64,000 nt of DNA, from positions 31,899 to 95,898 of the forward strand of contig JASKLF010000007.1 in NCBI GenBank assembly GCA_030153785.1. Direction: 5' to 3'. Below, piece after piece: positions 1 through 64,000 of this stretch. The notes below the pieces were generated by a model. The model worked only from the letters and a program-made list of their open reading frames with translations, did not search any database and was not told the origin of the DNA. Every line of letters starts with the position of its first letter. The stretch's first letter is position 1. The position numbers were made by a program, and so were the translations under genes. This DNA is from a bacterium. Lineage in GTDB: Bacteria; Synergistota; GBS-1.

Positions 1-808
1 TGTCTCCTATCCAGCCCCACAAAATTCTACCTAAGCAATTTGACACGGCAAATAATGAAATGCTTGCTGTAACAAGCATTTCATTATCTATCAAAGTCAA
101 GCCCATGTTCTTCAAGTTACCTATCACCATTACACCACCAAAAACGCCGCAGAAAATGCCAAGCCAGAGCTTCCAAAAACGCCATCCAGAAAGAATCTTC
201 CCCTTTCCAAGACTTAAACCTTGATCAGACTGCCCTTCTGGGTCACCAGGCTTGTCAAAAAAGAGGGAGCTTATGGAGATAAGCAGTATATATATAACAC
301 CTACCGTCATAAATATCTGGTGGACCGAATAACCTAATCCCTTCAAGTAGGTTATAATAAAGGGCAATACCACTGAACCTAAACCAAAACTACCCACGCT
401 TATGCCCGTAATTAATCCCTTCTTCTGAGGAGGAAACCATCTCATAGGTATGCCTATCCCTAACGCGTAAAGCAAGCCTATTCCTAAGGCGCTCAAAACC
501 CCCAAGGAAAACCAGATTCCCCAGAAGTTTCCCCTAAACAAACCGGCAAGAATATAGCTACCCCCGAACAACGAGCCCACGACGAAGACAAATTTCCTCA
601 AGCTAATTAGCCTCTTTTCGATTCTACCCGCAAATATCATATAAATTGGGATACCTCCGCTTATAGAACCGAAGATTATCTGAGATTGCGTCACTGAAAT
701 ATAACCACCTTTAATCAGCTCATAAGCGAAGGCGCTCCAAGCATAAACTCCACCTATGCAAAACATCATTAAAACGCTCGAAAGCAATATAACCCATTCC
801 CTTCCCAC
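1..808 (-). CDS. MFS transporter, oxalate/formate antiporter (OFA)-like; 3' end runs off the window
   Basis: Not in the ORF track. Manual translation from GTG at 808 gives MGREWVILLSSVLMMFCIGGVYAWSAF..., with the OFA-type G-x-x-YAWS start and successive hydrophobic helices; GGAG SD upstream. Confidence 0.8.
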   Translation of the reverse strand, partial: MGREWVILLSSVLMMFCIGGVYAWSAFAYELIKGGYISVTQSQIIFGSISGGIPIYMIFAGRIEKRLISLRKFVFVVGSLFGGSYILAGLFRGNFWGIWFSLGVLSALGIGLLYALGIGIPMRWFPPQKKGLITGISVGSFGLGSVVLPFIITYLKGLGYSVHQIFMTVGVIYILLISISSLFFDKPGDPEGQSDQGLSLGKGKILSGWRFWKLWLGIFCGVFGGVMVIGNLKNMGLTLIDNEMLVTASISLFAVSNCLGRILWGWIGD

Positions 809-944
809 TCAAGAAACTCCCCTTTCTCCACGAAGTTAGCTTCTTATAAGCTTTTACCATAACTTTGCCAAATGCTCAAGAGTAAATGATATAATTAAAA
901 AAAAGACCAAGGTTATGAGGCTTTCAGATATGGAGGTGGCCAAT

Positions 945-1724
945 GTGCAAGATGTAAAAGCAACTGAAAACGTAAGTCTGTATGAGGACCCCAATCATAA
1001 GTTTTTATTCCTTGCATGGGAAGAAAAGGAGGAGGAAGGGATAGTTCAGACCAACCAATATATGATAATCGACGGTAACGAGGCCATACTGCTTGACCCA
1101 GGTGGCGTCCATGTATTTCCAAGAGTATTAGCAAACGTCTCCGAAATAATAGAACCAAGTAAGATCAGACATATTTTCTTTACTCACCAAGACCCAGATG
1201 TTTCCTCAGGAATAATGCTGTGGCTATCTATAGCGGAAAATGCAAGAATCCACATCTCAAATCTGTGGATAAGATTTCTTCCGCACTTCGGCATTTACGA
1301 CAAAAGCAGGGTAAACCCTATCCCAGACAGAGGAGACAAAATTAAGCTATCTTCGGGAACGGAACTTGAGATAATCCCATCCCACTTTCTTCATTCCACT
1401 GGAAACTTCACCTTATACGATCCCAAGGCAAAAATCTTATTTTCAGGAGATATAGGCGCCGCCATCTTTGAGAGAGGAAAAAGATATCTCTTCGTTGAAG
1501 ACTTCGATAGCCATGTTAAACTGATGGAGGGTTTTCACAAAAGGTATTTAGCTTCAAGCAGTATACTCAAAAAATGGCTTGACATAGTTGAGAAAAAAGA
1601 AATAAACATTGTAGCGCCACAACACGGAGCCATATTTAAAGGGGAAAACGTGAAGAAATTTTTCAACTGGCTTAGAACGCTAAGGTGTGGAGCAGATATA
1701 ATAGATGAAATATATGGAAGGTGA
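945..1724 (+). CDS. Oxygen-binding di-iron protein (ODP), stand-alone metallo-beta-lactamase fold
   Basis: THQDPD, HFLHS, FSGD and PQHG metal ligands; no flavodoxin domain; GGAGG SD favours GTG at 945 (ORF track starts at 915); adjacent to a soluble MCP. Confidence 0.85.
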
Positions 1725-1728
1725 TAAC

Positions 1729-2571
1729 ATGGTCAAGTTAAAGGGGAAAAGTAGCGAAAAGGTGTTTTCATCGTTTTTTGCGGAAAATCTTATGACCTCA
1801 TTTATGTCTCAGCTCGATGAAGCTTTACTATCAAGGGTCAGGAAAGCCCAAGGGAATTTGAGGGAGCTTGAAAAAACATTCGATTATACTCGCAAAAAGA
1901 TAGAAGAATTATCAGGAAAATTTGAAGAGGAAAGTAAAAACCTCGTAAAAAGCATAGAAGACTCTAAGGAAGTGAACAAGCAAATTATAGAGGAATTAAA
2001 AAAGTCCGGAGCCGATATATCCAAGATAAGCGAAGTGGTTATGTCCTCCATAAACAAGACTTCTCAAACCCTATCGATGTTTAGCGAAATACAAAATATG
2101 GCTGTCGAGATAACGAAGATTGCAAAGCAAACCAATCTTTTAGCTTTAAACGCCTCGATAGAAGCTGCAAGAGCGGGCGAATACGGTAAAGGCTTTGCCG
2201 TAGTAGCATCGGAAGTCCAAAAGCTCGCAGGGGAATCAAACAGGGTAGCCAAAAACATAACAGACCAGGTCAGCGAGCTTTCGGGAGCAGTCACGGAAGC
2301 GCTGGAAAGCACCAAGCTTGTGGGAGAAATCTTTAACAGCGTTCAAAGCTCTCTTCAACAGCTTATGAACTTCATGCAGGGAAACTACGAACTCCTTTAT
2401 CGCATAGCTGAGCTCCTTTCGGGAACGAGGGAAAATCTATTAGAAGAAAGAGAAAACTTTGATAAGGCTCTTCAGGTCTTGGAAAAAACGGTAGAAAAGT
2501 TTGAAACTTTGTCAAGGGTTATCTCTTCGGTTGTAAAAGCTCAAATGAGGCTCAAGGATTTATCTATTTAA
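1729..2571 (+). CDS. Soluble methyl-accepting chemotaxis protein
   Basis: [37 protein letters not shown] signalling tip; no TM segments; start ATG 1729 after GAAGGTG. Confidence 0.9.
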
Positions 2572-2573
2572 GA

Positions 2574-3626
2574 CTACACGTTTTTTAAGCCAGAACCGGT
2601 AAGGGGAATTAAAATCTTCGCCTTTTTCTCGAAATATCCTTCGCTAAGCAAAACCTTAAAACCTGCATAGGTTGCAGCTGAAGTAGGTTCGACAAGAAAA
2701 CCAAAAGAAATAAGCTCAGAAAGGGCTTGACTTATTTCATCATCTCCAACAGAAACCACCCTTCCATTAGTTTCGTTGATAATATCTTTCATCTCTCCTT
2801 TTCTGGGGGGTTCAGGGATAGCTATGCCCTCGGCAAGGGTGGTCTTTTCCTGACTTCTCTCCGTCAAGCTTTCAAAGCCCTTGGCCTGAACCGCTATCAT
2901 AACAGGTAGCTCAAGCTTTCCCGAGCTTTTGAGCTCTTTAAATCCTTTATAAAGGCCTATAAACAGGCTCCCGCTTCCAACGGGACTTAACACGTAATCA
3001 ACGGCTCCTATCTGCTCATAAACCTCATAAGAAACCACCTTAGTTCCCTCAAGAAAATAGGGATTAAACCAGTGAGAAACGTAAAATCCCCCTTCAAAGC
3101 TTTTTGCCTTTTTATGAACATCCATTCTAGAACCTTCGATTTCATGAACCTCGGCATCTAAAAGCCTAAGAAGCCGCTTTTTCCCCTTACTCGTATAGCC
3201 AGGAATGAAAAGGTGGGCTTTCAAGCCCTCGCTCTTCGCAAAGAGAGCAAGGCTTAAAGCAGAGTTGCCGGAAGAGTCCAATGTAACCTCCCTGATACCC
3301 TCTTCCTTCAGCTTCGCAACGGTTACATAGGTTCCCCTATCTTTAAACGAACCGCTGGGCATCAAATAATCGAGTTTAAAGAAGACTTTCGTATCGGCAA
3401 TATCCCTTTCAACGACGGGAGTTATGGGTAAAGTAACGCTCGGACGAAAGCTTTCTTTTATCGGAAGAAGGGGAAGATATCTTCTTACATCTAAAAATCG
3501 CTTGTCAAGGCAGCTGTCAAACAGCTTCGGCCTTTCTTCAATGTAATCGACAAGCCCTCCGCACTCACATAAAACCCTAAAGCTCATGTACTCTTTCCCA
3601 CAAGATTTACATCTTAACAAAACCAT
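2574..3626 (-). CDS. Threonine synthase-like PLP-dependent enzyme (fold type II)
   Basis: PSGSFKDRG PLP-lysine motif, SSGN, PVGSG, N-terminal CxxC...CxC zinc ribbon. Confidence 0.8.
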   Translation of the reverse strand: MVLLRCKSCGKEYMSFRVLCECGGLVDYIEERPKLFDSCLDKRFLDVRRYLPLLPIKESFRPSVTLPITPVVERDIADTKVFFKLDYLMPSGSFKDRGTYVTVAKLKEEGIREVTLDSSGNSALSLALFAKSEGLKAHLFIPGYTSKGKKRLLRLLDAEVHEIEGSRMDVHKKAKSFEGGFYVSHWFNPYFLEGTKVVSYEVYEQIGAVDYVLSPVGSGSLFIGLYKGFKELKSSGKLELPVMIAVQAKGFESLTERSQEKTTLAEGIAIPEPPRKGEMKDIINETNGRVVSVGDDEISQALSELISFGFLVEPTSAATYAGFKVLLSEGYFEKKAKILIPLTGSGLKNV

Positions 3627-3632
3627 CCCTCC

Positions 3633-4445
3633 CTAAAGGCTAAAAGCCTTATCTAAAAGAATCCTGGCATCCTCCCACCGATTAGGAGCGTTTAACAAGA
3701 CTAAGAGGACTCTCCTACCCCTTCCTTGTGCCCAAGCGATCAAACAATTCCCCGCCTTTCTTGTATAGCCAGTTTTAACGCCTGAAACCCCTGGATAATC
3801 ACCCAAAAGCTTATTCCTGTTCACAAGCTTAAAAACCTTTTTCCCGTCCACGGTTCTTATATAAACGCTGGGTATCGAAACTATCTTAGCAAAAATGGGT
3901 TTTCGCATAGCAAACTCCGTCAAAACCGCCAAGTCATAAGCGCTTGAGTAATGATTAGGATGGTCATGGCCACAAGCGTTAGCAAAATGAGTATCTCTTA
4001 ATCCAAGCCTTTTGGCTTTGAGATTCATTATCCTAACAAAATTAGCCTCGCTACCCCCAATATATTCGGCTAAAGCTCTGCAAGCGTCGTTAGCAGAATA
4101 AATCAAAGTAGCGTAAAGCAAATCTATAACCCTCACCCTATCATCAGGCTTAAGACCTATTCTTGAACCCCTCTCCCTTTCCACAGACTTACCAACTTTA
4201 ACCACAGCGTTCAAATTCGCCCTCTCGATAGCAATTAAAGCTGTCATTACCTTGGTCAAGCTTGCGGGAGGAAGCCTTTCGTGAATATTTTTACCCCATA
4301 CTATCTTGCGGTTTACCTTGACCAAGTAAGACGAAGCTGAGGGAGAAAAGGGATCAGAAAGCTTTTGCCCAAAGGCGGGTTCATGTAACATAAAGAGCGA
4401 GAATAAAATTCCCCAAAGAATAAACCTCTTCCTTCCGATCATCAA
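3633..4445 (-). CDS. D-alanyl-D-alanine carboxypeptidase (peptidase S11)
   Basis: PASLTK (SxxK), SAN (SxN) and KTG motifs; signal peptide. Confidence 0.9.
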   Translation of the reverse strand: MMIGRKRFILWGILFSLFMLHEPAFGQKLSDPFSPSASSYLVKVNRKIVWGKNIHERLPPASLTKVMTALIAIERANLNAVVKVGKSVERERGSRIGLKPDDRVRVIDLLYATLIYSANDACRALAEYIGGSEANFVRIMNLKAKRLGLRDTHFANACGHDHPNHYSSAYDLAVLTEFAMRKPIFAKIVSIPSVYIRTVDGKKVFKLVNRNKLLGDYPGVSGVKTGYTRKAGNCLIAWAQGRGRRVLLVLLNAPNRWEDARILLDKAFSL

Positions 4446-4503
4446 AATACGCCTCCCTTTAAATTTTAGAAGAAAAGGGTATTATATGCAATATTGAAAA
4501 GTT

Positions 4504-5109
4504 CTAAATAAACTTAACCTTAGCCCCTTTTAGCCCCGCTACTACATATTCATCTTCCGTATCAATCACTTTAAAGACTTCAAGCCCTCTTTTCTCGAAC
4601 ATCTTGGCAAGCTCATCTCCCGCGGGAAGAAGGTCATTCTTGGTAACCTCGTTTAAGGCATGAATCCTGTGAATGGTATCTCTACCAGAAGAGTGGACAA
4701 CAGCAAATATTCCTCCCTCCTTAAGAAAGCTAACCAAGTGGCTTATAAGGCCTTCTTTGTTTTCAAAGTGAGGAAAAGAGGAGTAACATATTATAGCATC
4801 GAAACTCCTATCGAACTCATAACTTTCCGCATCTCCCCAAATGTAAAGGATACCGTCGCTTCCGAACTTTCTCCTTGCCACAGCAAGCATGTTCTCCGCT
4901 ATATCTATTTCAACTATCAGAGAAGGCATAAAAAGTTTCCTTAAAAACGGGATTAAAACCCCTGTCCCGGAACCCACATCAAGGATGACGCCGCCTTTAG
5001 CGATGGGCAGATAGGAAAGAAGTCTCTCTATCTTTTCAGCCTGGATTTCTTGTATATCGTCCCATATATCTGCCCTTTCGTTAAAGAAGACCCGAAGCTC
5101 CTCTCTCAA
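4504..5109 (-). CDS. Class I SAM-dependent methyltransferase
   Basis: ILDVGSGTG motif I; likely TTG start at 5109 after GGAGGG (ORF track starts at 5145). Confidence 0.85.
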   Translation of the reverse strand: MREELRVFFNERADIWDDIQEIQAEKIERLLSYLPIAKGGVILDVGSGTGVLIPFLRKLFMPSLIVEIDIAENMLAVARRKFGSDGILYIWGDAESYEFDRSFDAIICYSSFPHFENKEGLISHLVSFLKEGGIFAVVHSSGRDTIHRIHALNEVTKNDLLPAGDELAKMFEKRGLEVFKVIDTEDEYVVAGLKGAKVKFI

Positions 5110-5247
5110 ATAGCATCCCTCCCCAACAGGAAATGGTAACACCACACAGTAAAATTATAACACCAAAATACCAAGACTATTGCCCCTAATGTGAGAAACG
5201 AGCATTAAGTTATAATAAATAAAAACCAAAAAGGAGGTATCTTAAAA

Positions 5248-6126
5248 ATGAAAATGGTCAGGTTCAGGCTAAACGAAAAAGCTCACCTTGGAGTCTGCTT
5301 AGGCGAAGAGGTTATAGATATATCTGAAATTAACGGTAAACGATTTCAATCCATCCTGGACTTGCTGATCGAGGCAAAGGAAGAAGGAAAGAGACTGGAA
5401 GAAAAATTAGAAGAGCTGTTAAATAAAAATTTGCCCACATACCCATTAAAAAGCCTTAAACTTCTAAAGCCCATAGAACCCCCAGAAATTTGGGGAGCGG
5501 GCGTAACGTATAAAAGAAGCGAAGAGGAAAGGGAAAAAGAAACAGGCATAAAGGGAATATATAACATGGTCTATAGGGCAAAAAGACCAGAAATATTCTT
5601 TAAGGCCACAAATCATCGCTGTGTTGGTCCCGATGAAGAGGTAGGGATAAGGGGAGATTCCAACTGGACGGTTCCGGAACCCGAATTAGCATTCCTAATC
5701 GGATTTGATAAAGAAATCGTCGGATTCACAATAGGCAACGACATATCTGCAAGAGATATAGAGGGAGCAAACCCCCTCTACCTCCCGCAGGCCAAGATAT
5801 TTGAAGCCTGCTGTGCAATAGGACCATCCATTGTAACGGTTGACGAGGTAGGCATTGAACCCAAACTAAAAATAGAATGCAGAATTTATAGAAACGAGGA
5901 GCTAATATTCCACGGAGAAACCAGCACAGAAAATATGAAAAGAAGCATCAATGAAATTAAGGAATACCTCTGTAGGTATAACCCAATTCCTCCCGGAACC
6001 CTATGTTTAACAGGAACAGGCATAGTCCCACCAGAAGACTTTGCGCTAATGGAAGGGGACCTTATAGAGATAACTATAGAGAATATAGGAACCTTAAGAA
6101 ATAAAGCTAAACTCCTTAAATATTGA
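5248..6126 (+). CDS. Fumarylacetoacetate hydrolase family protein, 2-keto-3-deoxy-pentonate dehydratase (KdaD/XylX)-like
   Basis: EIWGAGVTY, RPEIFFK, PEPELA, GNDISARDIEGANPLYLPQAK, LTGTG. Confidence 0.8.
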   Translation: MKMVRFRLNEKAHLGVCLGEEVIDISEINGKRFQSILDLLIEAKEEGKRLEEKLEELLNKNLPTYPLKSLKLLKPIEPPEIWGAGVTYKRSEEEREKETGIKGIYNMVYRAKRPEIFFKATNHRCVGPDEEVGIRGDSNWTVPEPELAFLIGFDKEIVGFTIGNDISARDIEGANPLYLPQAKIFEACCAIGPSIVTVDEVGIEPKLKIECRIYRNEELIFHGETSTENMKRSINEIKEYLCRYNPIPPGTLCLTGTGIVPPEDFALMEGDLIEITIENIGTLRNKAKLLKY

Positions 6127-6132
6127 CTAATC

Positions 6133-6160
6133 TTGATTGAAGCTTTAAAAGTGTTATAAT
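6133..6160 (+). promoter_or_regulatory. Putative sigma70-type promoter for the GRE activase-hypD pair
   Basis: TTGATT-N16-TATAAT with an extended -10 (TGnTATAAT). Confidence 0.5.
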
Positions 6161-6184
6161 CGAAACTGAAAAGACCCAAAGGAG

Positions 6185-7096
6185 GTGTCCTTAACGCAAG
6201 GAGTTATATTCGACATAAAAAGATATACCATTCACGATGGTCCCGGCATAAGAACTACCGTATTCATGAAGGGATGTCCCCTGAACTGCTGGTGGTGTCA
6301 CAATCCTGAAGGGATATCAAGAAACGTGGAGATAGGATATTTCGAATATAAATGTCTAAAATGCAAAACTTGTCTTACAGTATGTCCCCTGAATGCAATA
6401 ACCTTCCATGAAGAAAAGGGAATAAAGATAGACAGAAACAAATGCAACGGATGTGGAAATTGCGCAGCAAGATGCCCATCTAACGCCCTTAAAAGGATTG
6501 GGAGAACGATAGATATTCTTGAACTTCTTAGCGAAGTTGAAAAGGACATCCCCCTTTACGATAGCTCGGGCGGAGGAGTAACCTTTTCGGGAGGAGAACC
6601 CTTAGCGCAACCGGAGTTCTTGCGCGAGTGCTTAAAAGAGCTTAAAAAGAGGTATATAAGAACCGCCGTAGATACCTCCGGCTACGCATCTCAAGAAAGC
6701 CTTGAATCTATCCTACCCTACACGGATGTCTTTCTTTATGATGTAAAGCTTTTTGATTCCGAAGAACACAAAAAATACACGGGCGTTTCAAATGAGGTTA
6801 TAAAGGACAACCTCAGACTCTTAGCGAAGGAGAAAAAACATGTTATCTTAAGATTCCCCGTAATACCAGGAATCACGGACAAAATGGAAAATGTAAAGGG
6901 ATGGGTAGGGTTCATATCGAAGCTAAATAACATAAAGGAAATAAACCTTTTACCATATCACGATATTGAAGAAAAATACTCCCGGTTAGACAGAGAATAC
7001 AAGATGAAAATCCACTCAGCGCCTAAAGAGGAAATATTAACCCGGATAAGGGAGGAATTTGAGAAAATTGGCCTCAAGGTAAAAATCGGGGGGTAG
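6185..7096 (+). CDS. Glycyl-radical enzyme activating protein (radical SAM, with 2x[4Fe-4S] insert)
   Basis: HDGPGIRT, CPLNCWWCHNPE (Cx3Cx2C), two CxxCxxCxxxCP motifs, SGGEP. Confidence 0.95.
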   Translation: MSLTQGVIFDIKRYTIHDGPGIRTTVFMKGCPLNCWWCHNPEGISRNVEIGYFEYKCLKCKTCLTVCPLNAITFHEEKGIKIDRNKCNGCGNCAARCPSNALKRIGRTIDILELLSEVEKDIPLYDSSGGGVTFSGGEPLAQPEFLRECLKELKKRYIRTAVDTSGYASQESLESILPYTDVFLYDVKLFDSEEHKKYTGVSNEVIKDNLRLLAKEKKHVILRFPVIPGITDKMENVKGWVGFISKLNNIKEINLLPYHDIEEKYSRLDREYKMKIHSAPKEEILTRIREEFEKIGLKVKIGG

Positions 7097-7102
7097 GGAA
7101 AG

Positions 7103-9553
7103 ATGAGCGAGTTAACCGTCGACCTCTGTAATGAGCGGGTTGAAAGGGAGCTGGAAAGAAGAAGGTCCTTTATAAAACCAATTAACGAAAGGATAGCGGA
7201 ACTAAGAAGAGAAAGCGTTGAAACGGAGGTAAAAATTTCTCTTGAAAGAGCAAAACTATTAACCGAGTTTTACAAAAGCGATATCCCGAAGGGAAAATCC
7301 ATTCCCGTTCAGCGAGCCCTATTTTTCAAATACCTCCTTGAAAACTGCTCTCTCCCGGTAGAAAAGGGACAGCTCATAGTAGGCTTAAGGGGCACGGGAG
7401 TAAAAGAAGTGCCAACTTACCCCGAGATATGCGTTCACAGCTTAGAGGACTTAGAGATACTCAATTCGAGAGAAAACATGCCATATAAGGTCGATGAGAA
7501 AACCAAGGAAATTTATAAAGATGAAATCATACCTTTTTGGAAGGGCAAGGCAATGAGAGATATCCTTTTTGAAAATCTTCCAAAGGAATGGACGGATGCC
7601 TATGAAGCCGGTGTATGGACCGAGTTTATGGAGCAAAGATCGCCGGGGCACACGGCAGGTGGAGAAAGGATCTTTAACAAAGGAATACTAGACATCAAAG
7701 AGGAGATAAGAAGAAAGATGTCAGAGCTAAAGGAAAGTGACCCCGATTATTATGAAAAGATGGAAGAGCTTAAAGCCATGGATATTGCAGCTGATGCCAT
7801 CATCATTTATGCAAGACGTTACTCGGAAAAGTTGAAAAAGCTGGCAGAAGAGGAAGAAGACCCCGTAAGGAAAGAAGAGCTCCTGAAAATGTCAGAGATA
7901 TGTAGTTGGGTTCCGGCTCATGCACCGAGAACCTTCTGGGAAGCACTACAGCACTATTGGTTCATACATGTAGGTATCACCTATGAAACCAATCCATGGG
8001 ATTCCTTTAATCCCGGAAGAATAGATCAGCACTTATACCCCTTCTACAAAGAGGATATAGAGAAGGGAAGGCTAACGAGAGAGAAGGCGAAGGAGCTCCT
8101 TCAGGCCTTCTGGCTCAAGTTTAACAACCAGCCCGCAGTCCCAAAGGTGGGGGTGACGGCGGAAGAAAGCTTTACCTACAACGATTTTTCAAAGCTAAAC
8201 CTGGGAGGGCTAACGGAAGAAGGATACGATGGGGTAAATGAGCTATCCTACCTAATACTGGAAGTTTTAGGAGAGATGAGGACGCTACAACCTAATACAG
8301 CCGTTTTAATAAGCGATAAAAACCCAGACAGATTTTTGATAGAAGCTCTAAAAGTGGCTTCAGGAGGGTTTGGAGAGCCGCCCTTCTTTAACTTCGACGG
8401 TGTGATAGTGAAAATGCTGAGACAGGGCAAAAGCCTGGAGGACGCAAGAAAATCAGGTGTAAGCGGATGTGTTGAAACAGGAGCCTTTGGAAAAGAGTGT
8501 TACATACTAACGGGGTATTTCAACCTACCCAAGATATTAGAAATAACCTTGAATAACGGCATAGACCCACTAACGGGCAAAAAAATAGGGATAGAAACCG
8601 GTGATCCTACCCAATTTGATAGTTTTGAAGAGCTATGGAACGCATTTATAAAGCAAGTTAAACATTTCTTAGATATAAAGATGAAGGGCAATGATATAAT
8701 AGAAAACCTGTATGCGAAGCTCCTCCCCGTCCCATTCATGTCCCTATGGATAGAAGATTGTGTGGAAAAGGCCAAAGACTACAACGCGGGAGGAGCGAGA
8801 TATAACACCCAGTATATACAGCTGGTAGGCCTTGGAACGGTCACCGATAGCTTGTCTGCCATCAAATACCATATATTCGATAAGAAGGATTTTTCAATGA
8901 AGGAGCTTTTAAACGCCCTCCAAAACAACTGGAAAGGTTATGAGCTTCTCAGAGAAATACTTCGCAACCCGGAAAAGACACCGAAATTTGGAAACGATGA
9001 TGACTACGCAGATGAAATAGCAAAAAGATTAGTGGACTCCTTAGTAGAAATGATCGAAAGCTATCCTCCATCCTCTGCAAGAAGGGCACAAAGAAGAGCT
9101 TACTTCCTTCCAACTACCGTCCATGTATACTTTGGGAAAGTAACGGGGGCAACGCCCGATGGAAGAGACGCAGGTTTTCCCGTTTCGGAAGGTATCTCTC
9201 CCGTTCAGGGAATGGACAGAAAGGGAATCGCCGCAGTATTCAGAAGCGTTTCGAAATGCGACTGGGATAAAACAGGAGGAGCCTTACTTAACCAAAAATT
9301 AACCCCGGATCTATTTGAAAGCGAGGAAAATCTATTCAAGTTAGCCCAGCTTATAAGAACGTTCTTCAGACTTGGAGGACACCATGTCCAATTCAACGTC
9401 ATAAGCGCTGACGTTTTAAGAGAGGCACAGAAAAGACCGCAAGATTTTCAGGACCTCATGGTTAGAGTTGCAGGTTACAGCGACTATTTCGTTAACCTGC
9501 CCAAGGGATTGCAAGAGGAAATTATAGCACGCACGGAACACATGGAAGTATAG
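7103..9553 (+). CDS. hypD: Glycyl-radical trans-4-hydroxy-L-proline dehydratase
   Basis: RVAGY glycyl loop and SGCVE Cys loop. HypD-type substrate motifs FMEQRSPGH, NPWDSFNPGR, ESFTYNDF, YILTGYFN and LPTT match the C. difficile HypD active-site set as recalled. Confidence 0.85.
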   Translation: MSELTVDLCNERVERELERRRSFIKPINERIAELRRESVETEVKISLERAKLLTEFYKSDIPKGKSIPVQRALFFKYLLENCSLPVEKGQLIVGLRGTGVKEVPTYPEICVHSLEDLEILNSRENMPYKVDEKTKEIYKDEIIPFWKGKAMRDILFENLPKEWTDAYEAGVWTEFMEQRSPGHTAGGERIFNKGILDIKEEIRRKMSELKESDPDYYEKMEELKAMDIAADAIIIYARRYSEKLKKLAEEEEDPVRKEELLKMSEICSWVPAHAPRTFWEALQHYWFIHVGITYETNPWDSFNPGRIDQHLYPFYKEDIEKGRLTREKAKELLQAFWLKFNNQPAVPKVGVTAEESFTYNDFSKLNLGGLTEEGYDGVNELSYLILEVLGEMRTLQPNTAVLISDKNPDRFLIEALKVASGGFGEPPFFNFDGVIVKMLRQGKSLEDARKSGVSGCVETGAFGKECYILTGYFNLPKILEITLNNGIDPLTGKKIGIETGDPTQFDSFEELWNAFIKQVKHFLDIKMKGNDIIENLYAKLLPVPFMSLWIEDCVEKAKDYNAGGARYNTQYIQLVGLGTVTDSLSAIKYHIFDKKDFSMKELLNALQNNWKGYELLREILRNPEKTPKFGNDDDYADEIAKRLVDSLVEMIESYPPSSARRAQRRAYFLPTTVHVYFGKVTGATPDGRDAGFPVSEGISPVQGMDRKGIAAVFRSVSKCDWDKTGGALLNQKLTPDLFESEENLFKLAQLIRTFFRLGGHHVQFNVISADVLREAQKRPQDFQDLMVRVAGYSDYFVNLPKGLQEEIIARTEHMEV

Positions 9554-9558
9554 AAAAC

Positions 9559-9589
9559 TAAGGGGAGCCAAGGTTTTTGGCTCCCCTTA
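9559..9589. terminator. Bidirectional intrinsic terminator between convergent operons
   Basis: 13-bp stem TAAGGGGAGCCAA / TTGGCTCCCCTTA between the hypD stop and the small-subunit stop. Confidence 0.75.
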
Positions 9590-9594
9590 AACTT

Positions 9595-9705
9595 TTATTT
9601 AGACCTTGAAGCCCTCTTTTCCTCGGCTTCAAAAGATTTCTTTATACACCAACCAAGCCCTCCAAAAACGAGAAGCAACACTACGACCATCATCAAGACC
9701 CACAT
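9595..9705 (-). CDS. MetS-like small subunit of the NSS transporter (36 aa)
   Basis: Not in the ORF track. MWVLMMVVVLLLVFGGLGWCIKKSFEAEEKRASRSK: one TM helix with FGG and a charged tail; GAGGTG SD; 11 nt after the NSS stop. Confidence 0.75.
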   Translation of the reverse strand: MWVLMMVVVLLLVFGGLGWCIKKSFEAEEKRASRSK

Positions 9706-9716
9706 CTATTCTCACC

Positions 9717-11171
9717 TCACTTCTTGGGATTACCCAGAGGCTTAACCCAGCTTGCAAGCTTATTGTTAAGGGCATAGATTATTATGAAAGCGATGGCCCA
9801 CTGAAGCAGCATAGTTCCAACTGTATAGGTATACTTGCTTACAGGGAATACCTTATACCATTCTCCAGGATACCAAGTTATCGCCTGATATATCCACCAT
9901 CCAACTATTATGAAGAACCAAACTGGGAACAGGTATATGAGTTTAAAAAGCCAAGGAGCATCGATATCAGAAACTGGGCGAATGTATTTCTCGTAAATCT
10001 CATTTACTCCCTTCTTCACGGCACCATACCAGAAGAACATTCCGCTTAAAAGTAATCCTACACCCCAGACCCAATCCTGGTTTTCAAGGATATATGCCTT
10101 GTAAGAAGAGGGTAAACCAAGAAGGGTAGTAACAACTCCAACGGCAAGTGCCGCCTTGGTGCGAGTCCAACCAGCATCTATTAAAACTCTTGTAGCAAGC
10201 TCAAGCATGGAAAGGAGAGAAGACAAAGCCGCGAATATCAACGCTAAGAAGAAGATAATAGCAACCACGGTTCCACCCGTCATTTGGGTAAACAGGTTTG
10301 TAAGATGGATAAAAGCAAGTCCGGTGTTCCCAGAACCTACCGCTTTCATCGGATCAGGGTGAAGAGCAAATATGGTGGGAATAATCGCCAAGGCTGCCAA
10401 AAGAGCGGCAGCAGTATCAGCAAAACAGGTTAAAGTACAGTTTAAAGCGATATCCTCATCATCCCTCGCATAAACGTAGTAAGTCAGAAGCAGGGCCCAG
10501 CCCGCTCCTGTAGACCAAGCCGCCTGCGTGAAAGCTTCAAGCCAAGTTTTACCCATTAAAAGCCTGTCCATATGAGGAGTAAACAAAAACTCAAGCCCCT
10601 TGGAAGCCCCTGGCAAAGTAACAGCCCTAACCATAAGTATAACCAGCATAACGAATAAAGAAGGGATCATTATTTTGTTAGCGAATTCAAGCCCCCTATT
10701 AACTCCCGCGAGAATTATTATGGTAGCAATGATCATAGATATAATATGGAACGTCATCATTTGAGAGGAAGAATTTACAAAGTTATTCCATAAAGACTCC
10801 GTATTAACCCCCGGCCTTATAACTCCGTTTAAAGCATACACAAAGTATCTAACACAATACCCCATAACCACAGCATAGTAGCAAGCAATAGCATAGGAAA
10901 TCCACCCAACAAGACCACCCATCCAAGTATACTTTTCTCCTAAAAACTCCTTGAAGGACCCAATGACTCCCCTTCTTGTAGCCTTTCCCCAAACCGCCTC
11001 AGCCATAAGAAGAGGTATTGCCCAGAGGATGAAGGCTATGATATAAACCAGAACGAAAGAACCCCCACCGTTTGCAGCGCTTATTCTGGGGAAACGCCAA
11101 ATATTACCGGTCCCCACAGCCATCCCTATGGCTGACACAATGAGACCAAACCTACTACCCCATCTTTCCAT
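9717..11171 (-). CDS. Sodium-dependent amino-acid transporter (NSS/SNF family)
   Basis: ERWGSR..GMAVGTGNIWRFP..NGGGSF; start ATG 11171 after AAGGAGG. Confidence 0.92.
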   Translation of the reverse strand: MERWGSRFGLIVSAIGMAVGTGNIWRFPRISAANGGGSFVLVYIIAFILWAIPLLMAEAVWGKATRRGVIGSFKEFLGEKYTWMGGLVGWISYAIACYYAVVMGYCVRYFVYALNGVIRPGVNTESLWNNFVNSSSQMMTFHIISMIIATIIILAGVNRGLEFANKIMIPSLFVMLVILMVRAVTLPGASKGLEFLFTPHMDRLLMGKTWLEAFTQAAWSTGAGWALLLTYYVYARDDEDIALNCTLTCFADTAAALLAALAIIPTIFALHPDPMKAVGSGNTGLAFIHLTNLFTQMTGGTVVAIIFFLALIFAALSSLLSMLELATRVLIDAGWTRTKAALAVGVVTTLLGLPSSYKAYILENQDWVWGVGLLLSGMFFWYGAVKKGVNEIYEKYIRPVSDIDAPWLFKLIYLFPVWFFIIVGWWIYQAITWYPGEWYKVFPVSKYTYTVGTMLLQWAIAFIIIYALNNKLASWVKPLGNPKK

Positions 11172-11268
11172 GATGTTACCTCCTTTCCCTTGGGTTTCCA
11201 CAAAGGACTCCCATAGACTCACAGCCTTAGCTTACAGCTACCACCCCCTTTCGAGAGAGAGGAAAGAT

Positions 11269-12411
11269 TTAAACCACTGCAGGCTCCCTTATAAGTTCCC
11301 CTCTTTGAAATCTTCTATAGCTGAGCATATCAATGGGGATTGAAGTCTCTCCGCTCAAAATAAGCTCTGCCATGAGCTTTCCCGTTATAGGACCGAACAT
11401 AAAACCGTGACCGCTAAAGCCCGCTGAAATATAAAAACCTTCAACCTCCTCAACCCTGCCCAAGATTGGCTGAGCGTCAGGAGACATCTCATAGGAACCA
11501 GCCCACTGTCTAACGACCCTTAAACCGCTCAAGCGGGGTAAAAGCCTTACGAACTTTCTTGCCATACCTTCGAGAAATTCCCACGTAGAGTTAAGAGCAT
11601 GGGACTTAAGGTGTTCTTCCGGTCCGTAGCCCATGATGAAGCTACCGTGTGGTCTTTGCTGAATATAAAAGTTACCAGAAAATGACATCAACATAGGCTT
11701 TGAAACCCTCTCTATGGGCTCGGTAACAAGTATCTCGTGTCGCTCAGGATATATGGGAATGTCCACTCCAGCAAAAGCTGCAACTTCCCTCGCATAGGGA
11801 CCCGCACAGTTTACAACCACACCCGTCGATATAAATCCTCGATTAGTTCTAACCCCCCTAACTTTACCATTATTCACATCTATGCCAACAGCCTCGGTAA
11901 AACTGTAAATCTCAACACCGAGCCTTTTTGCAGCCTCGGCATAAGCGAAAGTAGTTAAAAGAGGGTCAGCATGTCCATCTCTATGGTGGTAGGTAAATCC
12001 AACCGCCCCCTCGGTATTTAAAAGGGGACAAAGCTCCTTCGCCTCATCAGCTGAAATGACCCTCGACTTTATACCAAGGCTATTCTGAAGAGCCACGTTT
12101 CTTTTAAGCTGTTCAAACTCGCTTTCCCTGTAAGCTATCATGAGGTAACCGCCTTGATGCAAACCTATATCGGCTCCAAGCTCTTCTGAAAGGTTTTCAA
12201 ATATCTCTATAGAAGCTATACCCAAGCGACAGTTCATCTCCGTCCCCCACTGCGCTCTTATTCCTGCAGCGCACCTACCGGTAGAACCGCTTGCTATAGT
12301 ATTCTTCTCAAGAACGACAACATCCCTACACCCCATTTTCGCAAGGTTATAGGCAACAGCGCACCCCTGAATACCGCCACCGATGATCACTACCTCAGCC
12401 GATCTCTTCAT
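11269..12411 (-). CDS. FAD-dependent dehydrogenase beta subunit (dye-linked proline/hydroxyproline dehydrogenase, sarcosine oxidase-beta family)
   Basis: GGGIQG FAD motif, GSTGRCAAGIR, RQWAG, GFSGHGFM. Confidence 0.8.
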   Translation of the reverse strand: MKRSAEVVIIGGGIQGCAVAYNLAKMGCRDVVVLEKNTIASGSTGRCAAGIRAQWGTEMNCRLGIASIEIFENLSEELGADIGLHQGGYLMIAYRESEFEQLKRNVALQNSLGIKSRVISADEAKELCPLLNTEGAVGFTYHHRDGHADPLLTTFAYAEAAKRLGVEIYSFTEAVGIDVNNGKVRGVRTNRGFISTGVVVNCAGPYAREVAAFAGVDIPIYPERHEILVTEPIERVSKPMLMSFSGNFYIQQRPHGSFIMGYGPEEHLKSHALNSTWEFLEGMARKFVRLLPRLSGLRVVRQWAGSYEMSPDAQPILGRVEEVEGFYISAGFSGHGFMFGPITGKLMAELILSGETSIPIDMLSYRRFQRGELIREPAVV

Positions 12412-12413
12412 CC

Positions 12414-12692
12414 TTAATCATCCTCACTTTCAGCAAGAACACCAAGCTTAATAGGTTTAATGGGAGGTCTAAAGGTAGGCATAGGGATTTCCTCCACCCT
12501 TTTACCTGTCAGGCGAGCTATTTCTCTTATTATCAGGTCTCTGCAAGTTCTACCTTGACAAGGCCCCATACCAGCGCGAGTAATCCTCTTTATCTCATCC
12601 ACAGTGGTATAACCCCTTTTTATCAATTCCCTTATCTCTTCAAGGGTAACATCTTCACACCTGCAAATTATTACATCCTTTTCTTTATTCAT
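12414..12692 (-). CDS. BFD-like [2Fe-2S] subunit (PdhX-like)
   Basis: ICRCEDVT...RAGMGPCQGRTC...RPP. Confidence 0.8.
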   Translation of the reverse strand: MNKEKDVIICRCEDVTLEEIRELIKRGYTTVDEIKRITRAGMGPCQGRTCRDLIIREIARLTGKRVEEIPMPTFRPPIKPIKLGVLAESEDD

Positions 12693-13179
12693 CCTTCCTC
12701 ACCACCCTCACATGCCTTACTTCCATCGCGAACTCCTTAGGAACAACGACAGAGACCACCTTCGTTCCATCCTTAAAAGGCTCAAAAACATGGATTACCT
12801 TTCCCTCACACACTACAACTCCTTCCCGGTTCAAACATTCAACAATCTCGTCTTTATTGGGAAGAGGGCGAAACTCATAAGGAATCTTGACTATAGCCTC
12901 CTTATCCGAATAGGTCATGTCCACAACGAAAACAGCCAAACCCGGACATTTAGCAACACACAAGGCACATCCGGTACACTTGCTCCAATCCACCTTGGGA
13001 AGGTCATTTATGTCCTCAAACTCCAGTATCGCCCCTGTGGGACATGCCGTATGACAGGGGTCACACGGAATCCTTTGGAAACACTCCACTATTACAACGG
13101 GCTTTGAATTTAAAATCTCCTGAGGAGGTGTTACCCCCCTTATCTGTTCACGGGTAGGAACACCTGTCCTTTCAAGCAT
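12685..13179 (-). CDS. 2x[4Fe-4S] ferredoxin subunit (PdhF-like)
   Basis: ECFQRIPCDPCHTACP and CTGCALCVAKCP; start ATG 13179 after GGAGG. Confidence 0.8.
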   Translation of the reverse strand: MLERTGVPTREQIRGVTPPQEILNSKPVVIVECFQRIPCDPCHTACPTGAILEFEDINDLPKVDWSKCTGCALCVAKCPGLAVFVVDMTYSDKEAIVKIPYEFRPLPNKDEIVECLNREGVVVCEGKVIHVFEPFKDGTKVVSVVVPKEFAMEVRHVRVVRKDE

Positions 13180-14278
13180 GCCTATACGCCTCCCCCACAA
13201 TAGCTTTAGGAAGCCCCTGCCTTATCTTTTCCGTTACCGGTCCTTTTCTCAAGCTATCAAGCTGTTCCCAGAAAGCATTAAATTTCTCTTCAAAATCGGG
13301 TATATCATACCCCAAGCTTTTAGCTGCACAAAGCCCTGCTATTTTACCCTCTATCATCGCCGTAGAAGCCTCTTCTATCGCAGCAGCGTCGCCAGCCACA
13401 TAAAAATCGGGATGAGAAGTTCTCATTTCCCTATCTCTTACGGGAACGTAACCACCAAGCTCGGGAATATATCTCATCTCACATCCTGCCTGCCATAAAA
13501 GCTCGATCAAAGGAGATAGGCCAACCGCAAGACAAATAAGGTCAGCCTCTATATGTTTTTCGGTGCCCTCTACTGGTTCCCATCTCTCATTTACCTGAAC
13601 AATGGTTGCTCCTTCTACATATTCCTTCCCGTGTATCTCCTTTATTGTATGAGAGGTATATATAGGTATACCTATTCTTCTTATCTTCGAAGCATGAACC
13701 CAATAACCACCTATTTTAGGCATAGCCTCCACAACCGCTTGGACCTTAACCCCTGCCTGAGCAAGCTGATAACTCACTATAAGGCCAATATTTCCCGCTC
13801 CGACCATCAAGGCCCTCTCACCAGGCTTAACACCGTAGACATTCATCAGGGTCTGGACAGCTCCAGCACCATAAACACCGGGAAGGTCACAGTTTGGCAC
13901 AGGTATAGTTCTCTCATAGGCACCCGTTGCAACTATCGTTTTTTTAGGCTTTACCTTAAAGTACTTCTCTTCTCCCGTGAGAGCTCCAAAAACGCCGTCA
14001 TCGGCGTAGTAACCCGTAACCGTTGTATTCGTTATGGCCTCAAATCTATCCCCGGATTTTTCAAGCTCGCTAAGCAGGATTTCCGCTATCTTAAAGCCTC
14101 TTGTTCCCGCATATTCTTCCTTAGAACCAAAGAATTTATGGGTCTGCTTTATTAGCTGACCGCCAAGCTTAAGTCCATCATCTATCAAAAGAACCTTTGC
14201 CCCCGCCTTGACCGCCTCTATCGCCGCGCTTAATCCCGCCGGGCCACCGCCCACAATCAATATTTCCGTTTCCTTCAA
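13172..14278 (-). CDS. FAD/NAD(P)-binding oxidoreductase (PdhA-like, C-terminal part of the alpha subunit)
   Basis: GGGPAG, LGGQLIKQTHKFFG, ATGA, GAGNIG, AGD. Confidence 0.8.
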   Translation of the reverse strand: MKETEILIVGGGPAGLSAAIEAVKAGAKVLLIDDGLKLGGQLIKQTHKFFGSKEEYAGTRGFKIAEILLSELEKSGDRFEAITNTTVTGYYADDGVFGALTGEEKYFKVKPKKTIVATGAYERTIPVPNCDLPGVYGAGAVQTLMNVYGVKPGERALMVGAGNIGLIVSYQLAQAGVKVQAVVEAMPKIGGYWVHASKIRRIGIPIYTSHTIKEIHGKEYVEGATIVQVNERWEPVEGTEKHIEADLICLAVGLSPLIELLWQAGCEMRYIPELGGYVPVRDREMRTSHPDFYVAGDAAAIEEASTAMIEGKIAGLCAAKSLGYDIPDFEEKFNAFWEQLDSLRKGPVTEKIRQGLPKAIVGEAYRHA

Positions 14279-14586
14279 CGTATCTCACCCTTTCCCATCT
14301 GAGTCTGAACTCTCATCCCTTCCCTAAGAGGTGTGATACAAACTCTAACATTAGGGACTCCATTTACGATCATGAAGCAAGAGGAACATTTGCCAACGGC
14401 ACAGAAAAATCCCCGCGGTCTGCCCAACCCTATGCTCCTTCGGTAAACCTTGATGCCATTCGCATGAAGAGCTGCAGCTATAGGTTCTCCTTCATATCCC
14501 TCATACTCTTTACCATCCACATAAAACTTAACTTTCCTGCCATGCTTAAAACTTAGAATAGGGTGTTCCTTTATCCATCCCCCCAT
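14275..14586 (-). CDS. [2Fe-2S] subunit (PdhA N-terminal / HcnA-like)
   Basis: RPRGFFCAVGKCSSC...NVRVC. Confidence 0.8.
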   Translation of the reverse strand: MGGWIKEHPILSFKHGRKVKFYVDGKEYEGYEGEPIAAALHANGIKVYRRSIGLGRPRGFFCAVGKCSSCFMIVNGVPNVRVCITPLREGMRVQTQMGKGEIR

Positions 14587-14620
14587 AAAACCACCCCTTT
14601 AAGCAATCTATTTAAAATGT

Positions 14621-14648
14621 TAGTGGGAGGGATTTCTCCCTCCCACTA
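14621..14648 (-). terminator. Terminator/attenuator-like hairpin in the leader of the dehydrogenase operon
   Basis: Perfect 12-bp stem TAGTGGGAGGGA-GAAA-TCCCTCCCACTA followed by ACATTTT on the minus strand, 34 nt before the first start codon. Confidence 0.6.
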
Positions 14649-14663
14649 TGAACTTTCTCGATA

Positions 14664-14756
14664 TTACACTTTTTCACAAGAAAATGGTAAAGATGGCATA
14701 GCTGGCATGTCAGGGTAAGAATAGATTAAAGCTAAACCTAACGAAAGAGACAGCAT
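14664..14756 (-). CDS. Putative Pro-rich leader peptide (30 aa)
   Basis: MLSLSLGLALIYSYPDMPAMPSLPFSCEKV; GGAGG SD 8 nt upstream; lies between the promoter and the hairpin. Confidence 0.4.
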   Translation of the reverse strand: MLSLSLGLALIYSYPDMPAMPSLPFSCEKV

Positions 14757-14814
14757 TCCCATCTCCTCCAAGAAAATCAATGGCTCTCTAAAATAACATC
14801 CCTCCCTGAAGTTA

Positions 14815-14843
14815 AGTTTATATCAACAAATTATCCTTGTCAA
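14815..14843 (-). promoter_or_regulatory. sigma70-type promoter of the dehydrogenase-NSS operon
   Basis: TTGACA-N17-TAAACT on the minus strand; predicted TSS near 14808. Confidence 0.65.
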
Positions 14844-14977
14844 GCACTTTAACAAATTTGTAAAAATTAATGATTAAAAGCAAAAGCTTATCCTAAAGTC
14901 ATTTAAAAAAATTTATTTACTTCATTCCATACGCCTTTCAAATCTGCTATAATTTTTCTAATGGAGGTGATATCAGA

Positions 14978-15550
14978 ATGGATGTAAAAAAGGCTATTGA
15001 AGAAAGGAGAGCCTATAGGTCACTCGATAAGGTAGAGATATCCTTAGAAACTTTGGCCGATTTAGCCAAATGCGCGTCTCTTGCTCCTTCCTGTTTCAAC
15101 AATCAACCTTGGAGATTCGTTTTTGTAACTAAAGAAGAAAATCTTCTGGCAATGAGAGAAGCCCTATCCAAAGGAAACGAATGGGCTTATGATGCCTCAG
15201 CCTTTATAGCTGTCTGTAGCAAGCCCGACCTCGATTGCAACCTTAAAGATGGGAGGCAATATTATGCCTTCGATGTAGGCATGTCAGTAGGGCTCCTTAT
15301 GCTCAGAGCAACGGAACTTGGCTTGGTAGCCCATCCCATTGCAGGATATTCGCCAGAGAAGGTAAAAGAAATTCTTAACATACCACCAGAATACGAAGTT
15401 ATAACTCTTATAATACTTGGGAAACACTCCAGCGAAATAAAACCATCTTTGACAGAGAAACAGGTCCTGGCAGAAAAGGAAAGGCCCGCTCGCTTACCTA
15501 TGGAAGAATTTGCCTTCTTAGATAGCTTTGGAACTCCCTTTAAAAAATGA
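14978..15550 (+). CDS. Nitroreductase family protein
   Basis: RRAYR, APSCFNNQPWRF, ATELGL. Confidence 0.9.
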   Translation: MDVKKAIEERRAYRSLDKVEISLETLADLAKCASLAPSCFNNQPWRFVFVTKEENLLAMREALSKGNEWAYDASAFIAVCSKPDLDCNLKDGRQYYAFDVGMSVGLLMLRATELGLVAHPIAGYSPEKVKEILNIPPEYEVITLIILGKHSSEIKPSLTEKQVLAEKERPARLPMEEFAFLDSFGTPFKK

Positions 15551-17619
15551 AGCACAATAACCACATAACCCAAGAAGCAAAAACATACCTACATGAACAT
15601 CACAGACGGGATATGGAACTTCATGAAAAACATTCGAAGGAGGAAAACACACATACCCACCATAAACACTCCCACGAAGAACACCATAAAATGATGATGG
15701 AAGATTTTAAGAAAAGACTAATAGTATCAGCTATTCTAACCGTCCCAATCCTCCTTTTGTCCCCCCTTATCCAACGACTTTTTAATTTTACTTTTGCTTT
15801 TCGGGGAGACAAATATCTACTTTTTGCCCTTTCAGCCAGCGTATACTTCTATGGTGGATGGCCTTTTCTTAACGGATTGGTAAAGGAATTTAAAAGGAAA
15901 AACCCTGGAATGATGACATTGATAGCTCTTGCGATAACCACGGCCTTCTTTTATAGCACAGCAGTTACCTTTGGGCTAACCGGTAAAACTTTTTACTGGG
16001 AATTAGCGACGCTTATCGATATAATGCTTCTCGGTCATTATATAGAAATGCGCTCCCTCCTTGGTGCATCAAGAGCGTTAGAAGAGCTTATAAAACTCAT
16101 GCCTACAGAAGCACATCTCATAACACCAGAGGGAATTAAAGATATCCCTGTCAGCGAACTAAAAAAGGGAGACATCGTGCTTGTTAAACCGGGTGAGAAA
16201 ATGCCCTCCGATGGCACAATAATTGAGGGAGAAACCAGTATAAATGAAGCCATGTTAACAGGGGAATCCAAACCGATTTACAAAAAACCAGGTGATAAAG
16301 TTATAGGTGGCTCAATAAACCTTGAGGGAGCAATCAAGGTAAGAATAGAAAAAACAGGTAAAGAAACATATCTAATGCAAGTAATAGAACTGGTTAAACA
16401 GGCCCAGGAAACGAAGTCAAAAACGCAGAACTTAGCAAACAGGGCCGCATTCTGGCTAACCTTAATCGCGATTGGTGTTGGCGCTCTAACGCTTGGAACA
16501 TGGCTGTCCTTTGGGAAAACCTTTGTTTTCGCTCTTGAAAGAATGGTCACTGTAATGGTAATCACATGCCCTCATGCACTTGGTTTAGCCGTTCCTCTCG
16601 TCGTAGCAGTATCAACTGCCATTTCCGCAAAGAAGGGAATACTAATAAGAAATAGAGAAGCCTTTGAAAAGGCAAAAGACCTTCAAGTTATAGTATTCGA
16701 TAAAACTGGAACCCTTACGGAGGGCAAATTCGAAGTAAGCGACATAATACCCCTTGCTGACCTAAGCGAAAAAGAAATTTTAAAATACGCCGCAAGCTTA
16801 GAAAGCAAATCTACCCATCCAATAGCCCAAGGGATAGTCGAAAAAGCCAAAGAAAGAGGCATCGAACTCCTCGAAATAGGGGAATCCAAAATCCTACCCG
16901 GCAAAGGCATTCAAGGAGCGCTTGAGGGAAAAGAAATTTTGCTTGTAAGTCCTGTTTTTCTTAAAGAAAACGATATTAACTTAGAAAACGAACGTGTTGA
17001 TAAAGTTCTTCAGGAAGGGAAAACCGCCGTCTTCTTGGTAATAGACAAGAAACCCATCGGTATGATAGCATTAGTAGACAGAATAAGATCTGAATCTAAA
17101 GAGGCTATAAAGAAGTTACAGGACATGGGGATTAAAACATATATGCTTACGGGAGACAACGCAAGAGTGGCAAAATGGGTGGCTGACGAACTAAAGCTCG
17201 ATGGCTTTTTCGCAGAAGTGCTTCCACATGAAAAAGCCGAAAAAATTCAACAGCTTCAAAAAGAAGGCTTTACGGTGGCAATGGTAGGAGATGGAATAAA
17301 TGATGCACCAGCATTGATACAAGCAGATGTAGGCATTGCCATAGGCGCAGGAACAGATGTCGCCATAGAAAGCGCAGATATCGTGCTTGTTAAAAACGAT
17401 CCAAGAGATGTTATTATGGCAATAGATTTAGCAAAAGCAACTTACAAAAAAATGGTACAAAACCTTGCCTGGGCAACAGGATACAATGCGTTCGCAATTC
17501 CATTGGCAGCGGGAACCTTTTACTCCTATGGTATATTGCTAAGCCCCGCAATAGGTGCTATTCTGATGAGCTTAAGCACCGTGATAGTAGCAATAAATGC
17601 GAAACTGCTTAAGGCCTGA
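15547..17619 (+). CDS. copB: Copper-translocating P1B-3 ATPase
   Basis: His-rich N-terminus, TGES, CPH, DKTGT, GDGIND, YN and MSLST motifs. Confidence 0.92.
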   Translation: MKHNNHITQEAKTYLHEHHRRDMELHEKHSKEENTHTHHKHSHEEHHKMMMEDFKKRLIVSAILTVPILLLSPLIQRLFNFTFAFRGDKYLLFALSASVYFYGGWPFLNGLVKEFKRKNPGMMTLIALAITTAFFYSTAVTFGLTGKTFYWELATLIDIMLLGHYIEMRSLLGASRALEELIKLMPTEAHLITPEGIKDIPVSELKKGDIVLVKPGEKMPSDGTIIEGETSINEAMLTGESKPIYKKPGDKVIGGSINLEGAIKVRIEKTGKETYLMQVIELVKQAQETKSKTQNLANRAAFWLTLIAIGVGALTLGTWLSFGKTFVFALERMVTVMVITCPHALGLAVPLVVAVSTAISAKKGILIRNREAFEKAKDLQVIVFDKTGTLTEGKFEVSDIIPLADLSEKEILKYAASLESKSTHPIAQGIVEKAKERGIELLEIGESKILPGKGIQGALEGKEILLVSPVFLKENDINLENERVDKVLQEGKTAVFLVIDKKPIGMIALVDRIRSESKEAIKKLQDMGIKTYMLTGDNARVAKWVADELKLDGFFAEVLPHEKAEKIQQLQKEGFTVAMVGDGINDAPALIQADVGIAIGAGTDVAIESADIVLVKNDPRDVIMAIDLAKATYKKMVQNLAWATGYNAFAIPLAAGTFYSYGILLSPAIGAILMSLSTVIVAINAKLLKA

Positions 17620-17631
17620 TATGAAAGGAGG

Positions 17632-17889
17632 GTGAACAAAATCTGCTGGTTTGATTGGGTAGGATCTGGATGGTTTAGATGGGGAGGATGGTTCGGTATG
17701 TTTATGATGATAATATTTTTAATCCTAATAGTAATGGGCATATTATGGTTTTTCAGGTTTGGGGAAATAGCAATCAGAAAAACCACCAAATCCAAGGCAT
17801 TAGAAACGTTAGCAGAAAGATATGCAAAAGGCGAAATAGATGACGAAGAGTATGAAAGAAGAAAGAAAAAAATCCTTGAAGATATATAA
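17632..17889 (+). CDS. SHOCT-domain small membrane protein
   Basis: G/W-rich N-terminus, TM helix, LAERYAKGEIDDEEYERRK. Confidence 0.8.
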   Translation: MNKICWFDWVGSGWFRWGGWFGMFMMIIFLILIVMGILWFFRFGEIAIRKTTKSKALETLAERYAKGEIDDEEYERRKKKILEDI

Positions 17890-18110
17890 AACATCCACAA
17901 CCTCTGGTGTGTTCTAAAAATCAATAATTCGCTTCTCCTCTTGGCGGTATGAGGACCATCGAACATGAAGAAAACAAGAAGAGCGAAGCTCCCGGAGTAC
18001 ACCCTGGCTTTGCTATCCTCTTTCTTGTGAGAAGACGTTTTTCAAGAAAAAGGTTATATCTCATCCCTTGAAAAAAAGAGAACCTTTTTTCGAACACCCT
18101 CCACAACCTC

Positions 18111-18139
18111 TTGACTTGTGCGGAAACAGGGTATAAAAT
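18111..18139 (+). promoter_or_regulatory. Promoter of tRNA-Pro
   Basis: TTGACT-N17-TAAAAT, 13 nt upstream of the tRNA. Confidence 0.7.
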
Positions 18140-18152
18140 TTAAGAGTGAGGT

Positions 18153-18231
18153 CGGGGCGTGGCGCAGCCTGGTTTAGCGCACCTGCATGGGGCGCAGGGG
18201 GTCGGAGGTTCAAATCCTCTCGTCCCGACCA
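18153..18231 (+). tRNA. tRNA-Pro (anticodon GGG)
   Basis: Cloverleaf: acceptor CGGGGCG/CGTCCCG, anticodon arm CCTGC-ATGGGGC-GCAGG, T-loop TTCAAAT, encoded CCA. Confidence 0.97.
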
Positions 18232-18246
18232 TTCAATTTAAAAACG

Positions 18247-18272
18247 AAAGGCCGGTTTAACCGGTCTTTTTT
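18247..18272 (+). terminator. Intrinsic terminator after tRNA-Pro
   Basis: AAAGGCCGGTTTAACCGGTCTTTTTT hairpin with U-tract. Confidence 0.7.
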
Positions 18273-18285
18273 ATTTAGGAGAGCC

Positions 18286-19167
18286 ATGAGATATTTAACC
18301 CTGAAGCAAATGAAAGCTTTAGCTCACAAAGTTAAATTCAGATTCAGCAAGTCTAAAGGACAAAGCTTCCTTTATGACCCCCAGCTTCTTGACAAAATAT
18401 GTAGGACAGCCAACCTCAGCAAAAATTCCTTCGTATTGGAAATAGGCTCAGGAATGGGAAACCTCTCTCTTCTGCTATCTCAATACGCTGCAAAAGTCGT
18501 CGGCGTTGAGGTAGATGAAAAGCTCTGTAAAGTTTTAGATGAAGTGCTGTGGAATCAACCAAACTTTTTCCTTATAGAAGGTGACATCCTCAAGGTAGAT
18601 TTGTCCTTTTTAGAAAGGGAAAAGAAAAAATACGAAGTCAAAGTGGTGGCAAATCTCCCTTATCGAATTGCAACGGAAATAATACTCTACCTTCTTGAAA
18701 AAGGCCAGGGACTTATTGACGAGCTATACCTTATGCTCCAAAAAGAGGTAGCTGAAAGAATTGCTTCTCCACCAAGGAGAAAAACCCGAGGAGCCTTAAG
18801 CGTAATAGTTCAATATTATGCGGACGTTCAGATTCTCTTCGATGTTCCCCCACGAGTTTTCTATCCTCAACCCAAGGTAACATCTTCCTTTCTAAAACTC
18901 CTTCCTTACAAGAGCCCGCGTGAAAAATGGAAAGTTGAAGATGAAGATTTGTTTTTCAGGATAGTTAAAGAAGGTTTTAAAAGAAAAAGAAAAACTCTGT
19001 TAAACAATCTTAAAGGCCTATTTGATGAAGAGGCGATAAAAGAAGCACTGAAAGAGCTTTCCCTCCCTGAAACGGTTAGAGCCGAGGAGTTATCGTTAGA
19101 AGAATGGGCCATACTTTCAAATAAACTAAAACGGGGTGGTGAGGAAAATGAGCGGCCCCAGGTATAA
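18286..19167 (+). CDS. rsmA: 16S rRNA m6,2A1518/1519 dimethyltransferase
   Basis: GQSFL, LEIGSGMG, ANLPY, QKEVAER, P.PKVTS, RAEELS. True start is ATG 18286; the ORF-track start lies inside the tRNA. Confidence 0.93.
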   Translation: MRYLTLKQMKALAHKVKFRFSKSKGQSFLYDPQLLDKICRTANLSKNSFVLEIGSGMGNLSLLLSQYAAKVVGVEVDEKLCKVLDEVLWNQPNFFLIEGDILKVDLSFLEREKKKYEVKVVANLPYRIATEIILYLLEKGQGLIDELYLMLQKEVAERIASPPRRKTRGALSVIVQYYADVQILFDVPPRVFYPQPKVTSSFLKLLPYKSPREKWKVEDEDLFFRIVKEGFKRKRKTLLNNLKGLFDEEAIKEALKELSLPETVRAEELSLEEWAILSNKLKRGGEENERPQV

Positions 19168-20185
19168 GGTAGTTATAACGGACTATGACTACCCGGACTT
19201 AAGCATAGAAACGCCCATCTTAGAAGAAATTGGAGCTCAGGTCGTAGGAGCTCAGTGTAAAACTGAAGAAGAGCTTATCGAGGTGGCCCACGACGCACAT
19301 GGCATACTCGTTGAATATGCGAAGGTCAGCGAAAAGGTTATATCCAACATGAAAAACTGCATCATAATAGCAAGATACGGCGTTGGAGTCGACATCGTGG
19401 ACGTGAAGGCAGCCACTGAAAATGGCATCATAGTTACAAACGTTCCAGAATATTGCGTCTCTGAAGTGGCAGACCATGCAGTAGCTATGTTTCTAACAAT
19501 GGCAAGACGAATAAGAGAGTACGACAGCGCAGTTAGAGAAGGAAGGTGGCACTGGGAGGCATGCGGATACAAAATTCACAGAATTGCTGGGATGACGGCA
19601 GGAATTATAGGATACGGAAAGATAGGAAAAGCCATAGCCCACAGATTAAAGCCCTTCGGACTTAATATTTTAGTTTACGACCCTTATGCTGAAAAGGGAA
19701 AGATAGAAAATGAAGGGTGTAAACCGGTTCCCTTTGAAGAGCTATTGAAGAACGCCGATGTAATATTTATACAAGCTCCTCTAACGGAGGAAACGAGAGG
19801 AATGTTCGATAGAGAAACCTTTTCTATGATGAAGGATGGTGCGTTTATCGTTAATACCGCACGAGGACCTATAATAAAAAATGATGCCCTATATGAAGCG
19901 TTAGCTTCAGGAAAGCTTGGAGGCGCAGCCTTAGATGACCTTGAGGAAGAACCTGCCAAGCAAAAAAATTGGAAACCCACTAATCCAATATTTAAATTCG
20001 GTAACATAGTAATTACCCCTCACTCCGCGTATTACTCCGAGGAGTCCTTAATCGAGGCAAGAACAACGGCAGCAACTGAGGTCGCAAGAGCGCTAAGCGG
20101 AGTTCTCCCCCAGAATATAGTAAACAAAGAAGTGCTAAAGAAGCCTAACCTTAGATTCAGGCAAAAGAAAGGTGACCTCCAATGA
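19148..20185 (+). CDS. D-isomer-specific 2-hydroxyacid dehydrogenase (CtBP-like)
   Basis: RYGVGVD, GYGKIG, NTARG, EEP, TPHSAYYS. Confidence 0.88.
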   Translation: MSGPRYKVVITDYDYPDLSIETPILEEIGAQVVGAQCKTEEELIEVAHDAHGILVEYAKVSEKVISNMKNCIIIARYGVGVDIVDVKAATENGIIVTNVPEYCVSEVADHAVAMFLTMARRIREYDSAVREGRWHWEACGYKIHRIAGMTAGIIGYGKIGKAIAHRLKPFGLNILVYDPYAEKGKIENEGCKPVPFEELLKNADVIFIQAPLTEETRGMFDRETFSMMKDGAFIVNTARGPIIKNDALYEALASGKLGGAALDDLEEEPAKQKNWKPTNPIFKFGNIVITPHSAYYSEESLIEARTTAATEVARALSGVLPQNIVNKEVLKKPNLRFRQKKGDLQ

Positions 20186-21192
20186 GGTTTGAAAAGATGT
20201 TATATGTTGTAGATTCTCATACAATGGGAGAACCAACACGAGTGGTAATAGGAGGAATCCCTTTTATCCCAGGAAATACAATGGCCGAGAAGAAAGAGCT
20301 TTTGGAAAGGAACATGGACCATATAAGGAAAAGCCTAATGCACGAACCCAGGGGACATAAAGATATGTTCGGCTCCATAATCACAAGCCCGGTAACCCCT
20401 GAAGGAGATCTCGGAGTAATATTTATGGATTGTAACGGATATCTAAATATGTGCGTTCATGGTTCAATCGGCACGGTAACAGTAGCCATTGAAACAGGCA
20501 TAATAAAAGCAAATGAACCGGTAACCTGTTTAAAAATAGATACCCCCGCAGGCCTCATAGAAGCCAGAGCTGAGGTTAAAAATAATACGGTGCAATCGGT
20601 AACGATAAGAAACGTTCCCTCGTTCCTATATAAGCCCGACGTGGAGATAGAAATAGCCCATATAGGCAAAGTGAAAGTCGATATCGCCTTTGGAGGAAGC
20701 TTCTTCGCAATAGTAGATGCAAAACAGTTAGGCGTCAAGATAACACCCCATAACGTTGAAAAGCTCATCAAGATAGGAATGGCCATTAAGGAAACCGTTA
20801 ACGAGCGTGTAAAAGCCCAGCATCCTGAAAGGGAACACATAAAAACCATAGACCTTGTAGAGATCTATGACGAAACCGATAATCCTAATGCCGATCTTAA
20901 GAACGTGGTCATATTCGGGAAAGGTCAAATAGATAGGTCTCCCTGCGGAACCGGTACAAGCGCTAAAATGGCTACACTCTATGCAAAGGGAAAGCTCAAA
21001 CTCCATCAACCCTTTTACTATGAAAGCATCATTGGCACAATCTTCAAAGGCGAATTGGTAGGGGAAACCAGGGTGGGACCTTACAATGCCGTTATACCGG
21101 AAATAACAGGAAAGGCTTTCATTACAGGGTTTAATCAAATAGTAATAAATCCAGAGGACCCCATGAAATATGGGTTTCTGCTTGATTATTAA
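20182..21192 (+). CDS. Proline racemase / hydroxyproline 2-epimerase (Cys/Cys type)
   Basis: HTMGEPTR, EPRGH, NMCVHG, DRSPCGTGT. Confidence 0.88.
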   Translation: MRFEKMLYVVDSHTMGEPTRVVIGGIPFIPGNTMAEKKELLERNMDHIRKSLMHEPRGHKDMFGSIITSPVTPEGDLGVIFMDCNGYLNMCVHGSIGTVTVAIETGIIKANEPVTCLKIDTPAGLIEARAEVKNNTVQSVTIRNVPSFLYKPDVEIEIAHIGKVKVDIAFGGSFFAIVDAKQLGVKITPHNVEKLIKIGMAIKETVNERVKAQHPEREHIKTIDLVEIYDETDNPNADLKNVVIFGKGQIDRSPCGTGTSAKMATLYAKGKLKLHQPFYYESIIGTIFKGELVGETRVGPYNAVIPEITGKAFITGFNQIVINPEDPMKYGFLLDY

Positions 21193-21216
21193 ACCATACA
21201 AGAGAGGGTGGTTTAA

Positions 21217-21912
21217 ATGTGCGAGGAAAAGAAAAGCCTTCCCAAGATTTTCCCCCACGCCGAGGTTGACTGGGAAGTGGTAAAAGGTTTCGAGAAGCTC
21301 CTTCCCACCTATAGCATAAGCTGTGTCGTAGCAGATGCGCAAGAAAGAAGCGGAGTAATGCACTCCCAGATAAAGCTCATAGATCGCTCTAAAAAATTTG
21401 TAGGACCCGCATTGACGGTAAAACTATATCCTGGAGACCTCGTAGACCCTCTTTACGCCCTTTCCGTAGCTCAAGCTGGAGATGTCATAGTAGTAGACGC
21501 TCGAGGCGAAACCGAAACATCGGTATGGGGAGGACTCATGGCAAACTTATGCATGCAAAAGGGAATTGTAGGCGCAGTCGTAGATGGCTCTATCAGAGAT
21601 ACCGATGAGATAAGGGATTTAGGCTTTCCCATCGCTTCTCGAGGAATCACTCCAAGATCAACCCATTCACCTTACTCCGGTAGGCTCGATAGCTTAGAAA
21701 TCAATGTGCCTATATCGTGCGGAGGCGTTATAGTTAACCCCGGTGACATAATCATAGCCGATGAAATAGGAGTAACCGTGGTGCCCAAGGAAAAGGCGAA
21801 AGAGGTTCTACTAAAGGCACAGAAACTTGCAGAGCAAGAGGAGCTAACCCGAAAAAGGATTAAGGAAGGCAAAAGCTTAGAGGATCTCCTTGAAGAGTTT
21901 GGGAGGCTTTAA
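21217..21912 (+). CDS. RraA-like / HMG aldolase family protein
   Basis: WGGLM...DGSIRDTDE fits G-X20-R-D-X2-E; PGDIIIADEIGV. Confidence 0.8.
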   Translation: MCEEKKSLPKIFPHAEVDWEVVKGFEKLLPTYSISCVVADAQERSGVMHSQIKLIDRSKKFVGPALTVKLYPGDLVDPLYALSVAQAGDVIVVDARGETETSVWGGLMANLCMQKGIVGAVVDGSIRDTDEIRDLGFPIASRGITPRSTHSPYSGRLDSLEINVPISCGGVIVNPGDIIIADEIGVTVVPKEKAKEVLLKAQKLAEQEELTRKRIKEGKSLEDLLEEFGRL

Positions 21913-21917
21913 ATCCA

Positions 21918-23216
21918 ATGATAATAAGCGTTCCATATGGACACGGTTTTATCAGCGCAGATGTCCCTATCAAGAACTTGATGGGGATATATGAAGCACC
22001 AGGGGTAAAGCCAGCAAAGGACCCGACTTCTGAAATAATAAATGCCCTTGAAAACCCTATTGGAAGCCCTCCCCTATCACACATAGTTAAACCAGATAGA
22101 AAGGTATGCATAGTCGTAAGCGATATAACCAGACCCATTCCTTACAAAGAGGTGCTTCCCGTTCTTCTTGAATATCTAAACAGGTGTGGGGTAAAAGACG
22201 AGGATATAACCATATTAATAGCAACAGGGTTACACCGAGGTTTAACACCTCAAGAACAAAGAGACCTTTACGGAGAAGAAATCGTTGAAAGAGTGAAAGT
22301 GGTGAACCATGACTACAAAGATAGCTCAAATCTCATTAGGATAGGAAAAACGAGCAGAGGAACACCTATAGAGGTTAACAGAATCGCAGTAGAAACAGAT
22401 ACCCTCATACTAACCGGATATATAGAACCACATCAACAGTTTGGCTTTACAGGTGGAAGAAAAAGCATTATGCCAGGTTTAGCAAGCGAAAGAGCCGTTA
22501 TGCATAACCACAACGCAAAGATGATGGACCACCCTTCCGCGGTAAACGGTGTGTTGGAAGGTAATCCCCAACATGAGGACGCCATGGAGTTTGCAAAAGC
22601 CATCAAAGTTGATTTTATATTGAACGTTGTCCTAAACCAAGACGAAAAGCTTGCCTGGGCTGTTGGAGGAGACTTAGAAAAGGCTTGGCTTAAAGGTGTT
22701 AAGCTTTCCCAAAGTTTCAGAGAAGTCGAGCTTCCCTACCCCTGTGATATAGCCATAACTGCAACTGGTCACCCCTTAGACAGGGTGCTTTATCAGGGAC
22801 CGAAGATAACCTCTGCAGTTTTCAGAACGAAGGACAGGATAATAAAAGATGGAGGAACCATAATTTTACCTATGGAATTAACAGAAGGCGTTGGACATCA
22901 TGTTGAGTTTTACGAACTAATGTCCATAGGGAAACCCGAAGCCGTCATTGAAAAATGTTACTCCTCTCCCATCAAAGATCAATGGGGAGCCCAGATATGG
23001 GTAAGAACTTTAGAAAAGACTAAAATAATAATAGTAACGCATAATATGGAACCTTCGTTAATTGAAAAGATGGGAATAGAGCACGCTTACAATCTACAAG
23101 AAGCCATAGATAGGGCAATCTCTCGCCACGGGCAAGACTGTAAGGTAGCCGTTTTTCCAAGAGCTACAACGGTGCTACCCAAATTAACGGAAAGTCAAAG
23201 GAGAAGGAAAACATGA
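21918..23216 (+). CDS. LarA-family nickel-pincer 2-hydroxyacid racemase/epimerase
   Basis: SDITRP, ATGLHR, PH..FGFTGGRKS, NH, LYQGPK, DQW. Confidence 0.88.
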   Translation: MIISVPYGHGFISADVPIKNLMGIYEAPGVKPAKDPTSEIINALENPIGSPPLSHIVKPDRKVCIVVSDITRPIPYKEVLPVLLEYLNRCGVKDEDITILIATGLHRGLTPQEQRDLYGEEIVERVKVVNHDYKDSSNLIRIGKTSRGTPIEVNRIAVETDTLILTGYIEPHQQFGFTGGRKSIMPGLASERAVMHNHNAKMMDHPSAVNGVLEGNPQHEDAMEFAKAIKVDFILNVVLNQDEKLAWAVGGDLEKAWLKGVKLSQSFREVELPYPCDIAITATGHPLDRVLYQGPKITSAVFRTKDRIIKDGGTIILPMELTEGVGHHVEFYELMSIGKPEAVIEKCYSSPIKDQWGAQIWVRTLEKTKIIIVTHNMEPSLIEKMGIEHAYNLQEAIDRAISRHGQDCKVAVFPRATTVLPKLTESQRRRKT

Positions 23217-24253
23217 AAAAGGGATTTCTAATCTGCATAGATGGAGGAACAACCAATACAAGGGTTAGATTAATAAGATTGAGTGACTTTTCAATAGTAG
23301 CCAAAACTGCTGAAAGCATAGGGGCAAAGGATACCAAGTTAAAAGGAAGAGAGGCCTTGGAGGAAGCCTTAAGCACAGCTATCCAAAGAATCTTTAGGGA
23401 AAACCAAATATCGAAAGAAGAGATAGCGGGAGTTACCGCTTCAGGAATGATAACATCGGAAGCCGGCCTTCTTGAAGTTCCTCATGTTATTGCGCCAGCA
23501 GGCATTGATGAAATAGCCTCAGGGGTGATTGAAGAGACTTTCGAAAAAATATGGCCTGACCCCATCTTATTCATTCCCGGTGTAAAGACGTTATCAAATA
23601 AAGAAACCCCATCACTTATTGAACGCATAAACTCACAAGATATAATGAGGGGCGAAGAATGTGAAAGCTTAGGAATTATAAAGCTTGAAAAGATAAGCGG
23701 ACCAGGGATCATCCTTCTCCCAGGCTCCCATACCAAGTTTGTATTCATAAACGAAGAAAACCGCATAGAAGGTTCCCTAACCACTTTGGCGGGAGAGCTT
23801 GCAAACGCAGTAATCTCATCAACACTAATAGGAAGATCCGTCGAGGATTTAGACCTCCCTCTAATTGAAGAAAAATACCTTTTAGAGGGCTTCAAAATGG
23901 CGCAAAAATACGGGCTAACAAGAAGCCTTTTTACAATAAGACTGCTTCATATAATGGGCGAAGGCACACCCTTACAGAGAAAGTGCTTTCTTTGGGGAGC
24001 TATTGTAGGCACGGACATAATGGCCTTTGAGGAAAGTGAAAATTTGAAGAAAATGGCTAAATCCGGCGAAATAGTGAATCTGTTTGTGGGAGGGAAAAGC
24101 CCATTAAAGGAGATATTCGGCACCCTGATCGATGTCTGGGCTCAAGAAAAATTCCCTAAGATCCGGGTAAAGATTCTCTCATCCGAAACTACCGAAAGAT
24201 CATCAGCCGTGGGGGCAAGCTTAGTGGCCTTAAAGAGGATAAAACTAAATTAA
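23213..24253 (+). CDS. 2-keto-3-deoxy-galactonokinase-like sugar-acid kinase
   Basis: IDGGTTNTR, SGMITS, DIMRGEE, LPGSHTK. Confidence 0.8.
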   Translation: MKKGFLICIDGGTTNTRVRLIRLSDFSIVAKTAESIGAKDTKLKGREALEEALSTAIQRIFRENQISKEEIAGVTASGMITSEAGLLEVPHVIAPAGIDEIASGVIEETFEKIWPDPILFIPGVKTLSNKETPSLIERINSQDIMRGEECESLGIIKLEKISGPGIILLPGSHTKFVFINEENRIEGSLTTLAGELANAVISSTLIGRSVEDLDLPLIEEKYLLEGFKMAQKYGLTRSLFTIRLLHIMGEGTPLQRKCFLWGAIVGTDIMAFEESENLKKMAKSGEIVNLFVGGKSPLKEIFGTLIDVWAQEKFPKIRVKILSSETTERSSAVGASLVALKRIKLN

Positions 24254-24910
24254 ACCTTCCTCAAACCTCTTAAAGAGAATCTTTAAAATGTTATTTATGT
24301 GCTCCTCTACCCTTCTTTCTGCAAGGGGAACATCCCTTTTCTTAATAGCTTCATAGATGCTTAAGTGTTCCTCATAAGACTCCTTAATCCTGCCGGGATA
24401 GGATATAGAAAGAATTCTAACTCTTGCAAGCTTTTCGCTCAGGGAATCCATTACACGCCGTAACTCTTCATTACCAGAACCCCTGACTATCATCTCATGA
24501 AACCATGAATTAAACTTACTCATCTCCTCTACGCTGGAGCTATTCAAGGCGATCCCCATCTCCCTCACCTTTTCCTCAAGAGAGCTTATATATTCTTCAT
24601 ACCCCCTTTCTATGAAAAGGCGAACGGCAAGTCTCTCCAAGTAAGCCCTTAAAGAGAGAAGGTCCTCTATCTCCTTTTTGCTCCACTTCTTCACCAAGAA
24701 GCCCCGATGAGGTTCGACGACCAAAAGTCCTTGAGCCGCTAAATAGTGCAGAGCTTCCCTTACAGGGGTAACACTAACCCCCAGCTCCTTAGCGAGGCTG
24801 TCAATAACTACCCTCTGTCCAGGCATATACCGACCAGTTACTATATATCCTTTTACCTTCTCTAAGACCTCATCCCTCAGCGACTTTCTTTCTATCACCA
24901 GTGAAACCAC
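24245..24910 (-). CDS. GntR (FadR/FCD) family transcriptional regulator
   Basis: LAKELGVSVTPVREAL HTH; FH..I...SGN and EH..I..AI FCD motifs. Confidence 0.92.
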   Translation of the reverse strand: MVSLVIERKSLRDEVLEKVKGYIVTGRYMPGQRVVIDSLAKELGVSVTPVREALHYLAAQGLLVVEPHRGFLVKKWSKKEIEDLLSLRAYLERLAVRLFIERGYEEYISSLEEKVREMGIALNSSSVEEMSKFNSWFHEMIVRGSGNEELRRVMDSLSEKLARVRILSISYPGRIKESYEEHLSIYEAIKKRDVPLAERRVEEHINNILKILFKRFEEGLI

Positions 24911-24932
24911 CGCCTCGCTTTTTAAAGGATAA

Positions 24933-26069
24933 TCATAAAGCCATCTGCTTACTAATTCGCTCCTTAACTTCCCTATAGCTTAGATTCATGGGACCGTTGT
25001 AGACCGCTACTGGTCTGAAAAGCCTGTTATTCTGACGGTACTCAATTACATGAGCGGTCCATCCCACTACCCTTGCCATCGCAAATATCGCCGTAAAGAA
25101 GTCCTTAGGGATACCAAAGTGATTGTACAAAATTCCTGAGAAAAAGTCTACATTCGGATAAAGTTTTTTATCCTTAAACCTTTCCAAAACGAGCTCCTCC
25201 AACTTTAACGCTACACTCAAATATTCTACTCCTTCAGACTTATCTATTTCGCAAAGCCATTCCTTGATAAGTCTCGCTCTCGGGTCGTAAGTTTTATAAA
25301 CCCTGTGTCCAAACCCCATTATCCTCTCCTTACTCGAAACCTTCGCATTGAAGTAACTCTCCACATTTTCTACGCTTCCTATCTCTTCCAGCATCTTTAA
25401 CACCCGCTCATTTGCCCCTCCGTGAAGGGGACCTTTTAACGTGGCTATGGCAGAAACCACGGCAGAATACATATCGCTTAAAGTTGAAGAAGTAACCATT
25501 GCTGCAAACGTGGAAGCATTTATCTCCTGCTCCGCATGAAGAATAAGAGCCCTTTCAAACAAGTGAGAGTATTTTGGAATTTCACCGAACATCATATAAA
25601 GAAAATTATCGGCATGGTTCAAATCCTCCTTCGGAGGTATCAAAGGCAAGCCAGACCTCATCCTATACCAATAAGCCAGTATCGTGGGTAACTTTGCCGT
25701 CAAAGCAACGGCACTTTTGTATGACACCGAATCATCATCCGTGTAGAAGCTCAAAAGAGAAACGACGCTCCTTAAAACATCCATAGGATGAACATCCTTT
25801 GGGAACTGCCTCATCAAATCAATTACCTCTTCCGGAATTCTCCTCTCTCTGACAAGCTGAGATGAAAGCCATAAAAGCTCGCTCTCGTTGGGTAAAGAAC
25901 CAAACCACAAAAGATAGGCCACCTCTTCGAACGATGAATTAATCGCCAAATCCTCTACAGCAAATCCCCTATAAGAAAGCCTTCCCCTTTCTCCATCAAG
26001 ATAGGATATGGAGCTTAAAGCAACAGCCACACCCTCAAGCCCTAACCTTAGCTCGCCATCTCCGCACAA
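24933..26069 (-). CDS. gltA: Citrate (Si)-synthase / methylcitrate synthase family
   Basis: LHAEQEINAST, GPLHGGANE, MGFGHRVY, PNVDF. Confidence 0.9.
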   Translation of the reverse strand: MCGDGELRLGLEGVAVALSSISYLDGERGRLSYRGFAVEDLAINSSFEEVAYLLWFGSLPNESELLWLSSQLVRERRIPEEVIDLMRQFPKDVHPMDVLRSVVSLLSFYTDDDSVSYKSAVALTAKLPTILAYWYRMRSGLPLIPPKEDLNHADNFLYMMFGEIPKYSHLFERALILHAEQEINASTFAAMVTSSTLSDMYSAVVSAIATLKGPLHGGANERVLKMLEEIGSVENVESYFNAKVSSKERIMGFGHRVYKTYDPRARLIKEWLCEIDKSEGVEYLSVALKLEELVLERFKDKKLYPNVDFFSGILYNHFGIPKDFFTAIFAMARVVGWTAHVIEYRQNNRLFRPVAVYNGPMNLSYREVKERISKQMAL

Positions 26070-26100
26070 TAGACATCCCTCCCTTCTTTAATTGCCTAAA

Positions 26101-26123
26101 TACATCATACAATATATGATGTA
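26101..26123. promoter_or_regulatory. Palindromic operator downstream of the gltA promoter
   Basis: TACATCATA-N5-TATGATGTA perfect 9-bp inverted repeat. Confidence 0.65.
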
Positions 26124-26137
26124 TTAATTTGTTCGAT

Positions 26138-26166
26138 ATTATACCGAAGACCGCTTACCTCGTCAA
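26138..26166 (-). promoter_or_regulatory. Promoter of gltA-gntR
   Basis: TTGACG-N17-TATAAT on the minus strand. Confidence 0.75.
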
Positions 26167-26315
26167 CCCTAAAACAAAAACTTCTCAACAAAATTGTCAA
26201 ATCTCTAAAAATGGCTATTGTCTCAACACTGATTACAACATTGCCTCGCTCCCATTAATAGCTACCCAACAGAACAAACAAAGAAGCTTTCCTCATAAAT
26301 TATACATACAGCCTA

Positions 26316-26360
26316 TTGCAAAAATGCGAATTTTAATGTATCATATACGATACAATACAT
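26316..26360 (+). promoter_or_regulatory. Promoter of acn-icd with an overlapping palindromic operator
   Basis: TTGCAA-N17-TATCAT; TGTATC-N6-GATACA overlaps the -10 box. Confidence 0.6.
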
Positions 26361-26409
26361 GAAACACGGGACATACCTATCTCCTTTCAAGGAGGGAGTG
26401 ATCGTCAAG

Positions 26410-28365
26410 ATGGGTAAAAGCTTGGTTCAAAAAATCTTGGAAACCCACCTTATATCTGGCAAACTTCAAAAGGGAGAAGAAATAGCCGTTAGAGTGGATC
26501 AAACGCTCCTTCAGGATGCTACAGGTACCATGGCCTGCCTTGAATTTGAAAGCATGGGCTTTAAAGAGGTTAAAACCTTTGCTTTGGCTTACATAGACCA
26601 CAACACCGTTCAAGTGGGCTTTGAAAACATGGACGACCATAAATACCTACAAAGCATTGCAGAGAAATTCGGCATCATCTTATCAAAACCAGGCAACGGA
26701 ATATGTCATCAAGTGCATCTGGAGAGATTCGCAAAGCCGGGGACACTACTGCTCGGCTCAGATAGTCACACTCCCACGGCCGGAGGAATAGGAGCCCTTG
26801 CCATTGGCTCGGGTGGGTTAGATGTAGCCGTGGCAATGGGAGGAGGTCCATTCTACCTTACCTATCCTAAGGTTATAAGGGTGGAGCTCAAAGGAGAATT
26901 ACCACCATGGGTTTCTGCAAAGGATGTGATACTAAAGGTATTATCTATACTTACAAGCAAAGGAAACGTGGGATGCATATTAGAATACGGAGGAGAAGGA
27001 GTTAAAAGCCTATCGGTCCCCGATAGAGCCACGATAGCCAATATGGGAGCTGAAACGGGGGTAACCACATCTATATTCCCCTCCGATGAGATAACATTAG
27101 AGTTCTTAAGGAAACAGGGAAGGGAAAAAGACTGGATACCCTTAGAGGCCGACGAAGATGCAGAATACGACCAAATAATAGAAATAGATCTTTCAAAGCT
27201 CGAACCGCTTATAGCGTGCCCGCATTCCCCAGATAATGTAAAGCCTGTCAGGGATATCGAGGGGATAAAGGTAGACCAAGTAGCAATAGGAAGCTGCACA
27301 AACTCTTCTTACAGAGACCTTATGACGGTTGCTCATATATTAAAGGGAAGAAGGGTTCATAAAGATGTCCAATTAGGGATAACACCGGGATCAAGACAGG
27401 TCTTGCTCACCATAGACAGAGATGGTGGTTTAGCGGATATATTGAGGGCAGGAGCAAGGCTTCTCGAACTAACATGCAACTTCTGCATAGGAAATTGCTT
27501 TGCTCCTAATTCAAAGGGGGTATCCGTGAGAACAAGTAATAGAAACTTTAAGGGAAGAAGTGGAACGCCTGACGCGCTCGTCTATCTTGCAAGCCCAGAA
27601 ACGGCCGCAGCAACAGCCTTAACAGGGAAAATAACCGATCCAAGAAGATTGGAGGACATGGGCATAGAATTTAAGAGGTTCTCCCTTCCCGAAAGCTTCG
27701 TCATAGATGATTCGGGATTTGTCTTTCCCCCGCCAAAAGAGGAAAGGGAAAAGATAGAGATATACAGGGGTCCAAACATTAAACCCGTGCCAATTAAGGA
27801 GGCTTTGAAAGAAAGTATAAAAGGAGTGATAACGATAAAGGTAGGAGACAAAATAACAACGGATCATATAACACCAGCAGGTGCCTATCTTAAGCTGAGA
27901 TCCAATGTTCCTGAATATGCAAAGCATGTCTTCGAGCCAGTTGACCCAACGTTTTACGAAAGAGCCTTGAAAAATAAAGAAATGGGGTTAGCAAACATTA
28001 TCTTAGCGGGAGAAAGCTATGGTCAAGGTTCGTCAAGAGAACACGCCGCTATATGCCCTATGTACTTAGGAGTTGAAGCGGTTATAGCCAAATCCATAGA
28101 GAGAATCCATTTTTCCAATTTAGTCAACTTCGGAATAGTCCCGTTAACCTTTGCAAACCCTGATGATTACAATGAGCTTAGTGAAGGAGACGAGGTTATA
28201 CTTCCCAACATAAAAAGAGACATAGAGGAAGGAAAAGAAGTAACAAAGCTTGTTAGAGTTAAAGACGGCAAAGAATTTACTCTAAAGGTCAACTTAAGTG
28301 AAAGACAAAGAAAGATGGTTCTTGCGGGAGGAGTTTTACCTCTGATATCCAAAGGAGGTGCATAA
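26410..28365 (+). CDS. Aconitate hydratase
   Basis: QDATGT, DHN, GICH, GSDSHT, GSCTN, CNFCIG, TSNRNF, TTDHI, GSSREHA; start ATG 26410 after GGAGGG. Confidence 0.92.
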   Translation: MGKSLVQKILETHLISGKLQKGEEIAVRVDQTLLQDATGTMACLEFESMGFKEVKTFALAYIDHNTVQVGFENMDDHKYLQSIAEKFGIILSKPGNGICHQVHLERFAKPGTLLLGSDSHTPTAGGIGALAIGSGGLDVAVAMGGGPFYLTYPKVIRVELKGELPPWVSAKDVILKVLSILTSKGNVGCILEYGGEGVKSLSVPDRATIANMGAETGVTTSIFPSDEITLEFLRKQGREKDWIPLEADEDAEYDQIIEIDLSKLEPLIACPHSPDNVKPVRDIEGIKVDQVAIGSCTNSSYRDLMTVAHILKGRRVHKDVQLGITPGSRQVLLTIDRDGGLADILRAGARLLELTCNFCIGNCFAPNSKGVSVRTSNRNFKGRSGTPDALVYLASPETAAATALTGKITDPRRLEDMGIEFKRFSLPESFVIDDSGFVFPPPKEEREKIEIYRGPNIKPVPIKEALKESIKGVITIKVGDKITTDHITPAGAYLKLRSNVPEYAKHVFEPVDPTFYERALKNKEMGLANIILAGESYGQGSSREHAAICPMYLGVEAVIAKSIERIHFSNLVNFGIVPLTFANPDDYNELSEGDEVILPNIKRDIEEGKEVTKLVRVKDGKEFTLKVNLSERQRKMVLAGGVLPLISKGGA

Positions 28366-28368
28366 AGC

Positions 28369-29565
28369 TTGTTAAAGCTTTCCGATAATCCTACCATCCC
28401 ATATATCGTCGGAGACGGCATCGGAAGAGACATAACTCCTGTCGGATTAAAAGTTTTAGATGCCGCAGTAGAAAAGGCTTATAAGGGAAAGAGAAAAATC
28501 AATTGGAAAAAGCTATTAGCCGGCGAGGAGGCAATAAAAGAAGTAGGGGATGTTCTTCCACAAGAAACCATCCATGAAATAAAAAAACATAAGGTAGCTA
28601 TAAAGGGGCCTCTAACCACACCCGTTGGGGGTGGATATCGTTCGGTAAATGTGGCCATAAGACAGATACTGGATCTTTATGTATGCTTCAGACCGGTAAG
28701 ATACTTTAGAGGGGTTCCATCTCCCTTAAAAAGGCCAGAGCTCATTGACATAATAGTATTTAGGGAAAATACCGAAGATGTGTATGCAGGAATAGAATGG
28801 CCCTTTAACAGTGAGGAAGCAAGAAAAACAAGAGAGTTCCTGAAAGAAACATTTGGAATAAAGCTCAGAGAGGACTCAGGCATAGGAATAAAACCTATAA
28901 GCGTTTATGGAGCGAAGAGAATGGGGAAAGCGGCAATAGAATATGCTTTACATCACGGGAGAAAATCGATAACGATAATGCATAAAGGGAACATAATGAA
29001 ATACACGGAAGGGTTATTTAGAGATGCAATATACGAGCTTGCCAAAGAAGAATGTAAGGATAAAGTCATAACTGAGGAAGAATTAATAAGAGACTACGGA
29101 GGGAAGGCTCCAGAGGGCAAAATAGTTTTAAAGGACAGAATAGCCGATGCAATGTTCCAAGAACTCCTTTTAAGACCTGAAGAATACGATATCTTAGTTA
29201 CACCAAACTTAAATGGAGATTACGTTTCTGATGCGGTAGCAGCTCAGGTAGGTGGATTGGGAATAGCCCCGGGTGCAAACATAAACTTTGAAACAGGGAT
29301 AGCCGTCTTCGAGGCTACCCATGGCTCTGCACCCAAATTTGCTGGGAAGAACATGGCTAATCCATGTTCCTTCATACTTTCAGGAGCGGAAATGCTTGAG
29401 TACATAGGCTGGAAAGAAGCCAAAGAACTAATAATAGAAGGCATTCAAAGGGCTATAGAGGAAAAGTATGTGACCTTTGATTTGGCCCAACAAATGGAAG
29501 GAGCAAGGGAAGTTTCTACAAGCGAATTTGGAGAGAGAGTAATTGACCATATAAAAAACATGTAG
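28369..29565 (+). CDS. icd: Isocitrate dehydrogenase (E. coli-type)
   Basis: GDGIG, IKGPLTTPVGGGYRSVNV, RENTED, HKGNIMK, NLNGDY, EATHGSAPK. Confidence 0.95.
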   Translation: MLKLSDNPTIPYIVGDGIGRDITPVGLKVLDAAVEKAYKGKRKINWKKLLAGEEAIKEVGDVLPQETIHEIKKHKVAIKGPLTTPVGGGYRSVNVAIRQILDLYVCFRPVRYFRGVPSPLKRPELIDIIVFRENTEDVYAGIEWPFNSEEARKTREFLKETFGIKLREDSGIGIKPISVYGAKRMGKAAIEYALHHGRKSITIMHKGNIMKYTEGLFRDAIYELAKEECKDKVITEEELIRDYGGKAPEGKIVLKDRIADAMFQELLLRPEEYDILVTPNLNGDYVSDAVAAQVGGLGIAPGANINFETGIAVFEATHGSAPKFAGKNMANPCSFILSGAEMLEYIGWKEAKELIIEGIQRAIEEKYVTFDLAQQMEGAREVSTSEFGERVIDHIKNM

Positions 29566-29611
29566 TAGAATAGTTAAACATCTTGCCACCCCCCCTAAAA
29601 CACTTTAACAG

Positions 29612-29648
29612 TCCCCTCTCACGGGTATGGTGAGAGGGGATTACTTTT
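29612..29648 (+). terminator. Intrinsic terminator after icd
   Basis: TCCCCTCTCAC-N7-GTGAGAGGGGA followed by TTACTTTT. Confidence 0.7.
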
Positions 29649-29673
29649 AATCAAGATATGATAAAATAACCCT

Positions 29674-30069
29674 ATGAATAGGTGGAAGGATTGGTATGAG
29701 CAAGCCAAAAGGGATTTAGAGAGAGCTAAAATCGATGTGGAGCACAGATACTACGAATGGGCCTGTTTTACTTGCCAGCAAGCTACAGAAAAAGTGATAA
29801 AAGCTTTAGGAATGAAAATGGGATTAGAACTATGGGGGCACTCTTTATTAGAAATGCTAAAAATTTTGGAAGAAGAAACGGAGATAGAAATCCCCCAAAA
29901 TCTTAAGCTCATGGCAAAAGAGCTTGATAAATACTATATTCCCACGAGATACCCTAACGGGTTTCCAAGCGGTAAACCTGCAGATTATTTTTCCGAGATA
30001 GATGCCGAAAGGGCAATAAATGCGGCGAATAGTATCTTCAGGTTCTGTGAAAGCATTTTCAATAAATAG
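29674..30069 (+). CDS. HEPN domain protein (COG2250 / HEPN-T type)
   Basis: ACFTCQQATEK..KA, WGHSL, LDKYYIPTRYPN. Confidence 0.9.
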   Translation: MNRWKDWYEQAKRDLERAKIDVEHRYYEWACFTCQQATEKVIKALGMKMGLELWGHSLLEMLKILEEETEIEIPQNLKLMAKELDKYYIPTRYPNGFPSGKPADYFSEIDAERAINAANSIFRFCESIFNK

Positions 30070-30364
30070 ATATGACCTCTTAAATAGACTTCGAGAGATA
30101 TCAAAAGAGTTAAAGACGCGGTTTCTTTATGTAGAAGATGTATTTCTATTTGGCTCCTTTGCCAGAGAAGAAGAAAGAGGGTTAAGCGACATAGACCTCT
30201 TAGTAGTGGTCAAGGAGCTTTCTAAAGAAAACTTTTGGAAGATCTTCAGCGAACTCTATGACTTCATCTCAGAAAAACTCGACATAGCCTTTGACCTCAT
30301 AGTTATCTCAAAAGAAAGCTTCGAGCAAAACCCTAACAAATTCGGAAAAATCCTAAGAATTTGA
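30020..30364 (+). CDS. Minimal nucleotidyltransferase (MNT)
   Basis: LFGS-X10-DID motif (GSFAREEERGLSDID). Confidence 0.9.
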   Translation: MRRIVSSGSVKAFSINRYDLLNRLREISKELKTRFLYVEDVFLFGSFAREEERGLSDIDLLVVVKELSKENFWKIFSELYDFISEKLDIAFDLIVISKESFEQNPNKFGKILRI

Positions 30365-32221
30365 CCCAGATTTTCCTCTATAAAGCTCCTTATAGACTCT
30401 ATAAGCTGCCATAACTTTCCTCACATAGTTTCTCGTTTCGCGGAAAGGTAGGCTTTCCGCCCACTCCTCCCAATCCTTAGCCTTTATGCTTTTAAGCCAT
30501 CTGTCCACATTTCCGCTTCCCGCATTATACGCCGCCAAAGCAAGATAAAGGTTTCCCCTATATCGATCCAAAAGCTCCTTAAGATGTTTTATCCCAACCC
30601 TTATATTCACTTCCGGAACAAAAAGGGTGCCTCTTTCCCTTACTCCATAAGCCTTTCCAGTAAAGGGCATAAGCTGCATAAGCCCTATCGCCCCCGCCCA
30701 AGAAACCGCCTGTGGATCAAACCTACTCTCCTGATGGATAACCGCAAGCACAAGAAGTGGATCTACCTTTTCCCTCTTGGCAACCCGGAGAATATAATCA
30801 TAGTGATCACCCAAAGGATAAGCCTTCCTCCATATAGTTATACTCCTAAACCCAGAATTAATGAGAAAATAAGCGTAGGCTATTGAAGAGCTGTAATTAG
30901 AAAGCTTTTCACTAACCAAGGAGAGAAAGTAGTTCCTCGAAGATATCTTTAAATTCTCAAGCAGGTTCACCCTAAGGAAAGCAATCTCCCAAAATCCGGT
31001 TTTATACAATCTCATTAAAAGCCTATCCTTAGGAAGGGGTGGCATCTTTTCGTTAGAAGATACCCCATATCTTCTGACGGTGTAATACTCTGTGGGGAAG
31101 GAAGCCAAAAGCTCGGCCTTTGCCTTATCCCGAGAATAAAGACCAACTTTAGAAAGATAATAAATCACCTTAGCGTAAGTTAAGCTTCCTTTATGATGAT
31201 TAAATACCAATGTCCACTCCTTCATCGCATCTTTATACTTTCGGGAAACATATTTTCCCCATCCATCAAACCATGCCATCTCCAAGGCCCAATCAGAGGC
31301 CGGAAATTTACTCTTTAATAAATTCTTGAATTTAGGGTCACCAGTTAAGTAATACAGATAATAAACTATTAATGGCTTATTCTTCGAATCCTTCCTAAGT
31401 AAATTATAAAGCAAAGCGATACCCTCGCCTTTTTTATTAAGGCTCTCAGCAAGGTTAACGAATCTTCTTAACAAGGCCTCGCTAACAACGCCTCTTTTTA
31501 AAAGGGTCGTATAAGCGTTGAAAGCCTCCCTCTTAAGATTAAGCCTTTCTAAAGTCAATCCTTCCCAAAACTTCCTACCTGATTTTCTAAAATAATACAA
31601 AGCTGTTTTGTAATTATTTCGGTAATAGTAAGCCATTCCTACCCTATAAAGAAGCTCGCTTGAAGGTTTTTTAACCTTCCGATAAAGCTTAAGAAGCATA
31701 TCGTTAGCCCATTCATCGTTAGGATCCTTCTCAAGAACTTTCAGAAGCCACTCAAGGGCTTTTTCATACTTGCCCATACTGTAAGCTATAGAGGCGAGTC
31801 TTCCGCAAGCGAGCTTCTTCAGATAATCGGTGCCCGAAGTCAAAACTATGAGGTAAAAATCATAAGCCTTCGTTAGACTTCCCATCTTCTCGTAAAGCTG
31901 GGCTATTCTGTAAGGCAATATGGCCTTAAGCTCCAATGGAAGCCCTTCCTTCTTCTCCCACAGCTCATTGAAACGAACAAAGGCTTCAGAATATTCCTCT
32001 TTATACATATGAATTAGCCCCATGTAAAATCTAACGTAAGGAGAAAGCTCTTTGCTTTCAGGTAAAATATCGCTATAAAGCTTCAATGCTTCGTCAAGCT
32101 TGTTTGCCATTCTCTTCTGATTGGCCAAGGAAATTACATCGTCGATTGAGGCACCGTAGGAAATCTCGGTAAAAACCAAAAAGAAGTAAACAAAAATAAT
32201 ACTACTTATTATTTTCCTCAT
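30353..32221 (-). CDS. Soluble lytic transglycosylase with TPR repeats (Slt70-like)
   Basis: IHQES, GAIGLMQLMP, AAYNAG, ETRNYV; signal peptide and TPRs. Confidence 0.9.
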   Translation of the reverse strand: MRKIISSIIFVYFFLVFTEISYGASIDDVISLANQKRMANKLDEALKLYSDILPESKELSPYVRFYMGLIHMYKEEYSEAFVRFNELWEKKEGLPLELKAILPYRIAQLYEKMGSLTKAYDFYLIVLTSGTDYLKKLACGRLASIAYSMGKYEKALEWLLKVLEKDPNDEWANDMLLKLYRKVKKPSSELLYRVGMAYYYRNNYKTALYYFRKSGRKFWEGLTLERLNLKREAFNAYTTLLKRGVVSEALLRRFVNLAESLNKKGEGIALLYNLLRKDSKNKPLIVYYLYYLTGDPKFKNLLKSKFPASDWALEMAWFDGWGKYVSRKYKDAMKEWTLVFNHHKGSLTYAKVIYYLSKVGLYSRDKAKAELLASFPTEYYTVRRYGVSSNEKMPPLPKDRLLMRLYKTGFWEIAFLRVNLLENLKISSRNYFLSLVSEKLSNYSSSIAYAYFLINSGFRSITIWRKAYPLGDHYDYILRVAKREKVDPLLVLAVIHQESRFDPQAVSWAGAIGLMQLMPFTGKAYGVRERGTLFVPEVNIRVGIKHLKELLDRYRGNLYLALAAYNAGSGNVDRWLKSIKAKDWEEWAESLPFRETRNYVRKVMAAYRVYKELYRGKSGSNS

Positions 32222-32330
32222 CACCTTAACCTCCCTCTTCTTGAACCCCATAGAGGATACCATTATCTATGCTATAATGAGTTTGGAAAAAGCTCAAGGG
32301 TATAAGTAGAAAAAAATGAGGTGAGCTCAT

Positions 32331-33059
32331 GTGATTTACATCGGGACCTCCGGTTGGTTTTATAGAGGATGGAAGGGATCCTATTACCCCGTCGAGCTAC
32401 CTCAAAATAAATGGTTTAGTTTCTATGTGAAAGACTTTAATACCGTTGAGATAAACTCTACCTTCTACAGAGGAGCAAAAAGAAGTAACTTAAGAAAATG
32501 GAAGAAAGAGGTTCCTCCAGACTTCCTGTTTGCCCTTAAAGCCTTTAGGATAATAACCCATATTAAGAAGCTTAAAAACGCCTCCGAAGAAGTTCAGAGC
32601 TTTATAAAAGAAGCCCAAGGTCTGGAAGAAAACCTTGGGCCTATCCTCTTTCAGCTTCCACCATCCTTGAAGTGTTCACCAGAACTGCTAAGAGATTTTT
32701 TAAATCACCTTCCCGAAGGATTCAGGTTCGCCTTTGAGTTCCGAGATCCAAGCTGGTTCGATTCCAGAGAAGTAGAAGACCTCCTTACCCAGAAAAACTG
32801 CGCCTTTGTTATAGTAAGCGCTCCGAAATTGCCAGAGACCTTTAAGGTGACGGCCGATTGGCTATACATAAGGTTTCACGGTAAAACGACATGGTATAAC
32901 TACCTCTACTCTGACAAGGAGATGGAGTTTTGGGCTTCCCGAATAAAAGAAGTTTCCGCCACTTTAAAAGATATCTTCGTATACTTCAACAATGACGTTA
33001 AGGCCTATGCCGTTCAAAATGCAAAGATGCTAAAAAATCTGTTATATTCCACAGGTTGA
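32331..33059 (+). CDS. DUF72 family protein
   Basis: IGTSGW, TVEINSTFY, FQLPPS, EFR, YIRFHG, YFNND. Confidence 0.9.
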   Translation: MIYIGTSGWFYRGWKGSYYPVELPQNKWFSFYVKDFNTVEINSTFYRGAKRSNLRKWKKEVPPDFLFALKAFRIITHIKKLKNASEEVQSFIKEAQGLEENLGPILFQLPPSLKCSPELLRDFLNHLPEGFRFAFEFRDPSWFDSREVEDLLTQKNCAFVIVSAPKLPETFKVTADWLYIRFHGKTTWYNYLYSDKEMEFWASRIKEVSATLKDIFVYFNNDVKAYAVQNAKMLKNLLYSTG

Positions 33060-33227
33060 ACATGTGCCCGTTGAACATGTAGAGCAACCTCCGCCAGACC
33101 CTCCCTTTCTGCGTAAGGTTTCACCCTTCAGCAATATGAGAGTCCTACTGCCACACTTTGGACAGCGAAACTCTCCCTTTTCAACCTGAAAGATTTCTCC
33201 ACAGGAGGCACATTTAAACTCCCTCAT
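33042..33227 (-). CDS. FmdB-like zinc-ribbon protein with a Cys-rich tail
   Basis: EFKCASCG...CPKCGS and GGCSTCSTGTCSTC. Confidence 0.75.
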   Translation of the reverse strand: MREFKCASCGEIFQVEKGEFRCPKCGSRTLILLKGETLRRKGGSGGGCSTCSTGTCSTCGI

Positions 33228-34111
33228 AACCTTTCCACCTCCTCAAGAAGCTTCCTTAAATCTTCCCTTTCGAATACATATTTCGTATTACAGAATTTAC
33301 ATTCCACCTCTCCTCTGCCTTCGGAAAGCATTCTTTCTATCTCTTCCTTACCAAGCGATAGGATCATGGCCTCCACTTTATCTCTGCTACAGGTGCATTT
33401 AAATTCGACCTTCCGAGTTTCTAACCACTCAGGTTTTACGTCTTTTCCTAAGAGCTCCTCAACTATCTCCTCAGGCGTCATACCATCATCAAGTTTTCTA
33501 CTTACCGAACCAAGCCTCGCAAAAGAGGCTTCAAGGAAAGAAACGAAACTCTCGCTTACCTCCGGCATAAGCTGTATTATAACTCCACCTGCCGAAGCTA
33601 TCAACCTCTTAGGATTAACCAAAACCCCTAAAGCTACAGCGGAAGGAACTTGCTCCGAAATTCTATAGTATTCCGCTATATCAATGGCTATACCCCCGCT
33701 TACAAGCGGTATCCTTGTAATATAAGGCTCCCTCAATCCATAGTCCTTTATAACGATAAGTTCTCCGTCTCCCACCGCCTTCTCCACATCTATCTTCCCC
33801 TGCTCATTTGGAGGAAGATCTACATGAGGGTTTTTAATATAACCCCTTACTCCTCCTTGCGTATCAGCATCGGCTATCATGCCACCTACAGGACCATTAC
33901 ATACCACCTGAAGGGTTAGCCTGCCATTGGGAACTTTCATGTCCCAACCCATCATAACAGCAGCGCAAACCAGCCTTCCTAAAGCGGCAATCGATGTAGG
34001 AGACGCATCCTGACGCTTCCTTATTTCAAGCAACGTATTAGTAATCCTCGACGCTATTATCCTCACACTACCATCCAGAGCTACTCCTCTAACCATATAG
34101 TCCTCCTTCAA
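33224..34111 (-). CDS. hslO: Hsp33 redox-regulated chaperone
   Basis: SEQVPS, AGG..IQLMP, C-terminal CTC...CKFC zinc switch. Confidence 0.93.
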   Translation of the reverse strand: MKEDYMVRGVALDGSVRIIASRITNTLLEIRKRQDASPTSIAALGRLVCAAVMMGWDMKVPNGRLTLQVVCNGPVGGMIADADTQGGVRGYIKNPHVDLPPNEQGKIDVEKAVGDGELIVIKDYGLREPYITRIPLVSGGIAIDIAEYYRISEQVPSAVALGVLVNPKRLIASAGGVIIQLMPEVSESFVSFLEASFARLGSVSRKLDDGMTPEEIVEELLGKDVKPEWLETRKVEFKCTCSRDKVEAMILSLGKEEIERMLSEGRGEVECKFCNTKYVFEREDLRKLLEEVERL

Positions 34112-34127
34112 ACAAACTCCCTCCCTT

Positions 34128-35123
34128 TCAAACTAAAGGAAAGTGACAAGCCACCCAATGCTCTGAAGAAACCTCCCTCATCTCCGGCTCCTTAACAAGG
34201 CACTCCTCTTTGGCGGAGGGACACCTTGGATGAAACCTGCAACCCGAGGGAAGGTCTATTGGATTCGGTATCTCTCCGCTTAAGAGGATTTCACCCCTTT
34301 TGGCTTTCACATCAGGAACGGGAATAGCAGAAAGAAGGGCTTTCGTATAAGGATGAGCCGGGTAGAGATAAAGGTCCCTCAGCCTGCCAAATTCCACTAT
34401 CTTCCCTAAATACATAACCGCTATTTTATCACAAATATACTTTGCCGTAGAAAGATCATGAGTTATAAAAAGGTAAGTAAGATTGAGCTCCCTTTTAAGC
34501 TCTATCATCAACTCTAAAAGCTTCGCTCTAACTGAAACATCGAGCATGGAAAGAGGCTCATCCGCCACAACAAACTTCGGTCTTAAAATCAAAGCTCTTG
34601 CTATAACTACCCTTTGCCTCTGTCCCCCCGAAAGCTCATGAGGGTATTTATCATAAAAGGCATCGGGAGGGCTCAATCCCATCCTTTCAAGCATCTTCAA
34701 AACCTTATTCTTCTGCTCTCTTTCCGTCCCGATACCATGAATAACCAATGGGTGTCTCACCGCTTCACCTATCTTCATATGAGGACAAAGTGAAGCCATG
34801 GGGTCCTGAAAAATTATTTGAAACTTTCTTCTCCTCTCTCTTAACTCCTTCCCAGAAAGAAGGGTTATATCCTCACCATCGAAAAAGATCCTGCCCTCCG
34901 TAGGCTCAAGGAGCCTCACCAGCAATCTCCCCACGGTTGTCTTACCGCTTCCCGATTCTCCTATAAGCCCTAAAGTTTCGCCGGAAGCTATATCGAAAGA
35001 GACATCATCAACGGCGCGTATAAAGATACCGCCACGGGAAAAAAGGCTCCCTATCAATCCCCTTCTAACCGGAAAATACTTTTTAAGTCCTTCAACCCTA
35101 ACTAAGCTATCCATGCTAACCAT
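34128..35123 (-). CDS. Peptide ABC transporter ATPase (OppF/DppF)
   Basis: [31 protein letters not shown]. Confidence 0.92.
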
Positions 35124-36072
35124 AGTATTTCCAACATCTCACAAATCTACTTTTACTTATCCTGAAAACCTCGGGTTCCTTAAAACTACATATATCCATA
35201 GCTTCAAAACAACGGGGGTAAAATCTACAGCCTTTTGGAGGGTTTAAAAGATCCGGCGGAGAGCCCTCCAAGGAATGAAGGTCAAAATCCTCAAGGTCCA
35301 GATTGGGAACGGAAAAAAGCAAAGCCTTCGAATAAGGGTGAAGAGGCGCTGAAAAAAACTCCTCGGTAAAGGCGATCTCCACAACCTTACCAGCATACAT
35401 AACCATAACCCTATCTGCAACCTGCGCAACTACTCCAAGATCGTGCGTTATAAGAACTATGGTCAAACCAAACTCTTCCCTTAAGCGCCTTATAAGGTCT
35501 AAAACCCCCGCTTGAACTACCACATCAAGGGAAGTAGTAGGCTCATCAGCCACAATAAGCTTGGGCTTTAACACAAGCGCAAGCGCAATCATAACTCTCT
35601 GTCTCTGCCCTCCAGAAAGCTCAAAAGGGTAGGCTTCAAGCTTCTGAGGAGGGATACCCACAGAACCAAGAACTTCCGAAGCCATCTTTAAAGCCTCCTC
35701 TTCAGAGAGGGCGAGATGAGTCCTTATCGTTTCTAAAAAATGCTCTTTTATCTTCAAAACCGGATTTAAGCTCGTCATAGGGTCCTGAAATACCATGGCT
35801 ATCTCCTTACCCCTTAAGGCTCTAATCTCCTCCTCCGAAAGCTTAACTATATCTCTGCCATCAAACAAAAGCTCACCTTCAAGCTTACTTCCCGGAGGAA
35901 GAAGCCGTAAAAAACTGAGGCCAAGCGTTGTTTTACCACAACCGGACTCTCCCACGATTCCAACTATTTCACCTTTATCAACAGAAAAGCTAACATCGTC
36001 AACCGCCCATAAAGTTCCACCTTCAACATTGTAACCTACCTTAAGTCTTCTGACTTCAAGCAAAGCTTCCAT
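35116..36072 (-). CDS. Peptide ABC transporter ATPase (OppD/DppD)
   Basis: [25 protein letters not shown]. Confidence 0.92.
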
Positions 36073-36080
36073 CCTCTTAT

Positions 36081-36941
36081 CTACCTTTCCTTGAGGCGAG
36101 GATTAAACCTTTCATCCAAACCTTCTCCAAAGAGGCTAAAACCCAAGGTCAAAAGAACTATCATCAAACCCGGATAAAAAACCATCCACCACCTATTTTG
36201 CAGTATAAACCTCTGGCCGTTAGAAAGATCGAAACCCCAATCCGGAGTAGGAGGAGGAGCTCCCAGACCTAAAAAGCTCAAACCTGCCTCGGTTAAGACT
36301 GCATCGGCAAGATTCATGGAAAGTATAACAAGTATTGATGGTAAAACGCTCCGAAAGATATATTTAGTTAAGATAGTCCAATCGTCAGCTCCCAGCGCCC
36401 TTGCAGCTTCCACATAAAGCTCGCTTTTAACCGAACTTACCTGATTCCTCACCACTCTAAAATAGGTGGGAATATATATGGTAGCTATGGAAAGAGAGAT
36501 ATTAACCACGCCCGGGCCTAAAACAGCAGCTATGGCGATGGCCAATATTAATCCGGGAAAGGAGTAAATGGAATCCATAATAAGGCTCATAACTCTGTCA
36601 AAGATTCCTCCCCTGTAGCCCGAAATGAAACCCAATGGGACACCGATCAAAGCAGCGAAAAGGGTAGCGGTAAAAGCGATGGTTAAGGCGATTCTCGTGC
36701 CCCAAACAACCCTGCTAAAAACATCCCTTCCCAAATTATCGGTTCCCATTATAAACTCCCTGCTTGGGGGAGAAAAAGAATACCCCACAGGCATTATGGG
36801 ATTGTAAGGAGCTATAAGAGGAGCGAAGATAAAAAGAACCATAAAAAAAGAAAGAATAACTCCCCCAACGGTTAAAGCGATACCCCCTCTCCCTTTCAAA
36901 AGCCTTTTCAAAAGAATATGAATCCCCCTAAACTCCAACAA
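36081..36941 (-). CDS. Peptide ABC transporter permease (OppC/DppC)
   Basis: GTDNLGRDV, YVEAARALG, EAGLSFLGLG. Confidence 0.92.
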   Translation of the reverse strand: MLEFRGIHILLKRLLKGRGGIALTVGGVILSFFMVLFIFAPLIAPYNPIMPVGYSFSPPSREFIMGTDNLGRDVFSRVVWGTRIALTIAFTATLFAALIGVPLGFISGYRGGIFDRVMSLIMDSIYSFPGLILAIAIAAVLGPGVVNISLSIATIYIPTYFRVVRNQVSSVKSELYVEAARALGADDWTILTKYIFRSVLPSILVILSMNLADAVLTEAGLSFLGLGAPPPTPDWGFDLSNGQRFILQNRWWMVFYPGLMIVLLTLGFSLFGEGLDERFNPRLKER

Positions 36942-36953
36942 ACCATACCTCCC

Positions 36954-37982
36954 CTAATATCTAACTCGAGGATCTATAAAGGCACATATCATATCCACTA
37001 TCACGCTCACCAAAGCCACAAGCAACGCATAAAAAACGATAACACCTTGAACTGCGGCAAAATCCCTATACCTTATCCTCATTATTAGAAAGGTTCCCAC
37101 ACCGGGCCAGGAAAAGGTGGTCTCGGTTAAAACCGCTCCCCCCAAAAGCAGGGCAAATTCGAGCCCCAGCATAGTAATTACTGGAATTAAAGCATTCTTA
37201 AGAGCATGCCTGTAAAGCACTCTCCTTTCGGAGATTCCTCTTGCCCTCGCTGCCCTTATGAAATCTAACCTTAACACCTCCACCATGTTTCCCCTTACCA
37301 ACCTCAAGAAGACTCCCGAAAGAACTATTCCTAAAGTTAAAGAGGGAAGAAAGAGGTGTTTAAGGGAGTTTAAGAAGGAAGCAAGGTTCATGGTAAGTAA
37401 GCTGTCTAAAAGATAAAGTCCCGTTATGTGCTCTGGCTCCATTAAGGGCGATATCCTACCCGAAACGGGGAAAAACCCCAGCTTTACACCGAAAAGAAGC
37501 TGAAACATCATCCCCAACCAGAAAACGGGAAGAGCATAAACTACAACAGCATAAAACCTAAAAGCCTCGTCAAAGGAGCTTCCCAGCCTTCGAGAAGATT
37601 CGACACCCAAAAACAACCCCAAAATAAAGGCTATAAGCAAAGAAAAAATGGTTAACTCCAGCGTAGCCGGAAATCTCTCAAGAATTTCATCCAAGACAGG
37701 TCTACGCGTAAGCATGGACCTGCCAAAATCACCCTTAAGCAAGCCACCTAAATAGCTAAAATACTGAAAGATAATGGGTTTATCAAGTCCAAGCTTCTCC
37801 CTGATTTCAGCCTTTTGTTCTGGAGAAGCCTTTGGACCGAGAATAGCACTAACAGGGTCTCCGGGAAGGACCCTTAGTATTATAAAAACAAAGGTTAATA
37901 GGATTAAGATCATCGGAATCATTAATATAAATCTCGTGAGAACGTAACTTCGAAGGGAAGGCAAAAACGAAAACACCTCCAT
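36954..37982 (-). CDS. Peptide ABC transporter permease (OppB/DppB)
   Basis: PGDPV, GLDKP, FIRAARARG, HALKNA, ETTFSWPG. Confidence 0.92.
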   Translation of the reverse strand: MEVFSFLPSLRSYVLTRFILMIPMILILLTFVFIILRVLPGDPVSAILGPKASPEQKAEIREKLGLDKPIIFQYFSYLGGLLKGDFGRSMLTRRPVLDEILERFPATLELTIFSLLIAFILGLFLGVESSRRLGSSFDEAFRFYAVVVYALPVFWLGMMFQLLFGVKLGFFPVSGRISPLMEPEHITGLYLLDSLLTMNLASFLNSLKHLFLPSLTLGIVLSGVFLRLVRGNMVEVLRLDFIRAARARGISERRVLYRHALKNALIPVITMLGLEFALLLGGAVLTETTFSWPGVGTFLIMRIRYRDFAAVQGVIVFYALLVALVSVIVDMICAFIDPRVRY

Positions 37983-37988
37983 ACCTTT

Positions 37989-38025
37989 TTAAGGTGGGGC
38001 AAAAACCGTTTTTGCCCCACCTTAA
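37989..38025. other. Long palindrome between the solute-binding protein and permease genes (mRNA stabiliser or partial terminator)
   Basis: 18-bp perfect inverted repeat TTAAGGTGGGGCAAAAAC-C-GTTTTTGCCCCACCTTAA. Confidence 0.6.
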
Positions 38026-38032
38026 TTACAGC

Positions 38033-39541
38033 CTATTTATAAATGAGATAGTATCTGAAAATCTGTGTAGGCTCAAGAAGTATGCCTTTAACCTCCGGCT
38101 TGGCAACACAATACTGCTTTGCCTGCCATAACGGAATATAGGGAGCCTCTTCCGCTAAAAGTTTTTGAGCCTCCTCATAAACCTTGGCTCTCCCTTCTTC
38201 ATCCGATATCTGACGTGCCTTTAAAAGAAGCTCATCCATCTTGGGATTGGAATAGAAGCTTCCAAGGCTCGGACTACCTGAAGAGTGAACAAAGGGCCAC
38301 ATATAATCATCGGGGTCGAGGTAGTCAGGATACCAGCCGAGAAGGAAGAACCCCATTATTCCCTTCTCAAAATATTCCACGTAAGTTGCCCACTCAGCAT
38401 ATTTTATATCAACCCTTATTATCCCCGTTGCCTCAAGCATGAGCTTAAGCATTTGAGCGACATCGGCCTCCGTAGAACCATAGTGCGTTGGGGTATACCA
38501 GAGTTCTATCTCCAGAGGATTGGCCTCACTGTAACCGACCTTTTTCAAAATCTCTACAGCCTTTTCTCTACTCTGTTGTGGAAATACATCTACATGGCCC
38601 CACATCCCCATGGGAATCATACTATAAAGAGGCATAGCGGTATCCCTAAAAACCCTTTTGGTTATCATGGAACGATCTATCGCATAAGCTATTGCCCTTC
38701 TCACATCCACATTGTTAAAGGGCTCCTTTTTAGCATTAAATACTATGTATCTTATGACAGGACTTTCCCCCTCGTATACCCTCACCTTATCGCTCTTCTT
38801 AAGGTCTAATATGTCCTCGGGATTAAGGGTTCTGTAAGCCACATCAACCTCTCCCTTCTCCACAGCCATTCTTAAACTCTGGGCATTTTCATAAAACCTT
38901 ATAACCACCATCTTGCTCTTGGGAGGAGCTCCATACCAGTTAGGATTGGCTTCCAAAACGAGCTCTACATCCTTTGTCCACTTCTTTATCTTATAAGGAC
39001 CGATACCAATGCCAACATCGCTGAATTCTTTATCGTTATAAGAATTCGGGCTTACGGGAAAGGCAACCGTGAAGGCCAATACTGAAAGAAATGGCGCAAA
39101 GGGATACTTTAACCTTATCTTAACAGTATAGTCATCAACGACCTCAACCTTATCTATGACCTCGGTTAAAAGAAAGGCTGGGTCACCGTTTAGTTTAAAT
39201 ACCCTATCGATAGAAAACTTAACCGCCTTCGCATCGAAAACAGCACCATCGGCAAACTTAAGCCCTTTGCGAAGGTAAAAAGTATAGACCAAACCATCGG
39301 GGGTAACCTCCCATTTCTCCGCTAACGCGGGCACTATCTCTGAAGTTCCAGGTTTATAATCTACAAGGCCAGACATTATATTCTGAATAATGTTACAAGA
39401 AAGATAATCATAAGCATTAGCAGGGTCGAGAGTAACTATCTTATCGGTGGTTCCTATCACGATAAAATCCTTCTCCTGCGCAAAGGCATAACCGCAAAAA
39501 GCAAATACCATCAGGAAAACCGCAAGCAAAAGTCTCCTCAC
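38033..39541 (-). CDS. Peptide ABC transporter solute-binding protein (family 5)
   Basis: Signal peptide, LDPA, PALAEKWEV, LRKGLKFADG, GW.PDY.DPD. Confidence 0.92.
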   Translation of the reverse strand: MRRLLLAVFLMVFAFCGYAFAQEKDFIVIGTTDKIVTLDPANAYDYLSCNIIQNIMSGLVDYKPGTSEIVPALAEKWEVTPDGLVYTFYLRKGLKFADGAVFDAKAVKFSIDRVFKLNGDPAFLLTEVIDKVEVVDDYTVKIRLKYPFAPFLSVLAFTVAFPVSPNSYNDKEFSDVGIGIGPYKIKKWTKDVELVLEANPNWYGAPPKSKMVVIRFYENAQSLRMAVEKGEVDVAYRTLNPEDILDLKKSDKVRVYEGESPVIRYIVFNAKKEPFNNVDVRRAIAYAIDRSMITKRVFRDTAMPLYSMIPMGMWGHVDVFPQQSREKAVEILKKVGYSEANPLEIELWYTPTHYGSTEADVAQMLKLMLEATGIIRVDIKYAEWATYVEYFEKGIMGFFLLGWYPDYLDPDDYMWPFVHSSGSPSLGSFYSNPKMDELLLKARQISDEEGRAKVYEEAQKLLAEEAPYIPLWQAKQYCVAKPEVKGILLEPTQIFRYYLIYK

Positions 39542-39660
39542 AACAACTCACCTCCCCTTTCCATCGTATAACTTGACAACAGGCTAAAACATATTATATA
39601 TTAATCAGGGTAGCAAATCTATAAGCCCCTATCATATTCTTTCCAAATAACCTCACTAAA

Positions 39661-41817
39661 ATGAAATTGGACATCAGAAGAATAACTCCTAAAGCAGTTG
39701 AGCCTCTCACGGAAGTATTAAAAGAAGGAAACATCTTCATCGTCTCTTTGCCAACGGGAGAGATTCCAAAGGAAGGACTGAGCCATTTAGGGCTTTACTA
39801 TAACGATACCCGATACTTAAGTTGCTTAGAATTTTACATCTACGGACTAAAACCTATTTATCTTTCTTCTACCGTAAGAGAAAGCCACTTTGCACAAATA
39901 GAGCTAACTAACCCAAGTTTTTCTCTCCCGTCAGGTGAAGATGTTCATTTCCTTACCCTGCACTTCCGAATCTTAAGGGTAATAAAAGAGGCTTTTTATC
40001 AACGCTTACGGATAATCAACTTCAATCCCTTTCCTTTACATCTATCACTACACATACTCTTAGGAGCTGATTACAAAGACATTTTCGAAGTAAGGGGTTT
40101 AGAAAGGAAAGGAAAAGGAGAAATTTTAGAAACAAAGGTTAAGAAAAACAAAATAAGGTTTGCCTATAGAGGGTTAGACAACAAGACACGAACCACGCTG
40201 ATATCTTTGGAGCCATTTCCTAAGAAGATAAAAGTTGAACCGGGCTATGCTCTAATAGAATACAACCTGGCTCTGCCACCTCAAAGGAAAATCTACTTAC
40301 ACCTTCAAATAGACTTAGATAAAGAGACGTGGGACAATCCAGAAAGGATAAGCGTAAGCTTTAATGAAGCAACCGAAGCGCTTTCGCAAAAATATAGAGA
40401 ATGGAAGGAATCTTGCACCCAAATTTACACAGACAATACCACCTTAAATAATATGATTCAAACCGCGGTGACCGACTTAGCGGCTCTTCAAACCGAATAT
40501 CCAAAAGAGGGGAAAATACTGGCCGCAGGAATACCATGGTATGTAGCACCTTTTGGTAGAGACTCTTTGATAACTTCTTACCAGACGCTAATCCTTAATC
40601 CCAACATGGCGAAAGAAACTCTCCGATTCTTGGTTCGTTACCAAGGAAAGCGGATAGACCCATGGAAAGAAGAGAGGCCTGGCAAAATACTTCACGAACT
40701 ACGCCATGGGGAGATGGCTAACTGTGGGGAAATCCCACACAGTCCTTACTATGGTTCCATAGACTCCACGCTATGGTTTATTATCCTTCTTGGGGCTACC
40801 TACCGATGGACCATGGACAAGACGCTCTTGGAAGAGCTGATTGAGCCTCTCAAGCGGTGCTTGCGTTGGGCCTTTCGATATGGAGACTTAGATGGAGACG
40901 GTTACATAGAATACATAAGGGAATCTCCCCTCGGTCTTTTAAATCAGGGATGGAAGGATTCTTCAAATGCAGTAGTGGATAGGGAGGGGAAAATACCAGA
41001 AGGACCAATAGCTTTGGTAGAAGTCCAAGCTTACTATTACTTAGCTTTGCGCGAAGCAGCCTTTTTATTTAAAGAGCTTGGAAAAGAAAGAAGCTCCTCC
41101 AATCTCACTAAAAGAGCCAATAAACTCAAAGAGAAGTTCTTGAAAGACTTCTGGCTCGAAGAGGAAGGATATCTGATCTTCGCCTTAGATGGGAAAAAGG
41201 ATCCCATAAATACTCTCGTTTCCAACGGAGGGCATGCCCTTTTTACCGGAATTCTACCAAAAGAAGGGGCTAACCAAGTTATAAAGAGGCTAATGGAAGA
41301 AGACTTCTTCTCGGGATGGGGAATTAGAACGATGAGCAAAAATGAGAAACCTTATAACCCCATGAGTTATCACAATGGCTCTGTTTGGCCACATGACAAT
41401 TCCATAATAGCCTTGGGTATGAGGAGATACAACGCCCTTAAGGAGCTAAAAAGACTCTGCAAGGGATTATTCGAAGCAAGCAAGTTCTTTCCCTATAACC
41501 GACTTCCCGAGCTATTTTGCGGATTTACCCGTAGAGGCTCGGGAGGACCTGTATTTTATCCTACGGCATGCGACCCACAGGCGTGGGCAGTAGGGAGCCT
41601 ATTCCTTATCATACAAAGCCTTTTAGGTTTAGAAGTCAAAAACAACTCCATACATATAAAACAACCTTTACTCCCGCCAGAAACCAAAGAATTGGAAATT
41701 AGAAACCTTTCAGTAGGAGGAGCCTATGTCGATTTGGCCTTTGAAGAAAGGGAAGGGAAAATAACATGCCATTTAATAAAAAAGAAGGGGAACATTAAAG
41801 TAATAATAGAAGCCTGA
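39661..41817 (+). CDS. Amylo-alpha-1,6-glucosidase / glycogen-debranching-like (alpha/alpha)6 glycoside hydrolase
   Basis: GLYYNDTRYLS N-domain, AGIPWYVAPFGRD, NQGWKDS, YHNGSVWPHD, LPELF, PQAW. Confidence 0.85.
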   Translation: MKLDIRRITPKAVEPLTEVLKEGNIFIVSLPTGEIPKEGLSHLGLYYNDTRYLSCLEFYIYGLKPIYLSSTVRESHFAQIELTNPSFSLPSGEDVHFLTLHFRILRVIKEAFYQRLRIINFNPFPLHLSLHILLGADYKDIFEVRGLERKGKGEILETKVKKNKIRFAYRGLDNKTRTTLISLEPFPKKIKVEPGYALIEYNLALPPQRKIYLHLQIDLDKETWDNPERISVSFNEATEALSQKYREWKESCTQIYTDNTTLNNMIQTAVTDLAALQTEYPKEGKILAAGIPWYVAPFGRDSLITSYQTLILNPNMAKETLRFLVRYQGKRIDPWKEERPGKILHELRHGEMANCGEIPHSPYYGSIDSTLWFIILLGATYRWTMDKTLLEELIEPLKRCLRWAFRYGDLDGDGYIEYIRESPLGLLNQGWKDSSNAVVDREGKIPEGPIALVEVQAYYYLALREAAFLFKELGKERSSSNLTKRANKLKEKFLKDFWLEEEGYLIFALDGKKDPINTLVSNGGHALFTGILPKEGANQVIKRLMEEDFFSGWGIRTMSKNEKPYNPMSYHNGSVWPHDNSIIALGMRRYNALKELKRLCKGLFEASKFFPYNRLPELFCGFTRRGSGGPVFYPTACDPQAWAVGSLFLIIQSLLGLEVKNNSIHIKQPLLPPETKELEIRNLSVGGAYVDLAFEEREGKITCHLIKKKGNIKVIIEA

Positions 41818-41835
41818 GAAAGGAGGGGATAGAAC

Positions 41836-43032
41836 ATGAGAATAGCGATGATACACTGGGCATTTTTCCCAATAATCGGTGGAACCGAAACTCATCTTGC
41901 ACTCCTTTGCCCTGAGTTAGTAAAATTAGGGCATGATGTATCCCTCCTTACAGGTGCTGTTGATGGGACCCCTGAAAAAGAAGTCTGGAAGGGGGTTACA
42001 ATTAAACGGACACCCCTTTTAAACATTAACTCTTTGATAAATGAGAACATAGAAGAAAAATACGAAGAAATCCGGGAGACCTTTGAGGAGTTTCTTTCAG
42101 ACTTCCAGCCGGACATTGTCCACGCTCATAACATGCACTACTTCAGCTATACTCACGCCAAGGCCCTGCAGGAAATCTGCAAGAGCTACAATTGCCCCCT
42201 CGTACTCACAGCTCACAACGAATGGAAAGACGAATTATGGCAGAAAATATGCACTCTCTCCTCCAACTGGAACAGAATCATCGCCGTCAGCCATTACATA
42301 AGGCAAGAGCTCATCGTAAGTGGATACCCCGCTAACAGAACCCATGTGGTTTATCACGGAATAGATCTTGAAATGTTCCACCCTCCTAAACTTGCAGAAA
42401 TATACAGAATCCTAAAAGATTATCCAACGCTTAAAAACAGGCGTGTCATTTTCCACCCTGCACGCCTTAGACGTGGTAAAGGTTGCGACCTCAGCATCCG
42501 CGCAATGGATATCCTTCGCAGAGAGTTTCCAGATGCCATATTGGTTTTGGCTGGAAACACAAAAAACATTGTAGATACGGAAGGAAAGGGAGATACCGAA
42601 AGAGATTACATCTATAAGCTCATTGAGGAGTTAGAGCTTGAAGAGCATGTATACATATCGTCCTTCCACTGGTCGGAGATACCTAAAATTTACATGATCG
42701 CGGATGTCTGCATCTATCCCTCTACTTCCCAGGAGCCCTTTGGACTGGTTCTTTTAGAGTCCATGGCAACAGCTAAACCCATCATAGTAAGCAGGTCAGG
42801 GGGGATGACGGAAATCGTAAAGCCTGGCTTCAATGGCTTCGTGGTGGACCGAGGGGACTATGAAGGCCTGGCTCGATACATAAGCTTCTTGCTTAAAAAT
42901 CCTGAAATAGCAGAGGAAATAGGCCTTAACGGGCGCCAATATGTGGAGGAAAACTTCACGATCGAGGCTTTGATACAAAATACCCTTCAAGTTTACGAAT
43001 CTGCCCTTAAAGAAACTATCTCGGGAGCTTAA
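41836..43032 (+). CDS. GT4 family glycosyltransferase
   Basis: IGGTETH, HAHN, EPFGLVLLESMA (EX7E). Confidence 0.88.
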   Translation: MRIAMIHWAFFPIIGGTETHLALLCPELVKLGHDVSLLTGAVDGTPEKEVWKGVTIKRTPLLNINSLINENIEEKYEEIRETFEEFLSDFQPDIVHAHNMHYFSYTHAKALQEICKSYNCPLVLTAHNEWKDELWQKICTLSSNWNRIIAVSHYIRQELIVSGYPANRTHVVYHGIDLEMFHPPKLAEIYRILKDYPTLKNRRVIFHPARLRRGKGCDLSIRAMDILRREFPDAILVLAGNTKNIVDTEGKGDTERDYIYKLIEELELEEHVYISSFHWSEIPKIYMIADVCIYPSTSQEPFGLVLLESMATAKPIIVSRSGGMTEIVKPGFNGFVVDRGDYEGLARYISFLLKNPEIAEEIGLNGRQYVEENFTIEALIQNTLQVYESALKETISGA

Positions 43033-43042
43033 GGAATCCTTC

Positions 43043-43381
43043 CTACCTATACACCAAAGACACGCCCAACATTATCGCGACTATGCCAATGAGCTGTCTT
43101 AAAGTTATGGTTTCACCAAATAAAAGAAAGGAGAAAAAGACGACAATGGGGTATGTCAAACTTATCATAGGATAGGCTACGCTCAGGTCGGAAAGCTTTA
43201 AAACCAAGAGCCACAGGAAAGCGCCTAAAGCATAGCAAAGCAAACCCAATACCACCACATAGTTTTTAGCACAATCAAGCGCAAAGCTTAAAAGGGAATT
43301 CAAACCGCCCTTAAAGGCAATGCCTGAAACTCCGCCCTTAAGCAATACCTGCCCTAAGCTTGATAAAAACACCACCATCAA
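43043..43381 (-). CDS. SMR/EamA-type flippase subunit (ArnE/ArnF-like)
   Basis: GQVLLK, WLLVL, LSVAYP, LFGE; four TM helices. Confidence 0.8.
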   Translation of the reverse strand: MMVVFLSSLGQVLLKGGVSGIAFKGGLNSLLSFALDCAKNYVVVLGLLCYALGAFLWLLVLKLSDLSVAYPMISLTYPIVVFFSFLLFGETITLRQLIGIVAIMLGVSLVYR

Positions 43382-44688
43382 GATAAGAACAAGCCTGTTG
43401 AACTTTTATCCCTCCTCTCGAAAGCCAAAGAGGACAAAACTATGAGAGATAGCTCAAAGGGCACTCTGAACCTTGAATAGGCCTCTGGACCAGCAGAGAT
43501 GACTAAAAAATAAAGTATTATTATCACTAAAAGCCAGCACTCCGCCCTAAGGATGTTCTTCCAAAAGCCGAAAAGGGAAGCGATATACAAAAACAGAAAA
43601 TAAAAACCGAGCAATAGGTTAACCAGAAAGACAGTTCTATACTCGGCCCAGAGGGTAGCCAAAAACCTCAAAAATCCGAGCTCATACAGCTTATTGAGAA
43701 TTCCCGAACCCGGCTTATAAGCCTTAAAGGCCACAAGATAGTAAGCTCCACCGGAATCTGATAAAATTCCTAAAGCTCCGTTGAAAGAGGCTTTGATAGC
43801 TGAAAGGGGGTGAGAGAGAACTATCTTCAGTCCCATCTTCTTAGCCAATGCAAGCTTCTGAGCCTCGCTCATCCCACAAGATCGCTCTTCAACCTTCCTT
43901 TTCAACTCCTCTTGAATCTTCACCCAGCTTTCGCCAGTCTCAAACTGCAAGACATAGGCCGCTCTATAGAAAGCCATGCTGGCTCCAGAAATAGTAGAGA
44001 ACTCAAAAGCTCCTGTCTTCTCATAGTTTCTATAGCTCCAACCGAGAATAACAAGGTAACTAATTAAAAGAATTATTAAAGCCTCCTTAAAGCGCTTGAG
44101 AAAAAGAAAATACAAGAAAATCAAAGCGGGCAAAAACATGCCTATTGGCCTTATATACGCTTGAAATCCGGAAAGAAAAGAGGCCAAATAAAGATAAAGG
44201 GGGGAAGTGCCCTTCAAAACCTTAAGATAAAGGAGAATGAGAATCGCTATGGCGAAAGCGTAAAGCTCCTCAGTTAAAACATTAACCGTATATATTAAAA
44301 GAAGAGGGTCTAAGGCAACGAGATATGCCGAGAGCCTCCTCACCCTTAAAGAAGCGCCAAGCTCCTCCATTATCTTCCAGGCTAAAATAGGAAACAGAGC
44401 CCCTAAAATAACCTGAAGAACGATGACCGATTCAGCCCTATTCCCCAAAAGAAGATAAGATAACGCTATAAAAAGGGGATAACCAGGTGTCCTAACGGTT
44501 TCAGGCTCAAGGTCTGGATAGCTTCCTTTTGCAAAAACCCCGTGATTAAGAAGATTTTCTGCGGGATTAATATAGCTTGGACTATCAGGCTGAATCATGA
44601 AAGAGGGGTTATAAAAGGATATGTAAAAAAACAAGGCAAGTCTTAAAGCAAGAGCAATCACAATTGGAGGGAAGATATCTCTTCTCAT
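43378..44688 (-). CDS. GT-C membrane glycosyltransferase (ArnT/PMT-like)
   Basis: PDSPSY, RTPGYPLF, LTE, IRP, WSYRNY, RFRVP; multiple TM helices. Confidence 0.8.
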   Translation of the reverse strand: MRRDIFPPIVIALALRLALFFYISFYNPSFMIQPDSPSYINPAENLLNHGVFAKGSYPDLEPETVRTPGYPLFIALSYLLLGNRAESVIVLQVILGALFPILAWKIMEELGASLRVRRLSAYLVALDPLLLIYTVNVLTEELYAFAIAILILLYLKVLKGTSPLYLYLASFLSGFQAYIRPIGMFLPALIFLYFLFLKRFKEALIILLISYLVILGWSYRNYEKTGAFEFSTISGASMAFYRAAYVLQFETGESWVKIQEELKRKVEERSCGMSEAQKLALAKKMGLKIVLSHPLSAIKASFNGALGILSDSGGAYYLVAFKAYKPGSGILNKLYELGFLRFLATLWAEYRTVFLVNLLLGFYFLFLYIASLFGFWKNILRAECWLLVIIILYFLVISAGPEAYSRFRVPFELSLIVLSSLAFERRDKSSTGLFLS

Positions 44689-44893
44689 CTTCTATCTTCT
44701 CCCTTCACAGCAACAAGAACTTGGTTCATTCGTAATTCAAAATAATAATGCTCGCGCATCACGAAACCTCTCCCTTCCAATAAATCAACTATATCCCTCT
44801 TCGAATAGTATCTTTTATGGTCTTTATGTATTTTAAAACCTCCTTTGCCCTGAAATAAGCCAGCTTTTCATCAAAGAAGCCCCACCTTCCCAT
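44685..44893 (-). pseudogene. Internally deleted, frameshifted class I methyltransferase remnant
   Basis: N-terminal MGRWGFFDEKLAYFRAKEVLKYI joined out of frame to C-terminal DHKRYYSKRDIVDLLEGRGF..HYYFELRMNQVLVAVK. 209 nt (not a multiple of 3); its stop overlaps the GT-C start (ATGA). Confidence 0.6.
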
Positions 44894-44901
44894 GCCCCCG
44901 C

Positions 44902-45606
44902 TTACCCCCTTGGTCTCCAGAAGAGCTTGTATTTAACTATGCACCATATAGCTCTGAAGCCATCCTTCCATCCTATCTTCTTCCCTTCCTCGTAACTTCT
45001 TCCTATGTAAGGTATACCAACCTCGTAAAAACGACAGCGAAGCTTGGAAAACTTAACCGTAAGCTCTGGCTCTATACCAAACCTGTCTTCCTGAAGCTCA
45101 AACCTCTTTAAAAGCTCGCTTCTAAACACCTTATAGCACGTTTCCATGTCGGTCAGGCTCAGGTTACAAAAGAGGTTAGCCAAGAAGGTTAAAAATTTAT
45201 TAGCATAGTAATGAACGAAAGAGGTGACGATCCTCTCTCCCGTTGGTAAAAATCGCGAACCATAAACCACATCGGCTCTTCCCTCAAGTAAAGGCTTAAG
45301 AAGCTTAGGATAATCTTCGGGGTTATACTCTAAGTCGGCATCCTGAATTATAACGAAATCGCCCGTAACTTCCTTAAATCCGGTCCTCAGAGCAGCTCCC
45401 TTACCCTGGTTAACCCGATGGAAGACGATCTTGATAGAGGGGTCACTGGCATACTTCATTAATATATCTCTCGTCCCATCCTTTGAACAATCATCAACGA
45501 TTATGATTTCCTTCTCGAGGGGAATTTCCACGCTCTTGACCTTTTCAATAACCTTCTCTATGGTATCCCGCTCATTATAAACGGGAATTACTATGGAGAG
45601 CTTCAC
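44902..45606 (-). CDS. GT2 polyprenol-phosphate glycosyltransferase (DPM1/ArnC-like)
   Basis: [40 protein letters not shown]. Confidence 0.88.
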
Positions 45607-46549
45607 CTTTCAATCTCTCCCTAAAGTATTCGATAGTCTTTAAAAGGCCCTCTTTTAAGGGAATGACCGGCTTCCAGCCGAGGGTTTCCATAGCCTTCGT
45701 TATATCGGGCCTTCTTCTCTTGGGGTCATCTTGAGGAAGGGGTCTATATACAATCCCCGAGTTAGAACCCGTAAGGTTAATTATAAGTTGAGCAAGCTCC
45801 TTAACGGTATACTCATCAGGATTTCCAAGGTTGAAAACCTCTCCCATTAGTCCTTCATAAGTAGCAAGCCTGTATATACCCTCTATAAGGTCATCTATGT
45901 AGCAAAAGCTCCTTGTCTGACTCCCATCTCCATAAACGGTCAACGGTTCTCCTCTTAAGGCTTGACAGATAAAGTTAGGGATAACCCTTCCATCATCAAG
46001 CCTCATTCGAGGACCGTAGGTGTTAAATATTCTTGCTATTCTAACATCTATTCCATGTTCCCTATAATAAGCCATGGCCATAGCCTCAGCAAAACGCTTT
46101 GCCTCATCATAAACGCTCCTTGGACCTATTGGATTAACCTTACCCCAATAATCCTCAGGCTGGGGATGGACTTCCGGGTCACCGTAAACCTCTGAAGTAG
46201 AAGCCAAAAGATAGCGAGACCCTTTCGCTTTAGCCAAGCCGAGGGTATTAAGCGTTCCCAAGGAATCCACCTTCATCGTATGTATAGGATGTTTAAGATA
46301 GTCCTGAGGGCTTGCAGGACATGCAAAGTGAAGGACTATATCTATTTCCTCCTTTATGTAAATAAAGTTGGTTACATCGTATCTTATAAACCTGAATCCT
46401 TCTACTTCAAAAAGATGAGCTATATTATCCAAAGAGCCCGTAAGAAGGCTGTCCAACGCTATTACCTTGAACCCCTCTTTTAAAAATCTCTCACAGAGAT
46501 GGCTACCTATAAAACCTGCTCCACCCGTTATAAGAACCGTCCCTCTCAT
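45575..46549 (-). CDS. uxs: UDP-glucuronate decarboxylase (UDP-xylose synthase)
   Basis: [54 protein letters not shown]. Confidence 0.88.
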
Positions 46550-47871
46550 TCCACACAGCTCCTTCCCCTTCCCACAGGATAATATTCAAGGCCGAACTCT
46601 TGAACTTCCTCAGGCTCAAAGATGTTTCTACCATCAAAGATTAAAGGAGTTAAAAGAAGCTCCTTAACCCTCGCAAGGTCGGCCCTTTTAAATTCCTCCC
46701 ACTCTGTGAGAATAACCAGGGCATGCGCACCTTCCACGGCAGAGTAGGGATCCGTGAAATACCTAACCCTATCGGTTTCAGGGAATACCCTCTTAAAGTT
46801 ATTGATGGCTTTTGGATCGTAAAGCCTCAAAGATACTCCCTCAGACAGAAGAAGGGGGATCAGCCTTAAGGAAGGAGCCTCTCTTATATCGTCGGTGTCA
46901 GGTTTAAAGGATAACCCCCATATGGCTATTTCCTTATCCTTTAGAACCCACATAACGTCTTTTATCTTCTTGAGAAAGCGTTCAATCCGAAGCTCATTTA
47001 TCTTCTGAACCTCTTTAAGTAAGGAAAAGTCTACATGATGCTCCTCTGCGATCTTTATAAACGCCTTAAGGTCTTTCGGGAAACAGGAACCGCCATAACC
47101 TATGCCCGCTCCCAAAAAGGCCTCCCCTATCCTCCTATCTAAGCCCATGCCCTTTGCCACCCTTTTGACATCGGCACCAACGGCTTCACATAGATCCGCT
47201 ACCATGTTTATGAAGGATATCTTCATTGCCAGGAAGGAGTTTGAAGCGTGTTTGATTATCTCAGCGGTATTTATGTCCGTAACGAGTATGGGAGCATCTA
47301 TCTTGGCATATATATCCCTAAGTATTTTCTCTGCACGGTCACTCTCAACCCCTATAACTATTCTATCGGGATTAAAGAAGTCATTAAGGGCATTACCTTC
47401 CCTTAAAAACTCAGGGTTGGAAGCCACATCGTAGGATTTTCCCTTACCGCCGTAAAGTTCGATAGTTCTCTTTATCCACTGAGCCGTTTTAACGGGAACG
47501 GTGCTCTTCTCAACGATAAGCTTGTACTCATCTATGACACCCGCTATCCTTCTGGCTACCTCCTCAACCTGTGAGAGATCCGCACTTCCATCCTCCCGAG
47601 GGGGTGTGCCAACGCATATAAAAATTACTTGAGCCCATGCAGCGGACTCCCCAAGATCGTGAGTAAATCTGAGAGAGCCACAAGCCAATTTCTCTTTTAA
47701 TAGCTCCTCCAGTCCCGGTTCGTATATGGGTGATACCCCTTCTTTAAGCATCGCAAGTTTATCTTCATCTTTCTCAACGCAAACGACTTCGTGTCCAAGC
47801 TCGGCAAATCCACAGGCTGAAACTAAACCCACATAGCCTGCACCAACCACGGCAATTCTATAGGAAGACAA
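46546..47871 (-). CDS. ugd: UDP-glucose 6-dehydrogenase
   Basis: [39 protein letters not shown]. Confidence 0.93.
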
Positions 47872-47874
47872 AGT

Positions 47875-48513
47875 TTACACCTCCCTAACCTGAAAGAAAA
47901 TGGCTATCCCTCTTTTAACACCTATTCTAACGGTCGAAGAAGTAGGTTCGTTACTTAGACCTATTGGATGCTCAAAGGTCAGCCTTAAATCGGAGAGGGA
48001 CCATTTAAGCCCTTCCGAATAGGAAAACTCCACCTCCGGGGTTAACGGGAGAAGAGAAACTTTCTCTCCCCACACATCGATGGTAAACTCCCCTTCAGCG
48101 ACAAGCTGGGCTTCATAAAATTCATTTAAAAGCTTAGCCTTATATCCCTCGCTTAATGCCAGAAACAAAAGATGAACGTTTCCAAGTATATGGTCAAGCC
48201 TCGTCCCGATTCCTCCGATAATAAGGATCTCCGATGGGCCATACTTCATAGCCTCGATTAACGCCAGATGGGTATCGGTATAGTCTTTATCCTTTGGAAA
48301 CCTTTTTATCTCCACACCGGATTTTTCAAAATAGTCTAAGGCTTCCTTCGATATGGAGTCCATATCTCCTATAAGGATGGCGGGTCTTACCCTCCACCTG
48401 TAAAGGTAATCGCCACCGCCATCGGCACATATTAGCAAATCAGCTTTCCCTATGATTTTCCCATAAAAGCCTTCGTCCCTATAATCTCCGTTTGTAAAGA
48501 TAGCAACCTTCAT
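47875..48513 (-). CDS. thiN: Thiamine diphosphokinase
   Basis: CADGG, GDMDS, KDYTD, GTRLDH, GLSN. Confidence 0.92.
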   Translation of the reverse strand: MKVAIFTNGDYRDEGFYGKIIGKADLLICADGGGDYLYRWRVRPAILIGDMDSISKEALDYFEKSGVEIKRFPKDKDYTDTHLALIEAMKYGPSEILIIGGIGTRLDHILGNVHLLFLALSEGYKAKLLNEFYEAQLVAEGEFTIDVWGEKVSLLPLTPEVEFSYSEGLKWSLSDLRLTFEHPIGLSNEPTSSTVRIGVKRGIAIFFQVREV

Positions 48514-50519
48514 TCCAAAAGCTCCCTCAGCTCCTCCTCGCTCTTTAATATATCCCTCGGTTTCCCCCCACCCTTGGAGGGCCCCACTATACCCATTTTT
48601 TCAAGGATGTCAAGCAATCGTGCAGCACGAGCGTAGCCCACACCAAGCTTGCGCTGTAAGAGCGTGGCAGAAGCGGTCTTCGTATTAACGATCACCTCTA
48701 TAGCCTTTCTATACAAAGGGTCTTGTGGAATATCATCAAAAAACTCCTCTTCCTCAGAAGCCTTGATAAGCTCATCCCAATATTCAGGCTCACCAAGCCT
48801 GCGAAGGTAATCGGTTACAACCCTAACTTCATCTTCGCTAACCCAGGCACATTGAGCCCTTATGGGATGGCCAAAGGTTGGTGAAAGGAAAAGCATGTCT
48901 CCCTTGCCCAAAAGCCTTTCAGCGCCGGAGAAGTCAAGGATGGTTCTTGAATCAGCCTGAGAAGGTAGAGAAAAGGCGATTCTCGCAGGAATATTAGCCT
49001 TTATCAGCCCCGTGACCACGTTAACGGAGGGTCTTTGAGTGGCCAATACTAAGTGAATGCCCGTGGCCCGCGCCATTTGGGCAAGCCTACAAATAGACTC
49101 CTCTACCTCCCTCGGAGATAGCATCATAAGATCGGCAAGCTCATCTATGACAACAACTACATAGGGAAGCTTCTCCTCATTTTTGAGCTTATTAAACCCC
49201 GTTATATCTCTCACGCCATAACGGGAAAAGCTTTTGTATCTCCTTTCCATCTCTTGAAGAAGTCCGTTCAAGACGTTCACAGCGTCCTTAACCTCCGTCA
49301 CTACAGGAACAGCTAAGTAAGGTATCTCATTATAGATGCTGAATTCAACTCTCTTCGGATCGATGAGAACCAACCTAAGGTCTTCAGGCTTGTTTCTAAA
49401 TATGAGGCTCATTATTATCACATTAAGACAAACGCTCTTGCCAGAGCCCGTTGAACCCGCAACAAGTAGGTGCGGTAAATCGGAGATGTTAATAACTAAC
49501 GGGGCACCTGCCACATCTCTGCCCAAAGCGATGGCTAAAGCCCCTTTTGCCCTTTTAAAGCTTTGAGAGCTAATTATCTCCTTAAGGTAAACTACCCTCC
49601 TAACCTTGTTTGGGACCTCCACTCCCACAAGCCCCTTCCCGGGAATAGGCGCCTCGATTCTAACGGTCTGTGCTTTAAGATTTAAAGCTATCTCTTTTGA
49701 TAAAGAAGCAATTCTGTTAACCTTTACCCCTCTCGCCGGTTGAACCTCAAAACGGTGAACTGTAGGGCCAATAACCACGTTCACCACTTTCGCATCTATG
49801 CCAAAGTTTGCAAAGGTCTCCTCAAGCTCCCTTTTTTCCTCCTCTACGGGTTCTCCGTCCTCCTCAAATGGTGGAGGCTCGTAAAGAAGATCCACAGGTG
49901 GGGGAATGGTTATCTCTTCCTTTTCAACAGCTTCCTGCGTCTGGGGAACTTTTTCCTTCGCCTTTCTCTTGGAAGCACCCGCGCTTATGGGCTCTTCATC
50001 GAAGCTAACCTCTTCCTTTTCAACCTTCCCAACTTCTCTCCTTTTCCCCTCCCTCCTTTTAGCGGGGCGCTTTTCTCCAGCCCTCTCCCTAAAGAGGGAA
50101 AACAATGCCCTCATGGGCTTACCAAAAAGCCAATAAAGAATTGACAGAAAGGCCACAGTTAAAACAATGGCACTGCCAGCGGTCCCTATGTAGTAGCTCA
50201 GCTTAGCGAAAAGAAACCTGCCAACAACTCCACCCTTTTGGGGGAAAAGCCTATCAGGAATGAGAAAATGAAACAAAAGGGAAGAAACGGGAAGAAGGAG
50301 GAATAAGGGAAGCATGGGAAGCTTTAATCCCAGAAGAGTCAGACCCTCAAATAATAAGAGCAAACAGAAAAGATAGGAGGATAAGCCGAAAAGCTTCAAA
50401 AGCTCTCCCTTGATGAAATTGCCCACCATGCCGGTCTTGAAATTAAGTAGACTTATGATGGAAAAAACGGACGCGAAAAGTAAAAATAAAGCTATGGCTA
50501 TTTTCCTTTTATCCCTCAC
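48510..50519 (-). CDS. ftsK: DNA translocase FtsK/SpoIIIE
   Basis: N-terminal TM helices, HLLVAGSTGSGKS, IDELADLM, ATQRPS, gamma domain LQRKLGVGYARAAR; start probably GTG 50519. Confidence 0.95.
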   Translation of the reverse strand: MRDKRKIAIALFLLFASVFSIISLLNFKTGMVGNFIKGELLKLFGLSSYLFCLLLLFEGLTLLGLKLPMLPLFLLLPVSSLLFHFLIPDRLFPQKGGVVGRFLFAKLSYYIGTAGSAIVLTVAFLSILYWLFGKPMRALFSLFRERAGEKRPAKRREGKRREVGKVEKEEVSFDEEPISAGASKRKAKEKVPQTQEAVEKEEITIPPPVDLLYEPPPFEEDGEPVEEEKRELEETFANFGIDAKVVNVVIGPTVHRFEVQPARGVKVNRIASLSKEIALNLKAQTVRIEAPIPGKGLVGVEVPNKVRRVVYLKEIISSQSFKRAKGALAIALGRDVAGAPLVINISDLPHLLVAGSTGSGKSVCLNVIIMSLIFRNKPEDLRLVLIDPKRVEFSIYNEIPYLAVPVVTEVKDAVNVLNGLLQEMERRYKSFSRYGVRDITGFNKLKNEEKLPYVVVVIDELADLMMLSPREVEESICRLAQMARATGIHLVLATQRPSVNVVTGLIKANIPARIAFSLPSQADSRTILDFSGAERLLGKGDMLFLSPTFGHPIRAQCAWVSEDEVRVVTDYLRRLGEPEYWDELIKASEEEEFFDDIPQDPLYRKAIEVIVNTKTASATLLQRKLGVGYARAARLLDILEKMGIVGPSKGGGKPRDILKSEEELRELLE

Positions 50520-51876
50520 CACCAATAACCAACCCTCCCACAAGCATGGTAGGTTGTCCATCTCCTACAGGGACGCTCTGCCCATCCTTACCGCATAAAC
50601 CCACATCGAAATTTAAGTCCCTTCCAAGCATCTTTATATTCCTCAGAACTTGAGGCCCATTACCTATGAGAAGCGCGCCTCTAACAGGCTTACCTATCTT
50701 GCCCTTCTCTATCAGGTATCCCTCGGTAACCTTGAACACGAAATTACCATCGGTAGGGTTAACCTCTCCTCCGCCCATCTTTAAGACTAAAAGCCCTCTT
50801 TCAACGGAGGATAAAATCTCGTCGAAGGAGTGTTCTCCAGGTTCGAGAAATGTATTGGTCATTCTCGGTATAGGAAAATCCTTAAAGCCTTCCCTTCTCC
50901 CATTTCCAGTTAAGGGCAACCCCATCAGCTTCGAAGAGAGTCTATCGGTCAGATACCCCTTAAGTACCCCCTTTTCTATCAAAACGGTTCTCTGTGCAGG
51001 AACTCCCTCATCATCGAAACTTATGCTACCTCCCAGACCAGGGATAGTTCCGTCATCAACAAGAGTGACCAAAGGAGAAGCTACTTCCTGTCCTATCTTC
51101 TCGGCATAAACGGAGCTTTCCTTTCTGACGATATCTGCCTCAAGACCATGACCACACGCCTCGTGTATCATCGTTCCCCCCGCTTCTCCAGCTATTACCA
51201 CATCCATCATGCCTGCTGGAGCTGGATCGGCGGAGAGAGTCAAAAGGGCTCTTTTTAAAACCTTTTCAGCAACTTCAAAAGGGTCACGCTCCTCTAATAC
51301 CTCATCCCCCTTCGTTCCACCTATAACCTCATAACCGGTTTCAAGCCTTCCATCCTTCTCTACCACAACCCCCATGGTAAGAAAGGTATAAATCCTTTTA
51401 TCGTTTACCAAGCCACCTTCATCATTTCCAACCCATACATCTTGATGGGACCTTCTGTAAGACAGGACAACCTGTCTTACAAGCTCATTCTTCCTGAAAA
51501 ATTCGTTTAGCTTCCAAAGGAGCTCAACCATGCCTTGAAGAGGCTCCCTCTTAAGACAGGAGCTCCCTCCGGTTAACAAACTCCTACTAACAAATCTTCC
51601 GGGCCTTTCTTCCCTTAACGCTTCTCGTAGAGCTTTAATGCCCTCCTCGAGAAACTTCACATCAGGAAGCCCGTGAAAGTAGTAATTTCCCTCCCCCTTA
51701 ACCACTCTCAAGCCCATACCCTTTTTCATGCCGAAAGCGGAATACTCCAGCTTATCATCCTCTATCTTTATCGATTCCCCACTTGATATCTCTATAAAAA
51801 CATCGCTTAAATCTCCAAGATTATAAAGGTTATCGATCGCCTTTAAGGCAAGCTCCTTATAATCCAAAAAACTCAC
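50509..51876 (-). CDS. tldD: TldD metalloprotease
   Basis: HEACGHGLEAD, DDEG, TGNGRR, PRMTNT, CGKDGQSVPV. Confidence 0.9.
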   Translation of the reverse strand: MSFLDYKELALKAIDNLYNLGDLSDVFIEISSGESIKIEDDKLEYSAFGMKKGMGLRVVKGEGNYYFHGLPDVKFLEEGIKALREALREERPGRFVSRSLLTGGSSCLKREPLQGMVELLWKLNEFFRKNELVRQVVLSYRRSHQDVWVGNDEGGLVNDKRIYTFLTMGVVVEKDGRLETGYEVIGGTKGDEVLEERDPFEVAEKVLKRALLTLSADPAPAGMMDVVIAGEAGGTMIHEACGHGLEADIVRKESSVYAEKIGQEVASPLVTLVDDGTIPGLGGSISFDDEGVPAQRTVLIEKGVLKGYLTDRLSSKLMGLPLTGNGRREGFKDFPIPRMTNTFLEPGEHSFDEILSSVERGLLVLKMGGGEVNPTDGNFVFKVTEGYLIEKGKIGKPVRGALLIGNGPQVLRNIKMLGRDLNFDVGLCGKDGQSVPVGDGQPTMLVGGLVIGGEG

Positions 51877-52919
51877 CCCCTGATACTTCTTCTCAGATTG
51901 AAACTAACCTTAGAAGGAAGTAACAAGCTAATCTTCCCTTCTCCCTTAAAAAGGGAAACCCATCCCAACCCTGATATCGCTAAATCTAACCCCTCCGAAA
52001 CTTCTAAAACCTCTTCACTCCAACCTATTTCCTCTATCCTATCAAAACATCCCTTACAGGGAGGCTTAAGCCATTCACCAGCGCCTTCCTTGATCACCTC
52101 TTTTAGTCTCTTTTGATTTGTCCTATGTAAAGGAACTTCATAAGAAACAAAGGGTTTTAAAAGTAACCCCCCTGTCAAAACGGTTAAGGCCGAAAGCCCT
52201 CCCAATGAGAGGCTCTTTCCGCTCTTCAGAAAGAAAATCTTGCCGGAAAGCTTCTTAGATGGAATAACCTTCTTCTGGCAATCGGGGCAGAGAAGGTCAT
52301 AAAGCCTGCCCGAAGGAACGAGTCCCGGTGTATCAATAAAAATAGTGCCTTCCTCGTTTTTTCTCTCCACCACATCTATGGTAGTCCCCGGCCACGGAGA
52401 AACGGTTATGCTCTCATCACCTAAAAGCCTACCAACCAAACTGCTTTTACCCACATTCGTAACTCCCATGAATGCAACCTTTTTCCCCCTATAGACAAAG
52501 TTAAGCTCCTCCCAAAAACCTTTTAAACCCCACCCCTTCTTACTCGAGGTCAAGAAGACCTTCCCACTCCAACCTTTTTCCTCTCTCAGCCATTTTACTA
52601 TCTCTTCCTTAGAGAAGGGGAGAAGATCGGTCTTATTAACCACGACCCATATATTTTTGGCCTCCCTAAATCTATCTAAAACCCAGCTTCCCTCAATATC
52701 AACTCCATCAACTATCAAGCAAATCAGATCAACATTTTTTGCTATCTCATCGAAGGGGAAATCCTCAACGGGAACGCTTCTAAATTCTCCATAGTACTTT
52801 ATCTTAAAACATCTTTGACATAAGCCCCGCGGGTCGTCAAGCTTTTCAGGCGGTATATATCCCGGTCTTTTAGGGTCATCGCTCTGAAGAGGAACCCCAC
52901 AACCCCTGCACCTTTTCAT
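51873..52919 (-). CDS. yqeH: Circularly permuted ribosome-biogenesis GTPase YqeH
   Basis: CRGCG..Q, CQRC zinc finger, NKTD, GVTNVGKS, PGTT, DTPG. Confidence 0.88.
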   Translation of the reverse strand: MKRCRGCGVPLQSDDPKRPGYIPPEKLDDPRGLCQRCFKIKYYGEFRSVPVEDFPFDEIAKNVDLICLIVDGVDIEGSWVLDRFREAKNIWVVVNKTDLLPFSKEEIVKWLREEKGWSGKVFLTSSKKGWGLKGFWEELNFVYRGKKVAFMGVTNVGKSSLVGRLLGDESITVSPWPGTTIDVVERKNEEGTIFIDTPGLVPSGRLYDLLCPDCQKKVIPSKKLSGKIFFLKSGKSLSLGGLSALTVLTGGLLLKPFVSYEVPLHRTNQKRLKEVIKEGAGEWLKPPCKGCFDRIEEIGWSEEVLEVSEGLDLAISGLGWVSLFKGEGKISLLLPSKVSFNLRRSIRG

Positions 52920-53208
52920 ACTCCATCTCCTCTATTTTTAAGCCTTCATCCCTCAATCCCTCTATGACCTTAAGACATATAGGGAGACACGAAGGAGTAG
53001 TAATAAGCACGATTACGCCTTCTTTAGGATCCATAGTCCTTATTTCCCCTATCTCATCATAGCATTGAAATATGGAACACAGATAATATATCTCTCTATA
53101 GTCGAGCTTAAAAAACTTTCTAATAAGAGTCTTATCTGCCTCTCTTGAGATATCTATTTTTGGCCTCGACATGCTCATCATAGGTTCTCGAAAAGTGATG
53201 CCCTCCAT
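52876..53208 (-). CDS. Small hypothetical protein (DUF4911-like); true start probably near 53172 or later
   Basis: I.Y...I...YD.....RT.D...G pattern; fills the gap between mltG and yqeH. Confidence 0.55.
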   Translation of the reverse strand: MEGITFREPMMSMSRPKIDISREADKTLIRKFFKLDYREIYYLCSIFQCYDEIGEIRTMDPKEGVIVLITTPSCLPICLKVIEGLRDEGLKIEEMEYEKVQGLWGSSSER

Positions 53209-54139
53209 CTCCCTTACTAACGAAATAGAGATAATCGACCTTTGCGGGGAAAAAAACCCCTAAAATGGCTTTCAATCCGGGGTTGCATATGGGCCCCGGT
53301 GGCAGTCCGCTATAAAGATAAGTATTGTAAGGAGAGTCTATTTTTAAGTCATCGAAGGTTAACCGTTCCTTTCTCTTAGGTAGGATATACTCCACGGTAG
53401 CGCAGGATTCAAGCTTCATCCCCTTTTTTAGTCTATTGTAAAACACAGCAGCTATTATTGGATATTCCTCATCCTTTAAGCCTTCCTTCTCAACTATGGA
53501 GGCGAGTATTATAGCCTCGTGAAACCTCAATCCAAGCTTTGGAAGCTCCTTGAGCATCTCCGGCTTTATAGCCCTCTCAAATCTTTTAAGCATTGCACTG
53601 ATGACATTCCTGGGGGAAGCATGCTTAGGAAAGTAATAGGTATCAGGAAACAGGTAACCCTCAAGGCTTGAAGAGGGAATCTCATCTAAAAATTTAAACC
53701 CCTTAAATACTTCCTTCCCGTTAAAAACCAGATTCAAAAACTCCTCCTCTGAAGTAATAACTTCTTTATCCAAAAGAATCTCGGCTATCTCTCTTGCCGT
53801 CAGCCCCTCAGGTATGGTCACCTTCTCAAGGCGAGGTCTCTCCTTGAGGGCCTCTATAACCTCATAGATGCTCATACCCTCGCTTAAAAAGTAACCACCC
53901 GCTCTAAGAAAAAGCCCATGCCTCCTCGCTTCTTCAAGAAAAATCTCGGAGCTTTTTATAACCCTCAGTTTCTCAAGCCTTTTTCCGACGCCCGAAAGGT
54001 TTTCATTGGGATATATGTAAAAGCTCACCTTCCCACCTTTTGAAAGCTTAGGCAAATCTTCAAGCTTAAGAGGGTAAATCAACGGATAGGCGAAGAAGAA
54101 AACGGAAAAAACGAAAATCAAAAAACCCATTAACCTCAT
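53132..54139 (-). CDS. mltG: Endolytic transglycosylase MltG (YceG)
   Basis: TIPEG, EGYLFPDTY, ASIVEKE, SPYNTY, GLPPGPICNPG, YLYFV. Confidence 0.93.
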   Translation of the reverse strand: MRLMGFLIFVFSVFFFAYPLIYPLKLEDLPKLSKGGKVSFYIYPNENLSGVGKRLEKLRVIKSSEIFLEEARRHGLFLRAGGYFLSEGMSIYEVIEALKERPRLEKVTIPEGLTAREIAEILLDKEVITSEEEFLNLVFNGKEVFKGFKFLDEIPSSSLEGYLFPDTYYFPKHASPRNVISAMLKRFERAIKPEMLKELPKLGLRFHEAIILASIVEKEGLKDEEYPIIAAVFYNRLKKGMKLESCATVEYILPKRKERLTFDDLKIDSPYNTYLYSGLPPGPICNPGLKAILGVFFPAKVDYLYFVSKGDGGHHFSRTYDEHVEAKNRYLKRGR

Positions 54140-54147
54140 TTACCGAC

Positions 54148-54744
54148 TCACCCCATAAGCCTTATGATAGCGAGCTGAATAAAACCAATCAGCAAACCCA
54201 AAACTCCCCCCGCTATCTCAACAAAGCGAAGCTCCCTGGAGGCTACACGCATAACGATTCCCTCAAACTCCTTAAAATCAAAAGCATTAACCTTCCCCTC
54301 TACAATATCCTTCAAAGTGAGCCGTTCTAAAACCTCTTCTCTAATTTTATCTCTTATCTCAGGAATAGCTTCCCTCAGCTTCCTTTCGAGCCACCCATTT
54401 AAAAAATAAGATATGGGAAATAAAAAGGTCTCTGGAAACCATGAAGGATAGGCCTCCTTAACCCTTTTCTCTATGAGAGATAAAATCCTCCTCACCAGAG
54501 CATCCTCTATTTCCGGACTCTCAAGCTTCGCCCAGACATCATTCTTCGAAAGGAGCTCCTCTTCTACCACCTCAGCAATAGCTTTTGCTATTGCCCTTTT
54601 CCTTCTCGGCAAAACCCCCTGAATTTCGATACCAAGAATAGGTATCCTTACAGGCTCATGAGGCCTAAAAAGCAATTTTATAGCAATAACATTGGTTATC
54701 CACCCAACAAAAGCAGCCACAGCCGGCAAAATTATATATTCCAT
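54148..54744 (-). CDS. DUF445 family membrane protein
   Basis: GWITNVIAIKLLFRP, QGVLPRR, ELRFVE..GGVLG..IG..Q. Confidence 0.85.
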   Translation of the reverse strand: MEYIILPAVAAFVGWITNVIAIKLLFRPHEPVRIPILGIEIQGVLPRRKRAIAKAIAEVVEEELLSKNDVWAKLESPEIEDALVRRILSLIEKRVKEAYPSWFPETFLFPISYFLNGWLERKLREAIPEIRDKIREEVLERLTLKDIVEGKVNAFDFKEFEGIVMRVASRELRFVEIAGGVLGLLIGFIQLAIIRLMG

Positions 54745-54794
54745 GAAGCCGTTTCAAGGGCGGGTTATCCCCGCCCTCAACCTTTTTAAAAAGG

Positions 54795-55045
<251 letters not shown>

Positions 55046-55125
55046 GTTGCTCGGAAGCAAGAAAACTAAGCGAAAAAAACATGTTTAAAATATAATAATC
55101 TTTTGCTATAATAAACTTCAAAGGA

Positions 55126-55467
55126 GTGATAGATTTGGATATAGGCAAAAAAATTAAAAACCTGAGAAAGAAGAAAGGGTTAACGTTGCAGGAGCTTTCT
55201 CAAAGGAGCGGTGTCTCCCCAGGCTACATTTCAATGCTTGAAAGGGGCTTTAAAAAATCACCCACACTGGATGTATTAAAAAAGCTCGCAAAGGGACTCG
55301 AAGTTAACCTATCGGAGCTAATAGGAGAAGAGCTGGTCAACCTCGAAAAAGACGAAAGGACGAAGCTTCTTCTTAGGGCTGCAAACGAGTTATCGAAGTT
55401 AGATTTGGAAAGCTTGGAACAGTTACTTAGGGCGATAAGAGAGCTTAAAAAGAAAGAAGACGAATGA
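55126..55467 (+). CDS. XRE-family HTH repressor (ImmR-like)
   Basis: IKNLRKKKGLTLQELSQRSGVSPGYISMLERG..SPT..LKKLA. Confidence 0.9.
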   Translation: MIDLDIGKKIKNLRKKKGLTLQELSQRSGVSPGYISMLERGFKKSPTLDVLKKLAKGLEVNLSELIGEELVNLEKDERTKLLLRAANELSKLDLESLEQLLRAIRELKKKEDE

Positions 55468-56063
55468 GCTTACCCGTGGACTTGGAAAAGATAGCCTTAA
55501 GCTTGGGTATAACCTTAATCCCTTACCCCTTGCCATCATCTATTTGTGGCTTCGCCTACTTAGGGAAAAGCAAGTTCATCATTTATAACTCCAACCATCC
55601 CCTAACGAGACAAAGGTTCACAATTGCCCACGAAATCTATCATATAGAAAAACACCTCATGCGCGAAAGGATGATCAAGAAACATAGAAAAGTTCTTGAG
55701 GAAGAAGCAAACAGGGGAGCAGCGAAAATCTTACTACCCTACAGCGACTTATTAGCACACATAAAAGAGGCTCATTGGAGATACGACCTCACTTCGCTTG
55801 CTAAAAAGGCAATCGTATCTCCCATAACCCTCGTAAAGAGATTAGATGAAACAAAACTTCTTAAGGTATCACTGTATAAAATTAGCCTCAAGGGAAGCTC
55901 GCCATGCATATCCAAGCTATACGGCGACTCCGTCCCTTTACCTAACCCAGCCCTTTTAAGAGAGGGAGCCAATGGGAAGGAATTCTTCTTCAGAAGTAAC
56001 GGCCATTTATTCCGATTCTCCAGATACGGAGAAAACACCCTCCTTTACGCCTATGTGATATAA
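55464..56063 (+). CDS. ImmA/IrrE family metallo-endopeptidase
   Basis: RQRFTIAHEIYH (HExxH) and EEEANRGAAKILLP. Confidence 0.88.
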   Translation: MSLPVDLEKIALSLGITLIPYPLPSSICGFAYLGKSKFIIYNSNHPLTRQRFTIAHEIYHIEKHLMRERMIKKHRKVLEEEANRGAAKILLPYSDLLAHIKEAHWRYDLTSLAKKAIVSPITLVKRLDETKLLKVSLYKISLKGSSPCISKLYGDSVPLPNPALLREGANGKEFFFRSNGHLFRFSRYGENTLLYAYVI

Positions 56064-56101
56064 TATGTCCTAAGTTTACCGCTTGGAGGCAAGATTAAAC
56101 C

Positions 56102-56944
56102 TTGAATCGAAACTCTGAAGACAAATACAGGCTTTTGTTTGAAAAAGCCAGTGACGCCATAATAATACTGGAAGAGGGTAGGGTTAGCGAGCTTAACGAA
56201 AGCGCGAAGAAGCTTTTTGCATGCTCCCAAGAAGAGGTAATAGGTAAACCTATTACCTCTCTTATCCCCGTATCCCGCGAAGATTTAGAAGAGATTCTCA
56301 GGGGAGAGGCGAAAAGACTTGAAATAGAATGCAGGAGAGCAAACGGAACACCCCTCGAGGTTGAAATAAGCCTGAGTAAAGCCAAGATAGGTGGGAAAGA
56401 CCTGCTTTTCGCATTCATCCGCGACATAACGGAAAGAAAAAGGGAGATAAAGAAGCTACTTTTTATATCCATAGTGGACCCCTTAACGGGCGCCTACAAC
56501 AGGAGATACTTTAGAAAGAGATTAGAAGAGGAAATAGAAAGGGCAAAGCGCACCGAAGGAACCTTCTCTCTCATCATGTTTGACTTAGATAACTTTAAGG
56601 AGATAAACGATAAATACGGGCATGAGGTTGGAGATATAACCATTAGAAAGGTCTCAAGGGTGGTCAGAGAGAGAATAAGAAAGACGGATATTTTTGCAAG
56701 ATGGGGTGGAGAGGAGTTTTTCATACTTCTACCCAACACAGACCTTGATGGAGCGGTGAAGCTGGCTGAGGAGTTGCGAGACAGGATAAATCAAATAGAG
56801 ATACCGGGCGGAGAAAGGGTAACCGCAAGCTTCGGCGTAACGAGCTACCGTCCCGGAGACACTGCAAAAGACTTAAGGACAAGAGCGGATAGCCTCCTTT
56901 ACAAATCAAAGGCCTCTGGCAAAAACCGCATAAGCTTCAAATAA
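56102..56944 (+). CDS. PAS-GGDEF diguanylate cyclase
   Basis: PAS ending in RDITERK; DPLTG, RKTD I-site, RWGGEEF A-site. Confidence 0.92.
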   Translation: MNRNSEDKYRLLFEKASDAIIILEEGRVSELNESAKKLFACSQEEVIGKPITSLIPVSREDLEEILRGEAKRLEIECRRANGTPLEVEISLSKAKIGGKDLLFAFIRDITERKREIKKLLFISIVDPLTGAYNRRYFRKRLEEEIERAKRTEGTFSLIMFDLDNFKEINDKYGHEVGDITIRKVSRVVRERIRKTDIFARWGGEEFFILLPNTDLDGAVKLAEELRDRINQIEIPGGERVTASFGVTSYRPGDTAKDLRTRADSLLYKSKASGKNRISFK

Positions 56945-57004
56945 CCCCCCCCTATTAAAGTCACAATCTACTAAATCGTATTGATAATTCTGCTTACAGC
57001 TTTA

Positions 57005-57033
57005 TTGACATTATTTTCGCATTATGTTAATCT
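57005..57033 (+). promoter_or_regulatory. Putative promoter of the coo operon
   Basis: TTGACA-N17-TAATCT with TG extension. Confidence 0.55.
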
Positions 57034-57066
57034 GAAATTGACAATTTCCCCAAGGGGGGTGAAAGG

Positions 57067-57684
57067 ATGGCAACCCCATCTTATGAGAGTGATAGGTTAA
57101 TGGTCTACATAAATCCAGCGAAATGCACCGGCTGTAAATCCTGCGAAGTGGCATGTGCCGTTGAAAAATCGGGAAGCAAAAACCTCTTTGAAGCCATCTT
57201 TGAAAGGCCGATACCGAAAGCAAGAACAAAGGTCATATTGGTAGATTTCTTCAACTTCCCCGCACGATGTCAACACTGTGAAGAAGCCCCCTGTTTGAAT
57301 GTCTGTCCCACATCCGCCATAGAAAAGAGCCCGGAAGGCTACATATTGCTTGACGAAAAAAGATGCATAGGCTGTTTAATGTGTGTTATAGCCTGCCCGT
57401 TCGGACACCCCCGATATGAAAGAGAATATAAGTCTATCCTAAAGTGCGACCTATGCATCGAAAGGGTCAGAGAGGGAAAGCTACCTGCATGCGTTGAGGC
57501 CTGTCCGACGGAAGCCCTTCTTTTCGGAACGGTAGAGGAGATAACTGAGCGTATCAAAAGGGAAAGCTCCGAAAGGCTACTTCAAGGTTTGAAAATGCCA
57601 GAAGTGGTGATGATCAAGGAAAGCACCGAGGGAACGAAGCCTTCGAACATCTACTTGGCCTATTCAAAAGTTAAATGGTATTAG
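57067..57684 (+). CDS. cooF: CooF four-cluster ferredoxin-like electron-transfer protein
   Basis: CTGCKSCEVAC, CQHCEEAPCLNVCP, CIGCLMCVIACP, KCDLC..PACVEACP. Confidence 0.88.
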   Translation: MATPSYESDRLMVYINPAKCTGCKSCEVACAVEKSGSKNLFEAIFERPIPKARTKVILVDFFNFPARCQHCEEAPCLNVCPTSAIEKSPEGYILLDEKRCIGCLMCVIACPFGHPRYEREYKSILKCDLCIERVREGKLPACVEACPTEALLFGTVEEITERIKRESSERLLQGLKMPEVVMIKESTEGTKPSNIYLAYSKVKWY

Positions 57685-57701
57685 AAAAGAGGTGAGGAAA
57701 A

Positions 57702-59600
57702 GTGAAAGAGCATGTGAGGTTCAAGGTAGCCTCGAAGGGAGTTTCAGCGACGGAGAACGTAGAAGAGCTTTTAGAGAAAGCCGAAAGGGAAGGCATAGAA
57801 ACCGCATGGCATAGATTTATAGAACAGCAACCCCAATGTGGATTTGGTTTACTTGGAATATGCTGTAGAAACTGCGCTATGGGACCGTGTAGAATAGACC
57901 CGTTTGAATCGGGAGCATCAAAGGGAGTTTGTGGAGCCAACGCTGATACCATAGTTGCGAGAAACATAGTAAGGATGATAGCTGCAGGTTCGGCTGCCCA
58001 CAGCGACCATGCACGAGATATAAACCATGTGTTTAAGTCCGTAACCCGAGGAGAAAACAATTATTACAAGCTTACCGACAGGGAAAAGCTAAAAAGCTTG
58101 GCAAGCGCCCTCGGTATAGAAACGGAAGACAAAGACATAACCGATATCGGAAATCAGGTAGCGGAAATTCTGGAGGCAGAGTTCGGCAAACAAGACGACG
58201 AGCCATTAAGGCTACTTAAAGCCCTCGCTCCTAAGAGGAGATACGAAACGTGGGAAAAGCTGAACCTTCTCCCGAGAGCGATAGACAGGGAGATATGCGA
58301 ATGCATGCACAGAACCACGATGGGAGTGGATGCCGACCCTGTTAGCCTTCTTCTTCACGGCGTTAGAACCGCCTTAAGCGATGGATGGAGCGGTTCCATG
58401 ATGGCAACGTATCTTAGCGATATCCTGTTTGGGACACCAAAACCGATTACATCCTCCGCCAACCTCGGTGTGCTCAAGGAAAACATGGTAAATATAATCC
58501 TTCACGGCCACAACCCCATACTTTCAGCAAAGATAGCTGAAATTGCCACAAGCGATGAGATGCAGAACCTCGCCAAGGAGAGAGGAGCCGAAGGAATAAA
58601 TGTGGCAGGGATATGTTGCACCGGCAACGAGGTCCTGATGAGAATGGGAATACCCCTGGCAGGCAACTTCTTAATGCAGGAACTTGCAATTATAACCGGA
58701 GCAGTTGAAGCTATGATAGTAGACTATCAGTGTCTGATGCCAGCTTTGGCAGATGTAGCAAGCTGTTATCATACTAAATTGATAACTACGGAATCTAAGG
58801 CGAGAATCCCCGGCGCAAAGCATATGGAATTTAACCCTGAAAGGGCAGACGAACTGGCGAAGGAGATAATAAAGATGGCCATAGATAACTATCCCAATCG
58901 AATTAAGGAAAAGGTATTTATACCTAAAGGAGAGATGGACCTCATGGCAGGATTCAGCGTAGAGGCAATACTCAATGCCCTTGGGGGAAGCCTTGAGCCC
59001 CTTATAAACGCTATCGAAGATGGGACGATAAAGGGAATAGTGGGGGTAGTAGGCTGTAATAACCCAAGGGTTATCCACAATAACAGTCATGTCACGCTCA
59101 CAAAGGAGCTAATCAAAAGGGACATCTTGGTGGTTGGAACAGGATGCTGGGGAATAGCCGCCGGTATGCATGGCTTATTAAGTTTAAAGGCCATAGATGA
59201 GGCAGGCCCGGGGCTCAAAAGGGTTTGCGAAAGCTTGAACATTCCTCCATGCCTCCACATGGGTTCCTGTGTGGACTGCTCAAGGATACTCATAGCATTA
59301 GGAGCCTTAGCTGACGCCCTTGGAGTAGACATACCCGATTTACCCGTTGCAGGCTCCGCACCAGAATGGATGAGCGAAAAAGCCGTATCCATAGGAACTT
59401 ACTTCGTTGCAAGCGGGGTACTCACTCACCTGGGGGTTATCCCACCCGTATTAGGAAGTCAAAGGGTTACTAAAATACTAACCGAGGAGGTAGAGAGCAT
59501 ACTCGGAGGGAAATTCTATGTGGAGCCCGACCCCGTAAAAGCCGCCTCTACTCTCTATAATTACATATTAAATAAAAGGAAGAAACTCGGTCTATCATGA
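57702..59600 (+). CDS. cooS: Anaerobic Ni,Fe carbon monoxide dehydrogenase catalytic subunit
   Basis: D/B-cluster PQCGFG..GICCRNCAMGPC..VCGA; C-cluster ligands HGHNP, GICCTG, DYQC, GCNN, TGCW and GSCVDC; HSDH and SEKA catalytic residues. Confidence 0.96.
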   Translation: MKEHVRFKVASKGVSATENVEELLEKAEREGIETAWHRFIEQQPQCGFGLLGICCRNCAMGPCRIDPFESGASKGVCGANADTIVARNIVRMIAAGSAAHSDHARDINHVFKSVTRGENNYYKLTDREKLKSLASALGIETEDKDITDIGNQVAEILEAEFGKQDDEPLRLLKALAPKRRYETWEKLNLLPRAIDREICECMHRTTMGVDADPVSLLLHGVRTALSDGWSGSMMATYLSDILFGTPKPITSSANLGVLKENMVNIILHGHNPILSAKIAEIATSDEMQNLAKERGAEGINVAGICCTGNEVLMRMGIPLAGNFLMQELAIITGAVEAMIVDYQCLMPALADVASCYHTKLITTESKARIPGAKHMEFNPERADELAKEIIKMAIDNYPNRIKEKVFIPKGEMDLMAGFSVEAILNALGGSLEPLINAIEDGTIKGIVGVVGCNNPRVIHNNSHVTLTKELIKRDILVVGTGCWGIAAGMHGLLSLKAIDEAGPGLKRVCESLNIPPCLHMGSCVDCSRILIALGALADALGVDIPDLPVAGSAPEWMSEKAVSIGTYFVASGVLTHLGVIPPVLGSQRVTKILTEEVESILGGKFYVEPDPVKAASTLYNYILNKRKKLGLS

Positions 59601-60376
59601 AAATACTGATAGCCGGAAAGGGCGGAGTTGGTAAGACCACGATCTCCGCCCTTTTATCCCTTGAGCTTTCAGAAAGGGGTTACAACGTTTTAGCATTAGA
59701 CACCGATTCGGTCCCCAATTTAGCCATGAGCTTAGGCATTCCTTCTAAGGAAGCAGAAGGCATCGTTCCCATCTCAAAAGACGAAAAGCTGATCGAGGAG
59801 AAAACGGGAGCTAACCCAGGAAGCGGATGGGGGTCCCTATTTTCCCTAACTCCCAAGGTAGATGATATTATCGAAAGACGCTGTGTGAAAATAAAGGAAA
59901 ACCTCAAGCTCTTGGTTGTAGGAAGTATAGATCAAAGCAAAGAAGGCTGTTTATGCCCTGCAATCGCCTTAGCAAAAGCCCTTTTAAGACATATTCTATT
60001 AAAGGAAAGAGATGTAATCATAGTCGATAGCGAAGCGGGCGCCGAAGTTTTCGGAAGAGGATTAGCGGAGAGGTTCAGCGCCATGGTTTGCGTCTCAGAA
60101 CCCACCTACAAATCCATTAAGATATCCAAAAAGCTTTTGGAGATGGGAAAGGAATTGAAGATAGCAAATAGAGTCCTTTTAATAAACAAGGTTCAAAAGG
60201 AAAACTTAGAAAGCCTTAACAGGTTTTCTTTGAGCCCTTACCTCATGATCGAGTTCGACCGAAACGTTAAAAAGATTGACGAAGAGGGGAAACCGCTAAC
60301 GGAGATACCTATCGATTCTCCCATACGAAAGGGAATTAGCTTACTTGCCGAAAAGCTCTTGGAGGCGGGCCAATGA
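59597..60376 (+). CDS. cooC: CODH nickel-insertion ATPase
   Basis: GKGGVGKT, GCLCP (CxC), D.EAG.E.FGRG. Confidence 0.92.
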   Translation: MKILIAGKGGVGKTTISALLSLELSERGYNVLALDTDSVPNLAMSLGIPSKEAEGIVPISKDEKLIEEKTGANPGSGWGSLFSLTPKVDDIIERRCVKIKENLKLLVVGSIDQSKEGCLCPAIALAKALLRHILLKERDVIIVDSEAGAEVFGRGLAERFSAMVCVSEPTYKSIKISKKLLEMGKELKIANRVLLINKVQKENLESLNRFSLSPYLMIEFDRNVKKIDEEGKPLTEIPIDSPIRKGISLLAEKLLEAGQ

Positions 60377-60849
60377 ACAACACAAAAAGGGCGAAAGAGC
60401 TTGAGGAAATTATCCTAAAACATTCCTCACCCGCAGGAAGAATCCTAAGCATATTAGAGGAGATTCAAGAAAGGGAAGGATATCTATCCAAGGAATCTTT
60501 AAAGTACATCTCAAAAAGACTTAACATCCCCCTTGCGGATCTTTACAGCCTTGTAACCTTCTACTCCTTCTTCAACTTGGAAAGGGGAGGGAAGCATACC
60601 ATCACAGTATGTATGGGAACAGCATGCTATGTAAAGGGAGCGCCCAAAATAATAGAAGAATTAGAAAGACGGCTTGGAATAAAAGAGGGAGAGACCACAT
60701 CGGATGGCATTTTCACCATTAAAAGCGCAAGATGCTTCGGAGCCTGTAGCATGGCCCCCGTAGTAAGGATTAACGAGAGAATCTATGGTTATGTATTCCC
60801 GGAAAGCCTCCCCTCCCTTCTTAAGCTTTATGGATGGAAGGAAAAATGA
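60373..60849 (+). CDS. NuoE/HydC-like [2Fe-2S] subunit
   Basis: TFYSFF, VCMGTACYVKG, RCFGACSMAP. Confidence 0.9.
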   Translation: MNNTKRAKELEEIILKHSSPAGRILSILEEIQEREGYLSKESLKYISKRLNIPLADLYSLVTFYSFFNLERGGKHTITVCMGTACYVKGAPKIIEELERRLGIKEGETTSDGIFTIKSARCFGACSMAPVVRINERIYGYVFPESLPSLLKLYGWKEK

Positions 60850-62534
60850 AGATAAGAAGTTTAGAAGACTTAGAGGAGATAGCCCACAGGGGAATCCAAA
60901 AGATTAAAGGAGAAAAAATAAGAATAGCGGTAGGGCTTGGAACCTGCGGGATAGCCACGGGAGCCGATTATGTCTACACATACTTTGAGAACGCAATCAA
61001 AGATTTAACCGAAAGGGTATTTTTAACAAAGGTAGGATGCTTTGGATATTGTAGCGAGGAGCCCTTGGTTAAGGTTACCATCCCGGGGAAGCCTTTAACG
61101 ATACTCTCTAAAGTTAACCCAGAGGAAACGGAGGAAATATTAAGGGCGGTATTATCAGGCGAGATTCCCGACAAAAAAGCCCTTTGCAAAATCGAGGAGT
61201 GGAACCATATAACAGAATATATGGTTTACGGAAAAGGGCTTGCAAATATACCTTCTTACAGCGACCTACCTTTCTTCAGAGGCCAGCTAAAGCTCGTTTT
61301 AAGAAATGCCGGTTTAATAAATCCCGAGGACTTAGAGGAGTATATCGCAATAGGAGGATACAAATCTCTACATAAGGCGCTAAACATGAAACCTGAAGAG
61401 GTCATAGAAGAAGTTAAAAGGGCAGGTCTTCGAGGAAGGGGAGGAGCCGGCTTCCCAACGGGATTAAAATGGGAAATCACCGCTAAAAATGAGAGCGATG
61501 AAAAATATGTGATATGCAACGCCGATGAGGGAGACCCCGGTGCCTACATGAACCGAAACGAGCTTGAAAGCGACCCTCACGCGGTAATAGAGGGCATGAT
61601 CATAGGAGGCTATGCCATAGGAGCAAAGGAGGGAATTATATATATAAGGGCCGAATACCCCCTTGCCATAAAAAGAATAGAAACCGCGATAAAACAAGCA
61701 AGGGAGTATGGCCTTCTTGGGGAAAACATATTTGGAAGCAATTTCAGCTTTGATATAAAGATAGTTAAGGGAGCAGGTGCCTTCGTGTGTGGCGAGGAGA
61801 CAGCAATGATCGCCTCCATAGAGGGCAAAACGGGAAGACCACGCCCACGGCCTCCCTTTCCAGCTGAAAAGGGCCTTTGGGGAAAGCCAACCAGCATAAA
61901 CAACGTGGAAACGTGGTGCAATATCCCAATAATATTGGCGATGGGAGGAGAAAGATTTTCCAAGGTAGGAAAAGAAAACAACGCGGGAACGAAGGTTTTT
62001 TCCTTAGTGGGAGAAGTTAAAAGAATAGGACTTGTGGAAGTTCCTCTCGGAACGAAGCTAAAGACCATAGTTCACGATATCGGAGGAGGCTCACCGAGCG
62101 GTTTGAAAGTGAAGGCGGTTCAAATAGGAGGACCATCGGGAGGTTGCATTCCAGAGGAAGGCTTCGATACTCCGATAGACTATGAAAGCTTAAGGGATTT
62201 AGGTACAATAATGGGCTCGGGTGGAATGGTGGTAATGAGCGAGAAGACCTCCATGGTGGAAACAGCCTTATTTTTCATAGGATTTACAAGTGAAGAGTCC
62301 TGTGGCAAATGCACCCCCTGCAGAGAAGGGCTAAAGCAGATGCTCCACATTCTTCATAAAATACTGAGCAGAAGGGGCTCCGAGGAAGACCTAAAACTCC
62401 TTGAAGAGCTTTCCATGACAATTCAAACCACATCTTTATGCGGACTTGGAAAGACAGCACCAAATCCCGTTTTAACAACGCTACGATACTTCAGGGAGGA
62501 GTATGAAGGGCTGATTAACGATGGTAAAGATTAA
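60846..62534 (+). CDS. NuoF/HydB-like FMN/NAD(P)H-binding subunit without the C-terminal ferredoxin domain
   Basis: GRGGAGFPTG.KW, CNADEGDPGA, GAGAFVCGEET, GGPSGG, ESCGKCTPCREG, LCGLG; protein ends shortly after FREEY. Confidence 0.9.
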   Translation: MKIRSLEDLEEIAHRGIQKIKGEKIRIAVGLGTCGIATGADYVYTYFENAIKDLTERVFLTKVGCFGYCSEEPLVKVTIPGKPLTILSKVNPEETEEILRAVLSGEIPDKKALCKIEEWNHITEYMVYGKGLANIPSYSDLPFFRGQLKLVLRNAGLINPEDLEEYIAIGGYKSLHKALNMKPEEVIEEVKRAGLRGRGGAGFPTGLKWEITAKNESDEKYVICNADEGDPGAYMNRNELESDPHAVIEGMIIGGYAIGAKEGIIYIRAEYPLAIKRIETAIKQAREYGLLGENIFGSNFSFDIKIVKGAGAFVCGEETAMIASIEGKTGRPRPRPPFPAEKGLWGKPTSINNVETWCNIPIILAMGGERFSKVGKENNAGTKVFSLVGEVKRIGLVEVPLGTKLKTIVHDIGGGSPSGLKVKAVQIGGPSGGCIPEEGFDTPIDYESLRDLGTIMGSGGMVVMSEKTSMVETALFFIGFTSEESCGKCTPCREGLKQMLHILHKILSRRGSEEDLKLLEELSMTIQTTSLCGLGKTAPNPVLTTLRYFREEYEGLINDGKD

Positions 62535-63315
62535 GATAAACGATCAGAATCTTTATGCCCGAGAGGGGGAAAACATACTCAAGCTGGCCTTAAAAGAGGG
62601 TATAGATATACCTCACCTATGTTATCACGAGATATTCGAGGAACCCTATGGAGCGTGCAGATTATGCATCGTCGAAGTCATAAAAGATGATGAGAGATTT
62701 ATAACCACATCTTGCACATTGCAGGCTCAGAATGGATTAGAAATACTGACCCAATCTCCAGAGGTAGTGAAACATCGAAAAATCTTGCTTGAGCTTTACT
62801 TGGCTCAGGCTCCGAATGCGGAGAACATAAAAAAGCTTGCAGAAAAATATGGTATCGAGAAATCCAGGTTTCCAAAGAGAGCCTTCGTCACGGACCATCT
62901 TAACGGAAAGTGTATATTGTGCGGACTTTGCATAAGAGTCTGTGGGGAAGTCATGAAAGCGGGGGTAATAAACTACATAGGGCGTGGACCATCCACTAAG
63001 ATAAATACCCCATTCTTCGAGGAAAATCCTGACTGCCTGGGTTGCCTGGCGTGTGTAAACATATGCCCCACGGAAGCCGTCTCCGCGGAAGAGGTCGAAA
63101 ATAGAAAGATTTTAAAATCGTGGAGTGAAACCAAGGTAAAGATGAAGGAATGTAAAAACTGCGGAAGCTTATTTACCACTTACCCCCTGTGGGAAAAAAC
63201 CAAATCGCTCTTAATGGAAATGGATACGGAACTTGAAGAGCTATGCCCGAATTGCAAAAGGGAGCTTTTAATCAAAAAGCTAACGAAAAACCTTCCTCTT
63301 CCTAAACCTTACTAA
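62521..63315 (+). CDS. NuoG/HydA N-terminal-like Fe-S protein with no catalytic domain
   Basis: IPHLC..GACRLC..SC ([2Fe-2S]), CILCGLCIRVC, CLGCLACVNICP, C-terminal CKNC...CPNC. Confidence 0.85.
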   Translation: MVKIKINDQNLYAREGENILKLALKEGIDIPHLCYHEIFEEPYGACRLCIVEVIKDDERFITTSCTLQAQNGLEILTQSPEVVKHRKILLELYLAQAPNAENIKKLAEKYGIEKSRFPKRAFVTDHLNGKCILCGLCIRVCGEVMKAGVINYIGRGPSTKINTPFFEENPDCLGCLACVNICPTEAVSAEEVENRKILKSWSETKVKMKECKNCGSLFTTYPLWEKTKSLLMEMDTELEELCPNCKRELLIKKLTKNLPLPKPY

Positions 63316-63655
63316 CCATGGCAAAAAGCTCTAAAGGTTCATCTCCTATATTCCTTATGCCATGGTAAAATCCGCTTCTCGTCAAAACCATATCGCCCGA
63401 CTTTACCTCACTAATCTCTCCATTATCGTTAACCTCTCCCCTGCCCTTAAGTATGAGGTAAACCTCTTCCTCCCCCACATGCTGATGATAACCAATCGAG
63501 GAACCGGGCGGAATGGTAATTCTCATTACTCTCAAGGCTCCAGGTTCATCCCTCTCCTCGTTAAGGAAGTAGCTCACATAAATCTTGCCTTCCCCACCCC
63601 TGAAGCTTTCCCTCTCGACCGGTTGACTCCTCTCCTCATCTCTAACGAGCATCAA
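63302..63655 (-). CDS. Cupin domain protein
   Basis: PGSSIGYHQH..EEEVY and GD......G.YHGIRN cupin motifs. Confidence 0.85.
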   Translation of the reverse strand: MMLVRDEERSQPVERESFRGGEGKIYVSYFLNEERDEPGALRVMRITIPPGSSIGYHQHVGEEEVYLILKGRGEVNDNGEISEVKSGDMVLTRSGFYHGIRNIGDEPLELFAMVSKV

Positions 63656-63675
63656 ACATCCCCCCTTTCTTAAAA

Positions 63676-63897
63676 TTATAGCAAAGCCTTAAGGAGCTCC
63701 TCCAGCTCTCCCAAAGTCCTTGCTTTCATTATTAACTCCTTTACCTCCTTAAGCTTTTCCACATCCTCCACACCCTTCAGCTTTTCCAGAAAGAGCTTGC
63801 CCTCGTTGCCAAACTTCAGGGAAAGCCACAAGTCGATGACCTCAAGGAGAGTGTCTCTTAAACCCTTGTTTATATTATACTTCTCCTCTTCAGACAT
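63676..63897 (-). CDS. Small protein resembling the C-terminal domain of Rpn/PD-(D/E)XK putative transposases
   Basis: GLRDTLLEVIDLWLSLKFGNEG...VEDVEKLKEVKELI..A.TLGEL; own GGAGGGG SD before ATG 63897. Confidence 0.55.
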   Translation of the reverse strand: MSEEEKYNINKGLRDTLLEVIDLWLSLKFGNEGKLFLEKLKGVEDVEKLKEVKELIMKARTLGELEELLKALL

Positions 63898-64000
63898 CGA
63901 AACCCCTCCTTCAAAGTACATGCTTCGCCCCCCTGAACTTCATTATATCAAAGAGGCAATCAGGATTTCAACGAAATAGCATGAAGAAACAATTTTTGCA

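What the first reader, a model, noticed from the sequence alone, without database searches (positions are those of the whole stretch)
57067..63315. CO dehydrogenase operon continuing into a NuoEFG/HydCBA-like diaphorase: candidate soluble CO:NAD(P)+ oxidoreductase
Seen: cooF-cooS-cooC-nuoE-nuoF-nuoG(N-term) are co-oriented, and from cooS onward every junction overlaps (ATGA at 59597, 60373 and 60846; 14 nt at 62521). CooS has all C-, B- and D-cluster ligands. No ACS, ECH hydrogenase or CooA gene is nearby, and the NuoG-like protein has no hydrogenase or FDH catalytic domain. Known: characterised CooS enzymes couple to ACS, to ECH via CooF, or to a single FAD-NAD oxidoreductase, while HydABC-like modules usually serve hydrogenases, FDHs or WORs. 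Inference: CooS-CooF is the catalytic head of a NuoEFG-type complex linking CO/CO2 directly to the NAD(P)H pool. I know of no biochemically characterised example.
Basis: partly seen in the sequence, partly recalled or inferred. Interest (0 to 1): 0.8.

Follow-up and report, generated by a model that had tools for sequence, protein, structure and literature searches.

The report
CO dehydrogenase with tail-less NADH module
Six linked genes, present or absent as one block, encode a nickel CO dehydrogenase and a flavin module that likely form one enzyme passing electrons from carbon monoxide to NAD+; it is a variant of a predicted but unpurified enzyme that lacks the tail normally used to hand electrons to ferredoxin, so it would test what that tail is needed for.

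Summary
In detail: cooF-cooS-cooC-E-F-G are intact, co-oriented and overlap as stated. A same-genus genome lacks exactly this 6.36-kb block, and the gene set recurs in family relatives and in 20 of 20 fetched methanogen-class loci. The idea is not new: a CODH-BfuABC enzyme (Codh-Bfu, 'CodhABCSF') was predicted in 2022 and 2025 and is unpurified. This scan reached the same reading earlier on other DNA (e1-5086866). The evidence adds three things. (1) G is not a bare NuoG N-terminus: it has the WorA fold (9MQX, TM 0.81), with the zinc finger and end helix that dock a CooF homologue. (2) F lacks all B2 ligands and the B3/B4 ferredoxin domain, so it fails the Bfu definition, yet keeps the bifurcating-type flavin pocket. 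Short forms nest inside full-length relatives. (3) CooS is Thermococcales-type (76% to T. onnurineus) and does not group with the other module-linked CooS (AU p=0.004), which suggests a swapped head. Best reading: a soluble, ferredoxin-independent CO:NAD+ oxidoreductase (0.5). Main rival: HoxEFU-style bifurcation using free ferredoxin (0.25). Binding and activity are untested. New variant of a known, predicted kind.

The parts
56945..63301 (+). Whole cassette, absent as one block in same-genus genome G001 (only 15 bp between the GGDEF stop and the cupin stop there)
57005..57033 (+). Candidate sigma-70 promoter (TTGACA, 17 nt, TG-n-TAATCT), read by eye; not listed by the consensus scan; TTGA aligned in G002 and G003. 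Weak.
57067..57684 (+). cooF, 4x[4Fe-4S] wire; 16 Cys invariant in 32 aligned sequences; second-best PDB hit is WorS (9mqx_E, E 4e-28), aligned into its C-terminal helix
57702..59600 (+). cooS, Ni-CODH catalytic subunit, clade E by kinship (76% to T. onnurineus NA1 CooS, listed as E-1 by Inoue 2019); best PDB hit 6T7J (1122 bits)
59597..60376 (+). cooC-like Ni-insertion ATPase (P-loop GKGGVGKT, GCLCP motif; CooC name from motif recall and position; Pfam gives the CbiA/ParA class only)
60373..60849 (+). E = BfuC/HoxE/NuoE-like [2Fe-2S] subunit (C80, C85, C121, C125)
60846..62534 (+). F = tail-less BfuB-like FMN/NAD(H) subunit: N-terminal thioredoxin-like site with 3 Cys (C34, C65, C69), AYM / F313 / GGPSG pocket, B1 [4Fe-4S] (C486, 489, 492, 532); B2 ligands lost (S469 for Cys, L556 for His, stop before the last two Cys); no B3/B4 domain
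62521..63315 (+). G = WorA-type (type 2) BfuA: [2Fe-2S] + 2x[4Fe-4S], no His-ligated cluster, C-terminal Cys4 (C211, 214, 242, 245; zinc finger by homology) and predicted helix 243-256
54795..54983 (-). Context, not part of the cassette: single-cluster ferredoxin gene 2 kb upstream, inside the stretch that also aligns to G001, which lacks the operon

Best explanation
The six genes form one cassette that likely encodes a soluble complex, CooS-CooF-G-F-E, predicted to oxidise CO and pass both electrons to NAD+ without a built-in ferredoxin branch. Shown: gene content, cluster-ligand motifs, all-or-none presence, the WorA fold of G, and absence of the B2 ligands and B3/B4 domain in F. Inferred from WorABCSL: CooC matures CooS; electrons run C cluster > B/D clusters > CooF > G (A4-A2-A1) > F (B1) > FMN > NAD+; the zinc-finger-braced end helix of G docks in CooF. 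Inferred from phylogeny: the enzyme descends from a full-length Codh-Bfu that lost its ferredoxin exit, and in this family it carries a Thermococcales-type cooF-cooS-cooC head. With a gap of about 0.2 V (recalled potentials; about -39 kJ/mol) it would run essentially one way, as a CO sink. The host has no ACS gene, so CO would give reducing power or be detoxified rather than fixed; the NADH could be reoxidised by the NiFe-HydABCSL-like hydrogenase on C14 (inferred).
For: Empty site: G001 (same genus, 99% complete) keeps both flanks and lacks window 56945-63301. Same six genes in G002 and G003. In the class of an archaeal MAG titled Methanobacteriota (L004/G041), 35 of 251 genomes match G at E<=1e-45; I fetched 20 of the 35, and 20 of 20 show cooF-cooS-E-F(short)-G, 19 with cooC after G and one cut by the contig end. 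There E-F-G is enclosed between cooS and cooC. Of 80 metagenome loci, the 14 closest (G 45-51%) include 7 with enough upstream DNA, and 7 of 7 have cooF-cooS-E-F-G. G's best sequence and fold match is WorA (9mqx_A: E 1.6e-31; Foldseek E 2.4e-21, TM 0.81/0.87 on a pLDDT 90.6 model), whose zinc finger and helix recruit the CooF homologue WorS (PMC12318220). Among the top 120 F homologues, 115 parsed: 68 short forms (the window's own included) all lack the upstream B2 Cys, the H-C-C and the Fd motifs, and 47 long forms all have them. The HydB C-terminal domain is present in characterised bifurcating [FeFe] enzymes and absent in non-bifurcating ones (PMC9499530). Removing the B4 ligands of T. sibiricus NfnB cut bifurcation from 17.2 to 0.76 U/mg (PMC12018979).
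Against: F keeps the three pocket features typical of bifurcating enzymes (AYM for AFM, Phe313, GGPSG), which characterised non-bifurcating beta subunits lack (PMC7311640; PMC12018979); the genome's own C14 F2 shows the non-bifurcating pattern (ADEGEPGTFKD, Tyr, GGAAG), the window's F does not. A 2026 preprint reports that Synechocystis HoxEFUYH bifurcates with free ferredoxin although HoxF lacks the same C-terminal domain and keeps the same three motifs (10.64898/2026.06.25.734504). So tail loss does not prove loss of bifurcation. The head appears exchangeable (AU p=0.004), and the window's CooF ends differently from the methanogen-class CooF, which fits loose coupling as well as a tolerant dock. 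A distal Mbh hydrogenase offers another sink, and the closest characterised CooS relatives sit next to such a hydrogenase (T. onnurineus context). No biochemical or expression data exist for this locus.
Confidence: 0.5

Rival explanations
1. Same complex, but it still bifurcates in the HoxEFU manner: CO electrons are split at FMN between NAD+ and a free ferredoxin that docks near the E [2Fe-2S] cluster and the N-terminal site of F.
For: F has HoxF's architecture: N-terminal thioredoxin-like domain, bifurcating-type pocket, no tail. Best NCBIfam hit of E is HoxE and second-best of G is HoxU, both below cut-off. Pocket motifs are kept in short and long forms alike. The preprint reports a strict NADH + ferredoxin requirement for H2 production by HoxEFUYH.
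Against: The N-terminal site has only three canonical Cys (C34, C65, C69), the pattern of T. sibiricus NfnB, where it binds redox-inactive Zn; a fourth ligand such as C114 is possible. The Hox result is one preprint, and it notes ferredoxin reduction without NAD+. CO reduces NAD+ or ferredoxin without coupling, so there is little energetic need (PMC12318220 makes the same point for aldehydes, yet WorABCSL is coupled).
Confidence: 0.25
2. Co-regulated but not one enzyme: CooS-CooF reduces free ferredoxin, which feeds the distal Mbh hydrogenase or a separate E-F-G ferredoxin:NAD+ oxidoreductase.
For: Head order cooF-cooS-cooC equals the T. onnurineus cassette that precedes a membrane hydrogenase. 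The head groups with Thermococcales CooS. Group-4-type large subunits are present in G000 and in 4 of 4 relatives tested. A ferredoxin gene lies 2 kb upstream.
Against: G keeps the invariant zinc-finger Cys (52 of 52) and the end helix whose known role is to bind a CooF-like subunit. G001 keeps the group-4 subunit and the ferredoxin region but lost all six genes together. In relatives E-F-G is enclosed between cooS and cooC.
Confidence: 0.15
3. The complex works mainly with NADP(H), or in reverse, making a trickle of CO from CO2 (for instance as a ligand or redox valve).
For: In two loci (L027, L065) F carries a GltD-like FAD/NAD(P) domain in place of the tail, so NADP-linked versions of the chassis probably exist. 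The methanogen-class hosts presumably need NADPH more than NADH (inference).
Against: The window's F has no such domain and keeps CGEET like A. mobile HydB, although that motif is not diagnostic (WorB has CGESS). NADH alone would support a CO/CO2 ratio of only about 1e-7 (recalled potentials).
Confidence: 0.1

Closest known systems
Codh-Bfu / CodhABCSF (predicted; Schut 2022 PMC9304861, Feng 2025 PMC12318220)
   Same: CooS + CooF + BfuA/B/C genes in one cluster; type 2 BfuA without the His-ligated A3 cluster, with zinc finger and end helix; unpurified.
   Different: Codh-Bfu was defined on BfuB with the full cluster set and reported as 4 sequences, Firmicutes only. Here B2, B3 and B4 are gone; hosts are a probable Synergistota family and many methanogen-class genomes; the head is Thermococcales-type.
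WorABCSL of Acetomicrobium mobile (PDB 9MQX)
   Same: G matches WorA in sequence and fold over its whole length; CooF matches WorS; provides the template for docking and electron path.
   Different: Catalytic subunit is a Ni-CODH (a homodimer, recalled), not a tungsten aldehyde oxidoreductase. WorB has B2-Zn, B3 and B4 and needs NAD+ and ferredoxin together.
Cyanobacterial HoxEFU(YH)
   Same: Beta subunit with N-terminal thioredoxin-like domain, AFM/Phe/GGPSG-type pocket and no C-terminal ferredoxin domain.
   Different: HoxU uses a His-ligated cluster and serves a [NiFe] hydrogenase; G lacks that cluster. The window's N-terminal site has three canonical Cys.
Thermococcus onnurineus NA1 CooF-CooS-CooC (Codh-Mch-Mnh)
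   Same: 76% CooS identity, clade E, same head order cooF-cooS-cooC.
   Different: Followed there by membrane hydrogenase and antiporter genes; here by a soluble NAD(H) module.
CooS-CooF-FNOR operons
   Same: CO oxidation wired to the pyridine-nucleotide pool through CooF; two Synergistota-phylum relatives (L008, L009) have this type.
   Different: One FAD protein (COG1251) instead of a three-subunit FMN module.

Membership tests
Ni-CODH (CooS) | TIGR01702 over cut-off and full B, C, D ligand set | tested here: met
   779 bits vs 478; residues; cluster assignment recalled
Ni-CODH (CooS) | CO/CO2 interconversion | not testable with these tools
   needs assay; 76% identical to T. onnurineus CooS
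Bfu family / Codh-Bfu | BfuC with C1 [2Fe-2S] | tested here: met
   E C80, C85, C121, C125; PF01257
Bfu family / Codh-Bfu | BfuB FMN/NAD domain, B1 cluster and pocket motifs (A-x-M, Phe, GGPSG) | tested here: met
   AYM rather than AFM, also in full-length relatives
Bfu family / Codh-Bfu | B2 site (Cys, His, Cys, Cys) | tested here: not met
   S469 for A. mobile C438, L556 for H525, protein ends at 562; the genome's own C14 BfuB has all four
Bfu family / Codh-Bfu | C-terminal B3/B4 2x[4Fe-4S] domain | tested here: not met
   no Fer4 domain; stop confirmed in contigs of three runs and in 68 short homologues
Bfu family / Codh-Bfu | B5 site in the N-terminal domain | tested here: inconclusive
   three canonical Cys; [2Fe-2S] or Zn cannot be told from sequence (PMC12018979)
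Bfu family / Codh-Bfu | Type 2 BfuA (A1, A2, A4, no A3) with zinc finger and helix | tested here: met
   the zinc itself is inferred from WorA
Bfu family / Codh-Bfu | Coupled reduction of NAD+ and ferredoxin | not testable with these tools
   needs assay
Non-bifurcating NADH-dependent beta subunits (Losey 2020 criteria) | Fewer Fe-S centres (no C-terminal clusters) | tested here: met
Non-bifurcating NADH-dependent beta subunits (Losey 2020 criteria) | Tyr at the FMN-site position and no GGPSG | tested here: not met
   F313 and GGPSG 428-432; criteria
Respiratory complex I N-module (NuoEFG) | NuoF over TIGR01959 cut-off; full-length NuoG; adjacent membrane arm | tested here: not met
   490.8 vs 558.65 bits; G 264 aa, 80 vs 470 bits; no membrane-arm genes in window 48000-64000

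The most novel reading that the evidence does not exclude
A widespread clade of Bfu-derived CO dehydrogenases has shed the ferredoxin tail yet kept the bifurcating flavin pocket, giving either the first direct CO:NAD+ oxidoreductase of this design or a tail-independent bifurcating CODH. The chassis is plug-and-play at both ends: heads swap through a WorA-type docking helix (Thermococcales-type versus methanogen-type CooS), and outputs swap at the F terminus (ferredoxin tail, GltD-like FAD domain, or nothing). Cultured hosts of the gene order offer a natural with-tail / without-tail comparison for how Bfu enzymes gate electrons.
Probability: 0.45. Interest if true: 0.72.

Novelty: new variant of a known kind. 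Interest (0 to 1): 0.55.

Why it matters
How Bfu/HydABC enzymes bifurcate with a single FMN is unresolved, and whether the B-subunit tail is required has just been challenged by the HoxEFUYH preprint. Natural near-isogenic forms with and without the tail (62-66% identical F proteins) on the same CODH chassis make that question testable. A ferredoxin-free CO:NAD+ oxidoreductase would add a route for CO use in fermenters and hydrogenotrophic methanogens with no adjacent ACS or ECH, and could serve for NADH regeneration from syngas. It is not a surprise in kind: the CODH-BfuABC pairing is predicted in print.

Tried and rejected
Complex prediction of CooF with G was not available, so there is no model of the interface. 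No RNA holder listed: the four runs holding the stretch are labelled metatranscriptomic but flagged as probably DNA, one study, contigs only; not used for expression. My idea that CGEET versus CGEST tells NAD from NADP was dropped: NAD-using WorB has CGESS and a paper search for the NuoF residue gave 0 hits. Short F as an assembly or gene-calling artefact: rejected. Two independent tail losses: suggested by the first tree, where fused L027 fell among short forms (96/80); the larger tree gave one short clade (SH-aLRT 92, one change) and a single origin is not rejected (AU p=0.40); the number of losses is unsettled. Rows dropped: one search kept 48 rows and lost L030 and other partial or motif-variant rows to my pattern; one search skipped L023; could not parse 5 of 120 (their Pfam lists show Fer4 domains). 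The single genome-contig scan with one protein gave only 1 locus. Cluster member names could not be retrieved, so neighbourhoods of most F and CooS homologues are unknown, including whether the Thermococcales-type CooS of Desulfurobacterium crinifex (P0161) is module-linked; the direction of the head swap is therefore inferred only from parsimony. The promoter scan was at chance level (14 vs 9.7 +/- 3.5). PMC13056359 has no Nuo/NADH/Bfu/Hox mention; PMC6085454, PMC5441870 and 10.64898/2026.07.10.736077 passages did not describe this architecture.
Full report
Observation. CooS passes the NCBIfam cut-off for the anaerobic CODH catalytic subunit and carries Cys/His at all expected positions (cluster assignment recalled). 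It is the only cooS in the 95.7% complete genome. The genome has no ACS, Rnf or [FeFe] hydrogenase hit, and no CooA candidate apart from a CRP-family gene beside hcp. It does have a distal Mbh-type hydrogenase on C1 and an A. mobile-like NiFe-HydABCSL locus on C14 (named by resemblance to Figure 1 of PMC9304861). The host is probably Synergistota: the closest named F relative, P0245 (68%), is labelled Synergistetes bacterium.

One unit. G001, same genus and 99% complete, aligns to window 48001-56938 and again to 63303-63870, with 15 bp between the GGDEF and cupin stops: the 6.36-kb block is missing cleanly. G002 and G003, other genera of the family, have all six genes at the same site, so loss in G001 is the simpler reading. 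Of 201 genomes of the phylum, only G000, G002, G003 and G007 have a close G (E<=1e-89; the next is 1e-38). Outside the phylum, an archaeal MAG has cooF-cooS-E-F-G-cooC (L004). In its class 35 of 251 genomes match G; I fetched 20 of the 35, favouring long contigs, and all 20 show cooF-cooS-E-F-G with a short F, 19 with cooC last. Named G homologues include Methanospirillum, Methanoplanus and Methanoregula proteins. Among 80 metagenome loci, 7 of the 14 closest have enough upstream DNA and all 7 show the operon; 7 of the 66 more distant loci have a cooS. These genomes are kin, and L033 and L114 may be the same contig, so the counts are not independent events.

What G is. G has a [2Fe-2S] motif, two [4Fe-4S] motifs, no His-ligated cluster motif, and four C-terminal Cys invariant in 52 of 52 aligned sequences (52 chosen from 120 listed of 903 hits). 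Its best PDB match by sequence and by fold (TM 0.81/0.87, E 2.4e-21, next best E 2.5e-13) is WorA of WorABCSL. In that structure these Cys form a zinc finger bracing an end helix that recruits WorS, a CooF homologue, placing two clusters 10.7 A apart (PMC12318220 sections 7 and 11). The model of G ends in a helix at 243-256, and CooF's second-best PDB hit is WorS. This is the strongest argument for a physical complex, and it is by homology only.

What F is. F aligns to BfuB proteins (9n5u_B, 7t2r_B) but ends 30 residues after the last B1 Cys. It lacks the His and two Cys of the B2 site, and the upstream B2 Cys is Ser. The genome's own C14 BfuB has all of them. In the top 120 homologues the pattern is all-or-none: 68 short without any B2 ligand or ferredoxin motif, 47 long with all, 5 unparsed. 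Short forms nest inside long ones in both trees; one origin is favoured by the larger tree (SH-aLRT 92) and not rejected on the smaller set (p=0.40). The flavin pocket remains of the bifurcating type. Three outputs occur on the same operon: ferredoxin tail (L030, L098), GltD-like FAD domain (L027, L065) and no tail (window).

The head. CooS is 75-76% identical to Thermococcales CooS but 52-58% to the CooS of the other module-linked operons. Trees place it with Thermococcales, and forcing it with the other module-linked CooS is rejected (p-AU 0.004, quick tree, 20 rows; the group was chosen). The order cooF-cooS-cooC is that of T. onnurineus, whereas the other operons put cooC last. G007 has a short F with cooC after G and a methanogen-type cooS on another contig (linkage inferred). 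Parsimony suggests this family swapped in a Thermococcales-type head; the direction is not proven.

Mechanism. Most likely (0.5) a soluble CO:NAD+ oxidoreductase: CooS > CooF > G > F-FMN > NAD+, with no built-in ferredoxin exit and effectively one-way. Support for reading tail loss as loss of bifurcation comes from PMC9499530, PMC11406978 and the NfnB B4 mutant. Against it, the preprint on HoxEFUYH reports bifurcation with free ferredoxin by an enzyme whose HoxF has this same tail-less, motif-keeping design; hence the rival at 0.25. Loose coupling through free ferredoxin to Mbh or to a separate E-F-G is 0.15, NADP-linked or reverse operation 0.1.

Against what is known. Schut 2022 predicted Codh-Bfu (4 sequences, Firmicutes, type 2) and defined the family by a complete BfuBC cluster set; Feng 2025 named it CodhABCSF and called it unpurified. 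Inoue 2019 found COG1894/1905/1034 enriched near Ni-CODH, placed them in the WLP group, and lists the stand-alone order for M. hungatei, M. palustris and D. thermolithotrophum in Supplementary Table 2 without discussion in the passages I saw. The window works like Codh-Bfu/WorABCSL in layout but is not a Bfu member by definition. I found no paper describing a tail-less CODH-linked module in searches; the library lacks most subscription journals, and I did not see Schut's Supplementary Table 1 or preprint supplements. This scan noted the same variant before in another genome (e1-5086866), which is not independent evidence.

Papers seen. PMC9304861: abstract, passages, section 5 parts 1-2 of 3, section 6 part 1 of 2, one supplement search. 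PMC12318220: passages, sections 7 and 11. PMC12018979: passages, section 6. 10.64898/2026.06.25.734504: abstract, section 7 part 1 of 2, sections 8 and 9. PMC6344411: passages and supplement rows. PMC13056359, PMC9499530, PMC7311640, PMC11406978, PMC5441870, PMC6085454, 10.64898/2026.07.10.736077: passages only. Recalled, not from a call: redox potentials of CO and NAD+, CooS ligand numbering, the CooC motif, the CooS homodimer.

Verdict. Real, conserved and worth a biochemist's time; a new variant of a predicted kind, interest 0.55.

Noticed in passing
G000:C14 ~23900-40200 (L001, L002): Acetomicrobium-like NiFe-HydABCSL locus with two E/F pairs: a full BfuB (598 aa) and a second short F (523 aa) of the non-bifurcating motif type (ADEGEPGTFKD, Tyr, GGAAG); a WorSL-like pair lies upstream.
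   Followed up: partly
G000:C4 10000-18700: Genes resembling formylmethanofuran dehydrogenase subunits, formyltransferase and cyclohydrolase (H4MPT-type C1 pathway; names by eye, one molybdopterin hit) in a probable Synergistota genome without ACS.
   Followed up: no
G000:C1 ~40600-49200: Mbh-type membrane [NiFe] hydrogenase cluster with Mrp-like subunits and a maturation protease.
   Followed up: partly
L027:6723-9992 and L065:6720-9995: CODH operons whose F keeps B2 but carries a GltD-like Fer4_20 + Pyr_redox_2 domain in place of the ferredoxin tail; candidate CO-linked NAD/NADP enzyme.
   Followed up: partly
L003:5832-9849 (G000:C9): Archaeal-type glutamate synthase followed by a CooF-like gene and an FNOR-like FAD protein: a second CooF-like wire with a different head.
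   Followed up: no
window 56958-56988; L017 ~8085-8118: Upstream of the candidate promoter G003 has an inverted repeat TTGTAACAC-N14-GTGTTACAA, degenerate in the window and G002; possible operator, regulator unknown.
   Followed up: no
window 55126-56944 (+): XRE-HTH, IrrE/ImmA-like peptidase and PAS-GGDEF genes upstream; kept in G001, which lacks the operon, so not part of the cassette.
   Followed up: yes
L046, L061, L086, L091, L099: Another set of tail-less F genes (about 570 aa, Tyr-type pocket where parsed) beside a G-like gene, four of five with a WorS-like ORF upstream and none with cooS: a separate tail-less module with an unidentified head.
   Followed up: no
G000:C8 ~2000-6900: Type III CRISPR (Csm-like) genes, by eye.
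   Followed up: no
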